Part shown: positions 1 through 23,600 of the stretch, piece after piece
How the letters are laid out: each line of letters starts with the position of its first letter
Position numbering within the stretch: the first letter of the stretch is position 1
IMG/VR virus record: IMGVR_UViG_2548876944_000013
Span: 1 to 23,600 of that record
Origin: a virus
Lineage: Duplodnaviria > Heunggongvirae > Uroviricota > Caudoviricetes
Length of the DNA: 23,600 nt
Direction: 5' to 3' (one strand)
Notes under the pieces: model-generated
What the model was told of the DNA's origin: nothing
The model's database searches: none
What the model saw: only the letters and a program-made list of their open reading frames with translations
Translations under genes and position numbers: made by a program

Positions 1-1980
1 TCAGAAAGCCATCTGCATAGCTTTAGTGTTTTCCTGCCCGAAGAGAGTCATTGCAGCAGCAAAACCGCCGTACATATCATCGGCTATTGACTGGCGAGCA
101 TCAGCATATTTCTTTTCAATTGCAGCCATTCGTTTTTGATGGTTTTCATTGAGTTTTTCTAATGCTTCCATCCGTTTAGCCGGATCGGTGATCCCATCAA
201 TCTTGAGTTTATCGGTTTTATAATCTTGTTCGGCTTCCGATTTCTCTTTATCGATTGCATTAAATTTAGCAAACGGGTTATTTGAGTCTTGATAATCAAA
301 TCCACTGGTTAATTGATTGGTTTTAAAACCATCCATTCCATGCAAAGAATCTTCAATCTGTGAATAACTTTGCTCGGTATCGTTCACACGACGCATATAT
401 TCTTCGTAGGAGATAGCTTTACCATCAAGTAACCGTTTATGGCTTTCTAACTCGTTGTCCCTAATTTGTTGCAATTGTGTTAAAGCATTCAGAGCATCAA
501 CCGGATCAGCACCTAAGACCATTTTGTATACGTTTTCAGTATTCTGATCGATTAAGGATTGGCGTTTCGCGGCTGCGTCTTGCTGAGAGATTAAGCCCAG
601 ATCTAAAGCAGTATCCAAATCTTTCAAGCTGGCTTCTAACTGCTTGTTTTGAGAAGCAATAGACGCTGCAACTTGCCCTTGCAATTTAACATCAAGTGCA
701 TTCAGACGCTTGATTGCATCCTCACGTTCTTTCTGTGCTTTTTCTGCGGCTTCCTTAGCCTTTTTAGCTGCCTCTTCCGCTTTCTTGCGTGCTTCTTCCT
801 CGGCTTTCTTCTCGTTGCCAGATTTACCCAATGATTCTGGTCTTACTGGTTTATTTGGTAGAGTTAAATCAGTGTTAGGATCTGCCTTGCGGGTTAGATG
901 TTCCCCGTTATCGACAACAATCAGAGAGCCATTTTTCTTATAAGAATCACCAAAACGTTTCTTAAATCCTTCTACATCAAAGCCAGCAGTACGAGGATCG
1001 ACACCAGCACCACGGATCGCGGCCTTTTCCCAATCTGCCAGATTATTCCAACGCTTTTCTTTATTGTACTTGTCAATAATTTTTTGAGCGTCTTTATGGT
1101 TGGCGTTAAGAATACCGCCAGTTGCGGTCTTGCCTTCTTTATTCAGTCGATCTAATGCCCTGAATAGAGAACTCTTTTCCCAATCAATATTAAACCATTC
1201 AAATAACCAGTTTAAGCTATCAACCAAAGGACCAGTAATGGTCATGCCGACACCTTTCAGGTTATTTTCCAGCTTATTGATATTTTGAGAAAATTTATCA
1301 TATTTTTTAGCGTTTTCTTCGGTGACGTTAACAGATTGATTCTGAATAGCGATCATCGCCTCTTGAGCACTATTATATTTCTCAAGCTGGCTGGTCATAT
1401 GGCTTGAATCACTGGCTAAAGATTCCATCATGAACTTGATTTCAGCCATTGATTTTCCGGCTTTCTTCATGTCATAGAACACTTGGATCGCCGCTTTCAT
1501 ACCACCTTGCGGATCGGTCATGAAGTGAGCATAGTTTTCTAACTTAAGGCCAACCGATTCTAAGTCATCAGCAATACCACCACCGTTAGCCCATGCATCA
1601 CCCATCTTATCTAAGGTGTCTTTGTTGATATCACCGAATTTTTCAACTGTTAGGCCAGTACCAGAAAATTCCTTTTCCAGTCTTTGAAGGGATTCAATCG
1701 AGAGTCCGGTCGCCTTAGATACTTCTGAATATTGTTTAACGTATTCCGCGCCAGCTTTAGCGGCTGCAACCACTGCGGTCGCAACTAAGCCGATACCACC
1801 AGCAGCTAAACCAGCAGAGCCAGCAATACCACGAAGAGATCCAGTCAAACCAGACAAGCCACCACCAAAATCAATATTACTTGCCTTTTCAGACAAATCA
1901 TCGAGCAGGTCAGCGGCTTCACTAGTGCTTCTCTTTAGCCCTTTATTATCCCCTTCTATTGTTACTATATGTTTTGTCAT
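1..1980 (-). CDS. tail tape measure protein (659 aa; stop codon sits at window position 1-3)
   Basis: Long ORF directly downstream of the chaperone pair. N-terminal glycine/alanine-rich hydrophobic segment, then extended Lys/Glu-rich coiled-coil-like sequence typical of tape measure proteins. SD-like aagggg upstream of the ATG at 1980. Confidence 0.7.
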   Translation of the reverse strand: MTKHIVTIEGDNKGLKRSTSEAADLLDDLSEKASNIDFGGGLSGLTGSLRGIAGSAGLAAGGIGLVATAVVAAAKAGAEYVKQYSEVSKATGLSIESLQRLEKEFSGTGLTVEKFGDINKDTLDKMGDAWANGGGIADDLESVGLKLENYAHFMTDPQGGMKAAIQVFYDMKKAGKSMAEIKFMMESLASDSSHMTSQLEKYNSAQEAMIAIQNQSVNVTEENAKKYDKFSQNINKLENNLKGVGMTITGPLVDSLNWLFEWFNIDWEKSSLFRALDRLNKEGKTATGGILNANHKDAQKIIDKYNKEKRWNNLADWEKAAIRGAGVDPRTAGFDVEGFKKRFGDSYKKNGSLIVVDNGEHLTRKADPNTDLTLPNKPVRPESLGKSGNEKKAEEEARKKAEEAAKKAKEAAEKAQKEREDAIKRLNALDVKLQGQVAASIASQNKQLEASLKDLDTALDLGLISQQDAAAKRQSLIDQNTENVYKMVLGADPVDALNALTQLQQIRDNELESHKRLLDGKAISYEEYMRRVNDTEQSYSQIEDSLHGMDGFKTNQLTSGFDYQDSNNPFAKFNAIDKEKSEAEQDYKTDKLKIDGITDPAKRMEALEKLNENHQKRMAAIEKKYADARQSIADDMYGGFAAAMTLFGQENTKAMQMAF

Positions 1981-1991
1981 AAATTACCCCT

Positions 1992-2378
1992 TTAACCGCT
2001 TCTGAGTTTCTCAAGCAAAGATGGATCGAACATGCTCAATGTTGCAGCTTTACGTTCTTCTTCTTTCTTGCGTGCAAGTTCTTCCAGTTCTTCTTTAGTT
2101 TTAAAGAGTTTTTCTTCTCTAATTAATTGGAATTGGCTAGGCTTGAGTTTACGTGCAGTTTCGCGTGTCATTCCTTGCGACGTCATATACATGGAATATT
2201 GCAACATCGCATTCTGTAAATCACGAAACGCAGGGCTTTGTGGTTCTAAGTAGGTGTCGAAAATATATAATTTCCAAAACAGAGTGATTGGCATATTATC
2301 CATTTCATCTTTACTAAGCCCCGATCTCATCATTTGCCGGAAATAGAAACACAGAAGCGGGTTTACTTTACCTCGTTT
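1992..2378 (-). CDS. gpT-like frameshift extension of the tail assembly chaperone (frame open from 2378, first ATG at 2333)
   Basis: Frame is -1 relative to the upstream chaperone ORF and stays open across that ORF's stop. No independent SD. Position between chaperone and tape measure gene matches the conserved G/GT arrangement of siphophages. Confidence 0.45.
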   Translation of the reverse strand, partial: KRGKVNPLLCFYFRQMMRSGLSKDEMDNMPITLFWKLYIFDTYLEPQSPAFRDLQNAMLQYSMYMTSQGMTRETARKLKPSQFQLIREEKLFKTKEELEELARKKEEERKAATLSMFDPSLLEKLRSG

Positions 2379-2671
2379 TCAATTACCGCCGGATCTTGCA
2401 TCAATGACGCTTGAGCAACCAAACCGATTAATTCACTGCGGACGTTAGTATACAGTGCCTTAACTTGTTCAATAGATTCAAATACTGGTTTACCGTCTTC
2501 ATCTTCAATACAACGAAGAATAGAACGTTCATCACGGTCTTCTTTATCGGTATTGAAAACATGTTCATTAAATTCTTTTACTGACATAGGGCGAGCATAG
2601 AAAGTAAATCCACCGATGGTCAGAGATTCGCGTTTCGGAGAGAGTGCGGCTAACATTTCATTAATATTCAT
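2363..2671 (-). CDS. tail assembly chaperone (gpG-like, 102 aa)
   Basis: Small acidic ORF immediately after the tail tube gene and before the tape measure gene. Coding sequence ends gta aag taa, a possible slip site into the downstream -1 frame. Confidence 0.5.
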   Translation of the reverse strand: MNINEMLAALSPKRESLTIGGFTFYARPMSVKEFNEHVFNTDKEDRDERSILRCIEDEDGKPVFESIEQVKALYTNVRSELIGLVAQASLMQDPAVIENEVK

Positions 2672-2720
2672 TATTGTTTCCTCTTAAGTTAATTAGATAT
2701 GTTTATTTAGAATTGGAAAC

Positions 2721-2745
2721 AAAAAAGCCACCCCGAAGGATGGCT
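2721..2745 (-). terminator. intrinsic terminator after tail tube gene (minus strand)
   Basis: Hairpin gcca-cc-(UUCG)-gg-uggc read on the minus strand, followed by a run of six U (2726-2721). Lies between the tail tube stop (2754) and the chaperone start (2671). Confidence 0.6.
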
Positions 2746-2753
2746 AGAGAATA

Positions 2754-3224
2754 TTAGACTTTCTGGAAAACAGCTTGTTTAACCGGAGCACCATCTACTA
2801 CAAAGGTGAAAGAACGACCTACTACAGCATCTTCACCGCCCGTCATGGTAGTTTTAGACAGGAAGCCGTTATAAGCGATGTGCACACCAGATTTTTTCGT
2901 AGCGTCGATGTAGTAAGCAATTTTAAGCTGTACGCGCTTACCGTCTTCGGTTGCTTTAATCAGTTTTTCGTGTACTTCGTTACCCGGCATGTAGTTGATC
3001 GAAAGTTCGATATCCGGTACAGACATACGACCAACCAGCTTACGGTTATACGGACCACCGAAGTTAGGAACATCGATAGTAGAACGTTCTACACCAGTTT
3101 CCGGGAAAGCCGCACATTCTGGAATTTCCAGATAGCTTTCACTGTCAAGATCGGTGTTAGTTACTTCTTCATGCAGAAACAGACCAACGAGGCCACCAGA
3201 AAAAATATCAAATTTAGTAGTCAT
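2754..3224 (-). CDS. major tail tube protein (lambda gpV N-domain-like, 156 aa)
   Basis: Sequence pattern SYLE...SINYMPGNE...KRVQLKIAY resembles my recollection of the lambda gpV N-domain (SYLDDE...LAWMPGEQG...AYKIRF). Strongly biased 'high-expression' codon usage. Sits directly upstream of the chaperone pair. SD aggaaaaga. Confidence 0.6.
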   Translation of the reverse strand: MTTKFDIFSGGLVGLFLHEEVTNTDLDSESYLEIPECAAFPETGVERSTIDVPNFGGPYNRKLVGRMSVPDIELSINYMPGNEVHEKLIKATEDGKRVQLKIAYYIDATKKSGVHIAYNGFLSKTTMTGGEDAVVGRSFTFVVDGAPVKQAVFQKV

Positions 3225-3278
3225 TATTCTTTTCCTTCTATTTTAAACAATAGGGCACATACCCGTAATTCTATTTAT

Positions 3279-3581
3279 TTAGCGGTTGCTCAAACGTCTA
3301 TAACGAAGATGAGCGATCCCCCTATTTGTGCTAACGGTAATTACCGCCCCTTGCGGTGCAATACAAGAATGAATCTGTCCCCAATCATGACCCTTATGGC
3401 TTCCAGAAACACACAAACCATGAATAAGCAATTCAGAGTCACCACCGCCACCACCGGAAGAATGAGCACAGAATGAAATAGTCCCGAAAGCGTCGGCTGT
3501 CCAACCGTTAGGAATATCAAACCATCCTTGATTTGCTTTACCCGCCCTATTCCCCAAAGCGCCATCTACCCAAAATGCCAT
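3279..3581 (-). CDS. paralog 3 of a tandem triad of ~100-aa Gly/Trp-rich proteins (FDIPNGW motif), function unknown
   Basis: MAFWVDG...WFDIPNGW... Shares the N-terminal M-x-x-W, FDIPNGW/Y, Gly-rich centre and C-terminal V(S/T)F..G...YFKF-type end with the two upstream ORFs. Its ATG overlaps the stop of the preceding paralog (TAATG). Confidence 0.55.
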   Translation of the reverse strand: MAFWVDGALGNRAGKANQGWFDIPNGWTADAFGTISFCAHSSGGGGGDSELLIHGLCVSGSHKGHDWGQIHSCIAPQGAVITVSTNRGIAHLRYRRLSNR

Positions 3582-3886
3582 TAGTGCATTCTCCTGAATT
3601 TAAAATAATGCAAACTACCTTTACCCAATGTAAAGCTAACGGTAGCACCAGCGCCAACTAAAGAACTAGCGCCCCAACTCCCAGCATCACCAGCATGATG
3701 ACCTGATTCAATCAATCCATTTACAGCCAATTCAGAATCAAGATCACCAGCACCGTTAATGGCTTCCATATGAGCAAAAACAATTCCGCATGAATCAGTA
3801 ACCCAGCCGTTGGGGATATCAAAATATCCACCATTAGCCCAAATACTAATAGCGTTTGACATTCTTTGATTTATCCATCCAGCCAT
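3581..3886 (-). CDS. paralog 2 of the tandem triad (101 aa), function unknown
   Basis: MAGWINQ...YFDIPNGW...VSFTLGKGSLHYFKF. Start lies 2 nt after the stop of paralog 1 (translational coupling). Confidence 0.55.
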   Translation of the reverse strand: MAGWINQRMSNAISIWANGGYFDIPNGWVTDSCGIVFAHMEAINGAGDLDSELAVNGLIESGHHAGDAGSWGASSLVGAGATVSFTLGKGSLHYFKFRRMH

Positions 3887-3888
3887 AA

Positions 3889-4185
3889 TTAAAACTCCAT
3901 GAATTTAAAATATTCAACACCACCTTCACCCCCTAAACCAAAGGAGACGGTGCAGCCAGCAGGAACAAACGAATTTATAGTAGATCCCCAATTGGTCCCA
4001 CCACGACGACGAGCAACGGTCAAACCATCTACGTTAATATGTGCATCAGACCACCCACCACCAGCATTATGACGCATTACAGCGACACCAGCACGAGCAG
4101 TACCATAGCCGTTAGGAATATCAAATACATGCCATTTTAAAGCATCGATTTTAGTATTAATTTCACTACTTACCCAATATCCCAT
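3889..4185 (-). CDS. paralog 1 of the tandem triad (98 aa), function unknown
   Basis: MGYWVSS...VFDIPNGY...VSFGLGGEGGVEYFKF. SD aaggatt upstream. Immediately downstream of the fibre gene. Confidence 0.55.
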   Translation of the reverse strand: MGYWVSSEINTKIDALKWHVFDIPNGYGTARAGVAVMRHNAGGGWSDAHINVDGLTVARRRGGTNWGSTINSFVPAGCTVSFGLGGEGGVEYFKFMEF

Positions 4186-4223
4186 ATAAGAATCCTTAGC
4201 GGAGATTTCTCCCCGCTTTCCAA

Positions 4224-7200
4224 TTACCCTAATTTAGCTTCAATTGCAGCAAGACGTTCACGAAGAAGTTTATTTTCTTCGCTCATTTCTTGGACCGCTT
4301 TAATTAAAAGCGCGTTCACTGCGGAGTTTGAAATTGTAAAAATTTCTTCTGGGTTATCAAAACCACCAATTTTTGCGGTTTTAACAGCTTCCGGTAATAC
4401 CTCTTGTAAATCCTGTGCGATAATACCAATCTCATGACCTATAACTTCTCGGTCATTAAGAGATTTAACTTTATCGTAGGTTTTAACTTTGAGTTTATTT
4501 ACCTTATCCACCGCATTTTCTTCGTAATCTTCAACATTAATTTTCAGACGACGATCGGAACGAATATAAACATCGTTAAAGTTTCCGTTACCAGTGGCAT
4601 GAAATTCTCCACTTGCATGGAATTGATAATCAGCACCCTGAACATGAAGAACCGCTGCCGCAGTATTATTACTATCACCGGGACAATGAACGTCCATAAC
4701 AGCGATGTAGTTACGCCCCCAATCAACCGCTTTCCAAATAGCATGAGCACTATCAACGCTTTGTTGACAGTCAACCAACAAACCAGCAGGTCGGTCTCTC
4801 CATGCAACATATGCACCACCAGAAACCTCACCACGGATAAGTCCTTGATCTGCGGCATAAGGAACACGCCCTTCCAGTTTAATCATCGCGCCCTGGAAGT
4901 GATGACTAACTGCACCCTCATGATTATTTCGTATATGTAAAATACCATCATCTGTAGCCCAGATAACAGCCTTTTCTGCCTCGCTATCATCTCTAAACCA
5001 GACGTGGCGAGCACCAGCAGAGTTTTTGATAGTAATCCCGGAAGGTCCATGCACAGTAAAAGCGCCAGCAACATCAAACATCAAACTGTTATCTGTCCTG
5101 CGTTCAGCATAGAAGTGATAACCTTTGGAATCGCCGACTTCCATTACTGCCGCGCGACCAACTTCTGAATTTCCCCAATTATTAATAGAGAATCGTTCAG
5201 AGCTATTATTCATCTGATTTAGGTATAATGTACCATCAGTGAATGTTTCGCCAAAGAAACGAGTTTTAACGCCGTTAGTACCCCCCACGCGTTCAAATTC
5301 AGCCAAGAAACCTTTGGAATCTCGCATACTCAAAACGTTATTGCGTCCTGTATTACTGTTACCCCAATGGATTAATTCAATATAGTCCATTGACTGACGA
5401 GACCCTGATCTAAACACCATATTATCTTCGATGCGGGTGCTACCATCAATTCCCAGATGTAAACAGCGTGCGGTAGCTGTGCCACCTAGATCCAATCCAC
5501 CTTCGGCAAAATCATAGCTGAATGGTCTACGGCTATTCCACCCACCGAAAGAATCTTTTAAATCGGTAGTAAGGATATGGAAGCTAGAACCATCATTTCT
5601 AAAAATTAAGCCATAGTTGCCACCTTTAACAGCCAAACGAGCATTTTCAGATAATGCAACTTCGCTATTCATTACAATTTTCTGGCCTTTACCGCCAGTA
5701 ATATGTAATTCACCGTTTTCGATCAAGTTTATAGAGTTTTGACCGTTATCGTTCCACCAAATAAAATCTTTGGTCGTCAAATCACCAAAACCAAACCAAC
5801 CATTACGAACATCTTGACCAGTGCGATAATCCATGAAATTAAAATGGCTTGCTTCGTTTGGTCCTCGACGAATATCAATACCAGCATTAGAACCGGAACC
5901 TAAGCCACCATCGATGGTCAATCTACGAATATGTAACCCGGTTGCAGCCGAAAGCAATAATTGTTGGTTTACATCGTCATATCCAGTAGCAAGACGATAA
6001 TTTTGATCATCAACAGTTTCATGCCAGATAGTGGCAGGAGCAGAACTACGGAAGCGACGCAACATCTTTTTGCTGTTAGTTTGTTGTTCGTTCAAATGCT
6101 CAATGTCATATTGGCCTTGATGGTTTCCAGCAAAGTTTAACGTCCCACGGTTGCTAAAGTTATTGAACGATGAAATGTTAAGAGCATCAAAAATTTCGTC
6201 TGCAACAGGTTTTTCACCACCCAGATATTCAGGAGTATCCAACAGGTTTAAAGAAACACCACCGGAAGAAACTTGATATTCTGCTAAAACAAATCCTGTA
6301 TGTGCACCGTAGTAAGCGTAAAGATCGTAATTGTCGCCATCGGTTGGAATAGCACAAAAATGTTGTTCATAATGCCAAATAGTATAATACGCATTGAATA
6401 CAACACCTTTCGGGCTATTGTTGCCGCATCGAATCACCAATTCGATAATATTGGCTTGTCCATTATGTCCTACGTTATAACCGTTACCACCAACCAAACG
6501 GATCTTAGCCGTGCGACCGTGTTGTTGTGGCATTGTCAAAGTGCCTAGTTTAAACCAACCACCCTCGATACCAAAATTAAGCGTCTTCTGGAACAGTCGG
6601 TCAATTTCTGCTTTCGAATATGCGCCAATTTCAGCCGGAGTAGGTTTATCGCCTTCATGATACATGCGGTGAGAATATGACAAATCACCTAATTCATCAT
6701 AGCCGTATGTTCTTACAGTAGCATGTGGATTAGACCCATAAGTGAACTCGAAGCCACGAGCATGATTAACACCAGATGGATGCGGAACATGCAAGATCAT
6801 TGCAATATGACCCGCCAGGTCATTCATGCGGAATGCACCAAAGTAATCAAGATTACGCGCATTTGGATCATCAAAATAGTTTGCGGTCTTAGACAGCAAA
6901 TAACCATCAGTATAAGTGTTTACGTGTTTTTTGATGTACTTGCCATCAGCAGATCCATCGGCTGCATCAATACGGCTTTCTAAACGTGCCAGTTCAGAAT
7001 CAGTGTAAGACTTGTTATTGTCAACTTTGCTATGAATTGCTGTATTTTTGGCTTCAACATCACGGGTTAATGCTGCGACGTTATCCGCTGCCTCTTGCTT
7101 ATTGGCTGCAATCACACCAGTAAGGTTATTGTAGGTGTCAGTTAACTGATTTTCCGCATAGACTTTATTTGCTGCGATAGTGCGGTCAGTTTCTGCCTTA

Positions 7201-7754
7201 ATCAAATCAACCTTGTCATTGATTGCTTTGTCATTGCTTGCGATGGTTGCATCGGTGCGGGATTTAATATCATCAACTTTTTTATTGATGCGGGTGTCCA
7301 GTTCCTGAGTTGCTACAGCAGCCGCATTTTTATTAGCGTTGATGGTATCCGACAATTCAGCTTTAACACCAGCAAGGTCGGAAGCAGCTTTATTTTTATT
7401 GGCCTCGATTGTCGCGTCGGTTTCGCGTTTAATTACATCAACTTTATTGTTAATTTCTGCGTGATTTGCTGCGATGGTTGCATCAGTAGTTTGTTTAATT
7501 TCATCTACTTTAGCGTGAATATTGCGGTCATTTACTGCAATTGTGCTATCTAGTTCTTGTTTGTTAGCATCAACTTTAGATTCTAGTGCCGCGTGAGTTT
7601 CAGGAGAAACAGAGATTTGAACTACTTCATGATCTCGGTCTTTGGTAAAAATAACATGGTCTTTAAGGTTGATTGCTACCTCACCGACCTGTAATTGTTC
7701 CGGCGTTGGTTTTTTGCCAGAAACATTAGTTCGTTTAAATTGGATTGATTGCAT
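4224..7754 (-). CDS. long fibre protein (1176 aa) with N-terminal coiled-coil repeats and C-terminal self-cleaving intramolecular chaperone domain (peptidase S74-like)
   Basis: N-terminus KRTNVSGKKPTPEQLQVGEVAINLKD is fibre-like. About five repeats of KVDxIKxxTDATIxAN follow. C-terminal ~110 aa begins SDRRLK (Ser codon at 4557-4559) and continues with the GHEIGIIAQDLQEVLPEAV pattern typical of the endosialidase/T5 L-shaped-fibre chaperone domain. SD gaggtg. Confidence 0.8.
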   Translation of the reverse strand: MQSIQFKRTNVSGKKPTPEQLQVGEVAINLKDHVIFTKDRDHEVVQISVSPETHAALESKVDANKQELDSTIAVNDRNIHAKVDEIKQTTDATIAANHAEINNKVDVIKRETDATIEANKNKAASDLAGVKAELSDTINANKNAAAVATQELDTRINKKVDDIKSRTDATIASNDKAINDKVDLIKAETDRTIAANKVYAENQLTDTYNNLTGVIAANKQEAADNVAALTRDVEAKNTAIHSKVDNNKSYTDSELARLESRIDAADGSADGKYIKKHVNTYTDGYLLSKTANYFDDPNARNLDYFGAFRMNDLAGHIAMILHVPHPSGVNHARGFEFTYGSNPHATVRTYGYDELGDLSYSHRMYHEGDKPTPAEIGAYSKAEIDRLFQKTLNFGIEGGWFKLGTLTMPQQHGRTAKIRLVGGNGYNVGHNGQANIIELVIRCGNNSPKGVVFNAYYTIWHYEQHFCAIPTDGDNYDLYAYYGAHTGFVLAEYQVSSGGVSLNLLDTPEYLGGEKPVADEIFDALNISSFNNFSNRGTLNFAGNHQGQYDIEHLNEQQTNSKKMLRRFRSSAPATIWHETVDDQNYRLATGYDDVNQQLLLSAATGLHIRRLTIDGGLGSGSNAGIDIRRGPNEASHFNFMDYRTGQDVRNGWFGFGDLTTKDFIWWNDNGQNSINLIENGELHITGGKGQKIVMNSEVALSENARLAVKGGNYGLIFRNDGSSFHILTTDLKDSFGGWNSRRPFSYDFAEGGLDLGGTATARCLHLGIDGSTRIEDNMVFRSGSRQSMDYIELIHWGNSNTGRNNVLSMRDSKGFLAEFERVGGTNGVKTRFFGETFTDGTLYLNQMNNSSERFSINNWGNSEVGRAAVMEVGDSKGYHFYAERRTDNSLMFDVAGAFTVHGPSGITIKNSAGARHVWFRDDSEAEKAVIWATDDGILHIRNNHEGAVSHHFQGAMIKLEGRVPYAADQGLIRGEVSGGAYVAWRDRPAGLLVDCQQSVDSAHAIWKAVDWGRNYIAVMDVHCPGDSNNTAAAVLHVQGADYQFHASGEFHATGNGNFNDVYIRSDRRLKINVEDYEENAVDKVNKLKVKTYDKVKSLNDREVIGHEIGIIAQDLQEVLPEAVKTAKIGGFDNPEEIFTISNSAVNALLIKAVQEMSEENKLLRERLAAIEAKLG

Positions 7755-7780
7755 CTAATCACCTCACATAAAACAGGAAT

Positions 7781-7798
7781 AAGGGAGGCGTTAACCTC
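7781..7798 (-). terminator. stem-loop (possible attenuator) between the 277-aa gene and the fibre gene
   Basis: Perfect palindrome gggagg-cgttaa-cctccc. On the minus strand it is followed by a U-rich stretch, uuauuccuguuuua. Confidence 0.35.
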
Positions 7799-7825
7799 CC
7801 CGTCATGTTTTATTTAGAGAAGCAA

Positions 7826-8659
7826 TCAGTATTTCCCGAAATCGATCCGGTCATGGATAGAAACGGCTTCAATCTCGGCTGGTGTCGGTTTTTCTTCTGT
7901 GGAATACAATTTCACCCATCCAGAATTACCGTCTTTCTGGACTGTGCGAACTCGTAAACGTGGTGCACCAGAAGCGGTGCAAGTTAATTGCCATCCACCA
8001 TCTTCATTAGGTTGAACGTGAATTAGTGAAGTATCAGCACTAAATGGGTTAGATGCGCTCGATCCCTGATAGGTTACGAAACGGTTTCCGGCTAATGCTT
8101 CGCTATCAATCGGACCCGTGAATGGATTTACACCAGCACCCAAACCAAAATCACCCTGACGTAAGATCCGGCCTTCGGTAGCAATACCGCGATCTAGAAT
8201 CCCGCCATCAGGTTCTAATTTAAACTCGATTGTAGTAACTTTGTTATCACCGGATTTTGTTTTATGTGACGAGACATAAGCGTCAAAAATGACGTAGTAA
8301 CCTGTGTTAGCAGCACTGTAACCAGAGTTCACAACATAGAACATACGAAAGCGTAAAGGAGTTTTATCATTCACCGCTTTCATCAACATGTCTTGATGTT
8401 CGTCATCCAGAACACGGTTTACTACTAACGTAGTTGATTCAAGTTTACGATAGCCAGCAAGTTTACCCGTAGCGTCCTGATCATACTCTTCTAACGTCTG
8501 GATCTCTGTGGATTCGGTTATCGTCGGGAATGCTGCGATGTTCTCGATAGGACTAAATGCAGGATCGAAAAAGTCCGGCTGGTTATCCACCATAGTAGAC
8601 ACGGAGACTTCAACATGCGACCCCGTGAAAATGTCTAAGTTATCTTGTGTAATATTCAT
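7826..8659 (-). CDS. virion structural protein (277 aa), neck/collar or tail-associated; carries KPTPAEI motif shared with the fibre
   Basis: Beta-rich composition and position between neck-protein genes and the fibre gene. C-terminus EEKPTPAEIEAVS mirrors GDKPTPAEIGAYS inside the fibre. SD aagggg. Confidence 0.4.
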   Translation of the reverse strand: MNITQDNLDIFTGSHVEVSVSTMVDNQPDFFDPAFSPIENIAAFPTITESTEIQTLEEYDQDATGKLAGYRKLESTTLVVNRVLDDEHQDMLMKAVNDKTPLRFRMFYVVNSGYSAANTGYYVIFDAYVSSHKTKSGDNKVTTIEFKLEPDGGILDRGIATEGRILRQGDFGLGAGVNPFTGPIDSEALAGNRFVTYQGSSASNPFSADTSLIHVQPNEDGGWQLTCTASGAPRLRVRTVQKDGNSGWVKLYSTEEKPTPAEIEAVSIHDRIDFGKY

Positions 8660-8668
8660 TATTACCCC

Positions 8669-9070
8669 TTAAAAACGCGCTAGATAAGAAAATTTAAGGC
8701 TAAGTGTCCCAACGATACCCCCATCACTAGAATCATCGTCATAATCGGTATTAGAAGCTACTGGAGTGATATCTGAAATAGAGAAGCCCAAATCTTTAAA
8801 TCGTGGGTTATCTGGCTGAATCTGGATTATCTGGCAAATACCCTCATGAATTTTCGTTTCATGAATCTGAGAATATAACTGCATTTCGATAACGCATTCA
8901 GCTTGCATTGCATTACCACCACGGCCCCTAGTGTAAGTCTCATTCATTCCGGTGATCCAACAAACCACGTCATCACTAAAGCCTTGCTGAGTTTGTTCTA
9001 CGTTTAAAGCCAGACCTAAATCTTGTTCGATAATATCTTGCAAGGCGCGTTTGATTTTCAGTCTAGGCAT
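8669..9070 (-). CDS. putative head-tail joining / tail completion protein (134 aa from the ATG at 9070; ORF track extends to 9139)
   Basis: The ATG at 9070-9068 lies 4 nt after the stop of the upstream gene (coupling). The longer upstream extension overlaps the preceding gene by 65 nt. Assignment is by position after the capsid gene only. Confidence 0.4.
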   Translation of the reverse strand: MPRLKIKRALQDIIEQDLGLALNVEQTQQGFSDDVVCWITGMNETYTRGRGGNAMQAECVIEMQLYSQIHETKIHEGICQIIQIQPDNPRFKDLGFSISDITPVASNTDYDDDSSDGGIVGTLSLKFSYLARF

Positions 9071-9074
9071 GTTA

Positions 9075-9365
9075 TTAACGGTAGCGAGCATGTGTACCCC
9101 CTGCCAGAGTAATAAAGCAATCAGTGGTATTATCACCATTGCGCTTAACGTATTGAACTTTGAAACGCTGGTTTTCTACAATGACAATATCACCCTGCTT
9201 TAAGTCTCCCTCACGACAAAATAGAAATTCTGTCTCTGTCATTACCCCTTGTTCGTCGGTAGTAGTAATTTCATGATAAGCACGAATTGATTTACCACCT
9301 TCCACCGAAAATACAGGAGCACTTCGGAACATTCTTGATAATTGTGATTCTGATAATTTGAACAT
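9075..9365 (-). CDS. putative head completion / head-tail adaptor protein (96 aa)
   Basis: Small ORF directly after the capsid gene and its terminator. SD aggggg. Size and predicted beta-rich sequence fit adaptor proteins, but there is no specific motif. Confidence 0.4.
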   Translation of the reverse strand: MFKLSESQLSRMFRSAPVFSVEGGKSIRAYHEITTTDEQGVMTETEFLFCREGDLKQGDIVIVENQRFKVQYVKRNGDNTTDCFITLAGGTHARYR

Positions 9366-9391
9366 AGTTACCCCCTTTATGGAGTATTTAC

Positions 9392-9422
9392 ATACAAAAA
9401 AGCCCCACCATAAGGCAGGGCT
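9392..9422 (-). terminator. intrinsic terminator downstream of the capsid gene (minus strand)
   Basis: Hairpin agccc...gggct with an internal loop, followed on the minus strand by uuuuu (9400-9396). Confidence 0.5.
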
Positions 9423-9556
9423 AATTATTATTCTTTAGTTTTACGTTGTTTTTTAACTGTGGCTTTCGCCGTAACCGTCTGGGAATCTTCTTCCGGTTTA
9501 GGAATCAGATTTTCTTCCCCCAAATCGGGGGAAGGTTCAGAAGGTTCTACGCTAGT

Positions 9557-11563
9557 TCAGTCAGCGGAGATGTGAAGAACTTTCAGCGCTTCCGGCTGGG
9601 TTACAACGTAATCCAGATCTACCCAGATACGCGGAACGATAGCAGACTGTGCGCGGTAGGTAGTGTCATCAATGTCAAGTTCCAGACCCCCCCATTCACC
9701 GATGGTAATAGCGTCGAACGATCCCAGAACGATGTGGTCTACCGGAATAACACCAGAAGTAACTACGTCGTAACCAGCCAGTTTACCGTTTTCGATGATA
9801 TAACCGGAAACACCGTTATCTTTCAGGGTAGATTCCAGTTCAGCAGCAGTTGCACCGCTCATTGCAAACTTGATCGCCTGAGCAGGAACGCCAGCGTCGG
9901 TCAGTTTAGCAATTTCTTTCAGGAAGTCTTTATAAGAGAAAGCAGCTTTCTTCTCTACGCGACCAGCATCTACCAGTTGTTTAATCACACCAGCCGGACC
10001 ACGAGCATTTTCTTTGTCGGACAGAATCAGTTGTTCCAGTTTGATGCGAACAGCCTGGTTAATGTGATCAGTGATCAGGGTAGCGATCCCAGGAACGGTC
10101 TTGAGGCTAGCCCTAGAAATTGGGTTGCCACCAGCAAAAGTTTTCGGAGCCATTTTCACGTTCGCAAATTCGGCTTTACCTTCCGGTGCAGCACCGTTTT
10201 CATCAACGAAGCCGAAAGATTCAACGCTAGAAGCGGTCATTTTCGGAATAGCGGTCGGCGAAGTCAGACCAGACAGGACTTTCACACCCAGACGACCCAG
10301 AACGGATTCCGGCATCAGCATCGCTACATAGGAATCATTCAGCAGTTTTTCGTCAGTTACAGCGGTCAGAGTAGCTTTGGTGTTACCATCAGCAGCAGCA
10401 CGCATAGCAGCAGTAGGAACGAATACGGAGCCACCGCGAGCAGCACGACCACGCTGCATAGTTGCAGTAGCAGCCATTGCAGAAAACTCGGCTTCGTTAG
10501 CACCCAGAGCTTCACCATCTACCAGAGAGCGAATTACGTTGTTCAGGTCAAAAGTTTTTTCCATTTTAGAGTCCTTAATTTGTTGTTCGTTATTACGTTG
10601 AGCATTGGTAATGTTATTTAGTGCCTTAGTGCGGAATGCTTCCGGCGTCATGTCTTTAATTGCCAATGCGCGTTCTAATTCTTCGTCGTTAATATTTAGT
10701 TCGCGTGCAATTTCGCGAATTTCTAATTCGTCTTCTTCGGAACGTTCAGCCACTTCCTCGGTTTTTTCTTCTTCAACCGGAGCGGCTTCACGTTCTTCTT
10801 TTACTTCTTCTGTTTCCCGAACAGTTGAACTATCATCATCAACACTTTCAGGATGTTCAGCGTCTTTTCCGTCTTCGAGATTTTCATCTTCTTTATTCTC
10901 TTCAACTTGGCGCTCTTGAGTTTCTTCAACTTCCGATTCTTTATTTTCTTCTACCGGAGTTTCTTCAACCTGAGCGGATTCTTGTTCTTCTTTGATTTCT
11001 TCAATTTGTTCTTTAGTCATATCGCGTTTAGCCTCCAAATTAACTGTGATAGTATTTAGAGAGCGATTTAAACCGACCGAATCGTCCGCCGGGACCGTAA
11101 CAAAACTTAATTCGAACGGAACAAACTTAGTAACAATCAATTGCCCTTTGGTGTAGTCGATGTGATATTCTTTAATGTCATAGCCGACAGAAATTTTTTC
11201 CATCGTACCTTCAATGACTTTATTACGAATATCATTAGCCAAAGTGCCATGCTTAGAGAATCTAACGGTCGCACGGCCTACTTTATCCGCATCGATTCGA
11301 GCGTTACAAACGACACCTAAATGATTATCGAAATTATGATTAAACAGCAACGGAGCGTTATTATTCAGACGAGACAGATCAACCGCTTCCGGTGTATGTA
11401 CCAGAATTTCATCTAATACCACCATTTCTTGATTTTGCTCATCCCAGAATTGGCGCTGATACGGCTGTTCACTGGAGAAAGCAATTTCAAATTCGTATTG
11501 ATCATTATGCCCTTCGTTAATAACTCCACCGTAACCGTTAAGTTCGCGGCGAAATTTAAGCAT
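9557..11563 (-). CDS. prohead protease - scaffold(delta)-like acidic linker - HK97-fold major capsid protein, fused in one ORF (668 aa)
   Basis: N-terminal ~170 aa resemble the HK97-type prohead protease (LLFNHNFDNHLGVV, ISVGY). Residues ~180-330 are Glu-rich and coiled-coil, like a scaffold/delta domain. The C-terminal ~330 aa are capsid-like with strong 'high-expression' codon bias. SD aaggtga. Confidence 0.75.
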   Translation of the reverse strand: MLKFRRELNGYGGVINEGHNDQYEFEIAFSSEQPYQRQFWDEQNQEMVVLDEILVHTPEAVDLSRLNNNAPLLFNHNFDNHLGVVCNARIDADKVGRATVRFSKHGTLANDIRNKVIEGTMEKISVGYDIKEYHIDYTKGQLIVTKFVPFELSFVTVPADDSVGLNRSLNTITVNLEAKRDMTKEQIEEIKEEQESAQVEETPVEENKESEVEETQERQVEENKEDENLEDGKDAEHPESVDDDSSTVRETEEVKEEREAAPVEEEKTEEVAERSEEDELEIREIARELNINDEELERALAIKDMTPEAFRTKALNNITNAQRNNEQQIKDSKMEKTFDLNNVIRSLVDGEALGANEAEFSAMAATATMQRGRAARGGSVFVPTAAMRAAADGNTKATLTAVTDEKLLNDSYVAMLMPESVLGRLGVKVLSGLTSPTAIPKMTASSVESFGFVDENGAAPEGKAEFANVKMAPKTFAGGNPISRASLKTVPGIATLITDHINQAVRIKLEQLILSDKENARGPAGVIKQLVDAGRVEKKAAFSYKDFLKEIAKLTDAGVPAQAIKFAMSGATAAELESTLKDNGVSGYIIENGKLAGYDVVTSGVIPVDHIVLGSFDAITIGEWGGLELDIDDTTYRAQSAIVPRIWVDLDYVVTQPEALKVLHISAD

Positions 11564-11583
11564 TTAATCACCTTTAATTAATT

Positions 11584-11600
11584 GGGGGCATTGCGCCCCC
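11584..11600 (-). other. GC-rich stem-loop between portal and capsid genes
   Basis: gggggc-attgc-gccccc, a 6-bp all-GC stem, with no U-run. Possible RNA processing or stability element. Confidence 0.4.
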
Positions 11601-11608
11601 GTTGGTTA

Positions 11609-12073
11609 TTAGGGATCGGTTGGGGAATTTTTTTCTTCACCCTCACCATCAACGATAATATTTAGTGCGCTCTTTTCGGCTTGAATCTCTGAGAATACTT
11701 TTTCAGGATCATCACCACGTTCTAATATAACGGCAGTACGTGATTTAAGTCCTTTATCAATTAAAGCAATCTCGGCGTTTACGTCTTTAATTGGATCGAC
11801 GGATTCAAAACGCGGACGAATAATAGTAGTGTTGTCGATAATATGCGGAATTGCAGTAATACGAATCGGAACAATACCACGCGCGGAATAATGGCGTAGA
11901 TATGCTTCAAAAATTGGCAATACCACTGTTTCAATTAATTTGTTTTGCAGTGCTTTAACTCGTGTGCGTTGAGTTAATTCACCAAAACGCGCGGCTGAGT
12001 AGTTGATCTGGGAAGTATCACCAGTCAAGCCCTGTTTAAACACGCCTAAGCCCATTGATACGCTAGTAAACAT
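11609..12073 (-). CDS. portal protein, C-terminal portion (out of frame with the upstream portal ORF)
   Basis: Overlaps the 357-aa ORF by 28 nt in a different frame, and this frame is open far upstream of its ATG. No SD before the ATG at 12073. The two ORFs together span ~1.5 kb, the size of a lambda-gpB-type portal gene. Confidence 0.5.
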   Translation of the reverse strand: MFTSVSMGLGVFKQGLTGDTSQINYSAARFGELTQRTRVKALQNKLIETVVLPIFEAYLRHYSARGIVPIRITAIPHIIDNTTIIRPRFESVDPIKDVNAEIALIDKGLKSRTAVILERGDDPEKVFSEIQAEKSALNIIVDGEGEEKNSPTDP

Positions 12074-13119
12074 CGCATCATTGAAGCTGTTAAAGTCATC
12101 ACCGCTTTGGCGCTCTGAATTGCCTTGATCGTTGCCCCTTCCGGCAATTCCTGAATAGTACCCGGTGCAAAATCCTGTACTACTTCCGGCGCTTGATATT
12201 GGTCTTCATCTTCGCCAGTATCAAAATCGTCACCAGAATCTTTCGGACGTTCGATAAAGCCCATAGAGCTAGCTGCAATACGTTTCTGGATGATCGCAGT
12301 TTCGCGGAATGCGTCTTGATGTGCGATATCCTTGATCACTGGTAGGAAGTCAGTCACACCACGCAGAGATTCAGCCGTAAGTGGTTGATAATAATGGCAT
12401 ACTTGCGAAGCCTCGACACGATAGTTATCACCTGTGTAGGTCTGAGTCAGTAGATTGACTTTACGAAACCAGTATGCAACAGGGCGCATTGTGTTCACGT
12501 CATACTCCACACCTTGATATATCGCACGTTCTTTGCTTACTTCACGATTGAGCGACCAGTCGCACTTATCAGCAGACAGGATAGAAACATTTAACTCATT
12601 GTTTTCTTTGGTTAAAACGATGAAGCACTCACCACCCATAACGCGCTCACGTTCAGCCATTACCAGCAGTTCACGGAAGTTAAAGCGACCATTGCGGGAG
12701 AAGCGTTTAGCATTCTGCGCCCACTTCCAGAAAGCATTCTCAATCTGCTTATTCAGTGCGCTATCAAGTTTGCCATTTGATTTAACAACTGACGGCTTCG
12801 GATCTAGGCCAGTACCGACCACCATATCGGTGATGTATTGCGTGTAGCGACTGCCTACGGAAGTGTTTAAGGCCAGAGTACGACCCTGATCATAAAGGCG
12901 CTTACCGTTCGATTTGAGAGCCTTATTGAAGGTTCCGGTAATGGTGTCTTGTTGAAGCTGTCCATCAATGCGATCACCGACCAAGCCCAAAGAACGCTTA
13001 GACAAATCTTTCTGGAATTTTTCTACTTGTTTGTCGATAAAGATTTTTTGTTGTTGCTGGCGGTGATTAGTTTTAACTGGAGTTTCTACCGCCTTTTTGC
13101 GTCGAAAAAGATTAAACAT
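12046..13119 (-). CDS. portal protein, N-terminal portion (357 aa ORF)
   Basis: Position directly after the large terminase gene and an intervening small gene. SD aagggg. Called as portal mainly from position and the combined ~500-aa size of the two ORFs; no specific portal motif was identified. Confidence 0.55.
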   Translation of the reverse strand: MFNLFRRKKAVETPVKTNHRQQQQKIFIDKQVEKFQKDLSKRSLGLVGDRIDGQLQQDTITGTFNKALKSNGKRLYDQGRTLALNTSVGSRYTQYITDMVVGTGLDPKPSVVKSNGKLDSALNKQIENAFWKWAQNAKRFSRNGRFNFRELLVMAERERVMGGECFIVLTKENNELNVSILSADKCDWSLNREVSKERAIYQGVEYDVNTMRPVAYWFRKVNLLTQTYTGDNYRVEASQVCHYYQPLTAESLRGVTDFLPVIKDIAHQDAFRETAIIQKRIAASSMGFIERPKDSGDDFDTGEDEDQYQAPEVVQDFAPGTIQELPEGATIKAIQSAKAVMTLTASMMRCLLAYQWA

Positions 13120-13129
13120 GATTTACCCC

Positions 13130-13624
13130 TTATCGCGTAAGACGTAATTTGATATTTTTAATCGGGCTAATTCCCTGTTTACGTCGTTCGGCTTGAATTA
13201 GTTTAGATAACTGACGTTCATAATCAGTCTTTAATTGATTGAGAACAGCCACTGACTCGTAAGCAAATTGATTGCCCTTTACGGTCATTTGAGATAATGC
13301 GGCTTCGTCCCCAGATAAACGGGCGAAAATAACTTGCTCGATTAAGGCGATAGTTTCCCGCAGATATTCTTTTTTGGATTGTTTGGCGAATACTGGCAAA
13401 ACAGTTAATTCCTGCATTGATACCAGTTCATCTTCCAAAGTGGTTACGATGGTATATTTACCCTCGGCAAAATCTAAGGTTTTAATCTCATGATTAGCCG
13501 GAGTATCATCAACCTGATAAATGATACCTTTACTATTTCCTACCTGAATTGTTACACCCTCTTCATTCGCCAGCGTGATTTTTTCGCCTTTACGAATTAC
13601 TAAGGGAATTAGTTCTAAACTCAT
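13130..13624 (-). CDS. hypothetical protein (164 aa) between terminase and portal, possibly head-associated
   Basis: Good SD aagggg and tight packing in the operon. No recognisable motif. Confidence 0.4.
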   Translation of the reverse strand: MSLELIPLVIRKGEKITLANEEGVTIQVGNSKGIIYQVDDTPANHEIKTLDFAEGKYTIVTTLEDELVSMQELTVLPVFAKQSKKEYLRETIALIEQVIFARLSGDEAALSQMTVKGNQFAYESVAVLNQLKTDYERQLSKLIQAERRKQGISPIKNIKLRLTR

Positions 13625-13672
13625 AATTACCCCTTATTTAATTGTTATTGGATTAACAATATTTAGGAGTAA

Positions 13673-13690
13673 GCCGCCCCGAAGGACGGC
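13673..13690 (-). other. UUCG-loop hairpin immediately after the large terminase stop codon
   Basis: gccg-u-cc-(UUCG)-gg-g-cggc on the minus strand, with no clear U-run. Confidence 0.35.
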
Positions 13691-13696
13691 GAGTTA

Positions 13697-15604
13697 TTAG
13701 AACGATGTTACCCAGCTACGGCCTCTATTTGGGCGTCTGGCGATGTTTTGACGTTGTGGTCGTGTGATTGGCTTAGTTTCTTCTATTTGCTCGTCAGATT
13801 GCGATTTAGGAGCTTCTACGGATTCTTCGACAACACGGTTTAAGCTGTCTTTCATTGCAATGAGTTTATCCCATGACATTTTTGAAAGAACGTAGCGAGA
13901 AGCAGCATAGCTATAAACCAGACAGTCGAGAGCCTCGTTTCGGGTACTACCTGGATTTTTCACCCAACGCACGCCAGTAGTAGTACGCTTGATGGATTCA
14001 CTCAAAAGCTGATCGAGATAATCATCAGGAACGGTTTCTGATATTTCTAAGCCAATATGAGGATTATCTTTCAGGTTTCTAACCAGCATTTCACGAACAG
14101 CGGATTTACCAACGTTAACACCCAGCATAAGCAATTCATGACCACCTGTGCGGGTAGGTTTAACCGGAATCACTGGAGCATTACCAGATGAACTACCTTT
14201 GATAGCGTGTAGGTTCTTCCACTTGCCGCAAATACGGTATCCGGCTTGAGTGAATCGACCGTTCGATGTATCAAGGAAGCTGGCGAGCATTGGTACACGT
14301 TCACCATTAACGTTATAGAATTTGGTTTTCTTGAAGTTAACCAGGCGATCCCAAACAGGTGATTCATATCGTTCACAGTTATGATCGTAAAAGCTGCGGT
14401 GATCCAGAATGTAAACCTTATCTTTCGCTACACCTAAGATGGTAGATTCTGCGCGGTCCAATTGCTGGTCAATTCCTGAACACAAGAAAATCACGTCATC
14501 AGGGATATTCTCGATAGAAACATCTGTTTTGAGTTGTTCCAGTTCATTTGCTTCTACTGCCGTGTCCTGATCGTCGTATACCTTGCCTAACACGGTGTTA
14601 AAAAAGGATTGTAAATCAAAGGATTGCCACGCATGACTAAAATCAACCACACAAGCGCGGATACTACTGAAAGGTGAATACAGACGGCTGATCCAGAATC
14701 CTGCTACTTCACTTTCACGGGTTGCTCTCCACTCGCCTTGCGCTACTGCCCTAATTCGTTCCCCTTCTGTCCATGCGTTCTTACAGTGGGGGCAAATATA
14801 ACGAGCGGTATCAGGATCGGGTAAGTTCTTACCATCGATGTTACGCCATTCAAATTGAACGTTTTCCCACTCGATCACCTGGTGTTCCCCGCAATGAGGA
14901 CACGGAACAAAAAACATACGCATATCGCTTGATAACCATTGCTGGTTAATGCTTCCGAGCTTACTGGTCGGGGTACTGGATACGACTAATCGGCCTTCAT
15001 CGCCAAAGGTAGTTAAACGGTTAGCAGCCAGTGCCACCGGATCACCTTCTTCTGAGGCTGTAGCAGCATCGATTTCGTCAAGCAATCCAACCTTTGCGGT
15101 CTTACCACGTAGGGTCGATGGACTGGTTAGCGATACCATGTAAAGGAAGTGATTCGTTTTTAGCTGTAGCTGGTTATTGTTGTTAACCGCATTGCGATCA
15201 TTCTTGTCTGTAACCACGTCTTTTAATGCATCACATGCTTCGATAGACGGTCGGATCTTACCAGCGAGATATTGAGACATTTCTTTAGCGGTTGATTGTC
15301 CGATAATCATATTGCATGGATCGTTAGCCATCTGGTTAAACAGGATACCGTTCAGGATGGTAGTCTTTCCGATCTGCGCACTGGTCATCAGAACATACTT
15401 TTTCTTGTTCTCAAGGAAAGGAGCATCAATCATGCCTTTCTGGAATGACAGCAATTTAACTTTATCCCCAGCTTGAGGACCATCTACCAGCACCATATTA
15501 GCTTCGCACCATTCAGAAGGAAGGAGCTTAGGCGGTGGCGTAATATATTTGGCTGCATTTTTGAGAATCTTTTTTAATTTGGCCTTATTAGAAATTAGTT
15601 TCAT
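13697..15604 (-). CDS. terminase large subunit (GpA family, 635 aa)
   Basis: Walker A-like [11 protein letters not shown] near the N-terminus. CPHCGE...CPHCKN double-cysteine motif mid-protein. Length and domain order match lambda-gpA-type terminases. SD gaggg. Confidence 0.8.
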
Positions 15605-15691
15605 GTAATTACCCTCATTACGAAATATGAAGGTATTTATTAAGTTGTTGATTTTTTGATAAATACGGGTATTAAGATTTAAGGAGGGTGT

Positions 15692-16294
15692 ATGCTAATT
15701 AATCAGCAAGAAAGAGATGAATTAGAATTAGCCTTGTCTTGTACCGATCATGAATATCGTTTGCCAGTTAAGCACCATCACAAGAAGACTGATTACACAA
15801 CATCCGGCTTTAGTCGCGAGGAAGCGAAACAGATTTTAATCGAGTTGTATCGCGATCATGGGTATACCGATATTCATAACTTCTTTAAGAAGCATCGCAC
15901 ATCACAGACAGAGTTTCAGCGAGTCCGTGAATGGTTTGATTTTGATATCAAGCGTTATTATCGAGTGGATGACGGTCCAATCTATCGGTTGCAGTGGAAG
16001 CCGATCAGGGAAGTGCTTAAACAGAAGAGATTGAATCATGCCATTACACGCTATCGTAACGTGGCTTTCAAGAAAGGCTATGGTGATTCAAGGGAATTGT
16101 TTGTAGAACTCGCTAACGTGCGATATAGCCACTATTACAGGAATCCTAAAGAGTTCTTCGAAGTGCTGCGCAAGGTTGATATTAGTCGGGGTACATATTA
16201 TTCACGGTTGAAGAAGTACGGGATTAAGGCAGAGTTCTTTATGTCGGTTGACGATGGAGAACTTTTTCCGATAAAATGTAAGTCCTCTAAATAA
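15692..16294 (+). CDS. hypothetical basic protein (200 aa) with C-terminal helix-turn-helix-like segment; member of a 3-protein paralog family
   Basis: Strong SD aaggaggg. C-terminus [20 protein letters not shown] resembles the C-termini of the 85-aa and 64-aa proteins. Transcribed divergently from the terminase gene. Confidence 0.45.
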
Positions 16295-16323
16295 AGGTGA
16301 ACATTCACTTTAATTTGGAGAAA

Positions 16324-16554
16324 ATGACTATGACTACTAAAGCTACTCGCGGTCGCCCTGCCCGTTTTAATCGTGAACAACTGGCAGCGATTGTAAAAGC
16401 ATACTATCAAGCACCGAAAGGTAAAGAGAACAAAGAACGGGTATTAAATGAGCATGGCTTATCTATAGCCCAGCTATACAAATCCCTACATAAAGTTGAT
16501 TTGAAATTCTTTGTTCAGGTTGACGGTGAAATGGTAGAAGCAACAGGAATTTGA
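16324..16554 (+). CDS. small DNA-binding protein (about 76 aa from the ATG at 16324; ORF track begins at GTG 16297)
   Basis: N-terminus TRGRPARFNREQLAAIVKAYY is a GRP-x-KF/HTH-type motif common in small phage DNA-binding and terminase-small-subunit N-domains. Followed by a strong terminator. Confidence 0.5.
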   Translation: MTMTTKATRGRPARFNREQLAAIVKAYYQAPKGKENKERVLNEHGLSIAQLYKSLHKVDLKFFVQVDGEMVEATGI

Positions 16555-16562
16555 TTCTCTAG

Positions 16563-16589
16563 GCCAATCCTTCGGGGTTGGCTTTTTTT
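16563..16589 (+). terminator. intrinsic terminator (plus strand)
   Basis: 8-bp stem with UUCG loop (gccaaucc-uucg-ggguuggc) followed by seven U. Confidence 0.8.
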
Positions 16590-16602
16590 ATACCTACAGA
16601 TA

Positions 16603-16628
16603 CAAAAAAGCCCCTGAAATTCAGGGGC
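16603..16628 (-). terminator. intrinsic terminator (minus strand) after the Rha-family gene
   Basis: 8-bp stem gcccctga/tcaggggc, followed on the minus strand by uuuuuug. Convergent with the plus-strand terminator. Confidence 0.7.
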
Positions 16629-16636
16629 AAAAATTA

Positions 16637-17452
16637 TTACAGTCCGAAGTGTTCTAGCGATCCAACATTCTGACGAATCATGATAGTCGCTTTATTCTGA
16701 ATCATGATCGTGTTATTCGGTTTAGGCAGTGTCAAAGCTGCTTTTTGTTCTTCTTCAAGAACACCCAATTCAACCAGCACCGGAAGCACATCAACAGTGA
16801 AAGAAAGTTGATAGTGAGCGTTCATGCTGCAAAACGGTATCGCGGAATCATTAGCAACATACCCACACGGCTTGTTATTTTCATCATAGACGCGCTCAAT
16901 GTATCCGGCAGTACGTAAGGCCGTCAGTGCTTCTTTAACCTTCGTAGCGCCCTTTTTAGCACCTAACAAACGCGTCATTGAATGGCTATCTACGGATTTG
17001 CGATGATGTAGAGTAATCAGTTGCTTGTTCTCGCGAGTTTTCTTTAACGCCAGTTCGATCCAGTCGGTTTCTTCAAAGTCTGCATACGGGTTAACGGCTA
17101 ACCGTTCCTGACGCAGTTTTTCATTTTCTTCTTTCAGTCGTTTCCATTCCTGAATAACAATCATTCGACGTTTAACATCGTAACCAGTAACAAGAGTCAG
17201 CGTCATTTCTTCGTCAAGGTGATATTCGGTTTGTTCGCGTCCATATTGGTCAAAATAGATACGCTGAGATTTCAGCGCATCTAATTCAAGTGCTTTAAAC
17301 ATCTTAACAATATCAGCTTTAACGTTTTTGTGTTCTTTTCCGGTAAATTCAGCGATCTGACGAGAAGACATGGTCAGTGGTTTGGTGTTATCAACAACCA
17401 GAGACACGGAAGCAGTTTTAACAGCAGTATTCATAGTAGTAACAGTATTCAT
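16637..17452 (-). CDS. Rha-family phage regulatory protein / putative antirepressor (271 aa)
   Basis: N-terminal region LTMSSRQIAEFTGKEHKNVKADIVKMF is typical of Rha-domain proteins. SD aagggga. Confidence 0.6.
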   Translation of the reverse strand: MNTVTTMNTAVKTASVSLVVDNTKPLTMSSRQIAEFTGKEHKNVKADIVKMFKALELDALKSQRIYFDQYGREQTEYHLDEEMTLTLVTGYDVKRRMIVIQEWKRLKEENEKLRQERLAVNPYADFEETDWIELALKKTRENKQLITLHHRKSVDSHSMTRLLGAKKGATKVKEALTALRTAGYIERVYDENNKPCGYVANDSAIPFCSMNAHYQLSFTVDVLPVLVELGVLEEEQKAALTLPKPNNTIMIQNKATIMIRQNVGSLEHFGL

Positions 17453-17543
17453 AGTAAAATTCCCCTTAATTAACGGTTTTGCGATTTAATCCTCCCTGTT
17501 CCGGCATCACCACCGGAACAATTTTATTTATAAGAGCTATTTC

Positions 17544-17798
17544 TTATTTGTTGTTAGCACACAATCCGCGTAAAGCCATTTGCAAAGGTGATGGTTTCGG
17601 TGCTTTGGATTCGTCTTTATATTCCACATCCACGGTTTCGGTAGCCCAACCAAAGCCCTTAACATAACGACGACGGCGGGTTTCGATCACCCCTGGTTCA
17701 CGTTCACGGAACATCTTCATTAACTTGTCATTGTGGAAGCTATCAGCATCAAAACCTAACAGGATGAAAGGAGTAGTGGTAGTCATTTTATGGTTCAT
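17544..17798 (-). CDS. hypothetical protein (84 aa)
   Basis: SD gagga 9 nt upstream of the ATG. Lies upstream of the Rha-family gene on the same strand. No motif recognised. Confidence 0.4.
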   Translation of the reverse strand: MNHKMTTTTPFILLGFDADSFHNDKLMKMFREREPGVIETRRRRYVKGFGWATETVDVEYKDESKAPKPSPLQMALRGLCANNK

Positions 17799-17997
17799 AG
17801 TGGAAATCCTCTAAAAGAAAGTGAATCAATCTAATATTATTTATAAAGAGAAAATTCTTGTTATTATGAAAGGTGATTGTATTCAGTCGGGCATAGCCCT
17901 CCTTCATAGTTTTGATTAAATCATCATCAAAACGAAGAAGTATCTTTAGAATATAAGAATCTTTCTTTTGGAGAAATAATAATCAGGAAGCAATTTA

Positions 17998-18026
17998 GCA
18001 ACCGAAGGTTGCAATCCCGAAGGGAT
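17998..18026. other. two adjacent short hairpins with GAA/UUC loops
   Basis: gcaacc-gaa-ggttgc followed directly by atccc-gaa-gggat. Confidence 0.4.
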
Positions 18027-18123
18027 ACCAATACCTTTCTAGAAAGTGATTGTTACTCACTTCGTTCGTTTACTAGAATCAGTTAGTAACTAGTATTAAA
18101 TCCCTTTCTAAGAAAATCCTTTC

Positions 18124-18258
18124 AAAAGCGAGTGAACGCCGTAGGCGTGAACGTGAGCGAAGCGAACTATCCAATCCCTTTCGAATCCTGCTTGCAGGTC
18201 TTAGAAGGTGTTGATGGGCGCTTCGCGCACGGCTACGCCGTATTCTTTTTGCGAGATC
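18124..18258. repeat. large imperfect inverted repeat with internal 5-bp-stem mini-palindromes
   Basis: Left arm carries acgcc-gta-ggcgt and gtgagcgaagcg. Right arm carries cgcttcgcgcac and acggc-tac-gccgt. The centre holds cctgcttgcagg. Region is GC-richer than its surroundings. Confidence 0.45.
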
Positions 18259-18372
18259 TTTCTTGAACGTAGTGAGAGAAAACGAGCAAAAAGGAGAACG
18301 TTAGTTCGAATTTTATATTCTATGGTCTGTGGGGCTAAATATCCTTCAAGATCATACACTTATGAGATTGAA

Positions 18373-18491
18373 GTGTAGGGTTAGTGTAGGTGTGTAGGTT
18401 TCATAGTGTAGGTTTGAGGGTGTTATAGTGTAGGTTTACTGGCTAGTGTAGTGTAGGCCAATCCCTTTAAAGTGTAGGTTTGTAGTGTAGG
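18373..18491 (+). repeat. iteron-like array: eight direct copies of GTGTAGG (extended (T/A)AGTGTAGG(T/G)TT)
   Basis: Copies start at 18373, 18384, 18392, 18406, 18428, 18451, 18472 and 18485, all in the same orientation, in a non-coding region. Confidence 0.7.
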
Positions 18492-18599
18492 GTTTTCATC
18501 AAAAATTTTGATAGAAAATTCTTGTATATTATTTAATCATAAAATCACCAAAAATCTCGGTAACCGCATGATTTAAAAGGAATGATCAAAAGGTCGCCG

Positions 18600-18608
18600 T
18601 GCTATAAT
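18600..18608 (+). promoter_or_regulatory. candidate extended -10 promoter (TGcTATAAT)
   Basis: Perfect TATAAT at 18603-18608 preceded by TG at 18600-18601. No good -35. Confidence 0.35.
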
Positions 18609-18688
18609 AGGTTATAAAGGTTGATAATCGTTATCCGCCATTTTCACACAAAAATTTTGATAGTCATTTCTCGCTTAGATCAAGTGTA

Positions 18689-18717
18689 TTGACAACTGTC
18701 AAGGATTATTTTATACT
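18689..18717 (+). promoter_or_regulatory. sigma70-type promoter with operator-like palindrome over the -35
   Basis: TTGACA (18689-18694), 17-bp spacer, TATACT (18712-18717). The -35 sits inside the palindrome ttgacaactgtcaa. Confidence 0.55.
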
Positions 18718-19059
18718 TTTTCTCGTTGGTAGGGGTTGAAATTTTCGAAACAATCCCCATATTGATGATAAGCAAGATTTTTTCGTGTATAAATACATGC
18801 ATGAAATGATTGTTCACTTCTGAAAATCCCCTGATTCACTGTTAACACATACAGCACTGGTTAAACATACAGTACTTTTTCGATTGAATAATGTACGAAT
18901 TGATTAATTATTAATCTTATCTTTAGCAATTCGTGCTCCCACTGATCGGATATACAGTGGTTTTACAGGGTTTTCTGAAAATCATTTTATAAATAGAAGT
19001 ATCGAGGGCGAAAAGCTCTTTTTATTGTCCTTATTAATCCACATTTGAGGAATCTACTT

Positions 19060-19239
19060 ATGGCTAGACCTGTTAAGTTTACTCGTGAAATGATTGTTGA
19101 TATTGCTAAACGCTTTTATGGCGATACTGAACGAGGCGGCGAGAATTTCTTTAAGAAGGAAGGAATTGATAGAAGCGGATTCTATAAGCTAATGAAGAAA
19201 TACGAAATTCAGATAAAGATTAACGTTCAAGTTTGTTAA
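19060..19239 (+). CDS. small HTH DNA-binding protein (59 aa from the ATG at 19060), paralog of the 85-aa protein
   Basis: MARPVKFTREMIVDIAKRFY...GIDRSGFYKLMKKYEI. SD gagg 9 nt upstream. The ORF track starts at an upstream TTG. Confidence 0.5.
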   Translation: MARPVKFTREMIVDIAKRFYGDTERGGENFFKKEGIDRSGFYKLMKKYEIQIKINVQVC

Positions 19240-19282
19240 TCCACTTTCACTGAGAATTATATGATGGCTTTAAAAATAAAAA

Positions 19283-19313
19283 AGCCTCCCTGTTGGCGCA
19301 AGGAGGCTTTTAG
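19283..19313 (+). terminator. hairpin terminator/attenuator between the HTH gene and the acidic-protein gene
   Basis: agcctcc...ggaggct, a 7-bp stem with a 12-nt loop, then uuuu. Confidence 0.4.
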
Positions 19314-19358
19314 CATGAAACATTAAAACTAACACAGAGCATTCAGGAGTATTTATAA

Positions 19359-20354
19359 ATGAAAAATTCTAAGCGCATCACCTTCAACCTGTTTATTAAA
19401 TCCAACGGCAAACTGAACATTACCGTCATGGAAGGTAAAGCAAGCAAACAAGACAAATCCTTTGAAGTAGTATCCGGTAAGACTCTGACCGAAATGCGTC
19501 AGAATGCTGGCATCAAAGACGGTGCTGAATGGCAGATCACTAACCGTTTCGACAAACGTCACGTTAAACCTACACTGGTAGAAGGTGAATCCGTTTATTG
19601 CTTCGCTCGTGCTGTTAAAGCTGATGAAACTTACTATCTGGCTGTTGTTAAAACTGCTTCCGGCTTCCGTGCTGTAATGCATCACAAGAGCAAACGTAAC
19701 GAATACGGCGTAGAGACCCAGGAAGTCGCAAAACGCTTCCGTACTGTTGCTACCGAATCCACTGTAAAGGATGTTTCTGGTACTGTTAACACCGCTAAAG
19801 GCGGTTCCTTCTACAACCACGCATTACAGGTTACTTCCTCCTTCTTCTGCAAAAAAGAAGCACAGAAAGAAGTTTCTCCGGTAGTAGTTGAAGAAGTTAA
19901 AGAAGAAGTTGCAGTGGTTGAATCTTCCGAAGTTGAAGCACTGAAAGCACGCATTGCTGAACTGGAAGCTGAAAACGCATCTCTGAAAGCTGAACTGGCA
20001 GCACAGGAAACCACTTTCGAAGTAGCAGCGGTTGAAGTTGAAGCAGTTGAAGAAAAATCCATTGATGAAGAACTGGAAGAACTCCTTAACTATCGCTGGG
20101 GTGTTGTTGCAGAAGTAGAACAAGAAGTTGCTCCGGTAGTTGTTCCGGTTGAAGTTGAAAAAGAATCCGCACCTGTTACTAACTTTGAATCCCTGCGCAA
20201 TAACTTTATGGCTAAATTCAAAACCACTTGGGAAGATACCGAAGAAGAACAAGAAGAGATTGAAGTAAACGAAGACGAGATCCGCGAAGCACAGATGGCA
20301 CTGCATGACGCTATCTACGACACCAACTACAGCGCCTACGCATACGCAGCTTAA
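19359..20354 (+). CDS. highly acidic protein (331 aa) with strongly optimised codon usage; function unknown
   Basis: SD caggag 9 nt upstream. Codon choice (CGT, CTG, GGT, GCT, TCC, ACC, GAA, AAA) matches that of the capsid and tail tube genes. The C-terminal half is Glu/Val/Ala-rich with a coiled-coil segment EVEALKARIAELEAENASLKAELAAQE. Confidence 0.6.
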   Translation: MKNSKRITFNLFIKSNGKLNITVMEGKASKQDKSFEVVSGKTLTEMRQNAGIKDGAEWQITNRFDKRHVKPTLVEGESVYCFARAVKADETYYLAVVKTASGFRAVMHHKSKRNEYGVETQEVAKRFRTVATESTVKDVSGTVNTAKGGSFYNHALQVTSSFFCKKEAQKEVSPVVVEEVKEEVAVVESSEVEALKARIAELEAENASLKAELAAQETTFEVAAVEVEAVEEKSIDEELEELLNYRWGVVAEVEQEVAPVVVPVEVEKESAPVTNFESLRNNFMAKFKTTWEDTEEEQEEIEVNEDEIREAQMALHDAIYDTNYSAYAYAA

Positions 20355-20369
20355 TAGAGGGGTGAATCT

Positions 20370-20612
20370 ATGATGAATCAAAACAAAGAATTTCTGGGTA
20401 ATCTGATGTTAGAAATTACCAAAATGAAAGAAAGAATGGTAGCGATGGAATCAGAGATTAAAACACTTAAAGCTGATAATAAGGCGTTGAGAAAGTCCTT
20501 AAAGCTGATTGATGAGACTAATGCGGTTATGATGGATCATGTATTCCCTGAGTGGCGAAATGAAACTAAACCTACACAACATAAGAAACTTACACTTCGA
20601 ATTGTTGCATAA
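20370..20612 (+). CDS. small coiled-coil protein (80 aa), likely co-transcribed with the 331-aa gene
   Basis: Start 15 nt after the upstream stop with SD agagggg. Heptad-like MKERMVAMESEIKTLKADNKALRKSLKLI. Confidence 0.5.
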   Translation: MMNQNKEFLGNLMLEITKMKERMVAMESEIKTLKADNKALRKSLKLIDETNAVMMDHVFPEWRNETKPTQHKKLTLRIVA

Positions 20613-20617
20613 AAAAA

Positions 20618-20635
20618 GGGACTCCGAAGAGTCCC
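20618..20635 (-). terminator. hairpin terminator (7-bp stem; A7 on plus side, T7 on minus side)
   Basis: gggactc-cgaa-gagtccc. U7 follows on the minus strand. Lies directly after the 80-aa gene stop on the plus strand. Confidence 0.55.
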
Positions 20636-20720
20636 TAGTAAGTTTAGGTTAGGTTTGCACAACAAAGATGAGGTTATAATGAACATAATGCTACATTATT
20701 CTTTAAAGCCAGAAAAATAA

Positions 20721-20736
20721 CCGCCCCGAAGGGCGG
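20721..20736 (-). terminator. intrinsic terminator (minus strand)
   Basis: ccgccc-cgaa-gggcgg. The minus-strand reading has a UUCG loop followed by uuauuuuucu. Confidence 0.5.
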
Positions 20737-20892
20737 GAGGATTAATACTCAATCTATACTTGTTATGTTTTTATGTTGTATAGATCCTGACTATGAAAAC
20801 ACTGTACTGGAAGTGTGTTTTTATGGCTTTTAATCGGGAATCCTCAAAGAAGATCCCCTGTTAATAACCATAAGGAGAAAAGGCAGATTACA

Positions 20893-21069
20893 CTATTATT
20901 TAGTATCCTTTTTACAGCAACTAAAAAGAATAAACAAAAAGAAGCATACCCAGCCGTAAGGCGTACCGATTAGAAATTTGAAAAACACCACCAGCGATAT
21001 AAAAATCAATTTAATGCCAGCGACGATAGTCAAAAACAGCAGAGTAGCAAAGTAGACAAAAAGATCCAT
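20893..21069 (-). CDS. small membrane protein (58 aa, two predicted TM helices); not in ORF track
   Basis: Translated by hand: MDLFVYFATLLFLTIVAGIKLIFISLVVFFKFLIGTPYGWVCFFLFILFSCCKKDTK. SD agagga 7 nt upstream. Confidence 0.5.
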
Positions 21070-21122
21070 AGATAATCCTCTTTGAAAACGACCATCATCT
21101 ATAGTTCAATTCATCGATTTAA

Positions 21123-21225
21123 TTAATGATACTTGAAAGCGTTACACAAAGTAGAAATGCCAATATGTGCCAGTGAATATACGATAGTTAATCCTACAGC
21201 CAGATAAATCAAAAATTCAACCATA
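21123..21225 (-). CDS. small hydrophobic peptide (33 aa, one TM helix) from the internal ATG with good SD
   Basis: MVEFLIYLAVGLTIVYSLAHIGISTLCNAFKYH. SD gagga 7 nt upstream. The longer 83-aa ORF in the track overlaps the upstream gene and has no SD. Confidence 0.45.
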
Positions 21226-21254
21226 GGTAAATCCTCAAATAAGAAAAAGGTTAG

Positions 21255-21273
21255 CGGGGGATGTTCTCCCCCG
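21255..21273 (-). terminator. hairpin after the Nu1-like gene (minus strand)
   Basis: cggggga-tgttc-tcccccg, a 7-bp stem. A U-rich run begins 5 nt downstream on the minus strand. Confidence 0.45.
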
Positions 21274-21324
21274 TAGACGTTGACCAGCTCAACATCCTTC
21301 ACGTATATATTTAGTATAGAAATT

Positions 21325-21879
21325 TTAAGACACATCAAATTCATCGTCTTCTTCTGGTTCTTGTTCCGGTTCATCGATTAATGCTAATTCTTCTTCCTCG
21401 TCTTCTCCCAAATCCGCATTTTCGAACAAGTCCCCTACTTCATTTAAACGACGCTCGATGATCTCCCTTAGCTTATTCTTCAATGTTTTCTGATCAGTGG
21501 CAGATTCGAGAATTTCTAAAGCGTCGATTGTGGCGATCTGCAAAATAGTCTGTTTCACCTTTCCGCAATATTCCGCTAGTTCCTGTTCTACATACCCGAC
21601 AGGAATCAGGAGATTCATTTTTTCCTGGTTCTCTCGTTCGGCTGCATCTGCCAAAGCACGCTCACGGCGTAATTTCTCTACATCGATTTGTTCTTTGATA
21701 GAAGTTTGTTTAAGCGGGTTGATAATATTTTTCAAGACCCATTCTGTTCCTTCTTTGGCTGGCACGCGGCGGGTATTGGTGTTAAATGGCAATCCCCTTT
21801 CTAACCATCGCTTACCGCCACCATTCAATGTATAACCATATAAACGGGAAATTTCTGTAAGGGTTAATTCTTCTTTCAT
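21325..21879 (-). CDS. Nu1-like DNA-binding protein, candidate terminase small subunit (184 aa)
   Basis: N-terminal winged-HTH-like LTLTEISRLYGYTLNGGGKRWLERGLPF and EKLRRERALADAAERENQEK resemble lambda Nu1 as I recall it. Acidic C-terminal tail. It is 5.7 kb away from the large terminase gene. Confidence 0.45.
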   Translation of the reverse strand: MKEELTLTEISRLYGYTLNGGGKRWLERGLPFNTNTRRVPAKEGTEWVLKNIINPLKQTSIKEQIDVEKLRRERALADAAERENQEKMNLLIPVGYVEQELAEYCGKVKQTILQIATIDALEILESATDQKTLKNKLREIIERRLNEVGDLFENADLGEDEEEELALIDEPEQEPEEDDEFDVS

Positions 21880-22003
21880 TGGTTATCCTCCATTAAATTT
21901 GCGTAATTTTATTTATTGGTTTTACGCACAATCTAAGCGCCTAAATCGCATTCTAACGAAGGGAAAGATCCAGTAATGGTAAGGGCTAGGAAGTGGGTTA
22001 ATA

Positions 22004-22039
22004 GTCGCGTAGCGACCGCGCCATAAGTGAAGTGATCAC
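22004..22039. other. candidate cos/packaging-site palindromes upstream of the Nu1-like gene
   Basis: gtcgc-gta-gcgac (22004-22016) followed by cgcgcc and gtgatcac. Inverted ttgcgtaa/ttacgcac elements lie between it and the gene start. Confidence 0.25.
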
Positions 22040-22237
22040 GTTTTAGAATCCCGCCCGCGTATCAAATACCGGGGTGCCGAAAACTCCCTTTATTTCATCC
22101 GTGGAACAGTACCTTTTTAATTTGTCAAGCATTAATTTCTTAATTTAATTACTAAATCTCATCCCAATAATTGAAAAAATATCAAAAATCAATAAAGTAA
22201 GCATCTAAAAGTCAGTCCATACCAAAAGAGGTATAAA

Positions 22238-23017
22238 ATGAAAAACATTATCGCTGCTATCGTGCTTTCTGCTACTGCTTTCGGTGCTGATGCTGCGTCC
22301 TTTGATTGCACTAAGGCTACTACCAAAGCAGAGAAGTTTATTTGTGCTAATGAGTCAATCTCCGCACTGGATTCTAAACTTCATGAAGTATATGTTAAGG
22401 CTGTTAAGATTGATCCGTCTCTTAAACAAGAGCAACGCAACTGGAATAAAACTGTTCGTGATACAATGATCAATATCGGGCAGATTCAGCCACTGGAGGC
22501 TGTATACAACGCTCAAATCCAAAACTTGATGAATGTATTATCTAAAGAAGAAACCGCGTCAGAGAGCGATTCAGAGACTTCTGCGAAGATTGAAGAAGAA
22601 CAACCGAAACAGGAAGAAGTAAAGAAACTGAATGTTACCGCGATTTACGCATGTACTACAAAATTTACATGGAAAGTTATCGATGGTGAGGAAACAGAAG
22701 CTGTAAAAGATAAACTCTACGGAAACAAAACTTTTGATAATAACGGCGGTAAACTTAAGATCAAAATGGTAGACGATGTTCCTGTATCTTTTGTGTATTC
22801 CGACAAGTATGATGTTTATAAATCAAGTCTCAAGCCATCTAAAGAGAATCCAAACGCAATGGAAGGTAAATCCAAACAGGATGCTATTGGACGTGTTAAC
22901 ACTTATAACATCTGGGTAAGCAAAAAAGGTGACATGCGTCTTGAAGTAATTGAACCAAAATTTGATTCTGAATATAAACACACTCAATTTGCATGTGACA
23001 TGGTAGACGCAGAGTAA
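22238..23017 (+). CDS. secreted protein with N-terminal DUF1311 (LprI-type lysozyme-inhibitor-like) domain and uncharacterised C-terminal domain (259 aa)
   Basis: Signal peptide MKNIIAAIVLSATAFGADA. SFDCTKATTKAEKFICANESISALDSKLHEVY...QRNW matches the DUF1311 cysteine pattern. SD agagg. Codon usage is the 'high-expression' type. Confidence 0.55.
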   Translation: MKNIIAAIVLSATAFGADAASFDCTKATTKAEKFICANESISALDSKLHEVYVKAVKIDPSLKQEQRNWNKTVRDTMINIGQIQPLEAVYNAQIQNLMNVLSKEETASESDSETSAKIEEEQPKQEEVKKLNVTAIYACTTKFTWKVIDGEETEAVKDKLYGNKTFDNNGGKLKIKMVDDVPVSFVYSDKYDVYKSSLKPSKENPNAMEGKSKQDAIGRVNTYNIWVSKKGDMRLEVIEPKFDSEYKHTQFACDMVDAE

Positions 23018-23249
23018 GAGGTGAAATGATGCAATTCAATAGCATGAAGATTACTCAAAAATGGTGGGATGCGATGAAAGCTAACCACCAGAACGATATT
23101 AATTAAGTAACATTTTAGATATACAGCACCCAGCTAACAGATCACCTTTTATGGATTTCATTATAACCCCTTTGATCTGGAAACTATGTTAATTAGTTGA
23201 TTTCTAAGCCTTGTCCTTGAGATGGGGCTTTTTATTGCAAAATTTTTAG

Positions 23250-23579
23250 TTATTTTGGGTTGACTACATTCGGGTTGCCAATTCGCCTGGCTAACTCTTG
23301 CTGAGTGATTTCTGACTGTAAAAAAGCATTTAACAGCAATACTTTAGAGGCGACGCTCAAAGGTACTTCAATAAAGTGATCATGACTATTTAATGGCGAA
23401 GGTAACGGGATAAGCTCGTTATCTTCAAAATAAAAATCAAATGCGGTCAGTAAAGCATCTTTTGCCGCTTCCATCGCTTCAGCGACAGTTTCGCCCTGCG
23501 TCAACGCTTCAGGGATATCCACAAAAGAAACCATATAACCGCCTTCCGGCGCGGGTGTAAGAGTGACGGGATAACGCAT
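23250..23579 (-). pseudogene. hicB: hicB (HicB antitoxin) 5' portion, 3'-truncated; novel C-terminus NPNVVNPK then stop
   Basis: MRYPVTLTPAPEGGYMVSFVDIPEALTQGETVAEAMEAAKDALLTAFDFYFEDNELIPLPSPLNSHDHFIEVPLSVASKVLLLNAFLQSEITQQELARRIG matches E. coli HicB as I recall it. The expected continuation through the DNA-binding helices is replaced by 8 unrelated codons. Confidence 0.6.
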
Positions 23580-23600
23580 AATTTCGACTGTCTCTCGCAT

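Follow-up and report, generated by a model that had tools for sequence, protein, structure and literature searches.

We identified a set of three small paralogous genes, P1, P2, and P3, that follows the side tail-fiber gene of an E. coli prophage, occupies the slot in which other phages carry the adhesin gene gp38, and exchanges with gp38. No description of the three-gene family was found in the literature searched, and we conclude that it has not been described before. We propose, with a confidence slightly short of even, that the three proteins assemble 1:1:1 into a heterotrimeric knob, which docks on the fiber end exposed by the departure of the fiber's chaperone domain and acts as a gp38-like adhesin. 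The fuller version of this proposal is possible but rather doubtful: the knob would be an obligate heterotrimeric C1q-like cap with an asymmetric receptor-binding surface, encoded by a portable cassette, and would represent a second, independent route to a separate adhesin.

The window, that is, the whole stretch of 23,600 nt that was analyzed (IMG/VR record IMGVR_UViG_2548876944_000013), corresponds to an E. coli prophage of ~35 kb that is 99.9% identical to the PK8568 prophage and adjoins hicAB/yncJ. The prophage encodes a lambda-type terminase and portal, a protease-capsid fusion, and a J-like tail tip protein. Its tail genes run in the order tube protein (277 aa), fiber, the three small genes, a 156-aa tube-like protein, two chaperone-like genes, and tape measure. 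This order, together with the J-like tail tip protein, indicates that the window fiber is an accessory side fiber, additional to the central tip. An identification of the 156-aa downstream gene as T5 p132 gained no support from sequence, as its product has no sequence match to any solved structure, T5 p132 included. The L-shaped tail fiber pb1 of T5 and other S74 fibers without an accessory protein have the same type of self-cleaving chaperone, and their tail modules are similar in gene order; T5 is not known to have genes between its fiber gene and the next tail gene.

The side tail-fiber gene (4224..7754, on the minus strand, as are all features given below) codes for 1176 aa with Gp34_trimer (E = 2e-15) and Peptidase_S74 (E = 5e-15) domains in Pfam, and matches PHROG 1699, long tail fiber distal subunit (E = 1e-137). 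The set was therefore correctly placed, in an earlier note made from the sequence alone, directly behind a fiber with its own chaperone domain. This intramolecular chaperone domain (aa 1066-1176, 4227..4559; PF13884 over aa 1066-1125) is predicted to be released after trimerization of the fiber. The predicted self-cleavage site, DVYIR^SD (aa 1061-1067, 4554..4574), lies in a junction that reads ...NDVYIR^SDRRLKI and aligns with DLNVS^SDRRIKK of S16 gp37; DVYIR is predicted to become the docking platform at the new C-terminus. The best PDB sequence match of the last 400 aa of the fiber is S16 gp37 (6F45_A), over the junction and the chaperone domain. By its sequence, the window fiber qualifies as a self-cleaving Peptidase_S74 fiber, and its cleavage is predicted.

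Behind this fiber lie P1, the type-1 subunit (3889..4185, 98 aa), P2, the type-2 subunit and the middle gene in every set (3581..3886, a 101-aa ORF), and P3, the type-3 subunit (3279..3581, a 100-aa ORF). The earlier note had described them as three consecutive, translationally coupled ORFs of these lengths, and its coordinates were exact: the ATG of P2 follows the P1 stop after a gap of 2 nt, P2 and P3 overlap in TAATG, and a Shine-Dalgarno sequence precedes each ORF (AAGGA, GGAG, and AGGAG). It had also called the proteins glycine- and tryptophan-rich paralogs with an M-x-x-W start and an FDIPNG motif, and these points held. In an alignment of the window's P1, P2, and P3, 19 positions are invariant (M1, W4, F21-D-I-P-N-G26, G33, and 11 more); all three proteins consist of 16-17% glycine and contain four tryptophans apiece. 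BLASTP aligns P1 with P2 at 43% identity (E = 2e-12), P2 with P3 at 36% (E = 9e-15), and P1 with P3 at 24% (E = 6e-9). The YFKF-like C-terminus described in the same note is found in P1 (...EYFKFMEF) and P2, but P3 has HLRY instead and ends in ...LRYRRLSNR. Judged from these sequences, P1, P2, and P3 are true paralogs.

In alignments of the wider family, W4 is constant across all three types and is followed by I, V, or L. The N-terminal helix, as read from the sequences, is amphipathic in P1, P2, and P3, with hydrophobic residues at positions 4, 5, 9, 13, and 16 in all three; P2 of Salmonella has an extra 5-30 aa at its N-terminus (...RIPAAGW). All three genes are under purifying selection, with dN/dS values of 0.04-0.36 over 14 ortholog pairs of loci, and are thus functional genes rather than chance ORFs. 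In the pairs with measurable divergence, dN/dS was 0.07-0.36 for P2 and 0.07-0.30 for P3; for each of these two genes, it was 0 in one near-identical pair.

The family is small, and its members are annotated as hypothetical. The earlier note had not recognized it, and neither did Pfam (E <= 0.1), NCBIfam, or PADLOC, in which P1-P3 have no match; the sole PHROG match is a marginal one of P1 to phrog_9116, "tail protein" (E = 0.008, 43 residues). A profile search of 5.8 billion proteins returned 35 clusters; their sources are E. coli, Shigella, and Salmonella only, and every cluster is labeled "hypothetical". When 1.84 billion representatives were scanned exhaustively with HMMER, just ~15 proved to be true relatives, with lengths of 97-129 aa. 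The family, which the earlier note had suggested looking for beside fiber genes in phage genomes, is present in 4 of 50,697 phage records, always behind an S74 fiber. It is also present, via prophage, in 24 of the 5,426 complete E. coli genomes (~0.4%).

Several apparent relatives were rejected. A 2552-aa ankyrin-repeat protein and a 1118-aa repeat adhesin were artefacts of summed repeats, a 20-residue match in a Bryobacteraceae MAG, from a scan of genome contigs, was spurious, and two of the six metagenome loci (L035 and L036) were short-motif noise. The only PDB matches in the profile search, designed "Pizza" propeller repeats, were spurious as well and arose via the PNGxxxDSAG motif. A derivation of the set from the fiber's own tip domain was rejected, since a maximum-sensitivity HMM search was empty in the fiber and in the rest of the window. 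A role as a defense system is unsupported, with PADLOC giving no match.

The composition of the set is fixed. We compared 29 loci, drawn from E. coli and Salmonella prophages, three T4-like Krischvirus phages and phage KFS-EC, and IMG/VR and metagenome contigs. An HMM scan in six frames found exactly three copies in the order type 1-type 2-type 3 in 24 of them; two more end at a contig edge and agree with this order, and the remaining three are degenerate. Each database member scores far higher for one type than for the others, with the most divergent relatives near-tied between types 2 and 3. Even a divergent metagenomic lineage, whose proteins are ~30-40% identical to those of the window, retains types 1, 2, and 3 in this order. 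The types are ancient. The degenerate loci are decay products, and no other variation in copy number was observed. In KFS-EC, a deletion between GGTGGTG glycine-codon repeats has produced a P1(1-89)::P3(47-...) chimera, which then acquired a frameshift; in one IMG/VR prophage, P2 is truncated; and in prophage LS992166, a 70-aa stub of P3 remains.

This constancy bears on what the three proteins do. The earlier note had read the "triplication with divergence" as the mark of a host-range or immunity-evasion set, and this reading was not supported: the order is fixed in 26 of the 29 loci, the genes are under purifying selection, and only decay changes the copy number. A related explanation would be that P1, P2, and P3 are three separate fiber-tip binders, each a homotrimeric knob or a monomeric lectin-like module, which would result in mixed tips or in three sugar-binding sites. 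If so, the number and order of the genes should vary, but there is strictly one gene per type in E. coli, Salmonella, Krischvirus, and the distant metagenomic lineage, and the low overall dN/dS gives no hint of diversifying selection. The strict presence of one of each type and the purifying selection are the strongest arguments against separate binders, and we consider this explanation unlikely. As judged from the sequences, the fixed composition fits three obligate, non-redundant subunits better than it fits alternative adhesins.

The set is linked to the type of fiber end rather than to a given tip. A fiber gene precedes the set wherever upstream sequence is present, and its S74 domain starts at DVYIR^SD, DIYIR^SD, or NY[YF]LR^SD, junctions that conform to [YF][IL]R^SD. 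The possibility that the set co-varies with one particular fiber tip domain was rejected, because two unrelated tip domains carry it. In Krischvirus phages G37-3, G2248, and UPWr_E1, gp37 and the holin gene flank the set, in the same slot that holds the gp38 adhesin in other Krischvirus phages (PMC12032242), and no gp38 homolog was found in the 99% of the G37-3 genome that was searched. The reverse is seen in prophage LS992166, in which a true gp38 (PF05268/PF21721), 84-89% identical to gp38 of T6 and of phage M1, stands in place of P1, P2, and the first part (about half) of P3, behind a fiber with a mature tip region that closely matches that of the window fiber. The slot also has a third state, without any gene: the sister prophage AP027404, with a different tip, of the KFS-EC type, carries its S74 fiber alone. 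Since KFS-EC is viable with its degenerate set, and AP027404 has none, the set is dispensable for at least the KFS-EC fiber type.

The set also moves between phages. The window's set and the last ~77 nt of its fiber gene are 97% identical in DNA sequence to those of G37-3, and no close phage relative was found for the rest of the window. With the match limited to the set and the end of the chaperone domain, these sequences must have been transferred jointly, as one cassette, between lytic myophages and a temperate siphophage.

P1 and P3 were predicted independently, as single chains, with AlphaFold2. The two models (pLDDT 83 and 81, respectively) have the same topology: residues ~3-14 form an N-terminal helix of low confidence, and an eight-stranded beta sandwich comes after it. 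Foldseek, which the earlier note had suggested running on the paralogs, was run for P1 and P3 and returned C1q/TNF-like and phage fiber-knob matches. For P3, the top PDB hits were cerebellin-1, C1QL2, the collagen X NC1 domain, C1q-C, and lymphotoxin-alpha, with modest support (E ~3e-3, TM-scores 0.4-0.55). For P1, the best matches among predicted viral structures included proteins annotated as tail fibers of the Edwardsiella phages MSW-3 and eiAU, Achromobacter phage Motura, and Acinetobacter phage Acj61, as well as viral C1q-domain proteins. Monomeric carbohydrate-binding modules score equally with C1q domains, and jelly rolls are common. The fold predicted by the models for P1 and P3 is a jelly roll of the C1q/TNF or carbohydrate-binding-module type. 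The fold matches therefore point to a module of the fiber-end knob or lectin-like type. Domains of the C1q/TNF type form obligate trimers, in some cases heterotrimers of tandem paralogs such as C1q A/B/C and lymphotoxin a1b2. An N-terminal helix that requires a partner would be expected to be modeled with such low confidence. The earlier note's view of the three proteins as accessory adhesins or fiber-tip binders, rather than neck or tail proteins, is supported in part, by the linkage to the fiber, by the gp38 slot and the exchange, and by the knob-like predicted fold.

A model for such a module is provided by gp38 of S16-type fibers. In S16, trimerized gp37 is reported to shed its last 113 residues, which exposes the docking surface for gp38; conserved tryptophans near the N-terminus of gp38 plug, prong-like, into pockets at the tip of gp37 (PMC7917993). 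In phages with the junction DVYIR^SDGRLKI, the DVYIR strands are predicted to form a flat triangular docking tip with indentations for the gp38 tryptophans, and in gp38-bearing phages the exchangeable module begins at the DVYIR^SD junction (PMC7917993). On the basis of this precedent, the invariant W4 in the helix, and the DVYIR^SD junction of the window fiber, we propose that the heterotrimeric knob sits on the DVYIR platform.

In the proposed mechanism, each subunit would consist of a C1q/TNF-like jelly roll of ~85 residues and a short amphipathic N-terminal helix bearing the invariant tryptophan. Aided by the S74 chaperone domain at its own C-terminus, the fiber would trimerize; the domain would then cut itself off at DVYIR^SD and depart, leaving a flat three-fold tip exposed. 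One P1, one P2, and one P3 would assemble into a heterotrimeric knob, in the way that the tandem C1q A, B, and C chains do, and this knob would dock on the exposed tip through its N-terminal tryptophan and helix elements. Once docked, it would be the distal adhesin or a modifier of receptor binding, replacing the monomeric gp38 of T2/T6/S16-type fibers. The end of the chaperone domain and the set travel between phages as one cassette. Such a knob would explain the fixed three-gene composition, the linkage to S74 fibers regardless of tip domain, the exchange with gp38, and the co-transfer of the set with the end of the chaperone domain. Three-fold symmetry of the tip alone does not call for three distinct subunits. 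A heterotrimer encoded by three consecutive tail-protein genes has been reported in virophage DSLV2 (PMC12724248). We infer the formation of the heterotrimer, its docking on DVYIR, its presence in the virion, and its binding to a receptor; the literature that we searched contained no virion proteomics covering P1-P3 and no proteomic or genetic data on the four isolated phages that carry the family.

Rather than being part of the virion, P1-P3 could be assembly factors that assist in the folding, cleavage, or release of the chaperone domain or shield the tip while the fiber is assembled, similar to T4 gp38/gp57A or Tfa. The set sits where fiber-assembly genes do and was transferred together with the 3' end of the chaperone domain, and the protein encoded in the gp38 slot of T4 itself is a chaperone. 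However, the fiber already has its own S74 chaperone, which argues against this explanation, and S74 fibers without a downstream gene exist in sister prophages. In addition, apart from the marginal match to phrog_9116, P1-P3 match no tail-fiber-assembly family in Pfam or NCBIfam, and the C1q/TNF-like jelly roll predicted for them is a typical surface or ligand-binding fold and not that of any known fiber chaperone. A role limited to assembly thus appears quite improbable. It is very improbable that the three genes are passengers with a function in superinfection exclusion, anti-defense, or host manipulation that hitch-hike with the recombination-prone fiber end: fiber-adjacent slots often hold such genes, cor and llp being examples, and the viable KFS-EC has lost part of the set, but P1-P3 have no obvious signal peptide, lipobox, or membrane segment when read by eye and no PADLOC match, their genes are translationally coupled in the late/tail operon, in a temperate siphophage as well as in lytic T4-like phages, such a function would not usually involve three conserved paralogs, and their predicted fold matches fiber knobs.

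Compared with known systems, the set is closest to gp38 by function and position, to C1q/TNF-like knobs by structure, and to the DSLV2 tail by organization. Like the set, gp38 of the T2/T6/S16 type (PF05268/PF21721) is encoded right after a gp37-type fiber with an S74 chaperone domain and an ...IR^SD-type cleavage junction; it occupies the same Krischvirus slot, is interchangeable with the set in sister prophages, has a conserved N-terminal tryptophan, and moves as a cassette with the chaperone end. However, gp38 is a 260-aa monomer with three tryptophan prongs and a polyglycine sandwich with hypervariable loops, whereas the set consists of three predicted ~100-aa jelly rolls with one invariant tryptophan each. 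The GRM/HVS repeats of gp38 were looked for in the set alignments, where only short glycine-rich turns were seen. Homology to gp38, its attachment domain included, was rejected, with hhalign probabilities of 0.07% for a single gp38 and 0.7% for a profile of 25 gp38 sequences. The only local match in hhalign was to the third tryptophan motif of gp38, which is not significant and is too short to indicate common descent. A local resemblance seen by eye (INVDGLTVARRRGG against LNIHGVTMYGRGG) was missed by the profile comparison and was treated as chance.

The C1q/TNF heads, such as those of C1q A/B/C, C1q-like knobs at fiber ends, and BclA, share with the set the predicted jelly-roll beta sandwich. 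The set proteins are smaller (8 strands, ~80 residues) and free-standing, not fused to collagen or to a fiber stalk, and P1-P3 have no match to the Pfam families C1q (PF00386) and TNF (PF00229). As its sequence and architecture fit neither gp38 nor Pfam C1q/TNF, we assigned the set to neither. The tail of virophage DSLV2 is similar in that a single heterotrimeric receptor-binding structure is proposed to arise from three adjacent, related, and conserved genes (PMC12724248), but its proteins belong to an unrelated family and are gp37-like chains that form the fiber itself, not small added knobs. We regard the set as a putative separately encoded fiber-tip module, with a different predicted fold and a putative three-subunit composition.

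From a practical perspective, current prediction and engineering of host range in T-even-like phages rely on gp38 or on the tip of gp37. In a few Krischvirus phages and, via a prophage, in ~0.4% of complete E. coli genomes, the unannotated set stands in this place, and receptor prediction fails in these cases. If the proposed knob exists, the set would offer phage engineering a compact, swappable specificity module of ~900 bp for the generic DVYIR stub of S74 fibers. It would also be a rare case of a viral heterotrimeric C1q-like head, and a receptor cassette that moves between siphophage prophages and lytic myophages.

Finally, a conserved RNA hairpin (4198..4217) lies between the fiber stop and the ribosome-binding site of P1, with an 8-bp stem, a folding energy of -15.1 kcal/mol, and a z-score of -2.5. 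It is kept in E. coli, Salmonella, and Krischvirus loci, and the changes in its stem preserve pairing; the distant locus L026 has a different GC hairpin at the same place. The hairpin is annotated as a putative terminator in G2248, and no U-tract follows it. We can only speculate that it might lower the expression of the set relative to the fiber, which would fit a 3:1:1:1 stoichiometry.

Synonymous divergence between the set of three small paralogous genes (P1, P2 and P3) of the window and that of the compared locus L013 is 0.30 for P3, 0.57 for P1 and 1.3 for P2. Because adjoining paralogs thus differ about four-fold, the comparison indicates that recombination breakpoints lie inside the set, which nevertheless keeps its one-of-each composition.

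At two degenerate loci the set has decayed. In phage KFS-EC (L002, NC_055757, 7842-8316), the sole gene 3' of gp37, annotated as hypothetical, is a deletion chimera that joins residues 1-89 of P1 to P3 from residue 47 onward. The deletion arose between glycine-coding GGTGGTG repeats in P1 and in P3, and one additional G then shifted the reading frame of the chimera. Within the set, stretches of glycine codons are hot spots for deletion. In the siphophage-type prophage LS992166 (L003, NZ_LS992166, region 3776-4831), the S74 fibre gene is followed by a genuine gene for the gp38 adhesin (259 aa, PF05268) and then, within the same region, by a 70-aa stub corresponding to the C-terminal part of P3. 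This arrangement shows that, in LS992166, the three-gene set was overwritten by a gp38 cassette.

The fibre neighbourhood is also a mobile-element hot spot. Some sister prophages (for example, L005, NZ_CP042903, 8250-9494) have a GIY-YIG nuclease gene lodged between the tube and fibre genes, others carry IS4, IS3 or IS5 elements within the fibre region, and the tail module of the PK8568 prophage contains a NUMOD3 gene.

A GC-rich hairpin (4198-4217, minus strand) directly precedes the Shine-Dalgarno sequence of P1 and is kept in all lineages compared (aligned region of L001, L015, L017, L019, L022, L023 and L026); the distant metagenomic locus, L026, has a different stem sequence at the equivalent position. 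No U-tract is present 3' of this hairpin, which rules it out as a classic terminator.

The fibre gene and the set are bracketed by two minus-strand genes for tube-protein-like products of PHROG 158, one of 156 aa (2754-3224) and one of 277 aa (7826-8659). This gene order recalls that of T5, with its tube, L-shaped fibre, p132 collar, chaperones and tape measure. By analogy, the 156-aa protein, which had zero sequence matches among solved structures, may be a counterpart of p132.

Among the head genes, the portal gene (11609-13119) lacks 1 nt at about position 12108 when set against the PK8568 prophage, which is 99.9% identical and encodes an intact portal of 503 aa. The gene is thereby split into ORFs of 357 and 154 aa, reflecting either decay of this prophage copy or a sequencing error. 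The 668-aa head protein (9557-11563, minus strand) has an acidic Glu-rich linker, and corresponds to a 684-690-aa product in Salmonella sister prophages, in which a single ORF combines a prohead protease domain (Peptidase_S78) with a major capsid domain (Phage_capsid); these domain calls were made on the Salmonella proteins and may extend to the window's protein by correspondence.

A hicB antitoxin gene (23250-23600, minus strand) lies at the window end. In PK8568 (L024, 28269-28777) its equivalent is annotated as partial and adjoins a frameshifted hicA-like mRNA interferase gene; the prophage adjoins a decayed toxin-antitoxin pair near yncJ.

Follow-up and report, generated by a model that had tools for sequence, protein, structure and literature searches.

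Whether the major capsid gene of a tailed phage ends where its stop codon says it does is the question raised by the window analysed here, a stretch of 23,600 nucleotides of viral DNA in which the capsid gene stops at a UGA, the same frame stays open for 42 further codons, and an intrinsic terminator follows. An earlier note on this DNA had placed this in-frame extension between the UGA at 9559-9557 and a UAA at 9430-9428 just before the terminator, and had proposed that read-through of the UGA yields a minor, C-terminally extended capsid protein. Coordinates and translation both match: the minus-strand translation of 9422-11563 ends in KVLHISAD, a stop, TSVEPSEPSPDLGEENLIPKPEEDSQTVTAKATVKKQRKTKE and two more stops. 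The relevant features of the window are as follows.

11563..9560, minus strand: protease–capsid gene, a fused prohead protease (Peptidase_S78), acidic scaffold-like linker and HK97-type major capsid protein (Phage_capsid), 668 aa
9560..10564, minus strand: capsid-protein domain, with a possible internal start ATG at 10564-10562 and AAGGA upstream
9559-9557, minus strand: capsid stop UGA, the proposed read-through site, with A as the +4 base at 9556
9556-9431, minus strand: 42-codon in-frame extension TSVEPSEPSPDLGEENLIPKPEEDSQTVTAKATVKKQRKTKE, an acidic Pro-rich linker and then a Lys/Arg-rich end
9430-9428 and 9427-9425, minus strand: tandem in-frame stops UAA UAA, which close the extension
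9422..9395, minus strand: intrinsic terminator, stem AGCCCTGCC-TTAT-GGTGGGGCT at 9422-9401, then a T run

The 668-aa protein matches PF04586 (E=1.4e-10) and PF05065 (E=1e-22) in Pfam, and proteins in E. coli that are identical to it carry the annotation ‘phage major capsid protein’. Among solved structures, the closest to the capsid protein is that of its counterpart in roseophage R4C (8gta, E=8e-24). At the start of the capsid domain the composition profile rises from ~40% to ~50% GC and codon use becomes strongly biased, the codon and GC bias of this domain being the strongest in the window; the internal ATG at 10564-10562 may be the start that the domain uses. A 391-aa ORF on the plus strand (9446..10621) lies codon-aligned with the capsid gene, probably owing to that gene’s avoidance of TTA, CTA and TCA codons, and was rejected as an antisense gene because it is broken in 2 haplotypes with TTA in the extension.

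The last sense codon of the capsid gene is GAC (Asp, 9562-9560), and this is the only gene in the window to end in TGA-A, TAA ending 17 of the 21 complete genes. Highly expressed genes prefer UAA as their stop (PMC5289835), and UGA-A is described, in the account of Engelberg-Kulka 1981 cited by that same source, as especially prone to tRNA-Trp misreading in E. coli. The extension itself bears out the Pro/Glu-rich linker and basic tail that the earlier note had described, with 8 D/E, 5 P and 1 K/R in its first 27 residues and 6 K/R in its last 15, and no Pfam family matches these 42 low-complexity residues. Two bases after the tandem stops comes the terminator, whose 9-bp stem has 6 G-C pairs; a G+C-rich hairpin with a T run right after a coding region is what defines an intrinsic terminator, the site at 9422-9401 is the top-scoring terminator-like site in a scan of 2500-11700, and the terminator is conserved in all close relatives. 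The downstream neighbour starts at 9365, giving an annotated intergenic gap of 191 nt, and a 100%-identical genome carries no annotation on the extension stretch. In E. coli 14EC017 (NZ_CP024134) and PK8568 (NZ_CP080126), 551 bp surrounding the site match the window at 100% identity. Because the stretch is unannotated in RefSeq genomes, annotation pipelines would miss an extension product.

Taken alone, a single open frame of 42 codons in the window is not significant. Dinucleotide shuffling of the 126 nt leaves frame 0 open in 9.8% of shuffles (P≈0.10), and the read-through frames that follow other genes in the window run for 0-35 codons, with one reaching 280 because it runs into the next gene. 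The frame gains its significance from the comparative data. Two other ways of recoding the window’s stop were rejected at the level of the window. Against frameshifting, the extension lies in frame 0, and no slippery X_XXY_YYZ heptamer occurs in the last 15 codons of the window’s capsid gene. As for a phage-encoded suppressor tRNA, ARAGORN made a single call, a 91-nt ‘tRNA-Glu’ that falls within a gene and on the opposite strand, and there is no opal suppressor.

The comparative set behind capsid genes comprised 61 related sequences, or 32 haplotypes, in four capsid classes whose alleles are 84-100%, 74%, 43% and 37% identical to the window’s. All 61 keep TGA followed by A and an open frame 0 of 27-45 codons; counted by haplotype, frame 0 is open in 32/32, while stops interrupt frames +1 and +2 in each of the 29 haplotypes tested. 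The codon before the UGA is always GAN (Asp or Glu) among these relatives, and of the first 56 sequences, 54 end the extension with TAATAA and 2 with TGATAA, later additions contributing more TGATAA and one TAATTA. In none of the relatives is the UGA replaced by a sense codon, and a profile search with nine tail variants against 5.8 billion predicted proteins found no fused version of that kind, an absence that read-through and a non-coding role would predict alike.

Changes within the extension follow the frame. All eight independent indels inside the capsid-linked extension are multiples of three ((1/3)^8 = 1.5e-4), whereas the 64-68 nt of non-coding DNA directly downstream vary in length by 1-2 nt. 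Frame 0 has the lowest pN/pS of the six frames, 0.57 vs 0.67-1.12 in the other five, with a synonymous excess at a rough binomial P of 0.002; the event counts come from a spanning tree and are themselves rough. The variable columns number 12, 18 and 17 at codon positions 1, 2 and 3, with no concentration at the third. Purifying selection on the capsid-linked peptide is weak, and the indel pattern and the tube-linked copies weigh more.

These tube-linked copies are found in many related prophages, where the same cassette sits 3′ of the tail-tube gene. TGA-A and an open frame 0 recur in 16/16 distinct contexts, the frame being 36, 39 or 41 codons long, and frame 0 is open in 14/14 tube-linked haplotypes. 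Both tube-linked indels are multiples of three (2/2), which makes 10/10 with the capsid-linked set, and frame 0 again has the lowest pN/pS of the six frames, here 0.30 vs 0.58-1.43 elsewhere (P = 2.6e-5). The window’s own tail-tube gene is without the cassette, which is therefore dispensable on that gene. The cassette sits behind four very different capsid alleles as well as behind the tube gene, and these are not independent origins because it spreads by recombination; cassette variants that are not homologous to one another nonetheless retain the acidic-then-basic character of the peptide. Conservation of the open frame in related genomes, which the earlier note had named as a check on its proposal, was thus found in 61/61 capsid-linked and 16/16 tube-linked cases, and as far as sequence comparison can carry it, the proposal of a minor extended capsid protein gains support from the invariant TGA-A in both sets, the in-frame indels and the synonymous bias.

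The element that carries the cassette is an uncultured E. coli/Shigella prophage group, present in about 1% of complete E. coli genomes (54/5,426). A scan of species-representative genomes gave no match to it, and there are no near-identical phage records: the phage collection offers no better terminase match than one of 43% identity, and no cultured relative.

Beyond its reading frame, the extension contains a predicted RNA structure at a fixed distance from the stop, which the earlier note had overlooked and which is made up of the following parts.

9547..9556, minus strand: 10-nt spacer ACTAGCGTAG, from the UGA to the first paired base of the RNA structure
9473..9546, minus strand: structured RNA domain, with basal stem AACC.TCTG (9546-9538) pairing with CAGA.GGTT (9481-9473)
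9534-9514, minus strand: invariant 8-bp hairpin CTTCCCCC-GATTT-GGGGGAAG, inside the basal stem
9504-9491, minus strand: 4-bp hairpin, inside the basal stem
9461..9470, minus strand: small hairpin GGC-GAAA-GCC, within the codons for T-A-K-A

The minimum free energy is -41.7 kcal/mol, with z=-5.2 vs shuffles and a second z of -4.8, and 10 nt separate the UGA from the first paired base in all three cassette types, long, short and tail-tube-linked (in the alignments, TGA occupies columns 13-15 and the structure begins at column 26). In the short and tube-linked types the counterpart of this closing stem carries compensatory changes; the long type, to which the window belongs, has none. The GGC-GAAA-GCC hairpin is present in all three types, and at one locus (L059) it is kept through a compensatory GGA-GAAA-TCC that alters two residues (Ala to Glu, Ala to Ser). 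Some compensatory changes alter amino acids, so the constraint on the RNA structure is no weaker than that on the peptide, and part of the conservation could be due to the structure. According to the alignments, selection acts on the reading frame, on the stop context and, in its own right, on the RNA structure. An Rfam search returned no family at E ≤ 10 beyond chance-level matches.

We consider it probable that the stretch is a portable cassette for programmed UGA read-through, giving, at a level of a few percent, a minor capsid isoform with a short charged tail. Since the 42 in-frame codons behind a leaky UGA stay open in all relatives examined, some capsid subunits, a minority, are probably tailed. 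On this model most ribosomes would terminate at the weak UGA-A and release the normal capsid protein, while in a small fraction, perhaps a few percent, normal tRNA-Trp would most likely insert tryptophan at the UGA. These ribosomes would translate the 42 further codons and halt at UAA UAA, just before the terminator, and the RNA structure may tune how many do so. The product would be capsid-X-TSVEPSEPSPDLGEENLIPKPEEDSQTVTAK (X = W, C or R), with the junction D-W/X-TSVEPSEPSPDLGEENLIPK and the predicted extension-specific peptides VLHISADWTSVEPSEPSPDLGEENLIPK and PEEDSQTVTAK. Its tail of 43 residues, probably disordered, would run from an acidic Pro-rich linker to a Lys/Arg-rich tip and add a predicted ~4.8 kDa with Trp at the UGA. 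It may be exposed on the exterior of head and tail, where it might serve as a point of contact or as a weak adhesin working through its charge. The portable unit consists of UGA-A, the 10-nt spacer, the structured RNA, the codons of the tail, the stop and the terminator.

The same observations could in part be produced by a non-coding structured 3′ UTR, in which hairpins and terminator protect or process the abundant capsid mRNA (against RNases or Rho) and the whole is a mobile terminator cassette that brings its own TGA, the open frame being incidental. The strongly negative z values, the compensatory changes, including those that alter amino acids, the weak peptide constraint in the capsid-linked set and the clear movement of the cassette as a unit all suit such a role, as does the hairpin right behind the stop in TAA-stop relatives too. 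What it leaves unexplained is that ten of ten indels are multiples of three next to non-coding DNA that changes by 1-2 nt, that frame 0 and no other is open in all 46 haplotypes, that synonymous changes are in excess in that frame, above all behind the tube gene (pN/pS 0.30), that non-homologous variants keep an acidic-then-basic peptide, and that the weakest stop context is found on a highly expressed gene whose relatives use TAA; we therefore regard this explanation as unlikely. A smaller chance still, and a slim one, goes to an independent product, either a small protein started within the stretch or a 3′ UTR-derived small RNA ending at the terminator. One gene caller predicted a 33-aa TTG-start protein in a related contig, the only match to the tail among 5.8 billion predicted proteins, but the TTG is not conserved: this codon, the sole in-frame TTG, is CTG or TCG in part of the haplotypes and no Shine-Dalgarno precedes it, nor is any in-frame ATG or GTG start conserved. 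Some distant relatives do have possible small-ORF starts (an ATG in DCP80, a GTGA overlap in L108), but independent initiation would require no agreement of frame with the gene before it and no UGA-A kept invariant behind two different genes. A structured RNA closed by a terminator hairpin and a U tail is reminiscent of Hfq-type 3′ UTR small RNAs, yet there is no Rfam match and a small RNA does not predict in-frame indels.

Two further explanations take the UGA itself as their subject. The extension might be the relic of a longer capsid C-terminus that was cut by a nonsense mutation and is now decaying, as the short tails fused directly in frame in some distant relatives could suggest. The UGA is, however, common to all haplotypes, which have since accumulated many substitutions and 8 indels with zero frameshifts or stops, so that not one decayed (frameshifted or stop-containing) extension occurs among the 61 capsid-linked sequences and 16 distinct tube-linked contexts; the same arrangement stands behind the tail-tube gene, and a decaying remnant would not be expected to retain frame, tandem stops and synonymous excess. 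We hold a relic to be very improbable. Recoding of the UGA as selenocysteine, with the downstream hairpin as a bacterial SECIS, draws on the stable hairpin at a fixed 10 nt from the UGA, close to the ~11 nt of the minimal E. coli SECIS. SelB binding requires specific loop and bulge bases, and no conserved SelB-recognised bases are present here: the hairpins are wholly different between types (GAUUU, GAAA, an 11-nt loop in L105, a long-range stem alone in the tube type), a conserved bulged U is absent, and no precedent is known for a selenoprotein capsid. Given this lack of sequence conservation among the hairpins, we reject selenocysteine insertion as next to inconceivable.

Returning to read-through, more distant members of the capsid family suggest how its product might be obtained by other means. 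Relatives with capsids 37-42% identical to the window’s have similar Lys/Ala-rich basic tails, some of them joined directly to the capsid in its own frame (..PAEVKAALKASA, ..PAEAPAEAKAGK) and others encoded in the -1 frame; for several of the latter, an A_AAA_AAG heptamer lies in register 3-5 codons ahead of the stop. This combination of heptamer and -1 tail was found only in relatives with 37-42% identical capsids, which appear to use a -1 frameshift route to the tail. Tail-less distant relatives have a TAA stop and an immediate terminator. A broader proposal, that the RNA structure actively sets the level of read-through on bacterial ribosomes, as a bacterial equivalent of the 3′ stimulators known from eukaryotic viruses, that the cassette recombines between head and tail genes, and that it is interchangeable with -1 frameshifting and fusion within this capsid family, is one we put forward tentatively and hold to be possible but doubtful. 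The relatives’ tails (..KKVGRPPKAK, ..KKAGRPSKTAK) were also considered as AT-hooks, whose hallmark is a GRP core between basic residues, and rejected, scoring 13.3-13.6 bits against a PF02178 cut-off of 17.4, and the window’s tail (..KKQRKTKE) has no PF02178 match.

If the read-through explanation is correct, tailed dsDNA phages too set the ratio of two forms of their major head and tail proteins by read-through, and a single capsid family has three ways of arriving at a tailed product: direct fusion, -1 frameshift and read-through. Termination at a bacterial stop may then be tuned by a conserved RNA structure placed a fixed 10 nt away, and phage engineering could profit from a C-terminal display site on head and tail that is low in copy number and tolerated in nature. 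The described recoding-extended minor virion proteins of tailed phages (T7 10B, A2, PSA/A118, SPP1 gp17.1*) use frameshifting; in the literature searched, Qβ was the sole case of capsid-gene stop read-through in a bacterial virus, and none was found for tailed DNA phages.

In Qβ, a leaky UGA that ends the coat gene gives a minority of C-terminally extended A1 in E. coli (PMC8880383; PMC7026636), decoding of the UGA by normal tRNA-Trp competing with RF2 (PMC10570021; PMC5289835). The arrangement proposed here is like that of Qβ (Allolevivirus) A1 in having a leaky UGA at the end of a major coat or capsid gene and a putative minority of extended subunits. Qβ is, however, an ssRNA phage with an unrelated coat fold, whereas the window belongs to a tailed dsDNA prophage with an HK97-type capsid (PF05065; 8gta), and no sequence relationship to Qβ coat or A1 proteins was found. 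The relation to A1 is an analogy of mechanism, not descent. The A1 extension forms a folded domain of almost 200 residues. Viable Qβ particles reportedly require A1, a finding attributed to Hofstetter in 1974 (listed in PMC7026636). Unlike Qβ, the cassette encodes 42 low-complexity residues, has a conserved RNA structure after the stop and is also found on a tail-tube gene.

The T7 and T3 minor capsid protein 10B arises through a -1 frameshift near the end of 10A and joins the shell (PMC5009743). The layout of the window resembles that of 10A/10B, with a highly expressed capsid gene, recoding at its 3′ end, a short extension and a terminator, but differs in that the proposed event is in-frame read-through with no slippery heptamer, the capsids are not close relatives and the tail is unrelated. 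In T7 the 10B extension is ~50 residues long and is followed by the main terminator. Lactobacillus phage A2 and Listeria phages PSA, A118 and A500 have frameshift-extended major capsid and major tail proteins (PMC5009743). Like them, the prophage group studied here carries its extension behind both capsid and tail-tube genes; those phages use +1 or -1 frameshifting and many of their extensions are Ig-like domains, whereas the cassette would use read-through and encodes no domain. An Ig-like or FN3 extension is true of many members of the frameshift class, though not of T7. What the cassette shares with that class is the position of its proposed recoding site, at the 3′ end of the gene for a major virion protein; it has neither a slippery site and frame change nor an Ig-like or FN3 domain.

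For the tube-linked copies, SPP1 gp17.1* offers a possible functional model: a minority tail-tube subunit exposed outside the tube, it is non-essential and is thought to touch the cell surface transiently (PMC8718954). It is made by frameshifting and has a folded FN3 domain, whereas the cassette would give a charged, disordered tail by read-through, and the window’s own tube gene is unextended.

A leaky stop, a short fixed spacer and a conserved RNA structure occur together in the MuLV gag-pol pseudoknot and in extended 3′ stem-loops (PMC7026636; PMC5009743). The RNA structure that begins 10 nt after the stop in three cassette types is like these eukaryotic-virus stimulators, its own stimulatory role being putative; the eukaryotic-virus cases use eukaryotic ribosomes and release factors, and the structure here may instead stabilise the mRNA. 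We know of no natural bacterial example of structure-stimulated read-through, and none was found in the literature searched. Phage extensions have been described as reaching different frames by recombination, whichever recoding route works then being selected (PMC5009743), and the mix of in-frame, -1 frame and read-through tails in this capsid family fits that picture.

The late genes of this tailed E. coli prophage lie on the minus strand, in the following order.

13697-15604, minus: large terminase, lambda-type
between terminase and capsid gene, minus: portal, lambda-family
11563-9557, minus: 668-aa fusion of S78 prohead protease, acidic linker and HK97-type major capsid protein
after the capsid gene, minus: head-completion genes
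after the head-completion genes, minus: fibre protein, 1176 aa
3224-2754, minus: tail-tube gene

Annotated E. coli and Shigella genomes include capsid proteins identical to this one, and the 551-bp region around the extension that follows the capsid gene is present in 54 of 5,426 complete E. coli genomes. No close cultured phage was found, the best large-terminase match being 43% identical; the nearest solved capsid structure is that of the roseophage R4C capsid protein (8gta, E=8e-24), whose shell has 415 copies. The portal gene is split into overlapping ORFs (12046-13119 and 11609-12073, within 11609-13119, minus) by a 1-nt deletion near 12110 (GCGCCCAAAG to GCGCCAAAG), while the prophage of NZ_CP024134, otherwise 98.8% identical to that of the window, encodes an intact 503-aa portal protein. 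The deletion is either a sequencing error at a C run or a sign that the window prophage, with its frameshifted portal gene, is defective. The 14EC017 prophage (NZ_CP024134) carries an IS421 insertion just 3′ of its 1176-aa fibre gene (L001, 17772-18884) that is absent from the window (corresponding to ~4190-4224). Within the window's fibre gene, whose RefSeq homologues are named ‘tail fiber domain-containing’ or ‘phage head spike fiber domain-containing’ protein, there is a 117-nt direct repeat (7164-7280 and 7395-7511; 70% identity, 231 nt apart). ARAGORN called a 91-nt tRNA-Glu (anticodon UUC) at 8814-8904 (plus), inside and opposite to the head-completion ORF 8669-9139, which is probably a false positive.

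As the earlier note proposed, the in-frame stretch beyond the capsid TGA (9559-9557) reads TSVEPSEPSPDLGEENLIPKPEEDSQTVTAKATVKKQRKTKE and ends at TAA 9430-9428. A second TAA (9427-9425) follows directly. The proposed coincidence with a terminator also held, as the stem at 9422-9401, the strongest terminator-like site in the region, begins 2 bases past the TAA TAA. The peptide is indeed a Pro-rich acidic linker (8 D/E, 1 K/R and 5 P in the first 27 residues) leading into a basic tail (6 K/R in the last 15), and, counting a residue for the UGA, the addition amounts to ~4.8 kDa. Judged from the window sequence only, the open frame is no surprise, as it arises by chance in 9.8% of dinucleotide shuffles. 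The capsid-gene stop signal is unusual for the window: TAA ends 17 of the 21 complete genes, TGA-A is found at the capsid gene only, and no other gene comes near it in strength of GC and codon bias. Highly expressed bacterial genes prefer UAA, and tRNA-Trp of E. coli is reported to misread UGA especially readily when an A follows (PMC5289835).

Two further features of the capsid gene (9560-11563, minus) were seen. GC content and codon bias jump exactly at an internal ATG (10564) with AAGGA upstream, which points to possible separate, high-level translation of the capsid domain. Additionally, a 391-aa antisense ORF (9446-10621, plus) covers the whole capsid domain in codon alignment with the gene; we rejected it as an artefact, as relatives with TTA in the extension interrupt it, and the simplest explanation is that the capsid gene avoids TTA, CTA and TCA codons.

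Conservation of the open frame in related genomes was the check suggested in the earlier note. Relatives drawn from IMG/VR viral contigs, metagenome contigs, complete E. coli genomes and the Logan assembly collection gave 61 capsid-linked sequences (32 distinct extension haplotypes, 29 distinct peptides), and TGA-A with an open frame 0 was present in all 61, as was a GAN codon (Asp or Glu) immediately before the TGA. Frame 0 runs for 27, 28, 32, 33, 42, 43, 44 or 45 codons and ends at TAA TAA or TGA TAA (TAA TTA in the divergent relative L105) with a terminator just 3′, while frames +1 and +2 were closed by stops in 29 of 29 haplotypes tested and the codon-aligned antisense frame was broken in two of the 29. 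The capsid alleles carrying the cassette are 84–100% identical to that of the window, 74% in L059, 43% in L105 and 37% in L056, L060, L087 and L099; in L105 the terminator and downstream gene differ as well. All eight separate length changes inside the extension are multiples of three (a 48-nt difference separating the long from the short cassette type, one of 27 nt, one of 9 nt and five of 3 nt), for which the chance is (1/3)^8 = 1.5e-4. In the 64–68 nt from the second stop to the next gene, 1- and 2-nt variation occurs in the terminator loop and an A/G run, and the sole triplet change is a duplicated TAA.

Substitutions were counted along a spanning tree, which makes event counts approximate. 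Although ~4.3% of possible single-base changes in the extension would create an in-frame stop, none was found among ~60 observed changes (chance ~0.07). The capsid-linked pN/pS was 0.57 in frame 0 versus 0.67–1.12 in the other five frames, with an excess of synonymous changes in frame 0 (rough binomial P of 0.002). Peptide-level constraint is thus real but weak, as expected of a disordered linker. It is clearest in the basic tip, where K-K-[VA]-G-R-P-P-K-A-K is kept while its codons vary synonymously (GGA/GGT, CGT/CGC, CCA/CCG, AAA/AAG).

A homologous extension lies behind a second late gene. The 19-nt extension motif GTTAMGGCGAAAGCCMCAG has two copies ~5.85 kb apart in many related contigs, the second directly 3′ of the tail-tube gene (relatives including L084, L086, L087, L091 and L097). 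There the tube gene ends ...FTFAVDGKPLKQEIFTAG, then TGA-A, and continues in frame for 36, 39 or 41 codons (for example TNEELPLIEPEPQPEHEAVVIPEVEEVTAKATAKRSRKAKD) to a TAA and terminator. TGA-A with an open frame 0 was found in all 16 distinct tube-linked contexts (14 extension haplotypes), with the other sense frames closed, all length differences in frame, and a pN/pS of 0.30 in frame 0 versus 0.58–1.43 elsewhere (P = 2.6e-5). The window's own tail-tube gene has no extension, having a TAA stop and a terminator immediately 3′ (2745-2726), and within the window only the capsid gene carries the cassette. Because the cassette spreads by recombination, the capsid classes and tube copies are not independent inventions. 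The window's tail-tube terminator (2726-2745, minus: AGCCATCC-TTCG-GGGTGGCT and a T run) is identical in sequence to that 3′ of the capsid extension in L105 (3655-3685); it seems that phages swap terminators as modules, both among their late genes and with one another.

The cassette RNA is structured. The 141-nt window RNA folds to -41.7 kcal/mol (z = -5.2), and the short type gave z = -4.8. In the long, short and tube-linked types alike, the first paired base lies exactly 10 nt past the UGA, the closing stem (AAY... with ...RUU) ends just upstream of a small hairpin, and that hairpin, GGC-GAAA-GCC, is invariant. The short type has an 11-bp hairpin and a compensatory double change in each of three helices, among six sequences only, and the tube type covaries at two consecutive pairs. 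The long type, including the window, has an invariant 8-bp hairpin (9534-9514) within the basal stem; covariation was absent from this type, and a few sequences have lost one of the pairs. The 9-nt in-frame insertion of L105 sits in a hairpin loop. Pairing is in some cases restored by changes that replace amino acids (in L059, Ala to Glu together with Ala to Ser), so selection acts on the RNA itself as well. Several eukaryotic viruses stimulate read-through with an RNA structure placed a short, constant distance from a leaky stop (PMC7026636), and by analogy this RNA may do so on bacterial ribosomes; just as well, it may shield a 3′ stretch that is long and seldom translated against nucleases or Rho.

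We have shown that selection maintains the UGA-A, the reading frame, the tandem stops and the RNA structure. A purely non-coding structured 3′ UTR or terminator cassette would account for the RNA conservation but leaves the frame-specific evidence unexplained, and a non-coding element has no reason to be placed in frame, open and after UGA-A behind two unrelated genes; we regard it as unlikely, if the most serious of the rivals. An independent small ORF or small RNA, which would need neither the frame match nor the UGA and for which there is no conserved start, is improbable. Decay of a former gene end is more improbable still, given zero frameshifts despite extensive divergence, and recoding of the UGA as selenocysteine, excluded because the hairpins are non-conserved, is barely conceivable. 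The favored reading, translation through the UGA, rests on computational evidence throughout.

Distant capsid genes (37–42% identical to the window's) stop at TAA, or at TGA then T in L108 and L163, and form three groups. One is tail-less, with a terminator starting within ~40 nt of the stop. Another has a short Lys/Ala-rich tail fused in frame (..GTPAEVKAALKASA, ..PAEAPAEAKAGK, ..GEAEAGETRKAK). In the third, the -1 frame of a 60–90 nt gap is free of stops as far as the terminator, starting a few codons ahead of the capsid stop, and encodes a similar tail (KKDGSLTDTGAQAAPVRKPRALKVTK, KKVSVIPPVTDGDGEVSVKKAKKAKAE, RKAKAKAKAKAETAE). Four loci of this third group (L048, L049, L108 and L126) have an in-register A_AAA_AAG heptamer, which is also the dnaX slippery sequence, 3–5 codons before the capsid stop and a hairpin 3′ of that stop, and are predicted from sequence to be -1 frameshift extensions like the T7 10A/10B arrangement. 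A basic-tail -1 frame is also listed for L034/DCP80, L046, L129, L132, L134 and L163. Together with the read-through cassette, these groups suggest that a single capsid family has three ways of adding a short basic tail: direct fusion, -1 frameshifting and UGA read-through. Such variety agrees with a published account in which recombination places the C-terminal add-ons of phages in different frames and whichever route works then serves for their expression (PMC5009743).

At the capsid UGA, Trp-tRNA-Trp would compete with RF2 (PMC10570021). If a few percent of ribosomes read on, a ~415-copy capsid would hold about ten extended subunits, each with a probably disordered tail. T7 10B, the P22 coat protein and encapsulins have their C-termini on the outside. 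Siphophage tail-tube proteins likewise carry their extensions on the outside, and the tube lumen is negatively charged (PMC8718954); for these reasons we would place the tail on the outer surface of the particle. We speculate that a basic tip on an acidic spacer, at low copy on head and tail, makes weak electrostatic contact with cell-surface or other polyanions, or else serves as a contact point for another virion part. An AT-hook was considered and rejected, as GRP-containing tips of relatives fell below threshold and the window tip bears no resemblance.

The literature searched did not describe read-through in a major capsid or tail gene of tailed phages, and a recoding review gives only frameshifting for such extensions (PMC5009743). 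The combination of a putative read-through extension in a dsDNA phage, a mobile cassette and a fixed-distance RNA structure would therefore be new, while the same outcome is already known from T7, A2, PSA, A118 and SPP1, and the read-through mechanism from Qβ.

Follow-up and report, generated by a model that had tools for sequence, protein, structure and literature searches.

In lambda the terminase consists of gpNu1 and gpA, and the packaging site (cosQ-cosN-cosB) lies upstream of Nu1. The stretch of DNA analysed here (23,600 nt, hereafter the window) belongs to an E. coli prophage of ~35.8 kb that has hicB as its insertion site, and its only Nu1-like gene stands far from a gpA-type large terminase gene (TerL). 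The locus raises the questions of whether this gene encodes a true small terminase (TerS), whether its distance from TerL is a recent accident, and where such a genome would be cut for packaging.

A sequence-only reading had correctly located the Nu1-like ORF, TerL, the genes between them and two palindromes (Table 1), and the packaging module that it described as split is physically so, with 5.7 kb between the two genes and 6.3 kb from start to start. TerL carries both domains required of a gpA-type subunit (ATPase and endonuclease) and is named “terminase gpA endonuclease subunit” by PGAP. Around the circular genome, TerL is followed by the head, tail and lysis genes, (integrase, attP, moron), the conserved block and TerS; ~5.7 kb of early/regulatory genes then lead back to TerL. 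The prophage end was placed at attR in hicB (~23269), the point from which thousands of E. coli genomes match the sequence. Compared with strain PK8568, the portal gene in the window lacks 1 nt, and the prophage in this form may be defective. TerS homologs are present in Salmonella and Proteus too, and no isolated close relative of the lineage was found in the phage collection searched.

Table 1 Features of the window between TerL and the prophage end
Feature	Coordinates	Strand	Evidence and remarks
TerL, gpA type	13697-15604	-	Pfam GpA_ATPase (PF05876) 1.6e-56, GpA_nuclease (PF20454) 3.9e-44; phrog_15 5e-136; heads the head-tail-lysis gene string
AT-rich divergent intergenic region, TerL/200-aa gene	15605-15691		87 bp; kept in relatives
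200-aa protein (two tandem ~65-aa HTH-like modules) and 85-aa protein (one module)	15692-16554	+	alignment; transcribed away from TerL
Rha-family regulator	16637-17452	-	Phage_pRha 2.7e-11; phrog_63 anti-repressor 1.3e-18
84-aa protein	17544-17798	-	
Non-coding region, 1.2 kb	17799-19044		holds GC-rich inverted repeat and iteron array
64-aa HTH-like module protein, 331-aa acidic coiled-coil protein, 80-aa coiled-coil protein	19045-20612	+	
Two intrinsic-terminator-like hairpins	20617-20736		minus-strand stems 20636-20617 and 20736-20721; close the TerS unit and the converging plus-strand unit
Small hydrophobic ORFs downstream of TerS, 57 aa and 83 aa	20896-21374	-	predicted only; no PGAP annotation
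Probable TerS, divergent Nu1-family member, 184 aa	21325-21879	-	phrog_57 1.6e-10; sole Nu1-like ORF of the window
Inverted repeat TGCGTAA-N15-TTACGCA around AATAAATA (21910-21917)	21900-21928	-	ends 20 nt before the TerS start codon
Type-specific variable segment, conserved block to TerS	21929-22043	-	contains both palindromes
Deeply conserved non-coding block	22044-22125	-	nhmmer 22125-22044, E 3.7e-18; unique in window
LprI-family cargo gene (moron)	22238-23017	+	Pfam LprI 6.8e-6; between TerS cassette and prophage end

Family and orthologs of the 184-aa protein

The profile search against small-terminase families that the sequence-only reading had called for placed the 184-aa protein in the Nu1 family. 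Its match to phrog_57 (“terminase small subunit”) aligns residues 24–168 with positions 31–189 of a 199-position profile and covers most of the protein, lambda Nu1 itself matches the same PHROG at 1.3e-76, and phrog_57 is the only or best family for all intermediate relatives. No Pfam model (including Phage_Nu1, PF07471) or NCBIfam model was significant for the window protein. A profile of 15 close homologs reached the DNA-binding domain of lambda Nu1 in hhalign (residues 1–98, probability 83.5%, E 8e-6); residues 1–68 of gpNu1 (PDB 1J9I) form a winged helix-turn-helix (HTH) DNA-binding domain. An exhaustive profile search collected 218 relatives, most of ~150–200 aa and aligned over much or all of their length, and among 76 sampled ones Pfam Phage_Nu1 was found in 35, DUF1441 in 11 and HTH_17 in 4. 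The AF2-based layout comprises a putative N-terminal winged HTH (~1–40), a long helix (41–89), a helical domain (94–153) and an acidic C-terminal tail (157–184). The protein resembles lambda Nu1 in size (184 versus 181 aa) and in its predicted succession of winged HTH, helical middle and C-terminal tail; structure searches with the protein gave no significant match, and MerR-type winged-HTH proteins headed the lists. The pair as a whole is lambda-like in family, with a phrog_57/Nu1-superfamily TerS and a TerL of the Pfam GpA_ATPase and GpA_nuclease families.

The canonical context of a Nu1 gene, immediately upstream of a gpA-type TerL, is absent from the window and its clade but present around orthologs elsewhere. 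For two homologs, P0079 (profile E 1e-28) and P0080 (1e-25), the gene stands just ahead of a gpA TerL gene and overlaps it. The products of these TerL genes are 41% identical to the window TerL, and the genes that come next are, as in the window, that for the ~160-aa protein, portal_2 and a protease-capsid fusion. Four uncultivated phages (L034, L035, L046 and L053) share orthologous TerS (32–37% identity), TerL (37–41%), portal and protease-capsid fusion with the window, and TerS overlaps TerL in the first three. Sequence comparison establishes both the family membership and the orthology to TerL-adjacent TerS genes. Since homologs occupy the canonical small-subunit slot overlapping TerL, the 184-aa protein is very probably a real small terminase of the lambda Nu1 type and not an unrelated regulator; a position next to TerL is a feature of the context of a Nu1 gene, not of the protein.

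The gene's place at the prophage end near attR, far from TerL, would also suit a Nu1-derived regulator or recombination directionality factor with no role in packaging, the small subunit then being another protein such as the 200-aa one, which always adjoins TerL in relatives. The probable N-terminal fold class of the protein, a MerR-like winged HTH, also occurs in excisionases (HTH_17 in the 4/76 relatives above), and lambda Nu1 and the DCP80 homolog both weakly match phrog_66, “excisionase and transcriptional regulator”. We nevertheless consider this explanation very improbable. The Nu1-family similarity reaches well past the HTH, and the occurrence of orthologs in the slot overlapping TerL contradicts the idea, raised from the sequence alone, of a regulator beside an unrecognised true subunit. 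The 200-aa protein, for its part, lacks terminase similarity, has no homolog in relatives with adjacent TerS and TerL, and is just two copies of a module (four copies in all) that also forms the separate 64-aa and 85-aa proteins; neither it nor the 85-aa protein matched anything in Pfam, PHROG, NCBIfam or PADLOC.

Gene order between TerS and TerL

The sequence-only reading had offered insertion of an accessory island as a possible cause of the split, and had named conserved spacing in relatives, with annotation of the protein as a regulator, among the findings that would refute its reading. The comparative genomics that it proposed did find the spacing conserved, whereas annotation as a regulator was never seen: PGAP calls some homologs “terminase small subunit” and most copies “hypothetical”. 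The gap to TerL was present in 27/27 relatives examined (one with only 40% TerS identity), and order and spacing (6.3–8.2 kb, start to start) were kept in 25/25 IMG/VR relatives as well as E. coli ETEC1739 and a relative at 40% TerS and 50% TerL identity. The split extends, through the 25 IMG/VR loci, L002, L007 and the DCP80 small phage, to every member down to 40% TerS and 43–50% TerL identity, and no clade relative lacking the intervening region was found.

Of the functions that can be recognised in the 35.8-kb prophage, all regulatory or origin-like ones lie in the intervening DNA (Rha, the HTH-like module family with its four copies, and the iterons), and no defence-system matches were found in it. 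Its 1.2-kb non-coding region, which matched no Rfam family, contains a GC-rich inverted repeat (arms 18144–18164 and 18219–18239) and an iteron array (18366–18495, at least 9 copies of AGTGTAGG(T/G)TT), and probably serves as an origin or a regulatory hub. Some of the intervening DNA is mosaic: the Rha gene and 84-aa segment occur as allelic variants (37–100% identity) in relatives, 18132–18495 is an exchangeable cassette, and the 331-aa and 80-aa genes form an optional cassette present in 12/27 related loci. This mosaicism, and the adjacency of TerS and TerL in distant relatives, speak for a recent insertion between adjacent genes in this strain or its close relatives. We judge such an event the remotest of the explanations considered, because the split recurs in all clade members examined and no other part of the prophage carries recognisable regulatory functions; on these sequence grounds, the 5.7-kb separation is a conserved, inherited gene order of the lineage. 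The adjacent arrangement in distant relatives does imply that a rearrangement occurred at some point.

Compared with lambda, where the two genes overlap, the window has 5.7 kb of early and regulatory genes between TerS and TerL, and TerS forms its own short transcription unit, ending at the terminators near 20.6–20.7 kb. The 57-aa and 83-aa ORFs downstream of it can be traced in most relatives, L031/L032 (43% identity) among them. P2-like phages, whose TerS (gpM) and TerL (gpP) genes lie in divergent operons, non-adjacent and separately transcribed, offer a precedent for a cos phage of this kind; there the subunits are a few genes apart in one late cluster, not split by an early region, and gpM is not of the Nu1 family.

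A conserved block beside TerS and the candidate packaging site

A packaging site near the TerS gene, as the sequence-only reading had suggested, is plausible, but the palindromes that it had put forward for nicking (gtcgc-gta-gcgac, GTCGCGTAGCGAC, 22004–22016; gtgatcac, GTGATCAC, 22032–22039) are poor candidates. Bare palindromes are not above chance frequency in the window (27 of 5-3-5 form versus 26.5 ± 4.8 in shuffles; 71 of 8 bp versus 105 ± 9), and the palindrome, found in each of the 21 loci whose TerS N-terminus is of the window type, is absent from all three with the PAVxKW type, which have GGTTTAGTTAA in its place. The segment that contains both palindromes varies with the TerS N-terminal type, a co-variation that linkage alone could explain, whereas the adjoining block is constant across two TerL alleles 59% identical. 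By analogy with the type-specific cosB of lambda versus phage 21, which likewise involves a segment between element and gene, 21929–22043 is a candidate TerS-binding region.

The block, arranged as AAAAGGTACT, a ~22-nt variable spacer, GAGTTTTCGGCA, a T-rich stretch and a GCGTATGTGA-like element, is the only non-coding element conserved at such depth; neither the palindromes nor the iteron cassette is conserved clade-wide. It is kept in L007, L033, L034, L035, L046 and L053, across phages at 30–50% TerS identity, and is found once per genome in 45/5426 complete E. coli genomes. It always adjoins TerS, on either side (downstream in L004), was never found beside TerL in split-gene loci, and has no copy in the TerL flank of the window (15605–15691). 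Conservation and TerS-linkage are thereby established at the level of alignment. The block occurs in divergent, tandem and convergent intergenic contexts, which argues against a promoter, and no RNA structure or consensus fold was found in it. Its distance from the TerS start, on the upstream side, is ~165–245 bp; in lambda, cosN and Nu1 are 190 bp apart. The block differs from the lambda site in having no detectable cos similarity (against circularised lambda the block HMM reached only E ~1 in its best matches, and the cos junction was not among them).

We infer that the block is the best candidate for the site of terminase recognition and cleavage (cos), better than the palindromes; the ends of metagenome and virome contigs gave no pointer to the termini. 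By analogy with lambda, TerS dimers would bind the type-specific DNA between block and gene through their putative N-terminal winged HTH, as at cosB; TerL would be recruited by the acidic C-terminal region of TerS and would nick at or in the block, as at cosN. With packaging initiated there, TerS and the early region would be the first part of the virion DNA. Alternatively, with the protein still TerS, the block might serve as a transcription or replication factor site, a terminator or an insulator, with cos or pac in the palindrome-bearing variable segment, inside the TerS gene or in the 17.8–19.0-kb non-coding region. The block does not show the GC richness and dyad symmetry that mark lambda cosN, and is unlike lambda cos; in L004 its second conserved box makes up the stem-loop of a hairpin that resembles a terminator and precedes a T run; and it is the variable segment that tracks TerS type. 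We hold this to be unlikely, though a more serious contender than a regulator: whether its context is promoter-like, tandem or convergent, the block is unchanged in sequence and in orientation with respect to TerS; it also shows no conserved RNA fold and stands alone in its depth of conservation.

Taken together, a divergent Nu1-family small subunit whose gene has become uncoupled from its gpA-type TerL in this clade of temperate enterobacterial phages, with the linked ~80-bp block moving along, is the reading that we consider likely. More tentatively, and with somewhat less than even confidence, the clade may have made “cos + TerS” a stand-alone cassette of ~1 kb that moves without TerL, the bipartite block being a new, non-lambda type of site at which gpA-family terminases recognise and cleave DNA. 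The four uncultivated phages carry the same block upstream of TerS; they differ in that TerS meets or overlaps TerL and the early genes precede the block–TerS pair, which in the window clade lies at the far side of the early region. Depending on the member, the cassette precedes TerL, is separated from TerL by the early region, or has its site at the opposite end of the gene, and relatives with three positions offer a small natural experiment on packaging-module rearrangement. For annotation, pipelines that seek the small terminase beside the large one miss TerS in this prophage lineage, for which the block provides a concrete, testable cos candidate. How terminases are understood to work is not changed by these findings, and the gene order itself is a modest curiosity.

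Closer to the TerS gene, the arms and TAAATA core of the inverted repeat at 21900–21928 are kept across TerS N-terminal types, making it a candidate operator or promoter element. Its central motif recurs 29 nt ahead of the TerL start (AATAAATA, 15634–15641, minus strand), where TAAATAC is retained even in L007 and L033.

The probable small terminase and its relatives

A single Nu1-like ORF is present in the window (21325-21879(-)) and, as the sequence-only reading had observed, it lies 5.7 kb from the gpA-type large terminase gene (TerL; GpA_ATPase and GpA_nuclease domains). Residues 24-168 of its 184-aa product matched PHROG 57, "terminase small subunit" (E 1.6e-10), a profile that represents the Nu1 family because lambda Nu1 itself scores 1.3e-76 against it over its full length. 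Profile comparison upheld this assignment: an alignment of 15 close homologs matched lambda Nu1 residues 1-98 (hhalign probability 83.5%, E 8e-6), and an exhaustive HMMER search with the same profile recovered 218 relatives, mostly ~150-200 aa and aligned across much or all of their length, with 35 of 76 sampled relatives classed by Pfam as Phage_Nu1 and 11 of 76 as DUF1441. Many of these relatives were directly detected by the lambda Nu1 N-terminus (e.g., P0101, with a profile E of 1.4e-12 and a Nu1 E of 2.3e-8). Pfam and NCBIfam models gave no significant match to the 184-aa protein itself, sequence searches against solved structures (single protein or close-family profile) returned only sub-threshold Nu1 matches (E 0.1-0.7), and fold searches with the protein yielded nothing significant, their lists being headed solely by MerR-type winged-HTH proteins. 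In AF2 models (pLDDT 69 and 74) the N-terminus is predicted as strand-helix-helix-strand and is followed by a long helix, a C-terminal helical domain and an acidic, disordered tail, a layout compatible with Nu1.

Genomic position was decisive. Two intermediate homologs, P0079 (profile E 1e-28) and P0080 (1e-25), are encoded immediately 5′ of, and overlapping, gpA TerL genes with 41% identity to the window TerL; 3′ of these come homologs of three window genes (the ~160-aa gene, portal_2 and the protease-capsid fusion), and a further distant phage (L046) has the same TerS-TerL arrangement. Since these small-subunit slots adjoin an orthologous TerL, the 184-aa protein is an ortholog of canonical-position small terminase genes, and some of its close homologs bear the PGAP name "terminase small subunit". 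Collectively, the protein is very probably the small terminase (TerS) rather than a regulator, the other role that had been considered for it.

Conservation of the split gene order

The genes between TerS and TerL are those first described: Rha, a repeated HTH-like module, an iteron array and an acidic 331-aa protein. Comparison contradicts the proposal that they form an inserted accessory island: each of the 25 IMG/VR relatives keeps the order, as do the split-order relatives ETEC1739, L007 and the small phage within the DCP80 record. Across the 25 relatives and ETEC1739, 6.3-8.2 kb separates the TerS start from the TerL start, and the shared order runs from TerS and two small hydrophobic ORFs, through opposite-strand genes, a non-coding iteron region, an 84-aa gene with Rha, and opposite-strand 85-aa and 200-aa genes, to TerL. 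L007 retains the TerS, early region, TerL order at 40% TerS and 50% TerL identity, as does the 30.6-kb DCP80 phage at 43% TerL identity, in which TerS stands after the lysis genes and before opposite-strand early genes. The rest of the prophage yielded no recognisable gene for a repressor, for replication or for any other regulatory function, and the proteins between TerS and TerL had no match among defence-system models. Despite mosaicism (a 331-aa/80-aa cassette in 12 of 27 loci, varying Rha alleles, an exchangeable iteron cassette), the backbone of the intervening region belongs to the core of the phage. As the genes are adjacent outside the clade (TerL identity at most 41%) and split inside it (at least 43%), one old rearrangement would be the simplest account of the separation.

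The components are otherwise ordinary, comprising a Nu1-family TerS, a gpA TerL and probably a 5′-cos mechanism; what differs is the gene order, in which the early region stands between TerL and TerS with its linked site throughout a clade that has no isolated close representative in the phage collection searched. The terminase genes of P2 are likewise non-adjacent, and the split is therefore a variation on a known theme.

Within the intervening region, about half of the relatives have unrelated sequence, between conserved flanks, in place of the segment that carries the iterons. In this the segment resembles an exchangeable specificity cassette for an origin or for immunity; the prophage as a whole contains no recognisable replication initiator gene. 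The HTH-like module (~65 aa; consensus R-P-x-x-F-[ST]-R-E ... NFF ... G-I-S ... FY ... L-K-K-Y ... V-D-D-G-E) occurs in four copies and had no match in Pfam, PHROGs, NCBIfam or PADLOC. The 200-aa protein has two tandem copies, and the 85-aa and 64-aa proteins are a single copy each.

A candidate packaging site beside TerS

Aligning TerS-flanking DNA from diverged relatives defined three layers: an inverted repeat, a variable segment and a conserved block.

Coordinates of features in the window and in locus L001
Feature	Position	Remarks
Inverted repeat TGCGTAA-N15-TTACGCA around AATAAATA	21900-21928	Adjoins TerS; conserved in all types
Variable segment, ~115 bp	21929-22043	Holds the palindromes noted earlier
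Conserved block, ~80 bp	22044-22125(-)	AAAAGGTACT, ~22-nt variable spacer, GAGTTTTCGGCA, T-rich stretch, GCGTATGTGA-like box
TerL and structural genes	13697-15604(-) (TerL)	All minus strand, in order: TerL, 164-aa gene, portal, 668-aa protease/capsid-type protein, tail genes, lysis genes
Iterons AGTGTAGG(T/G)TT	18366-18495	At least 9 copies
Exchangeable segment	18132-18495	GC-rich inverted repeat (18144-18164 / 18219-18239), then iteron array
HTH-like modules	15692-16554, 19045-19239
Small hydrophobic ORFs	20896-21069(-), 21123-21374(-)	57 aa and 83 aa
ATAAATA, window	15640, 17531, 17844, 21916, 3278	Minus strand
ATAAATA, window	15659, 18789, 18989	Plus strand
ATAAATA, L001	3482, 6965, 13251, 14529

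The palindromes suggested as a possible nicking site are present (22004-22016 and 22032-22039) and are unremarkable as palindromes, being at or below expected counts in the window (27 of the 5-3-5 type versus 26.5 expected; 71 of 8 bp versus 105 expected). Where the TerS N-terminus is of the window type, GTCGCTACGCGAC was present in every locus (21/21); where it is of the PAVxKW type, that sequence was absent (0/3) and GGTTTAGTTAA was shared in its place. Such a pattern is expected of a cosB-like specificity region, and physical linkage could also produce it by itself.

The block remains recognisable across phages at 30-50% TerS identity, and is unique within the window (nhmmer E 3.7e-18). Of 5426 complete E. 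coli genomes, 45 contain it, at one copy per genome and always inside the prophage, which led us to reject satellites as carriers. It travels with TerS and not with TerL: it is constant across two TerL alleles of 59% identity and has no copy in the TerL upstream region. In L004, a locus outside the model-building set, the block (E 1.2e-5) falls within a convergent intergenic region, 40 nt past the 3′ end of TerS. As the block thus occurs in divergent, tandem and convergent transcriptional contexts, a cis-acting terminase DNA site is favoured over a promoter, which was rejected on this downstream placing and on the lack of a sigma-70-like site on the TerS strand; an RNA element was rejected as well (no Rfam match, zero pairs by RNAalifold). 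We regard the block as the best cos candidate, with somewhat better than even chances of being that site. Its placing 165-245 bp upstream of TerS parallels that of lambda cosN, 190 bp before Nu1, while the candidate site itself is unlike lambda cos; a by-eye likeness to the cosN flanks (AGGTTAC ... GGGTTTTCGC) was dismissed as chance, the block HMM having missed the lambda cos junction.

The established parts are a Nu1-family TerS, a linked conserved block and, at the head of the structural genes, a gpA TerL at a distance of 5.7 kb. In the mechanism we propose, the predicted TerS winged HTH would bind the type-specific segment, its C-terminal region would recruit TerL, and TerL would cleave at the block, from which packaging would run; virion DNA would then begin with TerS and the early region and end with the lysis genes, integrase, attP and the LprI gene.

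Phage records, IMG/VR relatives, and virome and metagenome contig ends provided no virion-end evidence. One 2-kb virome/metagenome contig begins within the block, at a conserved/variable sequence boundary, and is best explained as an assembly break; a 19-nt match in a contig with dense overlapping ORFs is probably a chance hit, these ORFs suggesting an unrelated, probably high-GC organism. A tblastn search of TerS against 50,697 phage records found no isolated relative with known ends, P0080 as query found none, P0079 found only the DCP80 record, and a scan of species-representative genomes found no relatives. The DCP80 record (GenBank PQ671644, "Escherichia phage DCP80"; our L003 and L040), 140,978 bp long and classified under Straboviridae, combines two genomes in one scaffold: positions 1-30720 hold a ~30.6-kb gpA-terminase phage related to the window's prophage, circularly closed with a 111-nt terminal overlap, and after N10 follows T4-like sequence (motA, rIIA). 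Being circularly closed and N10-joined to a T4-like genome, the small phage has ends that are uninformative on cos.

The prophage and its transcription signals

The E. coli PK8568 and 14EC017 chromosomes match the window at 99.9% identity; hicB is interrupted by a ~35.8-kb prophage of which the window is the right two-thirds, with a large serine recombinase at the far left, beyond the window, and a right end at ~23269, where thousands of E. coli genomes start matching. A literature search found no description of this lineage. Otherwise near-identical prophages with the same TerS carry two TerL alleles 59% identical overall (window 13697-15604; L009 8368-10272), identical in their first 14 residues and 80-97% identical in the last ~60. 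We rejected the N-terminus as a TerS-contact signature, as both shared ends could be mere recombination junctions. Relative to PK8568, the 503-aa portal gene (11608-13119(-)) has a 1-nt deletion at ~12111 that breaks it into overlapping ORFs (12046-13119 and 11609-12073); this prophage copy may be defective, or the assembly may contain a homopolymer error.

TerS constitutes a separate transcription unit, closed by terminators at 20.6-20.7 kb. AATAAATA lies 29-30 nt 5′ of the start codons of both TerS and TerL, for which sigma-70 consensus promoters are absent; the motif also precedes early-looking genes, so co-regulation of the two is not established. Across the 35.8-kb prophage there are 13 copies of its heptamer ATAAATA (as AATAAATA or TATAAATA), 11 of them 25-72 nt 5′ of a same-strand start codon, and the genes behind these 11 include TerS, TerL, tail tube, Rha, the 84-aa, 200-aa and 64-aa genes, a NUMOD3 gene and the lysis cluster. 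The heptamer has the look of a promoter element specific to the phage and similar to the T4 late TATAAATA box. Ahead of the terminators, 3′ of TerS, are the two small hydrophobic ORFs, which lack annotation in RefSeq. Counterparts can be made out in most relatives, in two of them at 43% identity, and the 83-aa ORF shares 50 nt with the 3′ end of TerS.

The first ~380 nt (22238-22620) of the LprI-family cargo gene share 95-97% identity with a hypothetical gene of RB49-like T-even phages (Krischvirus) of E. coli and Shigella, which suggests recent exchange between a temperate prophage and virulent myoviruses.

Follow-up and report, generated by a model that had tools for sequence, protein, structure and literature searches.

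Gene-free hub of an E. coli prophage

The window (the whole stretch of DNA that was analysed, 23,600 nucleotides) is the right part of a ~36-kb temperate E. coli prophage integrated in hicB, whose gene content includes a serine recombinase, lysis, tail and head genes, a gpA-type TerL and a Nu1-like TerS. Annotation and HMM searches of the prophage recognised no repressor or replication gene; genes for a helicase, a loader or a primase were likewise not recognised. It follows that the functions of replication and switching must sit among the few orphan early genes that flank a 1.26-kb hub (17799-19059). Sequence searches of Pfam, PHROGs and PDB, covering p331, p59, p200, p80, p84/p155 and the second ORFs of repeat types C and D (repeat types are described below), recognised only Rha, TerL, TerS and LprI. 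Searching the GTDB representative genomes with TerL brought up no relatives, and the phage and plasmid collections matched neither the hub nor p331.

The only ORFs of the hub encode 44-56 aa and are unconserved. Small leader ORFs were ruled out as genes by stops and frameshifts in relatives, and RefSeq annotation leaves the hub gene-free in most relatives. The features of the hub and of the rightward operon are as follows:

17836-17864, minus strand: candidate leftward promoter of the p84(p155)-Rha operon, ATAACA-17-AATAAT, 9/12 in a consensus scan
17889-17899: GGGC-ATA-GCCC stem-loop
17906-17986, plus strand: RB49-like segment, 81 bp
17998-18026, plus strand: two adjacent cGAAg mini-hairpins, GCAACC-GAA-GGTTGC and ATCCC-GAA-GGGAT
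18133-18251: long imperfect inverted repeat of triloop mini-palindromes, arms 18144-18164 and 18219-18239
18371-18493, plus strand: iteron array, eight full and one partial (TA)GTGTAGG(TT)
18496-18560: AT-rich stretch directly beside the iterons (~29% GC); it may be a DNA-unwinding element, an operator or both
18600-18608, plus strand: P1, extended -10 TGcTATAAT, read from the sequence
18647-18663: second AAAAATTTTGATAG copy, a half-palindrome
18689-18717, plus strand: P2, TTGACA-17-TATACT, consensus score 11/12
18837-18874: predicted tandem LexA boxes 1 and 2, at a distance of 18 bp (CACTGTTAACACATACAGCA, 16.8 bits; CACTGGTTAAACATACAGTA, 21.2 bits)
18893-18936, plus strand: 10-bp stem GTACGAATTG/CAATTCGTGC with palindromic loop GATTAATTATTAATC
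18940-18959: predicted LexA box 3 (CACTGATCGGATATACAGTG, 13.9 bits)
19004-19027, plus strand: terminator-like hairpin and T-run, just upstream of p59
19060-19239, plus strand: p59, small HTH-like protein, first gene of the rightward operon p59-p331-p80
19359-20354, plus strand: p331, 331-aa ORFan, candidate iteron-binding initiator
20370-20612, plus strand: p80, coiled-coil protein

A preliminary description of this DNA had singled the hub out as the longest ORF-free stretch, with eight GTGTAGG copies in one orientation, a large imperfect inverted repeat built of mini-palindromes, two 14-bp direct repeats (AAAAATTTTGATAG, at 18501 and 18650), an extended -10 promoter and a consensus-like promoter whose -35 lies in a palindrome. 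All of these were recovered at the places claimed. Other parts of that description fared differently and are taken up below.

The iteron array and the protein that varies with it

The GTGTAGG copies of the array start at 18373, 18384, 18392, 18406, 18428, 18451, 18472 and 18485, all on the plus strand, which is G-rich, and their extended consensus is TAGTGTAGGTT. Over the whole window the count is 12, with 1.19 expected, and 0 of 100 shuffles reach 12. Successive spacings are 11, 8, 14, 22, 23, 21 and 13 bp, so that the helical phasing first proposed is only partial within the window itself; it is real at the level of the family, where 23 of 31 spacings pooled over five repeat types fall within 1 bp of ~11, 21.5, 32 or 42 bp (p = 4e-6). 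An echo of the repeat reported at 20644-20656 is present (20640-20655) but degenerate, and better extra copies lie inverted at 19569, within the p331 gene, and at 20571, within the p80 gene.

Among 30 related loci the array occurs at the same position in five versions: GTGTAGG, GTGCAGG, CAGGGGCAA, CGGGGA and TGGAATCTTGGGGATTT. Every repeat type is G-rich on the plus strand. Two of the loci, L032 and L033, carry additional inverted iteron copies on both sides of P2. The AT-rich stretch beside the iterons contains a perfect palindrome, ATCAAAAATTTTGAT (18498-18512), and is conserved in all E. coli repeat types; its AT-richness is only slightly above that of the rest of the hub (29% GC at 18450-18599 versus 31-40% in adjacent hub windows). 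The hub contains no DnaA box, IHF site or 13-mer motif (TTWTNCACA and WATCAANNNNTTR were unmatched), and its three Fis-like matches are degenerate. DnaA and IHF sites are not universal among origins.

The p331 protein has a beta-rich N-terminal domain, a central acidic coiled coil and a swappable C-terminal module. No homologues were found in Pfam, PHROGs, PDB or the phage and plasmid collections, and no ATPase motif is present. An exhaustive search of 1.84 billion representatives returned five matches, all from the same prophage family, word-index searches returned mostly near-identical E. coli copies, and fold searches were uninformative, with weak matches to PUR, NTF2 and cystatin-like folds. 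Most variants end in Ala-Ala; one type-B variant ends in NFSYCQ, which weakens the notion that this ending is invariant.

We compared the array with p331 across the 30 loci, which comprise 15 annotated E. coli loci, the 13 testable of 15 IMG/VR loci and 2 divergent relatives. The p331 N-terminal domain paired with the array version in all of them (30/30), with one N-domain per repeat type. The one-base core change from GTGTAGG to GTGCAGG is accompanied by a p331 of 45% identity. The ~870 bp that separate the array from the p331 gene are mosaic, the smallest between-type distance (4.8%) being below the largest within-type distance (13.8%), and despite this no discordant array/p331 pair occurs among the 30 loci. 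Part of the association could come from physical linkage. The p331 N-domain and the array are matched in specificity, co-variation being a different matter from binding or initiation; from these patterns we strongly infer that p331 binds the array DNA.

The dedicated protein had previously been sought among the small HTH proteins of 64, 85 and 200 aa and the Rha-family protein. That proposal did not survive, as the alleles of these proteins do not follow the repeat type: p59, p155 and Rha can each be identical in loci of different repeat type, and it is the 331-aa ORFan that co-varies instead. One p59 allele is shared by loci with type A and loci with type B iterons, which indicates that p59, a paralogue of p85 and p200, does not determine iteron specificity. 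The p80 family always follows p331 and has a conserved C-terminal tail, (T)LR(L/I)VA. Both this tail and the Ala-Ala end of p331 are ssrA-like, and the two proteins are probably short-lived.

Mini-hairpins, promoters and predicted LexA boxes

At the left edge of the hub, the candidate leftward promoter lies ~40 nt upstream of the p84 start, and its sequence is conserved in all repeat types. The stem-loop at 17889-17899 resembles the GGGC...GCCC stem-loops of PeSL cassettes (PMC2839356), and types B and D have its motif, AGTCGGGC-NNN-GCCCTCCT, again at the right-hand end of their hairpin clusters. The adjoining 81 bp are 78-79% identical to intergenic DNA of RB49-like T4 phages and hold a TTTTGAT...ATCAAAA stem-loop with a TAGAAT -10-like box after it. 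PeSL cassettes belong to such RB49-like phages (PMC2839356, PMC4122927), and the identity, the stem-loop with its promoter-like box and the adjacent GGGC...GCCC stem-loop all resemble them; unlike those cassettes, the hub copy has a poor -35 and lies in a temperate phage with a lambda-type terminase. The window p84 was also considered as a homologue of RB49 ORF130, and the two, though of the same length and both next to the shared 81 bp, are not homologous.

The mini-palindromes that follow are a distinct class, cGNAg DNA mini-hairpins, which include GCGAAGC and CCGAAGG; the class has been reported from priming sites of phages and plasmids. The window has seven cGNAg hairpins whose stems reach 4 bp or more, and five of them lie within 17998-18241. 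CCGAAGG occurs in both cGAAg mini-hairpins (18002-18008 and 18017-18023), and among relatives the stems of the first are wholly replaced while the hairpin is retained; in type B, too, the cGNAg pattern is kept with different stems. The arms of the long inverted repeat are 81% complementary and contain ACGCC-GTA-GGCGT, GCGAAGC (18157-18163) and GCGC-TTC-GCGC. Its central hairpin, CCTGC-TT-GCAGG (18187-18198), shows a compensatory change in L033. The GNA loops lie on the plus strand at 17998, 18014 and, in the left arm, 18136, and on the minus strand at 18218 and 18229 in the right arm. Folding of 18133-18241 gives a long imperfect hairpin (z = -4.2 as DNA, -5.1 as RNA), and as DNA the two strands of the region fold nearly equally. 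At 18229-18250 ACGGC-TAC-GCCGT with a T-run is terminator-like; the T-run is missing in L033. GCGAAGC and CCGAAGG motifs have been reported at the G4 origin and at RSF1010 ssiA (PMC13037366).

The right half (18496-19059) is a near-invariant promoter/leader, in which P1 and P2 are strong sigma-70 promoters directed toward the p59-p331-p80 operon. P1 is conserved in the E. coli relatives and less so in L032 and L033. The -35 of P2 lies inside a palindrome, TTGAC-N4-GTCAA (18689-18702), whose arms are invariant and whose spacer is variable, L033 included. Within the 10-bp stem region, a motif (C/A)TCTTTAGCAATT at 18919-18931, which we take to be boxA-like, is duplicated in L033. The terminator-like hairpin ahead of p59 is conserved, with a G-U/A-U stem change; the right half is so conserved that RNA covariation is uninformative, with one compensatory pair.

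Three leader palindromes, read in the preliminary description as tandem hairpins, are better explained as predicted LexA boxes (CTG-N10-CAG). They are the three best matches in the 23.6-kb window to a LexA matrix made from 24 known sites, which themselves score 12.8-24.3 bits. In every locus but L033 the boxes keep their CTG/CAG arms while the spacers vary. With the boxes and the terminator-like hairpin placed between P2 and p59, one expects the operon to be off in the lysogen and switched on by SOS, and LexA control of p59-p331-p80 is our reading of this arrangement. Against it, the P2 start is 113-235 nt upstream of the boxes, which do not cover the promoter. No promoter of 9/12 or better overlaps them in the consensus scan and none is convincing by eye on either strand; the candidates found by hand near the boxes are weak.

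The hub is thus composite: a swappable module of hairpins and iterons lies between a conserved leftward promoter region and the near-invariant rightward promoter/leader. The type-specific module is without a strong promoter, and every strong promoter is in type-independent DNA.

Candidate functions and related systems

The explanation we favour joins an early switch under SOS control to an iteron-type origin and makes p331 a novel initiator; the hub would then be the early control region of the phage, in two functional halves. We consider the chances for and against this whole explanation about equal. The origin function of the array, taken by itself, is plausible at much the same level. The centre (~18040-18495) would be a swappable specificity module, with the iterons between AT-rich DNA and an inverted repeat made of GC-rich cGNAg mini-hairpins. 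After induction p331 would be made and its N-domain would bind the phased iterons; the protein would oligomerise through the coiled coil and open the adjoining AT-rich DNA, aided by transcription from P1 and P2. Host replication proteins would then be recruited, with the mini-hairpins as possible strand-specific priming or structural signals, and the ssrA-like tails of p331 and p80 would probably make both proteins short-lived. Counting against an origin, p331 has no similarity in Pfam, PHROGs or PDB to known initiators (Rep, O or helicase-type), DnaA, IHF and 13-mer motifs are absent from the hub, and the prophage has no recognisable gene for a helicase, loader or primase. The preliminary description had proposed a replication origin or a master regulatory region bound by a dedicated protein: a specificity-matched protein for the array and a dense regulatory right half are both there, and origin function keeps the even standing given above.

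Several extensions of the favoured explanation are more speculative. The p331 protein may be the founder of a class of sequence-specific initiators with a previously unseen DNA-binding fold, and the phage would be an initiator-only replicon with no helicase, loader or primase gene of its own. Since all repeat types are G-rich on the plus strand and the weak fold matches are PUR, NTF2 and cystatin-like, p331 may read the repeats as single-stranded or R-loop-prone DNA. The cGNAg mini-hairpins would act as strand-specific entry sites for host primase, working with p331, and LexA cleavage would set off the module directly, with the degradation tails to reset it. That the new initiator class, G-rich-strand reading, hairpin priming, LexA firing and ssrA-like reset all hold jointly is unlikely.

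The array and p331 might instead form a type-specific transcriptional or immunity switch, which we regard as possible though doubtful. Here p331 on the array would activate or silence the divergent early promoters or exclude related phages, and the types would be immunity or regulatory specificities. Joint swapping of protein specificity and sites is classic for immunity regions, divergent operons flank the hub, the prophage has no other recognisable repressor, the extra repeat copies of L032 and L033 adjoin P2 or sit just downstream of it, and inverted copies lie within the p331 and p80 genes. However, a search for type-specific operators over early promoters, as in lambda-type immunity, found none in the E. 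coli members, L032 and L033 being a partial exception. The type-specific repeats of the E. coli loci come no closer than 85 bp to any promoter element, and the promoters are type-independent. Phased direct repeats, six to ~20 in number, are unusual for operators, the three LexA boxes ahead of the p331 gene fit an induced lytic function and not a lysogenic repressor, and the ssrA-like tails fit transient early proteins.

A further alternative, quite unlikely in our judgement, concerns the hairpin cluster, which could equally be structured RNA: ~17960-18250 would be a non-coding RNA gene running from a PeSL-like promoter to the terminator-like ACGGC-TAC-GCCGT and T-run, with the mini-hairpins as features of RNA and not of DNA. 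This is compatible with the iteron/p331 reading. The RNA fold score, the terminator-like site, the TAGAAT box upstream in the RB49-like segment, and the hairpins kept while stems are replaced, with one compensatory change, are in its favour, but the promoter upstream is a weak one whose -35 is poor, and the T-run is lost in L033. Rfam 15 gave nothing over the window at the gathering threshold and, at a relaxed threshold over 17700-19300, chance-level matches only (E >= 0.37), so that no family was recognised. DNA hairpins fit better, as the cGNAg loops lie on either strand, one of them flipped in L033, and DNA folding is near-equal for both strands. Very improbable is a packaging (cos/pac) or partition-type site, with p331 as a DNA-recognition subunit resembling a small terminase or centromere-binding protein. 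The p331 layout of putative DNA-binding N-domain, coiled coil and C-terminal module resembles that of many such proteins, and the distance between terS and terL, with the hub in between, is unusually large. Yet a separate Nu1-like TerS is encoded at 21325-21879 (phrog_57, E = 1.6e-10), 2.3 kb and three genes from the hub, and shows no co-variation with repeat type; the array as a TerS-binding (cos/pac) site was rejected because TerS is 96-98% identical between types A and B. The elements are integrated prophages that lack a partition ATPase, and hub and p331 are without a plasmid match.

The favoured explanation, an SOS-controlled switch joined to an origin, has a close parallel in lambda ori and O. 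In both, phased iterons are bound by the N-domain of a phage initiator (here predicted for p331), the N-domain and iterons are exchanged together between related phages while the remainder of the protein is common, AT-rich DNA lies beside the iterons and early rightward transcription is near. Lambda O is a ClpXP substrate, and the instability of p331 suggested by its tail would be a further likeness. Unlike the lambda iterons, which lie inside the O gene, those of the hub are non-coding and ~870 bp upstream of p331; their cores are short (7-11 bp) and more numerous (5 to ~20). In addition p331 is not similar to O, nothing in the prophage is recognisable as a P-like loader, and control is apparently by LexA boxes and not by a CI-type repressor.

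Iteron plasmids (P1 RepA oriR/incA, F RepE, R6K pi, pPS10) likewise have direct repeats phased at ~11 or 22 bp, there bound by the initiator, and distant secondary repeat clusters, to which the copies at 19569 and 20571 correspond. The inverted or partial repeats near the initiator's own promoter, which are autoregulatory at rep genes, are resembled by the extra inverted copies near P2 in L032 and L033. The prophage differs in having shorter repeats and no winged-helix Rep domains, DnaA boxes or plasmid relatives. SaPI/PICI origins have many 6-8 bp iterons in non-coding DNA flanking an AT-rich region, their origin and initiator specificities are matched and element-specific, and part of the element is under LexA. 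Their island-specific Rep was reportedly described by Ubeda et al. in 2007. The hub shares the short non-coding iterons by AT-rich DNA, the matched array and protein and the predicted LexA control, whereas SaPI Rep is a recognisable helicase-type protein with a primase partner, p331 is an ORFan without an ATPase motif, and the element here is a complete phage and not a satellite.

LexA-controlled prophage induction is known for coliphage 186 tum, the Gifsy/Fels antirepressors, CTXphi and GIL01. As in those prophages, CTG-N10-CAG boxes stand in an early control region with no obvious self-cleaving CI repressor; unlike theirs, the hub boxes lie in a long leader, and the operon encodes a putative iteron-binding protein and no recognisable antirepressor, a Rha/Ant-like gene being in the leftward operon. 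The oriV of RSF1010 (IncQ) resembles the hub in its direct repeats beside an AT-rich stretch and in a large inverted repeat with one hairpin per strand (ssiA/ssiB). Its ssiA has the CCGAAGG mini-hairpin (PMC13037366), the heptamer found twice in the hub. RSF1010 differs in encoding its own primase, helicase and initiator (RepB', RepA, RepC), none of them recognisable in the prophage, and in the order and spacing of the parts; the hub hairpins are candidate priming sites only.

The co-variation pins down a specific DNA-protein pair with five natural specificity variants, a ready swap set for a new DNA-binding domain. If the array is an origin, it adds an initiator family unlike any known, and phage replication by a single orphan protein plus host factors. 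If the LexA control is true, this is a further prophage under the direct command of the host's SOS repressor. A role of DNA mini-hairpins at initiation sites has been proposed, and the cGNAg cluster offers a natural case in which to examine it. The prophage family is unstudied. It was found in 58 of 5426 complete E. coli genomes (~1%). In one strain, the mcr-1 colistin-resistance transposon is inserted within the prophage.

Conserved flanks and replaced centre of the hub

The window covers the right-hand 23 kb of a ~35.8-kb prophage, and a copy 99.7% identical to it is integrated in hicB of E. coli PK8568. No repressor or replication protein was annotated or detected anywhere in the prophage, whose main features are given here with early proteins (p) named by their length in amino acids.

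Features of the prophage (window coordinates unless a related locus is named)
Far end of the prophage: large serine recombinase, then lysis, tail, head and portal genes
13697-15604, - strand: gpA-type TerL
Early region, in order: p200 and p85 (+), Rha and p84 (-), the 1.26-kb hub, p59, p331 and p80 (+)
21325-21879, - strand: Nu1-like TerS, with an LprI-family gene listed alongside
23250-23600: attachment-site evidence (in relatives, L009 6382-6563 and L032 9874-10332)

Of 5426 complete E. coli genomes, 58 carried the hub region, in each case on the chromosome. The region had no match among 72,556 plasmid records, and its sole match among 50,697 phage records was an 81-bp piece. No conserved ORF was found in 17799-19059, in keeping with the preliminary description of this stretch as ORF-free.

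Zones were defined by aligning the hubs of six related E. coli prophages and later 26 distinct sequences. The left edge (17799 to ~18040) was conserved and the right half (18496-19030) was almost invariant, exceeding the flanking proteins in conservation; p59 alleles were only 46-54% identical by comparison. The centre (~18040-18495) was replaced wholesale in some relatives. In the window it carries the eight same-orientation GTGTAGG copies described previously, the count and positions of which we recovered (+ strand, 18373-18491); GTGTAGG occurs 12 times across the whole window, where 1.19 occurrences would be expected, and no shuffled sequence reached 12. Other prophages have ~9 copies of CAGGGGCAA, ~12-20 of CGGGGA or five of TGGAATCTTGGGGATTT at this position. 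We refer to these array versions as types A (GTGTAGG), A', B, C and D. All repeat types lie in the same orientation with a G-rich + strand, and 23 of 31 spacings pooled across types were ~11, 21-23, 31-33 or 41-43 bp (p = 4e-6). A further repeat family, TGTAGGTATATTGGT, is present three times in the type-C hub. The 69-aa hypothetical RefSeq protein WP_024189125.1, which overlies the type-B array (L007 3324-3533; L010 2871-3080), is probably an artefact of the repeats.

The centre also contains the large inverted repeat noted before, with arms at 18144-18164 and 18219-18239; the region 17975-18300 folds far better as DNA than shuffled sequence (z = -4.2 on either strand). Among perfect cGNAg triloop hairpins with stems of at least 4 bp, five of the seven in the 23.6 kb fall within 17998-18241; in three of these the + strand carries the GNA loop, in the other two the - strand. 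GCGAAGC at 18157-18163 and two CCGAAGG heptamers also occur. Type-B modules retain the strand pattern with entirely different stems. In types C and D, cGNAg hairpins are less numerous and GC-rich palindromes are still present. Four unrelated stems occupy the first hairpin position among relatives, and the central stem has a compensatory change in the divergent relative L033. Such mini-hairpins have been reported at the complementary-strand origins of phages G4, St-1 and alpha3, in RSF1010 ssiA (CCGAAGG) and in N4 early promoters (2026 review, PMC13037366).

The right half holds the two copies of AAAAATTTTGATAG, the extended -10 promoter (P1, 18600-18608) and the consensus-like promoter TTGACA-17-TATACT (P2, 18689-18717; score 11/12) with its -35 within a palindrome, each as first described. 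In that palindrome, TTGAC-N4-GTCAA, the arms are invariant and the spacer varies among relatives. Other conserved elements are a perfect palindrome, ATCAAAAATTTTGAT, at 18498-18512 with a half-copy, and a hairpin with a 10-bp stem (18893-18936) containing a motif that we take to resemble rrn boxA. Three paralogues, p200 (15692-16294), p85 (16297-16554) and p59 (19060-19239), share a small HTH-like domain (33-35% identity) and had no match in Pfam, PHROGs or PDB; they are candidates for binding ATCAAAAATTTTGAT and TTGAC-N4-GTCAA.

The protein paired with the repeats

Every early protein was compared with the relatives by tblastn and all loci were then classified. Changes that followed repeat type were confined to the first ~170 residues of p331, which exist as four mutually unalignable sequences, one each for types A, B, C and D. 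The match between repeat type and p331 N-domain was concordant in 15 annotated loci and in all 13 testable IMG/VR loci (15 fetched). A divergent relative with a 67% identical p331 retained TAGTGTAGG, and another, at 45% identity, was paired with TTAGTGCAGGG, whose core differs by a single base. The ~870 bp between the array and the p331 gene are mosaic (closest between-type pair, 4.8%; some within-type pairs, 13.8%), indicating that recombination does occur there; despite this, no mismatched pair was seen among the loci classified. This is strong support, of a comparative kind, for recognition of the repeats by the N-domain of p331.

The preliminary description had suggested binding tests with the small HTH proteins and Rha; by co-variation the protein matched to the array is p331 and none of these. 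Other early proteins do not follow repeat type: one p59 allele (WP_021515494.1) accompanies both types A and B, one p155 allele (WP_000611125.1) both B and C, and one Rha allele (WP_024233627.1) both A and C.

No match to p331 was found in Pfam, PHROGs or PDB, nor by tblastn in phage or plasmid collections; its only five matches among 1.84 billion cluster representatives were all within the same prophage family. In an AF2 model from a 5-row alignment, residues 31-110 form a beta-rich N-domain of moderate confidence (pLDDT 70-89). A long helix spans the very acidic central part, and the C-terminus is poorly predicted. Fold searches were uninformative. The C-terminal ~70-90 residues are likewise swappable and mostly end in Ala-Ala, which is absent from one type-B variant. 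The gene after p331 encodes 74-333 aa depending on type and ends in (T)LR(L/I)VA in every case. Judged by ClpX recognition motifs, both tails presumably resemble ssrA-type degradation tags.

Types C, D and A' have a larger gene at the position following p331 (L013 4891-5892; L014 4856-5716; L033 7035-7445), and by eye its product has a p331-like beta-rich N-terminal segment, then a coiled coil and the TLRLVA tail. Further GTGTAGG or near copies, described as inverted, lie within the p331 and p80 genes at 19569-19575 (-), 20571-20577 (-), 20587-20597 (-) and 20640-20655 (+). Those at 19569 and 20571 were at unchanged positions in all E. coli type-A loci inspected; the extra copies may be secondary binding sites or be kept merely as coding sequence.

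Proposed SOS control and the origin reading

The tandem hairpins of the preliminary description are present as three CTG-N10-CAG palindromes and are better read as LexA boxes. With a matrix built from 24 E. coli SOS boxes, they score 21.2, 16.8 and 13.9 bits (known-site range 12.8-24.3), higher than any other site in the window. Their CTG/CAG arms are kept among relatives while spacers vary, and they are missing only in the most divergent relative. The predicted boxes begin beyond the P2 start, at a distance of 113-235 nt downstream, and are followed by a conserved terminator-like hairpin (19004-19027) and p59. If LexA binds, p59-p331-p80 would be an SOS-induced early operon.

On the best-supported reading, the hub would combine an early switch under SOS control with an iteron-type origin, and p331 is the candidate initiator. 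The earlier alternative of an origin or master regulatory region with a dedicated protein is supported in part and made more precise, the dedicated protein being p331 by co-variation. The main rival, a type-specific regulatory or immunity switch formed by the array and p331, seems doubtful. No strong promoter is present in the module that contains the type-specific repeats, and the promoters are type-independent; many phased direct repeats adjoin an AT-rich stretch and strand-specific hairpins; and p331 is apparently induced and unstable. All of these favour an origin over an operator, and LexA control, if real, would argue against p331 as a lysogenic repressor. Against the origin reading, we found no DnaA or IHF sites in the hub, no homology of p331 to any initiator and no recognisable helicase, loader or primase in the prophage.

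Additional repeat copies at P2 in the divergent relatives L032 and L033, inverted or adjacent, look like initiator autoregulation. TerS is 96-98% identical across repeat types and does not co-vary. It is unlikely that the array serves packaging or partition. The hairpin part may contain a structured RNA (RNA z = -5.1 against shuffled sequence for 17975-18300), which would be compatible with an origin or a switch. On these comparisons, our verdict is a putative orphan initiator family with an iteron module, in a previously uncharacterised prophage lineage.

Other features of the prophage

Attachment sites differ across the family: the window and PK8568 copies are in hicB, and at least two relatives lie next to ycdX or a PHP-domain gene. 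RB49-like T4 phages share about 15% of the window at 81-92% identity, in pieces that include 4224-7754 and 22238-22618. Among the shared parts are the segment for the distal tail fibre, small hypothetical genes and the LprI-family gene; this DNA sits in a temperate phage with a lambda-type terminase. The terS-terL distance is 5.7 kb with early genes between (terS region, 21325-22237). A 358-bp gap upstream of terS, a candidate cos location, contains the cGNAg hairpin GTCGC-GTA-GCGAC at 22004, one of the two outside the hub.

Only the first 38 residues of p84 (17544-17798, -) are common with a 150-155-aa protein at the same position in relatives; the window lacks ~490 bp found there, which comprise the remainder of the longer gene and another encoding 48 or 110 aa. 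A 91-nt tRNA-Glu(ttc) called by ARAGORN at 8814-8904 (+) overlaps a - strand ORF and may be spurious. In E. coli PE15 (NZ_CP041628.1, L012 5203-6562), ISApl1 and mcr-1.1 lie directly downstream of the type-B p331 gene, within the prophage early region.

What the first reader, a model, noticed from the sequence alone, without database searches (positions are those of the whole stretch)
19060..20612. Codon-optimised, extremely acidic 331-aa protein with an 80-aa coiled-coil partner under a small HTH gene
The 331-aa gene uses the same highly biased codon set as the capsid and tail tube genes, which implies very high expression, yet it lies outside the structural operon on the opposite strand. Its C-terminal half is almost entirely Glu/Val/Ala with a leucine-zipper-like segment. 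That composition is seen in DNA mimics and anti-restriction/anti-defence proteins, and also in scaffold-like proteins. It is preceded by a small HTH gene and a strong promoter and followed by a coupled 80-aa coiled-coil protein and a terminator, so it looks like a discrete module. I cannot assign it to any family I know.
Basis: partly seen in the sequence, partly recalled or inferred. Interest (0 to 1): 0.65.

Follow-up and report, generated by a model that had tools for sequence, protein, structure and literature searches.

The report
Phage iteron-binding protein with ClpX adaptor
This heavily expressed prophage gene most likely encodes the protein that recognises a nearby array of short DNA repeats, probably the phage's replication origin, and the small gene after it looks like a helper that connects it to the host ClpXP protease; it does not look like a DNA mimic or a scaffold.

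Summary
The three ORFs are real (59 aa 19060-19239, 331 aa 19359-20354, 80 aa 20370-20612, + strand). The 331-aa gene has the strongest E. coli codon adaptation in the window: CAI 0.71, z = 13. Only its C-terminal half is acidic; residues 1-170 are basic. The window is the right part of a ~36-kb E. coli prophage with no recognisable replication or repressor genes.

The protein has no detectable family or fold. In 35 related prophages the same slot holds five N-domain types. Each type always occurs with its own array of 5-13 direct repeats about 0.9 kb upstream (here 8 x GTGTAGG, 18373-18491, followed by an AT-rich block). The genes in between recombine freely. I therefore read the N-domain as the repeat-specific DNA binder.

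In the window and four of the six C-terminal variants the protein ends in an ssrA-like -AA tail. Exactly those variants are followed by a gene whose product ends in ..RPTLR[LVI]VA. That closely matches the ClpX-binding tail of SspB (RGGRPALRVVK).

Best reading: an origin-binding initiator working like lambda O, turned over or remodelled by ClpX(P) through its own adaptor. A Mu-like repressor is the main rival. DNA mimic and scaffold readings are not supported. The very high expression remains unexplained.

The parts
18373..18491 (+). Iteron array: 8 direct copies of GTGTAGG (extended consensus AGTGTAGGTTT), start-to-start spacing 11, 8, 14, 22, 23, 21, 13 nt.
   Evidence: There are 12 matches in the window against 1.19 expected, 8 of them here and all in one orientation. 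This is the only cluster in the 38-kb prophage. The repeat sequence changes with the N-domain type of the 331-aa-slot protein in 35 of 35 loci.
18497..18560 (.). AT-rich block directly after the last iteron. It contains the near-palindrome ATCAAAAATTTTGAT, and a second copy lies at 18649-18663.
   Evidence: D5, I3; 50-nt windows with at least 82% A+T at -569/-559 from the p59 ATG. The block is conserved behind the different iteron types in L006, L007, L018, L032 and L036.
18689..18717 (+). Near-consensus sigma-70 promoter TTGACA-17-TATACT. Its -35 hexamer lies inside the palindrome TTGACAACTGTCAA.
   Evidence: 11 of 12 matches. The promoter and palindrome arms are conserved across the slot types.
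18722..19030 (+). About 300-nt leader. It holds three CACTG-N10-CAGT(G) elements (18837-18861, 18855-18879, 18940-18964), a conserved TTATAAATA (18987-18995) and a conserved small terminator AGAGC-GAAA-GCTCT-T5 (19004-19026).
   Evidence: (D1).
19060..19239 (+). p59, a 59-aa basic protein that is a stand-alone Fis-type HTH. The 74-aa ORF 16330-16554 is a paralogue, and the 200-aa ORF 15692-16294 holds two copies of the motif.
   Evidence: Its sequence variants are shuffled relative to iteron type, so it is not the iteron partner.
19246..19274 (+). Conserved block that may be a weak promoter. It reads TTGACT-N17-TTTAAA in most relatives and TTCACT in the window, and it ends just before the hairpin.
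   Evidence: Alignment of 11 loci. The 18-mer CTGAGAATTATATGATGG is unique in the window. Promoter function is inferred only.
19280..19311 (-). 13-bp hairpin with a conserved run of T on the minus strand. It is a terminator for leftward transcription. On the + strand it could serve as a 5' stabilising hairpin for the mRNA of the 331-aa gene.
   Evidence: (I22). The A-run upstream is conserved in all loci, and the U-run on the + strand is not.
19359..19868 (+). 331-aa protein, N-domain (aa 1-170): basic and beta-rich. Inferred to be the iteron-specific DNA-binding domain (type A).
   Evidence: pI 9.8. Beta strands with pLDDT 60-72. Only 3 clusters found among 1.84 billion representatives. Five N-domain types each pair with their own iteron.
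19920..20024 (+). Leucine zipper (about aa 188-222) with Asn204 at an 'a' position.
   Evidence: AF2 helix 189-246, pLDDT 77-84 for residues 190-215. Weak bZIP and coiled-coil Pfam hits. The heptad reading is my own.
20025..20183 (+). Acidic E/V/A/P-rich linker that varies in length.
   Evidence: Indels and repeat expansions among close homologues. pLDDT below 50.
20184..20354 (+). C-terminal helical module ending in the ssrA-like tail ..LHDAIYDTNYSAYAYAA (tail 20313-20351), followed by the stop codon.
   Evidence: Every 331-aa-type homologue, and every relative with one of the other three -AA C-terminal modules, ends in -AA: YAYAA, (YA)n-A, YVRAA, DFAA, VRKAA. The ssrA tag is AANDENYALAA, and its ALAA part binds the ClpX pore (PMC8512704).
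20370..20612 (+). p80, an 80-aa basic coiled-coil protein. Its C-terminus ..KPTQHKKLTLRIVA (20580-20609) resembles the ClpX-binding XB peptide of SspB.
   Evidence: All downstream-gene products of this family (74, 76, 80, 113, 123, 286 and 333 aa) end in L-R-[LIV]-V-[AG], usually preceded by [RK]-P-T. The SspB XB peptide is RGGRPALRVVK-COOH (PMC3983244, PMC8808172).
20617..20636 (-). Hairpin with its T-run on the minus strand. With 20721-20736 it terminates the leftward TerS transcription unit and insulates the module.
20721..20736 (-). Second minus-strand terminator downstream of the TerS unit.

Best explanation
The 331-aa protein is the sequence-specific binder of the direct-repeat (iteron) array 0.9 kb upstream.

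I think the array plus its adjoining AT-rich block is the replication origin of this temperate phage. The protein would then be its origin-binding initiator, working like lambda O or an iteron-plasmid Rep without being homologous to either.

Proposed roles of the parts:
- The basic N-domain reads the repeats.
- A short leucine zipper dimerises the protein.
- A long acidic flexible linker carries a small C-terminal module that ends in an ssrA-like -AA tail.
- The 80-aa protein encoded next to it is a dedicated ClpX adaptor. Its coiled coil holds the 331-aa protein, and its C-terminal ..TLRIVA tail docks on the ClpX N-domain as the SspB tail does.
- As a result the initiator is degraded, or its complexes are remodelled, by host ClpX(P).
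- Very efficient translation would compensate for this turnover and supply enough protein for many genome copies with 8 sites each.

Shown here: the ORFs, the codon bias, the repeat array, the one-to-one co-variation of repeat type with N-domain type, and the tail motifs with their co-occurrence.

Inferred: DNA binding, origin function, ClpX docking and degradation, and the reason for the high expression.
For: 1. Specificity pairing.
- In 35 loci (window, L003-L036) the five N-domain types pair 35/35 with five repeat sequences: A with AGTGTAGG, A' with AGTGCAGG, B with CAGGGGCAA, C with ACGGGGA, D with CTAAAC.
- The 840-nt segment between the array and the gene is conserved.
- Sequence clusters of p59 and of the leftward ~150-aa gene each occur with several types.
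- p59 is 57/59 identical in the window (type A) and L006 (type B).

2. Origin-like anatomy.
- There are 5-13 direct repeats (6-13 in types A, A' and B), all in one orientation in types A-C; type D also has two inverted copies, and a few stray inverted copies occur elsewhere.
- The array is followed within about 10 nt by a conserved AT-rich block in types A, B and C.
- It is the only cluster in the 38-kb prophage.

3. A function is missing.
- The prophage (serine recombinase, lysis, tail, head, Nu1-like TerS, gpA-like TerL) has no recognisable replication gene.

4. Link to ClpX.
- The downstream proteins all end in [RK]P-T-L-R-[LVI]-V-[AG], against the SspB XB peptide RGGRPALRVVK, which binds the ClpX N-domain (PMC3983244, PMC8808172).
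- The 331-aa protein ends ..DTNYSAYAYAA, against ssrA AANDENYALAA (PMC8512704).
- All 19 loci whose slot protein ends in -AA have such a downstream gene (in L004 it is cut by the contig end).
- The 15 type-B loci ending ..SYCQ have none (in L016 the contig ends at the stop of the slot gene, so nothing downstream could be seen).
- L036 is a recombinant: a type-B N-domain with a different C-half ending ..VRKAA and a 123-aa ..GLRLVA gene.

5. Precedent.
- Lambda O is a ClpXP substrate that needs the same N-domain site of ClpX (PMC3983244).
- From my own knowledge, RK2 TrfA and P1 RepA are activated by ClpX and ClpA.

6. Expression.
- CAI is 0.55-0.71 in all five types, against 0.19-0.39 for the flanking genes.
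Against: - Replication initiators are not normally codon-optimised to the level of capsid proteins. The expression level is not really explained.
- No homology or fold match to any initiator, or to any DNA-binding domain at all, was found. The AF2 models are poor (pLDDT 44 and 51), so DNA binding rests on co-variation alone.
- No convincing DnaA boxes are conserved.
- In L003 no AT-rich window next to the array reached the 82% A+T threshold, and in L004 and L014 no such window was found anywhere in the scanned region; the arrays there also sit at other distances from the promoter.
- Type B (15 loci) and type D lack the -AA tail and the adaptor gene. ClpX control therefore cannot be essential to the core function.
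- AYAA was not among the tested degrons, and the XB-like tail ends in A or G rather than K.
- Co-occurrence of the tail and the adaptor gene could reflect simple linkage, since the two are adjacent.
- Five specificity types on otherwise ~90% identical backbones look more like diversifying selection on immunity than on an origin.
Confidence: 0.4

Rival explanations
1. It is an immunity or maintenance repressor built like the phage Mu c repressor: an N-terminal DNA-binding domain, a leucine zipper and a ClpX-sensitive C-terminus. The protein coats the repeat array and silences the lytic control region in the lysogen. High synthesis balanced by ClpXP turnover, helped by p80 acting in the way Mu Vir proteins 'trans-target' the repressor, would set the induction threshold. 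The five types would be heteroimmunity groups.
For: - No cI/cro-type repressor was found anywhere in the prophage.
- Five non-alignable specificity cassettes sit on ~90% identical backbones with no mismatched pair in 35 loci. This is the classic signature of immunity regions.
- The gene lies downstream of a near-consensus, probably constitutive promoter.
- The domain order matches Mu c (my own knowledge).
- The ClpX-type tails are as described.
- High turnover would explain the codon optimisation.
Against: - The array is at least 190 nt from the nearest predicted promoter and about 520 nt from the conserved TTATAAATA element upstream of the leftward gene. It overlaps no promoter in types A-C.
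- There is a single array and no further operator sites in the genome.
- Adjacency to an AT-rich block is not expected for an operator.
- Three Fis-type HTH proteins and a Rha-family regulator are alternative regulators, and conserved palindromes overlap the strong promoter.
- Known repressors are not codon-optimised to this degree (my own knowledge).
Confidence: 0.25
2. It is a centromere-like adaptor of the ParR or TubR kind. The protein assembles on the repeat array and uses its C-terminal module to attach the phage genome to a host or phage structure, for positioning or segregation of replicating or excised genomes. p80 would act as a modulator, as TubY does.
For: - The layout is formally the same as parC-parMR or tubC-tubRZ(Y): direct repeats, then a small HTH gene, a larger protein and a coiled-coil protein (comparison from my own knowledge).
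- The array has phased direct repeats.
- Specificity types resemble incompatibility groups.
Against: - No NTPase (actin-, tubulin- or ParA-like) is encoded in the module or elsewhere in the prophage, and the protein has no conserved nucleotide-binding motif.
- The element integrates into the chromosome with a serine recombinase and needs no partition.
- p59, the small HTH protein, does not co-vary with the repeats.
Confidence: 0.07
3. It is a packaging-specificity accessory. The array is part of the cos/pac recognition region, and the abundant protein helps terminase choose the phage's own DNA, comparable to cosB-binding factors or lambda gpFI.
For: - The module lies between the TerS gene (21325-21879) and the TerL gene (13697-15604).
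- Type-specific packaging could be selected against satellites or related phages.
- Lambda gpFI is made in large amounts (my own knowledge).
Against: - A Nu1-like TerS with its own N-terminal HTH is present. It is about 70% identical across the iteron types, so it does not follow them.
- The region upstream of the TerS gene is the usual place for cos.
- Eight to thirteen direct repeats next to an AT-rich block are not typical of cosB.
- A link to ClpX has no known role in packaging.
Confidence: 0.05
4. This is the first reader's idea: an acidic DNA mimic, anti-restriction or anti-defence protein, or alternatively a scaffold-like or other structural protein made in capsid-like amounts.
For: - The C-terminal half is acidic (pI 4.05), and codon adaptation equals that of the capsid and tail tube genes.
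- There is a weak sub-threshold Pfam hit to Phage_scaffold in the coiled coil: E = 0.024, 15 bits against a cut-off of 35.
- The gene sits between terminators like a moron.
Against: - No similarity to Ocr, ArdA or any PADLOC, PHROG or Pfam family was found.
- The acidic part varies in length, is poorly conserved and is predicted as disordered. The conserved parts are the basic N-domain and the last ~55 residues.
- Neither idea predicts five N-domain types locked to five DNA repeat types.
- The capsid gene already carries a protease and an acidic scaffold-like linker, and the gene is 8 kb from the head genes.
Confidence: 0.06

Closest known systems
Lambda O protein with ori-lambda (and P)
   Same: - The N-terminal domain of the initiator sets specificity for a set of iterons, and an AT-rich region adjoins them.
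- The C-terminal part contacts a partner protein encoded next door.
- The protein is short-lived because of ClpXP and needs the adaptor-binding site of the ClpX N-domain (PMC3983244).
   Different: - There is no sequence or predicted-fold similarity.
- The iterons lie 0.9 kb upstream of the gene rather than inside it.
- There are 8-13 short direct repeats instead of four 19-bp sites.
- The degron is a C-terminal ssrA-like tail, with a separate XB-tailed helper.
- The gene is codon-optimised like a capsid gene.
- No P, DnaB or DnaC-like gene is present.
Iteron-plasmid initiators (P1/pSC101 RepA, R6K pi, RK2 TrfA)
   Same: - Direct repeats lie beside an AT-rich region and upstream of the gene for their binding protein.
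- Dimers are remodelled or degraded by Clp chaperones (ClpA for P1 RepA, ClpX for TrfA; my own knowledge).
   Different: - No winged-helix Rep domain is detectable (Pfam, NCBIfam and PDB searches negative).
- The repeats are shorter (8-11 bp core) and irregularly spaced.
- The element is an integrated phage, not a plasmid.
- Expression is very high.
SspB adaptor and the ssrA tag of E. coli
   Same: - The downstream proteins end in ..RPTLR[LVI]VA after a Pro/Lys-rich linker. SspB ends in ..RGGRPALRVVK, and that tail tethers it to the ClpX N-domain.
- The substrate ends in ..NY-x-A-Y-A-Y-A-A, against ..NYALAA in ssrA.
- Both adaptors are likely dimers.
   Different: - There is no SspB substrate-binding domain. 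The body is a coiled coil (74-123 aa) or an unrelated beta-rich domain plus a coiled coil (286 and 333 aa).
- The last residue is A or G, not K.
- The adaptor is phage-encoded and dedicated to a single neighbouring substrate.
- Binding and delivery are untested.
Phage Mu c repressor (and Vir trans-targeting)
   Same: - The domain order is an N-terminal DNA-binding domain, a leucine zipper, then a C-terminal tail that controls ClpXP degradation.
- A zipper partner can deliver the protein to ClpXP in trans.
- It binds multiple repeated sites.
   Different: - There is no homology.
- The repeats do not overlap predicted promoters.
- The protein has a long acidic linker.
- Its codon bias is far higher.
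ParR/parC and TubR/tubC/TubZ/TubY partition modules
   Same: An array of direct repeats is followed by a small DNA-binding protein gene, a larger protein gene and, in phage c-st, a coiled-coil modulator gene.
   Different: - No NTPase motor is present.
- The small HTH protein is not the repeat-specific partner.
- The element is integrated in the chromosome.
SPO1 Gp53, a phage-encoded adaptor-like protein of B. subtilis ClpCP (PMC6873191)
   Same: A phage protein that plugs into a host Clp unfoldase as an adaptor.
   Different: - The target protease differs (ClpCP).
- It is a host-takeover function of a virulent phage.
- There is no SspB-like tail and no linked phage substrate.

Membership tests
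SspB-type ClpX adaptor (tethering by an XB tail) | An extreme C-terminal peptide ..[RK]P-x-L-R-V-V-K after a flexible linker. | tested here: met
   p80 ends ..KPTQHKKLTLRIVA. Relatives end ..KNRPTLRVVA..KHRPTLRLVA..QEKPTLRLVG..NKGLRLVA. L-R-[LIV]-V is invariant in every family member read in full. The SspB XB peptide is RGGRPALRVVK. This is a motif match only, and the last residue differs (A/G versus K).
SspB-type ClpX adaptor (tethering by an XB tail) | An SspB substrate-binding domain (Pfam SspB). | tested here: not met
   There are no Pfam or NCBIfam hits for the 80-, 286- or 333-aa proteins. It is therefore not a member of the SspB family and at most mimics its tail.
SspB-type ClpX adaptor (tethering by an XB tail) | Binds the ClpX N-domain and stimulates degradation of a bound substrate. 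| not testable with these tools
   This needs pull-down and degradation assays.
ssrA-like C-terminal ClpX degron | A non-polar C-terminus ..A-[L]-A-A-COOH on an accessible tail. | tested here: met
   The window protein ends ..YSAYAYAA. The -AA ending is kept in types A, A', C and in the L036 recombinant despite (YA)n expansions. It is absent from type B (..SYCQ) and type D (..SMFA). AYAA itself is not among the tested degrons.
ssrA-like C-terminal ClpX degron | ClpXP-dependent instability in vivo. | not testable with these tools
   This needs a pulse-chase experiment in clpX and clpP mutants.
Lambda O-type origin-binding initiator | The N-terminal domain co-varies with the iteron sequence, and an AT-rich region lies beside the iterons. 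| tested here: met
   The type pairing is 35/35. The AT-rich block starts within about 10 nt of the last repeat in types A, B and C.
Lambda O-type origin-binding initiator | Sequence homology to Phage_rep_O or replisome-organiser families, with iterons inside the gene. | tested here: not met
   There is no Pfam, PHROG or NCBIfam hit. The iterons lie 868-986 nt upstream of the start codon.
Lambda O-type origin-binding initiator | Supports origin-dependent replication and recruits a helicase or helicase loader. | not testable with these tools
   This needs an origin-cloning test and interaction assays.
Iteron-plasmid Rep proteins (Rep_3, RepA, pi, TrfA) | Winged-helix Rep domains. | tested here: not met
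   Pfam, NCBIfam and PDB profile searches were negative. The predicted N-domain is beta-rich.
DNA-mimic anti-restriction proteins (Ocr, ArdA) | Homology, or a compact fold displaying a fixed array of acidic residues. | tested here: not met
   There is no family hit. The acidic part has indels among close homologues and pLDDT below 50. Given the poor model, this is a weak test of the fold criterion.
Phage scaffolding protein | Family membership, or a gene placed with the portal, protease and capsid genes. | tested here: not met
   PF06810 scores 15 bits against a cut-off of 35, in the coiled coil only. The gene lies 8 kb from the capsid gene on the other strand.
ParMRC / TubZRC partition systems | A cytomotive NTPase gene in the operon. 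| tested here: not met
   The module holds only the 59-, 331- and 80-aa ORFs, and none has a nucleotide-binding family hit or a conserved P-loop.
Mu c-type repressor | Operators that overlap the early promoters. | tested here: inconclusive
   The array is at least 190 nt from the nearest consensus-type promoter. However, the promoters of this phage have not been mapped experimentally.
Fis-type HTH (Pfam HTH_8), for the 59-aa protein | A match to the HTH_8 domain. | tested here: inconclusive
   No Pfam hit passes any threshold. Residues 7-51 do align at 42% identity (pairwise E = 6e-8) with the region of a sigma-54 activator that Pfam calls HTH_8.

The most novel reading that the evidence does not exclude
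The module is a self-contained, phage-encoded proteolytic control unit of a kind not yet described. It consists of a very abundantly made DNA-binding protein with a new, rapidly diversifying repeat-recognition fold, and a dedicated adaptor that copies the ClpX-docking tail of the host SspB. Through this adaptor the phage uses ClpXP as a timer or remodeller for its origin, or for its lysis-lysogeny switch. The long acidic linker and the excess of protein might build a larger assembly nucleated on the repeats.
Probability: 0.3. Interest if true: 0.8.

Novelty: new variant of a known kind. Interest (0 to 1): 0.62.

Why it matters
If this reading is right, it identifies the missing replication or control module of an unstudied lineage of E. 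coli, Shigella and Salmonella prophages.

It would also provide:
- A new family of sequence-specific DNA-binding domains, with five natural specificities already matched to their target sites. That is a ready-made set for studying DNA recognition.
- To my knowledge (my literature search was limited), the first phage protein that mimics the SspB tail to recruit ClpX.

The last point would be a compact natural example of a virus installing its own adaptor on a host AAA+ protease. It could also serve as an orthogonal degradation tag and adaptor pair. All of these claims can be tested directly with standard genetics and biochemistry in E. coli.

Tried and rejected
- Family searches on the three proteins and on neighbours or relatives gave only sub-threshold coiled-coil noise. 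These were Pfam, PHROGs, NCBIfam and PADLOC.
- tblastn of the 331-aa protein against 50,697 phage records found no match. Megablast against plasmids found none.
- The word-indexed search of 5.8 billion proteins returned only E. coli/Shigella proteins at least 94% identical among the 120 listed.
- A full HMMER scan with the N-domain gave 3 real clusters. A search seeded with the 46% relative gave one more, from Salmonella.
- A profile search of PDB sequences found only coiled coils.
- Rfam found no family in the window.
- Literature searches for prophages integrated in hicB or ycdX found nothing relevant.
- The scan of GTDB species genomes with the p59 alignment returned only the Fis-type HTH of myxobacterial sigma-54 activators. 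That helped to classify p59 but gave no distant relatives of the module.
- I looked for extra iteron copies as operator-like sites. Two inverted GTGTAGGTTT copies lie inside the 331-aa and 80-aa genes. Both come from K-P-T codons and are absent from the other types, so I treat them as coincidence.
- Conserved DnaA boxes were not convincing.
- The RNAalifold structure of the ~300-nt leader is stable, but the sequences are too similar to show covariation.


Full report
**What is in the sequence**

The three + strand ORFs exist as described: 19060-19239 (59 aa, 'p59'), 19359-20354 (331 aa) and 20370-20612 (80 aa, 'p80').

I computed CAI with the Sharp-Li E. coli weights, typed in from memory of the published table.
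- The 331-aa gene scores 0.713, the highest in the window.
- The tail tube gene scores 0.625, and the major-capsid part of the capsid gene scores 0.52-0.78.
- Most genes score 0.23-0.45. p59 scores 0.26 and p80 scores 0.23.
- Redrawing the gene's codons from the usage of 22 other ORFs gives 0.396 +/- 0.024, so z = 13.2.

The protein is bipartite rather than uniformly acidic.
- Residues 1-170 are basic (pI 9.8, net +13).
- Residues 171-331 are acidic (pI 4.05; E 24%, V 15%, A 14%).
- The whole protein has pI 4.87.

**Context**

The window is the right-hand 23 kb of a chromosomal E. coli prophage.
- The 1.85-kb module is 99.9% identical in strain 14EC017. There the ~38-kb element (about 36 kb without two IS copies) splits hicB and carries a large serine recombinase at its other end.
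- The prophage encodes lysis, tail and head genes, a gpA-like TerL and a Nu1-like TerS (PHROG 57, E = 1.6e-10).
- It also encodes a Rha-family regulator and several small proteins.
- It has no recognisable replication gene and no cI/cro-type repressor.
- No sequenced phage isolate is close. The best TerL match is 43% identical.
- The 331-aa gene is present in 18 of 5426 complete E. coli genomes.

**Homology and fold**

Nothing identifies the 331-aa protein.
- Pfam, PHROGs, NCBIfam and PADLOC give only sub-threshold coiled-coil hits.
- tblastn against phage records finds nothing.
- The 5.8-billion-protein index listed only E. coli/Shigella copies at least 94% identical among its best 120 of 202 hits.
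- A full HMMER scan of 1.84 billion representatives with the N-domain finds three real clusters.
- AlphaFold2 models are poor (pLDDT 44 and 51). They show a beta-rich N-domain, one confident helix at about residues 189-222, and disorder elsewhere.

**The repeat array and its partner**

Upstream of the module, at 18373-18491, lie eight direct copies of GTGTAGG (consensus AGTGTAGGTTT).
- The window holds 12 matches against 1.19 expected, and all eight here share one orientation.
- They are followed at once by an AT-rich block with a near-palindrome.

Related prophages keep the same gene order. These are L003 (Salmonella), L004 and L005, the E. coli loci L006 and L007, and 29 IMG/VR contigs L008-L036.

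In all of them the gene after p59 encodes a protein with the same plan:
- a beta-rich N-domain of about 170 aa;
- a coiled coil;
- an acidic E/V/A/P linker;
- a small C-terminal module;
- CAI of 0.55-0.71.

The N-domain comes in five types. A and A' are 46% identical. C is only marginally similar to A. B and D are weakly similar to each other.

Each type has its own repeat:

| N-domain type | Repeat sequence |
|---|---|
| A | AGTGTAGG |
| A' | AGTGCAGG |
| B | CAGGGGCAA |
| C | ACGGGGA |
| D | CTAAAC |

- There are 5-13 copies. All are direct in types A-C, apart from a few stray inverted copies. Type D (one locus) has five direct and two inverted copies.
- The pairing holds in 35 of 35 loci.
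- The 840 nt between the array and the gene (window 18497-19333) are conserved across types.
- The sequence variants of p59 inside that segment occur with several types. One cluster, defined at 90% identity or more, holds 12 type B, 5 type A and 3 type C loci.
- The same is true of the leftward ~150-aa gene.
- p59 is 57/59 identical in the window (type A) and L006 (type B).

Recombination therefore separates everything else, but never the array from the N-domain. I conclude that the N-domain is the repeat-specific DNA-binding domain. This is an inference from co-variation, and no binding was measured.

**The two C-terminal tails**

All homologues of the 331-aa protein end in -AA.
- The endings are ..LHDAIYDTNYSAYAYAA, with (YA)n expansions in some copies..NNLYVRAA..RELLDFAA and ..FDVRKAA.
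- The E. coli ssrA tag is AANDENYALAA. Its ALAA end engages the ClpX pore, and AANDENY binds SspB (PMC8512704).

The products of the downstream gene differ greatly in size and sequence (74, 76, 80, 113, 123, 286 and 333 aa). All end in the same peptide.
- Examples are ..HKKLTLRIVA (window)..HKKPTLRVVA..QEKPTLRLVG..KNRPTLRVVA..KHRPTLRLVA and ..NKGLRLVA.
- The ClpX-binding 'XB' peptide at the C-terminus of SspB is RGGRPALRVVK. It docks on the ClpX N-domain, and as a free peptide it blocks degradation of lambda O and FtsZ (PMC3983244, PMC8808172).

The match R-P-[A/T]-L-R-V-V at the extreme C-terminus, after a Pro/Lys-rich linker, is close. It is also the only part conserved across these proteins.

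The two tails go together.
- All 19 loci whose slot protein ends in -AA have an XB-tailed downstream gene. One of these (L004) is cut by a contig end.
- The 15 type-B loci ending ..SYCQ have none; in one of them (L016) the contig ends at the slot gene, so the downstream region could not be checked.
- L036 combines a type-B N-domain with a different C-half ending -AA and a 123-aa XB-tailed gene.

The body of the downstream protein changes together with the C-terminal module of the slot protein, as expected if they bind each other. Because the two are adjacent, simple linkage could give the same pattern.

p80 is basic and the zipper of the 331-aa protein is acidic. Both zippers carry an Asn at an 'a' position (my own reading), so they may pair.

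**Signals**

- The strong promoter (TTGACA-17-TATACT, 18689-18717) has its -35 hexamer inside a conserved palindrome.
- It is followed by a ~300-nt conserved leader and a conserved small terminator (19004-19026) just before the p59 ribosome-binding site.
- TTATAAATA occurs four times in the window against 0.55 expected, all between 17525 and 19358. It lies in sense orientation 40-80 nt upstream of the Rha gene, the leftward gene and p59.
- The hairpins at 19280-19311, 20617-20636 and 20721-20736 have conserved T-runs on the minus strand only. They stop leftward transcription from the TerS unit rather than ending the module.
- A conserved block just upstream of the 19280 hairpin could be a weak promoter. 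Its transcript would begin with that hairpin. This is inference.
- p59 residues 7-51 align at 42% identity with the Fis-type HTH_8 domain of a sigma-54 activator.
- The 74-aa ORF 16330-16554 carries the same motif, and the 200-aa ORF 15692-16294 carries two copies.

**Best explanation**

The array plus the AT-rich block looks like an iteron-type origin, and the phage has no other candidate initiator.

The logic matches lambda O:
- an N-domain and iteron specificity pair;
- a C-terminal part matched to a neighbouring protein;
- ClpXP-dependent instability through the ClpX N-domain.

From my own knowledge it also matches plasmid Rep proteins that Clp chaperones remodel.

I therefore favour an origin-binding initiator whose amount or assembly state is set by ClpX(P) through a phage-encoded adaptor with an SspB-like tail (confidence 0.4).

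My confidence in the separate steps differs:
- Repeat-specific DNA binding: about 0.85.
- A functional link to ClpX: about 0.6.
- Origin function: about 0.4-0.45.

**What does not fit**

- Initiators are not normally translated like capsid proteins. Turnover and the need to fill 8-13 sites on hundreds of genomes are only partial explanations.
- Types B and D lack the ClpX features.
- Conserved DnaA boxes are not evident.
- Five unalignable specificity cassettes on ~90% identical backbones look like diversifying selection on immunity.

**Rivals**

- A Mu-c-like repressor (0.25) fits the domain order, the missing repressor, the diversification and the high-flux expression. However, the single array overlaps no predicted promoter.
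- A ParR/TubR-like centromere adaptor (0.07) lacks any NTPase partner, and the element is integrated.
- A packaging accessory (0.05) is unlikely. A Nu1-like TerS is present and does not follow the iteron types.
In addition, the capsid gene already carries its own acidic scaffold-like linker.

**Novelty**

The protein families are orphans restricted to this prophage lineage.

The working principle is known: an iteron binder under Clp control. The DNA-binding domain, the dedicated adaptor with an SspB-like tail and the expression level are new.

The only phage-encoded Clp adaptor I found in the literature targets ClpCP in Bacillus (PMC6873191).

I rate this a new variant of a known kind, with interest 0.62.

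Noticed in passing
window 9557-11563 (-): The capsid gene is a fusion of an S78 protease, an acidic E-rich linker (aa ~180-330) and the major capsid protein. CAI jumps from about 0.35 (codons 1-350) to 0.52-0.78 (codons 351-668). An in-frame ATG at codon 334 has AAGGA upstream. Bulk capsid protein may therefore be made from an internal start.
   Followed up: partly
window 11609-13119 (-): The portal gene is split into two ORFs (11609-12073 and 12046-13119). The cause is a one-base deletion near gene position 1010 relative to the intact 1512-nt gene of strain 14EC017. This is either a frameshifted pseudogene or a sequencing error.
   Followed up: partly
window 3263-7754 and 22238-22618: Three regions are 80-94% identical in DNA to T4-like phages: the tail fibre gene (4224-7754), three tandem ~100-aa paralogues (3279-4185) and the start of the LprI-like gene. 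This indicates recent exchange between this temperate phage and virulent T-even phages.
   Followed up: no
window 22238-23017 (+): A 259-aa protein with an N-terminal signal-like sequence and an LprI (lysozyme inhibitor) domain lies at the prophage end, next to the split hicB. It matches PHROG 14799 at E = 4.5e-114 and is a likely moron.
   Followed up: no
window 17525-19358: TTATAAATA occurs 4 times against 0.55 expected, all in this control region. It lies in sense orientation 40-80 nt upstream of the Rha gene, the leftward 80-aa gene and p59. From my own knowledge, the same 8-mer TATAAATA is the T4 late-promoter consensus. It may mark a special promoter class.
   Followed up: partly
window 18722-19030 (+): The near-consensus promoter at 18689-18717 would give a ~300-nt leader ending at a conserved terminator before p59. 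The leader holds three CACTG-N10-CAGT(G) elements and a conserved 14-bp long-range helix. It could be a regulatory RNA or an attenuator. The sequences are too similar for a covariation test.
   Followed up: partly
window 17870-18360: This is a conserved non-coding stretch of about 500 nt between the leftward gene and the iterons. It has several GC-rich hairpins with GAAG- or UUCG-type loops, one of which shows a compensatory change in L005. It also has repeated AATCCCTTTC motifs. Its function is unknown.
   Followed up: no
window 15692-16554 (+) and 19060-19239 (+): There are three paralogous Fis-type HTH proteins in one phage: p59, the 74-aa ORF and the 200-aa ORF, which carries two copies of the motif.
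   Followed up: partly
window 8814-8904 (+): ARAGORN calls a 91-nt tRNA-Glu inside a minus-strand ORF (8669-9139). Rfam finds no tRNA there, so this is probably a false positive.
   Followed up: no
window 17544-17798 (-) versus L006 4664-5116: In the window the leftward gene is an 80-84-aa ORF. It shares only its N-terminus (..TTPFILLGF..) with the ~150-aa very acidic protein (pI 4.2, CAI 0.48) found at this place in most relatives. The window copy appears rearranged or truncated.
   Followed up: no
window 19566-19575 and 20568-20577 (-): Two inverted full-length iteron matches (GTGTAGGTTT) lie inside the 331-aa and 80-aa genes. Both are produced by K-P-T codons AAA-CCT-ACA. They are not found in the other types, so they are probably coincidence.
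   Followed up: yes
L001/L002 (NZ_CP024134.1) and L003, L005-L007: The lineage uses a large serine recombinase and two integration sites: inside hicB (window type) or inside ycdX. In strain 14EC017 the prophage also carries IS1 and IS421 insertions.
   Followed up: no

Follow-up and report, generated by a model that had tools for sequence, protein, structure and literature searches.

A prophage of Escherichia coli carries, at the end where it has split the host gene hicB, a real and intact gene (ORF 22238–23017) for a secreted two-domain protein, in which an LprI-like N-terminal domain precedes a hypervariable β-barrel. The gene is a homologue of ORF262 of phage RB49 and of PHROG 14799; it is not peculiar to the prophage, being widespread in virulent Krischvirus phages, and sequence comparison suggests that the prophage acquired it from T4-like phages of the RB49 type. 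We are highly confident of this anatomy and origin, that is, of a secreted two-domain protein encoded by a Krischvirus-related cassette in a prophage. As to function, we tentatively propose, by analogy with T4 Spackle, that the protein may be a periplasmic neutralizer of incoming cell-wall hydrolases, a reading that we favour and hold with limited confidence. The window (the whole stretch of DNA that was analysed, 23,600 nt) is an E. coli prophage. The gene and the parts of its product are arranged in it as follows.

22226–22231, plus strand: SD sequence AAGAGG, 6 nt 5′ of the ATG
22238–23017, plus strand: 259-residue ORF with an ATG start (ORF listing and raw sequence)
22238–22294, plus strand: putative signal peptide, residues 1–19 (MKNIIAAIVLSATAFGADA), as read in the sequence
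22295–22552, plus strand: LprI/DUF1311-like N-domain, residues 20–105 (Pfam, AF2, alignment and dN/dS)
22553–22624, plus strand: acidic low-complexity linker, residues 106–129, rich in E, S, K and Q (AF2 and alignment)
22625–23017, plus strand: hypervariable eight-stranded β-barrel, residues 130–259, and the stop codon

The N-terminus (MKNIIAAIVLSATAFGADA followed by ASFDC) reads as the n-, h- and c-regions of a signal of the Sec/SPase I type, in agreement with the signal peptide claimed in an earlier note on this DNA: K2 is accompanied by a 13-residue hydrophobic core, and an A-D-A motif with alanine at positions −3 and −1 predicts SPase I cleavage after A19. Residues 1–19 have a pLDDT below 50 in the AF2 model of the whole protein. 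No lipobox precedes C24; the pattern L-[AS]-[GA]-C is absent, and the first cysteine, residue 24, lies after the SFD that follows the signal peptide (...AFGADA, then ASFDC). The same note had described the gene as strongly codon-optimized, a description that its codon usage does not support: GC3 is 0.33, and an approximate Fop of 0.61 is mid-range among the ORFs of the window (0.39–0.87) and lower than the values for the capsid (0.71) and tail tube (0.78) genes and for ORF 19359–20354 (0.87). A search of NCBIfam gave no significant match.

The N-domain matches the Pfam LprI family (PF07007) over residues 24–76 with 26.9 bits, above the gathering cutoff of 22 (E = 6.8 × 10−6), a partial and modest match that covers only profile positions 1–71 of 106; the homologues P0015 and P0020 and the F48, AP1, ev099 and SSU5 proteins likewise exceed the threshold. 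AF2 models the domain as four helices (residues 30–37, 39–58, 62–80 and 83–105; pLDDT 65–81). It contains the motif AASFDCxKAxxxxExxIC, and its only cysteines, C24 and C36, are invariant in 21 homologues, across which residues 1–106 as a whole are almost invariant in the alignment. The N-domain has a dS of 0.05–0.27 and a dN of 0.004–0.027, a dN/dS of ~0.05–0.1, and in comparison with the distant Krischvirus-like contig L015 dS reaches ~1.3 and dN ~0.07. The low dN relative to dS indicates that the N-domain is under strong purifying selection. A search for domain fusions with an N-domain profile returned short LprI-only proteins and no informative fusion, and comparison of the domain with PDB sequences gave no significant match. 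The linker that follows is predicted to be disordered (residues 105–129, pLDDT below 50) and differs in length among homologues through indels. It is also where the variable cassette has its left zone of recombination breakpoints (~22600–22620), with identity to relatives falling at ~22600–22625. The layout that the earlier note had read from the sequence, an LprI-type N-domain joined to a second domain, was thus recovered, with a partial Pfam match for the first part and a β-barrel after the linker for the second.

That second domain, of ~130 residues, had been regarded as unplaceable. Structure prediction now places it: modelled alone, it forms an eight-stranded β-barrel with a pLDDT of 90.5 and a pTM of 0.83, in which C139 on the first strand and C253 on the last, both invariant in the 21 homologues, are predicted to close the barrel by a disulfide. 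Charged and hydrophobic residues alternate along the strands, which suggests that the barrel is soluble rather than embedded in a membrane. Its look-alikes among solved structures include outer-membrane barrels, TbpB, NHBA, fHbp, Cap15 and lipocalin-like proteins, and PhiA and PliC, which inhibit peptidoglycan hydrolases, are among the most compact of them. Such a barrel fold is generic, and the modelled likeness to inhibitors of the PliC/PhiA type is one of fold only. A calycin-like domain that binds a small molecule or lipid, as in YceI, lipocalins and Cap15, and sequesters a ligand in the periplasm (a signal, a lipid or an antimicrobial), is an improbable alternative: these proteins match the barrel no better than do many unrelated eight-stranded barrels, no family-level sequence match was found, and the extreme turnover of the barrel sequence would be unusual for a conserved small-ligand pocket.

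MliC and PliC proteins carry two lysozyme-binding loop motifs, SxSGAxY and YxxxTKG. The modelled barrel has the eight-stranded fold of MliC/PliC; both motifs are absent from the barrel sequences, and an alignment of MliC proteins carries an invariant S-A-S-G-x-R-Y block. Membership of the MliC family (PF09864) was rejected, with no Pfam match for 11 barrels at E ≤ 10, hhalign probabilities of 5.4% and 2.6% against an enterobacterial MliC alignment (0.8% for type B), and a search of PDB sequences that also spoke against it.

The barrels are as diverse as the N-domains are uniform. Among the 21 homologues, type-A barrels fall into at least six subtypes with mutual identities of 26–70%, and a type-B barrel is unalignable with type A; the two types were rejected as detectable homologues, the hhalign probability being 4.8% and confined to the first strand. 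At the same N-domain dS, barrels are only 26–50% identical or cannot be aligned, which indicates that barrels were replaced by old alleles instead of having drifted in place. Krischvirus-like contigs and hicB prophages alike contain both types; virulent and temperate phages have therefore exchanged them repeatedly. A profile of the barrel searched against 1.84 billion representatives found its own family only, together with spurious repeats in PKD-domain proteins, and no diversity-generating repeats were found around the gene.

The whole protein matches PHROG 14799 along its full length (residues 1–255 against profile positions 1–260 of 262, E = 4.5 × 10−114), and the barrel alone still matches it with E = 3.3 × 10−22. 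By tblastn, homologues were found in 115 phage records, 57 of which cover at least 80% of the protein. The close homologues belong to Krischvirus, the RB49-like virulent myoviruses of the T4 type; distant ones occur in Klebsiella Marfavirus, T4-like phages of Aeromonas, the lambda-like ev099 and SSU5. In RB49, ORF262 (RB49p262, NP_891833; UniProt Q7Y3G7, ‘LprI-like N-terminal domain-containing protein’) lies between gene 52 (topoisomerase) and gene t (holin), in a leftward-transcribed block, with RB49p261 as the next gene. It shares with the window gene its length class, its architecture, C139 and C253, and 93–97% protein identity over the N-domain and linker, whereas the barrels are only 26% identical. 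The same gene follows in both, intact in RB49 and reduced to a stump in the window. In the virulent myovirus RB49, moreover, ORF262 belongs to the early region and has an early-promoter-like sequence (TTGACA-17-TAAGAT) directly 5′ of it, as in G37-3, whereas the window gene is moron-like, lies at one end of a prophage and is preceded by another sequence.

The DNA alignment delimits the exchanged segments. Compared with RB49 and G37-3, the window is ~96–97% identical from the ATG through the N-domain and linker to ~22618; identity collapses in the barrel, returns at the stop codon and extends to ~23102 (blastn block, query 414–503, window 23013–23102). Two sister prophages at the same hicB site, otherwise 98–100% identical to that of the window, differ from it only by replacement of the segments 22600–23046 (PD23) and 22600–23205 (CP035865). 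The cassette, which begins at the ATG and extends ~75 nt into the gene that follows, has very probably passed by homologous recombination between the virulent Krischvirus myophages and the temperate siphovirus-like prophage in hicB.

The surroundings of the gene comprise the following features.

22133–22237, plus strand: AT-rich upstream region, 105 nt
22171–22198, plus strand: weak sigma-70-like site TTGAAA-16-TAAAGT, score 9/12, a candidate promoter
23026–23106, plus strand: 26-residue ORF with GAGGTG upstream
23206–23240, plus strand: intrinsic-terminator-like hairpin (23206–23230) whose 10-bp stem has 4 GC pairs, with a T-run after it
23250–23600, minus strand: truncated hicB, with the N-terminal ~103 codons and a short phage-derived tail (...IGNPNVVNPK)
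23269–23275, no strand assigned: prophage/host junction (att end), where homology to host hicB begins

The AT-rich upstream region noticed earlier is indeed there, with 23% GC, and it replaces the early-promoter-like sequence of Krischvirus. Seven sigma-70-like sites were counted in the region, against 5.0 ± 2.3 in shuffled sequences, which is no excess. Terminator-like sites numbered five, against 1.2 ± 1.0 in shuffles, and the hairpin downstream of the gene is kept in the sister prophages and 98% conserved in L018. No Rfam match to a structured RNA was found in 20500–23600 at E ≤ 1. The small trailing ORF that the earlier note had listed with a good SD does exist and does have GAGGTG upstream, at coordinates that differ by 2 from the 23028–23108 then given. 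It matches positions 1–22 of the 93 of PHROG 15915 (E = 1.1 × 10−6) and corresponds to the first ~24 codons of the RB49p261 homologue, which in G37-3 has 95 residues and a stop (96 codons), and it is missing from the sister prophage CP035865. Since Krischvirus identity ends ~75 nt into it, this ORF is the 5′ stump of the 96-codon Krischvirus gene that follows, not a gene of its own.

The prophage is ~36 kb long, with structural genes of a siphovirus-like kind and, at its far end, a large serine recombinase. It is integrated in hicB, which it splits into two fragments, one of 117 nt from the C-terminal part and, at the end that carries our gene, one of 309 nt from the N-terminal part. The latter is the disrupted hicB that had been noted beside the gene; it matches Pfam HicB_lk_antitox (E = 5.5 × 10−8) and is annotated in RefSeq as ‘missing C-terminus’. 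The sequence beyond 23269–23275 matches uninterrupted hicB in 5,323 of 5,426 complete E. coli genomes, and because host homology begins only there, ORF 22238–23017 lies inside the element, ~250 bp from the junction, rather than in the host flank, a placement that the earlier note had named as one that would speak against its reading. The 1,351-bp region with the gene is 100% identical to two chromosomes; 51 of the 5,426 complete genomes carry the gene region, always chromosomally and in single copy. The gene and its neighbour point in opposite directions, and an SD and a terminator-like hairpin belong to the gene alone. As read from the sequence, it is separately oriented cargo bounded by a terminator at the att end, in a moron-like position, much as the earlier note had supposed.

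Some of these features would also be expected if the gene were a functionless passenger, a by-product of recombination with an infecting Krischvirus that also brought a tail-fibre module. The stump beside the gene is evidence of a transfer that was illegitimate or partial, the same prophage also has a gp37 tail-fibre module of the Krischvirus kind, and no convincing lysogenic promoter was found. We nevertheless consider a passenger highly improbable, because the coding sequence is annotated as intact, and not as a pseudogene, in all 20 of the E. coli records listed (under the name ‘lysozyme inhibitor LprI family protein’), the sister prophages retain the gene and swap only the barrel, the N-domain is under purifying selection, and the gene has signals of its own for translation and termination.

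The role that we favour is the neutralization of cell-wall hydrolases. The gene product would be a soluble periplasmic protein, exported by the Sec/SPase I route and holding two disulfides, that would bind and neutralize peptidoglycan-degrading enzymes entering the periplasm from outside, candidate targets being T6SS effectors of the muramidase type and the tail-associated lysozymes that superinfecting phages bring in. Binding would shield the cell, whether infected or lysogenic, and the protein would be a functional analogue of T4 Spackle, with the barrel as a specificity module of fast turnover and the N-domain as a conserved binding or scaffold module. RB49 gp5 has a Phage_lysozyme domain (PF00959), and no Spackle homologue was found in the whole RB49 genome by tblastn at E ≤ 10. 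The endolysins of RB49 and of the hicB prophage are M15 peptidases, and a muramidase inhibitor would thus not block the lysis brought about by either phage. The parallels with T6SS immunity proteins, the domain order shared with a known LprI protein, the RB49 gp5 without a Spackle and the M15 endolysins together favour a neutralizer of cell-wall hydrolases. The case is nonetheless circumstantial, given the Salmonella protein ScwA as a counterexample, the generic fold, the lack of similarity to Spackle, the endolysin of ev099 and the several other secreted proteins of RB49 that could fill the Spackle role. A general rule that carriers have non-muramidase endolysins was rejected: it holds for RB49 and the prophage, but the endolysin of ev099, in which the N-domain occurs in a distant form, is RrrD, of the lysozyme type, so the pattern is not general. 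The LprI domain alone does not imply lysozyme inhibition. In its widest form, the proposal would make the locus a polymorphic periplasmic exclusion or immunity system, common to phages of both lifestyles, in which a constant N-domain carries anciently diverged, swappable barrels that recombination shuffles between virulent Krischvirus phages and resident hicB prophages; each barrel would set which incoming tail lysozymes or other lytic proteins entering the periplasm are neutralized, and the locus would replace Spackle in Krischvirus. This version we consider doubtful. Our literature search found no paper linking LprI-like proteins of Krischvirus or of prophages to a function.

The combination of a constant domain with a deeply polymorphic, recombining one is typical of specificity modules, and it would also suit a periplasmic specificity protein unrelated to cell-wall hydrolases. 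In such a protein the N-domain would serve as anchor or scaffold, and the barrel would recognize a target that varies in the envelope or the phage, for instance a receptor or porin on its periplasmic side, a component of injection, or a bacteriocin; by blocking entry, as T4 Imm, T5 Llp and Cor do, it would bring about superinfection exclusion or immunity. The early location of the gene in virulent phages and its place as a moron in the prophage are consistent with such a role, as are the matches of the barrel fold to the ligand- or protein-binding surface barrels TbpB, fHbp and NHBA. We consider it unlikely. Barrel type does not track receptor specificity as judged by the distal tail fibre: the RB49 and G37-3 barrels are identical although their gp37 proteins are only 47.5% identical, whereas the tail fibre of the window is 77% identical to G37-3 gp37 and the barrels only 26%. 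Furthermore, the protein is soluble, without a membrane anchor or lipobox, it shows no homology to known Sie proteins, and PADLOC, which covers defence systems, returned no match.

The family itself is already catalogued, as PHROG 14799, under the NCBI name ‘LprI family’ and as UniProt Q7Y3G7. What appears to be new is the layout of an LprI-like N-domain with a disulfide-closed barrel that is not MliC, the extreme allelic turnover of that barrel, and the repeated exchange of the cassette between Krischvirus and temperate prophages. Even without the proposed role, the gene illustrates cleanly how a cassette is exchanged across the divide between virulent phages and temperate ones. If the neutralizer role is correct, the missing Spackle-like function of RB49-type phages would be identified, temperate phages would be seen to borrow envelope-protection genes from virulent ones, and a natural allele series, with one N-domain and at least seven very different barrels, would be at hand for the specificity of inhibitors against phage and T6SS enzymes. 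Lysogens with the gene, ~1% of complete E. coli genomes, might then resist some phages. Krischvirus phages are in therapeutic use, and the role, if true, would therefore be relevant to the design of phage cocktails.

Comparison with characterized proteins places the window protein among several partial relatives and analogues. For secreted proteins with an LprI domain, a role in T6SS immunity to lysozyme-like effectors has been predicted (PMC9796082, PMC12135965), and the DUF1311 protein Etsi4 rescues E. coli from the periplasmic toxicity of Etse4 (PMC12981562). EHEC Etsi4 and the orphan immunity genes of Pantoea share with the window protein a signal peptide and a DUF1311 domain, and they neutralize effectors that act in the periplasm and target the cell wall (PMC12981562, PMC9796082, PMC12135965). 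Unlike the window gene, which has no effector gene nearby, DUF1311 immunity genes lie beside effectors in T6SS islands, and their products have no hypervariable barrel.

The closest studied Gram-negative, periplasmic, non-lipoprotein LprI-domain protein is Salmonella ScwA, which resembles the window protein in being soluble and horizontally acquired and, as a DsbA/DsbB substrate, disulfide-bonded; its deletion leaves lysozyme sensitivity unchanged, and it controls the levels of MltD (PMC7933661). ScwA is the model for another explanation, in which the window protein regulates endogenous cell-wall enzymes or those of the phage itself, in lysis timing or wall homeostasis, and the position of the Krischvirus gene within ~3 kb of the holin gene t fits with this. 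We regard such a regulator as distinctly unlikely. The gene lies on the strand opposite to t, in an early block; conserved host murein hydrolases and the phage’s own endolysins would leave the hypervariable barrel unexplained; and the architecture of ScwA differs, in that this all-helical protein of 275 residues carries its LprI domain C-terminally.

The hydrolase-neutralizing reading finds a structural parallel in Mycobacterium tuberculosis LprI (Rv1541c), a lysozyme inhibitor in which an LprI domain is followed by an MliC barrel, the MliC domain being regarded as the inhibitory part (PMC7933661). Since the look-alikes of the barrel include PliC and PhiA, the latter a peptidoglycan-hydrolase inhibitor of Brucella (PMC8334348), the layout of the window protein mirrors that of LprI: both are secreted and place an LprI/DUF1311 domain before a small β-barrel. 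However, M. tuberculosis LprI is a lipoprotein with a bona fide MliC (PF09864) barrel, whereas the window protein has no lipobox, no MliC sequence signal and a partial LprI match.

The proposed functional parallel is T4 Spackle (gp61.3), a periplasmic inhibitor of the gp5 tail lysozyme that brings about superinfection exclusion (PMC7677548, PMC7650644). Homology between the two was rejected, as BLASTP gave no alignment at E ≤ 100. Like the RB49 gene, Spackle is a phage early gene whose product is a small, signal-peptide-bearing, disulfide-bonded periplasmic protein, the disulfides and export of the window protein being predicted. By contrast, Spackle is a single helical domain of 75 residues, well conserved among 178 reported homologues and of demonstrated activity, whereas the window protein joins a constant N-domain to a barrel that is exchanged between virulent and temperate phages.

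The prophage insertion cuts hicB after about codon 103. The remnant at window 23250–23600 (minus strand) encodes the HicB N-terminal antitoxin domain followed by a 10–13-residue phage-derived tail, and the insertion separates this domain from the C-terminal part of hicB, represented by a far fragment in L004 (11350–11466). In strain PK8568, the hicA gene beside the split hicB is frameshifted.

Features of the window
3279–4185, minus strand: three small genes downstream of the tail fibre gene, common to Krischvirus G37-3
4224–7754, minus strand: tail fibre (1176 aa), 77% identity over 893 aa to the G37-3 gp37-like protein
19359–20354, plus strand: ORF (331 aa), annotated as hypothetical
21325–21879, minus strand: neighbour of the LprI-like gene (184 aa), match to PHROG 57 'terminase small subunit' (E 1.6e-10)

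The prophage is siphovirus-like, and the G37-3 counterpart of its tail fibre is the gp37-like distal long-tail-fibre protein of a T4-type Krischvirus. The tail fibre gene and the three small genes constitute a second Krischvirus-derived module in the same prophage.

The 331-aa ORF has the highest codon optimality among the window ORFs (approximate Fop ~0.87) and had no match in PADLOC; the C-terminal half of its product is acidic, E/V/A-rich and repeat-like. The 184-aa neighbour, for which a Pfam search returned no match, adjoins the prophage end, ~6 kb away from the large terminase gene (13697–15604). An ORF-poor stretch (~17800–19060) contains at least six TAGTGTAGG(T/G)TT direct repeats (18368–18494), spaced by 11, 22 or 44 nt, and the ~1.3-kb region around them has no ORF of at least 70 aa. 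This array looks like iterons or operators, and possibly represents a prophage origin or regulatory region.

Features of related phages
L015 6142–6390, L016 2863–3111 and L017 6756–7004 (Krischvirus-like contigs): Tad2-like (anti-Thoeris) gene, weak Pfam match
L008 1501–2253 (Klebsiella Marfavirus F48): distant two-domain LprI-like homologue

In the three Krischvirus-like contigs, the LprI-like gene is followed, after a few genes, by the Tad2-like gene in a common early block. This proximity suggests that the block is rich in host-interaction and counter-defence genes. The F48 homologue is flanked by a primase/helicase gene and a dCTPase gene (the gene 56 equivalent), and occupies roughly the neighbourhood in which T4 carries spackle, within 61-61.1-61.2-sp.

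Follow-up and report, generated by a model that had tools for sequence, protein, structure and literature searches.

A tailed-phage prophage probably integrated by a large serine recombinase inside the hicB antitoxin gene of Escherichia coli

How does an E. coli HicB antitoxin come to end in eight foreign codons, and what becomes of the hicAB toxin-antitoxin locus when it does? The question is raised by the right-hand end of the 23,600-nucleotide stretch of viral DNA analyzed here (the window), which carries an ORF of 116 aa on the minus strand (23250..23600) that had already been described in the initial annotation of the sequence. Residues 1-108 of this ORF were 100% identical to crystallized E. 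coli HicB (PDB 6U0I, E=5.6e-68), and PDB 6HPB matched it over residues 1-101. In a DNA alignment with K-12 hicB, the two sequences were collinear through ...CGA ATT GGC AA and diverged inside codon 102 (K-12 numbering), where AAA (Lys) gives way to AAC (Asn) followed by PNVVNPK and a stop codon. The eight foreign codons of NPNVVNPK-stop replace the last 37 residues of K-12 HicB. The initial annotation had reported a HicB match that diverges at ...ARRIG into NPNVVNPK-stop, and the 100% identity up to the junction, together with a breakpoint now located inside codon 102, bears this out. Its figure of about 104 matching residues was correct as to the N-terminal match but not as to the number, since the retained portion comprises 101 residues in the 138-aa numbering of K-12, or 108 residues when counted from the upstream ATG.

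Closer examination of the domain content revealed that Pfam PF15919 (HicB_lk_antitox) is kept in the ORF (33.4 bits against a cutoff of 27, residues 10-74), while HTH_3 (PF01381), which is present in K-12 HicB at residues 88-134, is lost. The window ORF is a truncated HicB derivative and not an intact member of the HTH class, and the PGAP annotation of the same sequence in complete genomes labels it a hicB pseudogene ('incomplete; missing C-terminus'). Following the canonical HTH_3 pattern, helix 2 and the turn would correspond to ITQQELARRIG and the recognition helix to KPKQEITRLFN, which would put the cut within the DNA-binding domain, in the turn that follows helix 2 and precedes the recognition helix. 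The earlier view that the gene is cut where the DNA-binding region begins thus holds for the loss of the domain, while the position has to be moved to a point inside it. The host-derived 5' part of hicB (23277..23600, minus strand) corresponds to ORF codons 1-108, i.e. K-12 residues 1-101 plus a 7-codon upstream extension, and encodes the complete HicA-binding N-terminal domain as well as HTH helices 1-2. The phage-derived ORF end (23250..23274, minus strand) supplies the last base of the Asn codon as well as PNVVNPK and the stop, and was identical in a sibling prophage that sits in ycdX. Two versions of this phage arm were found among the lysogens, one giving the NPNVVNPK tail as in the window, the other copying nine more host bases, keeping Lys-Pro-Lys and terminating in CCKPQ.

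The origin of the foreign codons became apparent from the genome of PK8568, which contains a prophage collinear with the window and 99.9% identical to it over 23.6 kb, and in which both prophage ends are visible. The right end adjoins hicB(5')-hicA-yncJ-rlhA and the left end adjoins hicB(3')-ydcR, so that the flanks reproduce the K-12 gene order with the prophage placed in hicB. This arrangement supports the proposal of the initial annotation that phage-like DNA was inserted in a chromosomal toxin-antitoxin locus, as do the population data: of 5,426 complete E. coli genomes, 5,323 have hicB at the chromosomal locus and only 37 show the phage-hicB junction (sources included pigs, humans, cattle, poultry, goose and water). 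The other junction, which the initial annotation had placed beyond the window, was found in near-identical complete genomes as an exact hicB 3' fragment that lies beside ydcR at a distance of 36 kb. The window itself contains no integrase, as had been noted, and in the near-identical genomes a large serine recombinase is encoded near the far end. Both the integrase and the left junction lie beyond window position 1 and were read from genomes 99-100% identical to the window.

For the hicAB locus the consequences depend on what the shortened antitoxin can still do. In E. coli HicB the HTH binds the operator and the following beta-strand dimerizes the protein; HicB represses promoter P2, from whose transcript only HicB is made (PMC10865869, PMC11594946). 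Judging from the residues retained, the truncated HicB keeps the full HicA-binding partial RNase H domain and is left without the HTH recognition helix and the dimerizing beta-strand that follows it. With both of these elements lost, it should no longer dimerize, bind hicO or repress P2, and P2 should be derepressed. Deregulation of hicAB by the insertion, as suggested in the initial annotation, is therefore a plausible outcome in terms of the regulatory circuit, and the truncated protein plausibly still binds HicA. We lean slightly towards the reading that it also still neutralizes HicA, in which case the locus would become an unregulated but harmless toxin-antitoxin pair.

The main competitor to this reading, to which we assign a substantial probability somewhat short of even, holds that the truncated HicB is dead, being either unstable or non-neutralizing, and that lysogens survive since the chromosomal HicA is weak; the insertion would then simply knock out hicB and mildly activate HicA in strains whose hicA is intact. 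A half-HTH stump could indeed make the protein unstable, and HicB is among the substrates of Lon (PMC5408214). Against this, the complete HicA-binding domain is kept, and the N-terminal domain of HicB neutralizes HicA independently of the DNA-binding domain (PMC10865869, PMC11594946). A Yersinia HicB without its C-terminal domain still complexes the toxin (PDB 4P78, cited in PMC11594946), and HicBs that naturally do without a DNA-binding domain are common (PMC10865869, PMC11594946).

The state of hicA, which lies beyond window position 23600, bears on both readings. The toxin gene was intact in 27 of the 37 lysogens, while eight carried a 22-bp frameshifting deletion in hicA and two had lost hicA together with the start of hicB (one case verified, the other inferred). 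Loss of hicA function in these ten lysogens favors a dead HicB, whereas the retention of hicA by 27 lysogens of varied lineages speaks against it. In the six diverse lysogens that were checked, hicA was full length and 97-100% identical to K-12, and the retained hicB portion (~125 nt aligned next to the junction) was free of indels. Lysogens with an intact hicA do not prove that the truncated HicB is active, because an E. coli hicB deletion mutant has been reported viable (PMC5408214). The 22-bp deletion, located between TGCG repeats (L003 47555..47845, just past the window end), likewise weighs against the dead-antitoxin explanation as it is a common allele that occurs independently of the phage in 606 of the 5,426 complete genomes, which implies that a dead HicA beside an intact HicB is common in E. 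coli. The three genomes closest to the window all carry this deletion, so that little may remain to be deregulated in the window strain.

Loss of hicA was nevertheless somewhat more frequent among lysogens (10 of 37) than the ~11% observed elsewhere for the 22-bp deletion (Fisher p=0.007, uncorrected for shared ancestry and setting any hicA loss against one allele). This excess may reflect a weak enrichment and could hint at a cost, but we give it little weight. A strict need of the phage for a dead toxin was considered and rejected, the 22-bp deletion being a common allele that is absent from most lysogens. The insertion might also be read as a reversible switch on a defense or stress module instead of a neutral landing site, which we regard as unlikely. 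If it were true, monomeric, non-repressing HicB would be overproduced from the derepressed P2 and would silence HicA permanently, a toxin proposed to act in anti-phage defense would be disarmed while the prophage is resident, and integrase-mediated excision would restore a regulated hicAB. Returning to neutralization by the truncated HicB, the reading we prefer, the 27 lysogens with intact hicA represent natural strains that bear on the sufficiency of a HicB without DNA-binding domain.

Turning to the mechanism of insertion, window positions 23275-23276 very probably mark attR, the right-hand junction of a temperate tailed phage that a phage-encoded large serine recombinase integrated in hicB. 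The crossover dinucleotide at 23275..23276 reads TT on the plus strand and AA in hicB sense, where it forms the first two bases of the Lys102 codon, and it is the sole stretch that can be assigned to neither host nor phage. Junction alignments place the hybrid attR site at 23253..23298, about 22 bp to each side of the TT, with the phage P arm at 23253-23274 and the host B' arm at 23277-23298; this extent is an estimate based on typical serine-integrase site sizes and on analogy with A118 (PMC3556126). Both junctions and the empty K-12 site have only TTGGCAA (hicB sense) in common, and comparison of the K-12 site with both junctions revealed no target duplication. At the left end of the PK8568 prophage, every base of the hicB 3' fragment agrees with K-12, from the junction through the stop codon. 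Given this identity and the short common sequence, precise excision would be expected to restore hicB.

The sibling prophages in ycdX allowed the exchange to be delimited further. In window orientation, the sequences around the crossover are CGGG-TT-GCC in attP, GGGA-TT-TCC in the empty ycdX attB, GGGA-TT-GCC in the ycdX attL and CGGG-TT-TCC in the ycdX attR; this quartet confines the exchange to the TT from either side, and the sites contain neither extra nor missing bases. In the attLs of ETEC1717 and of seven environmental contigs, the host sequence was invariant through the TT and variation set in from the next base on. The attP reconstructed from the junction sequences would read ...GGGTTGACTACATTCGGG-TT-GCCAAATATTATGTACCCAC..., and its dyad symmetry was highest at the TT, with 14 of 22 positions matching as the best of 114 centres (5.6 +/- 2.2 at the other 113), while the attB sites in hicB and ycdX exhibited weak symmetry (7/20). 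An exact 20-mer across the predicted attP junction had no matches in viral and metagenome contigs. A search of the contigs with a conserved 30-mer from inside the left phage end retrieved seven contigs, all of them integrated in hicB; a phage in free or circular form, with attP intact, was not found.

According to the mechanism we propose, the integrase would pair an imperfectly palindromic attP of ~50 bp with an attB of ~40 bp inside hicB, and both sites would be cut at the central TT with a 2-bp stagger before the half-sites are rotated and religated. No host base would be duplicated or lost on integration. hicB would thereby be split inside codon 102, its 5' part gaining eight phage codons and a stop, while the 3' part would be moved, unchanged, 36 kb away to a position beside ydcR.

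The candidate enzyme is a 559-aa protein (WP_089540841.1) encoded ~1.5 kb from the left junction in PK8568, with Resolvase (PF00239), Recombinase (PF07508) and Zn_ribbon_recom (PF13408) domains that all scored above the Pfam gathering scores. By this architecture it would be a large serine recombinase, with its activity predicted. Its N-terminal YIRFSS motif aligned with the region around the active site in a resolvase-family protein of known structure, and the integrase was too diverged from any solved serine integrase for a sequence match. No recombination directionality factor was identified for it. Entry by a tyrosine integrase, by transposition or by homologous or illegitimate recombination, with the serine recombinase merely incidental, is in our view very improbable. 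The assignment of activity does rest on sequence, and IS elements are found in or near some copies; on the other hand, the exchange involved only 2 bp, without duplication of the target site or a long shared core, the PGAP annotation lists no other integrase in the 36 kb prophage, the junction is the same to the base in 37 genomes and seven environmental contigs, the symmetry of attP is centred on the crossover, and target choice covaries with the DNA-recognition domains of the recombinase.

This covariation emerged from comparison of integrase genes from three loci (L003 13005..14684, L006 2201..3880 and L004 6318..7997). The UTME-9 sibling prophage has the same backbone, near-identical phage arms and an integrase 92% identical to that of PK8568, but splits ycdX. 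The PK8568 (hicB) and UTME-9 (ycdX) integrases differed at 45 positions, 30 of which fell in the recombinase and Zn-ribbon domains and three in the catalytic domain. Between the two hicB-targeting integrases of PK8568 and ETEC1717 there were 38 differences, 32 of them in the catalytic domain. Target choice thus tracks the recombinase and zinc-ribbon domains and not the catalytic domain, which is what recognition of the att DNA by those domains would predict. In one hicB-type integrase the catalytic domain was 21% diverged from those of the other two enzymes, while the remaining 400 residues were near-identical to the other hicB-type enzyme, a pattern that makes the integrase genes mosaics.

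The integrase family was present in 57 genomes, and the ycdX junction of the sibling prophages was detected in 16 of the 5,426 complete E. coli genomes. Integrases at least 99.6% identical to each other were found in hosts with different hicA alleles, which, together with the spread of the junction across sources, supports mobility of the element. The view that the ORF represents a naturally short HicB, a HicB variant or a homologue carried by a phage, to which HicBs without DNA-binding domain in other classes (PMC10865869) and prophages that carry hicAB, such as Cyrano in LF82 (PMC9928086), lend some general credit, is refuted by the 100% identity to chromosomal HicB up to the junction within a conserved hicA-hicB-ydcR locus, by the intact missing 3' end at the other prophage end, by the full-length form found at the locus in 99% of the E. 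coli genomes having hicB, and by the occurrence of the 8-codon tail at the sibling's ycdX junction, which identifies it as phage DNA. The two findings that the initial annotation had named as contradicting its view, a natural full-length variant or a phage-borne hicB, are both excluded in this way.

A scan of 185,579 species-representative genomes yielded no relatives of the integrase. Among sequenced phages there was no close relative, the best matches being ~30% aa identity for the integrase and 43% for TerL, and nucleotide matches were limited to T-even tail-fibre and cargo modules. The published literature, searched by gene names, att sequences and integrase accessions and with supplementary tables and subscription journals outside the search, contained no description of the integration site. 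Several other lysogens were decayed by IS insertions and deletions or reduced to a remnant (loci examined: L001 1690..2852 and L013 3272..3579): 14EC029 has an IS3 inside the prophage, EC42405 has lost hicA and the start of hicB, the integrase gene of HCP5S3_I4 is interrupted by IS1, and in EC7072022BGR the integrase of a prophage remnant lies only ~2 kb from attR.

The element itself is a siphovirus-type Caudoviricetes prophage with terminase, portal, capsid and tail module bounded by att sites. Based on PHROGs and Pfam matches and collinearity with PK8568, positions 1..23274 of the window constitute the right-hand ~23 kb of a ~36 kb prophage. Genes assigned by PHROGs/Pfam encode a tail tube (2754-3224), a tail fibre of 1,176 aa (4224-7754), a major capsid protein of 668 aa (9557-11563), a portal that is frameshifted in the window copy (11609-13119), the large terminase (13697-15604), a Rha-family regulator (16637-17452) and the small terminase (21325-21879). 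A G-run near 12109 is one base shorter in the window than in PK8568 and UTME-9, and this 1-bp deletion breaks the portal gene into two ORFs (11609..12073 and 12046..13119); the window prophage may be defective, or this may be a homopolymer sequencing error.

The last phage gene before the junction (22238..23017, plus strand) encodes an LprI-family secreted, lysozyme-inhibitor-like cargo protein, as judged by PF07007, phrog_14799 and the PGAP product name. It is followed by a phage-borne terminator-like hairpin with a T-tract (23206..23238, plus strand; 10-bp stem then TTTATTGC) that is located downstream of the LprI-like gene and 45 bp inside the phage end; the terminator scan returned two sites against 0.4 expected. 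In related prophages the last ~85 bp before the junction (23186..23274) are common and the genes just inside differ, with L3Cip3 carrying an unrelated hypothetical gene in the LprI-like position, a variable cargo slot next to attR.

Two parts of the window, 3279..7754 and 22238..23017, exhibited ~88% nucleotide identity to the virulent T4-like Krischvirus vB_EcoM_G37-3 in the same gene order. These parts encode the tail fibre, the products (~100 aa each) of the three genes that follow it and the LprI-like cargo protein, and the tail-fibre tip matched T4 gp37-type families. This similarity reflects an exchange of modules between Straboviridae and a temperate prophage of siphovirus type. A 91-nt tRNA-Glu call by ARAGORN (8814..8904, plus strand) lies inside and antisense to ORF 8669..9139 and is probably spurious; the Rfam scan of the window found nothing, including no support for this call. 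The region 17800..19350 (~1.5 kb) has no ORF of at least 80 aa and the lowest G+C of the window (0.34-0.40), its equivalent in PK8568 containing a single 59-aa gene in the PGAP annotation, and may be a regulatory or origin region.

The insertion is an event of an ordinary kind that would not surprise a specialist, and current understanding is not overturned by it; serine-recombinase elements inside genes are already known in kind, and the novelty appears limited to this particular lineage and its targets. Of modest interest are the hicB/ycdX integrase pair, which can serve as a model of specificity, and a natural HicB truncation beside an intact toxin gene. The recurrent hicB 'pseudogene' in ~0.7% of E. 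coli genomes can be recognized as the two halves of a prophage attachment site, and base-exact prophage boundaries were obtained for a lineage without a close isolated relative. The siblings form a natural pair with near-identical attP sites and catalytic domains and two different attB sites, and the ~30 substitutions in the recombinase and zinc-ribbon domains offer a compact lead for mapping target-recognition determinants, which for recombinase engineering concerns a serine integrase that would work natively in E. coli.

Host genes split by elements of this type are known from Bacillus subtilis, where SPbeta resides in spsM and skin in sigK, and serine-recombinase excision can reconstitute the gene; the life cycle of SPbeta is reviewed in PMC8270828. 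The prophage in hicB resembles these cases in that a prophage or prophage-derived element splits a host gene. The SPbeta and skin excisions are developmentally programmed and needed for function of the reconstituted gene, whereas the likeness of hicB concerns the gene splitting as read from sequence. A closer parallel is provided by A118/phi10403S in comK, where a large serine recombinase likewise puts a temperate siphovirus inside a host coding sequence. The A118 integrase exchanges strands at a 2-bp core in the centre of the sites, which has to be the same in attP and attB and which sets the orientation, attP being palindromic and attB almost without symmetry (PMC3556126). The hicB system likewise has an asymmetric 2-bp core at the centre, an imperfectly palindromic attP, an attB with little symmetry, poorly related attP and attB sequences and a host gene that precise excision would restore (PMC3556126). 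It differs in the core dinucleotide (TT here, GG in A118) and in its setting, a toxin-antitoxin gene of the Gram-negative host E. coli instead of the competence regulator comK of Listeria. In comparison with the active lysogeny of the comK type, only the sequence precondition is present here, namely hicB fragments that are intact and exactly rejoinable.

Compared with HicAB of K-12 (class 3, HTH-type; 6HPB, 6U0I), the window ORF is identical over residues 1-101 and occupies the same locus beside hicA, but has NPNVVNPK in place of the recognition helix and the dimerizing beta-strand. In architecture the truncated HicB resembles the HicBs without DNA-binding domain of Gerdes' classes 1 and 2 (PMC10865869), with the difference that it originated here by insertion. 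The nearest relatives remain the ycdX siblings such as UTME-9, which have in common with the hicB prophage the phage backbone, nearly the same attP arms, the TT crossover and a split host gene, and which differ in having their attB in the zinc phosphatase gene ycdX and an integrase that deviates mainly in the recombinase and Zn-ribbon domains.
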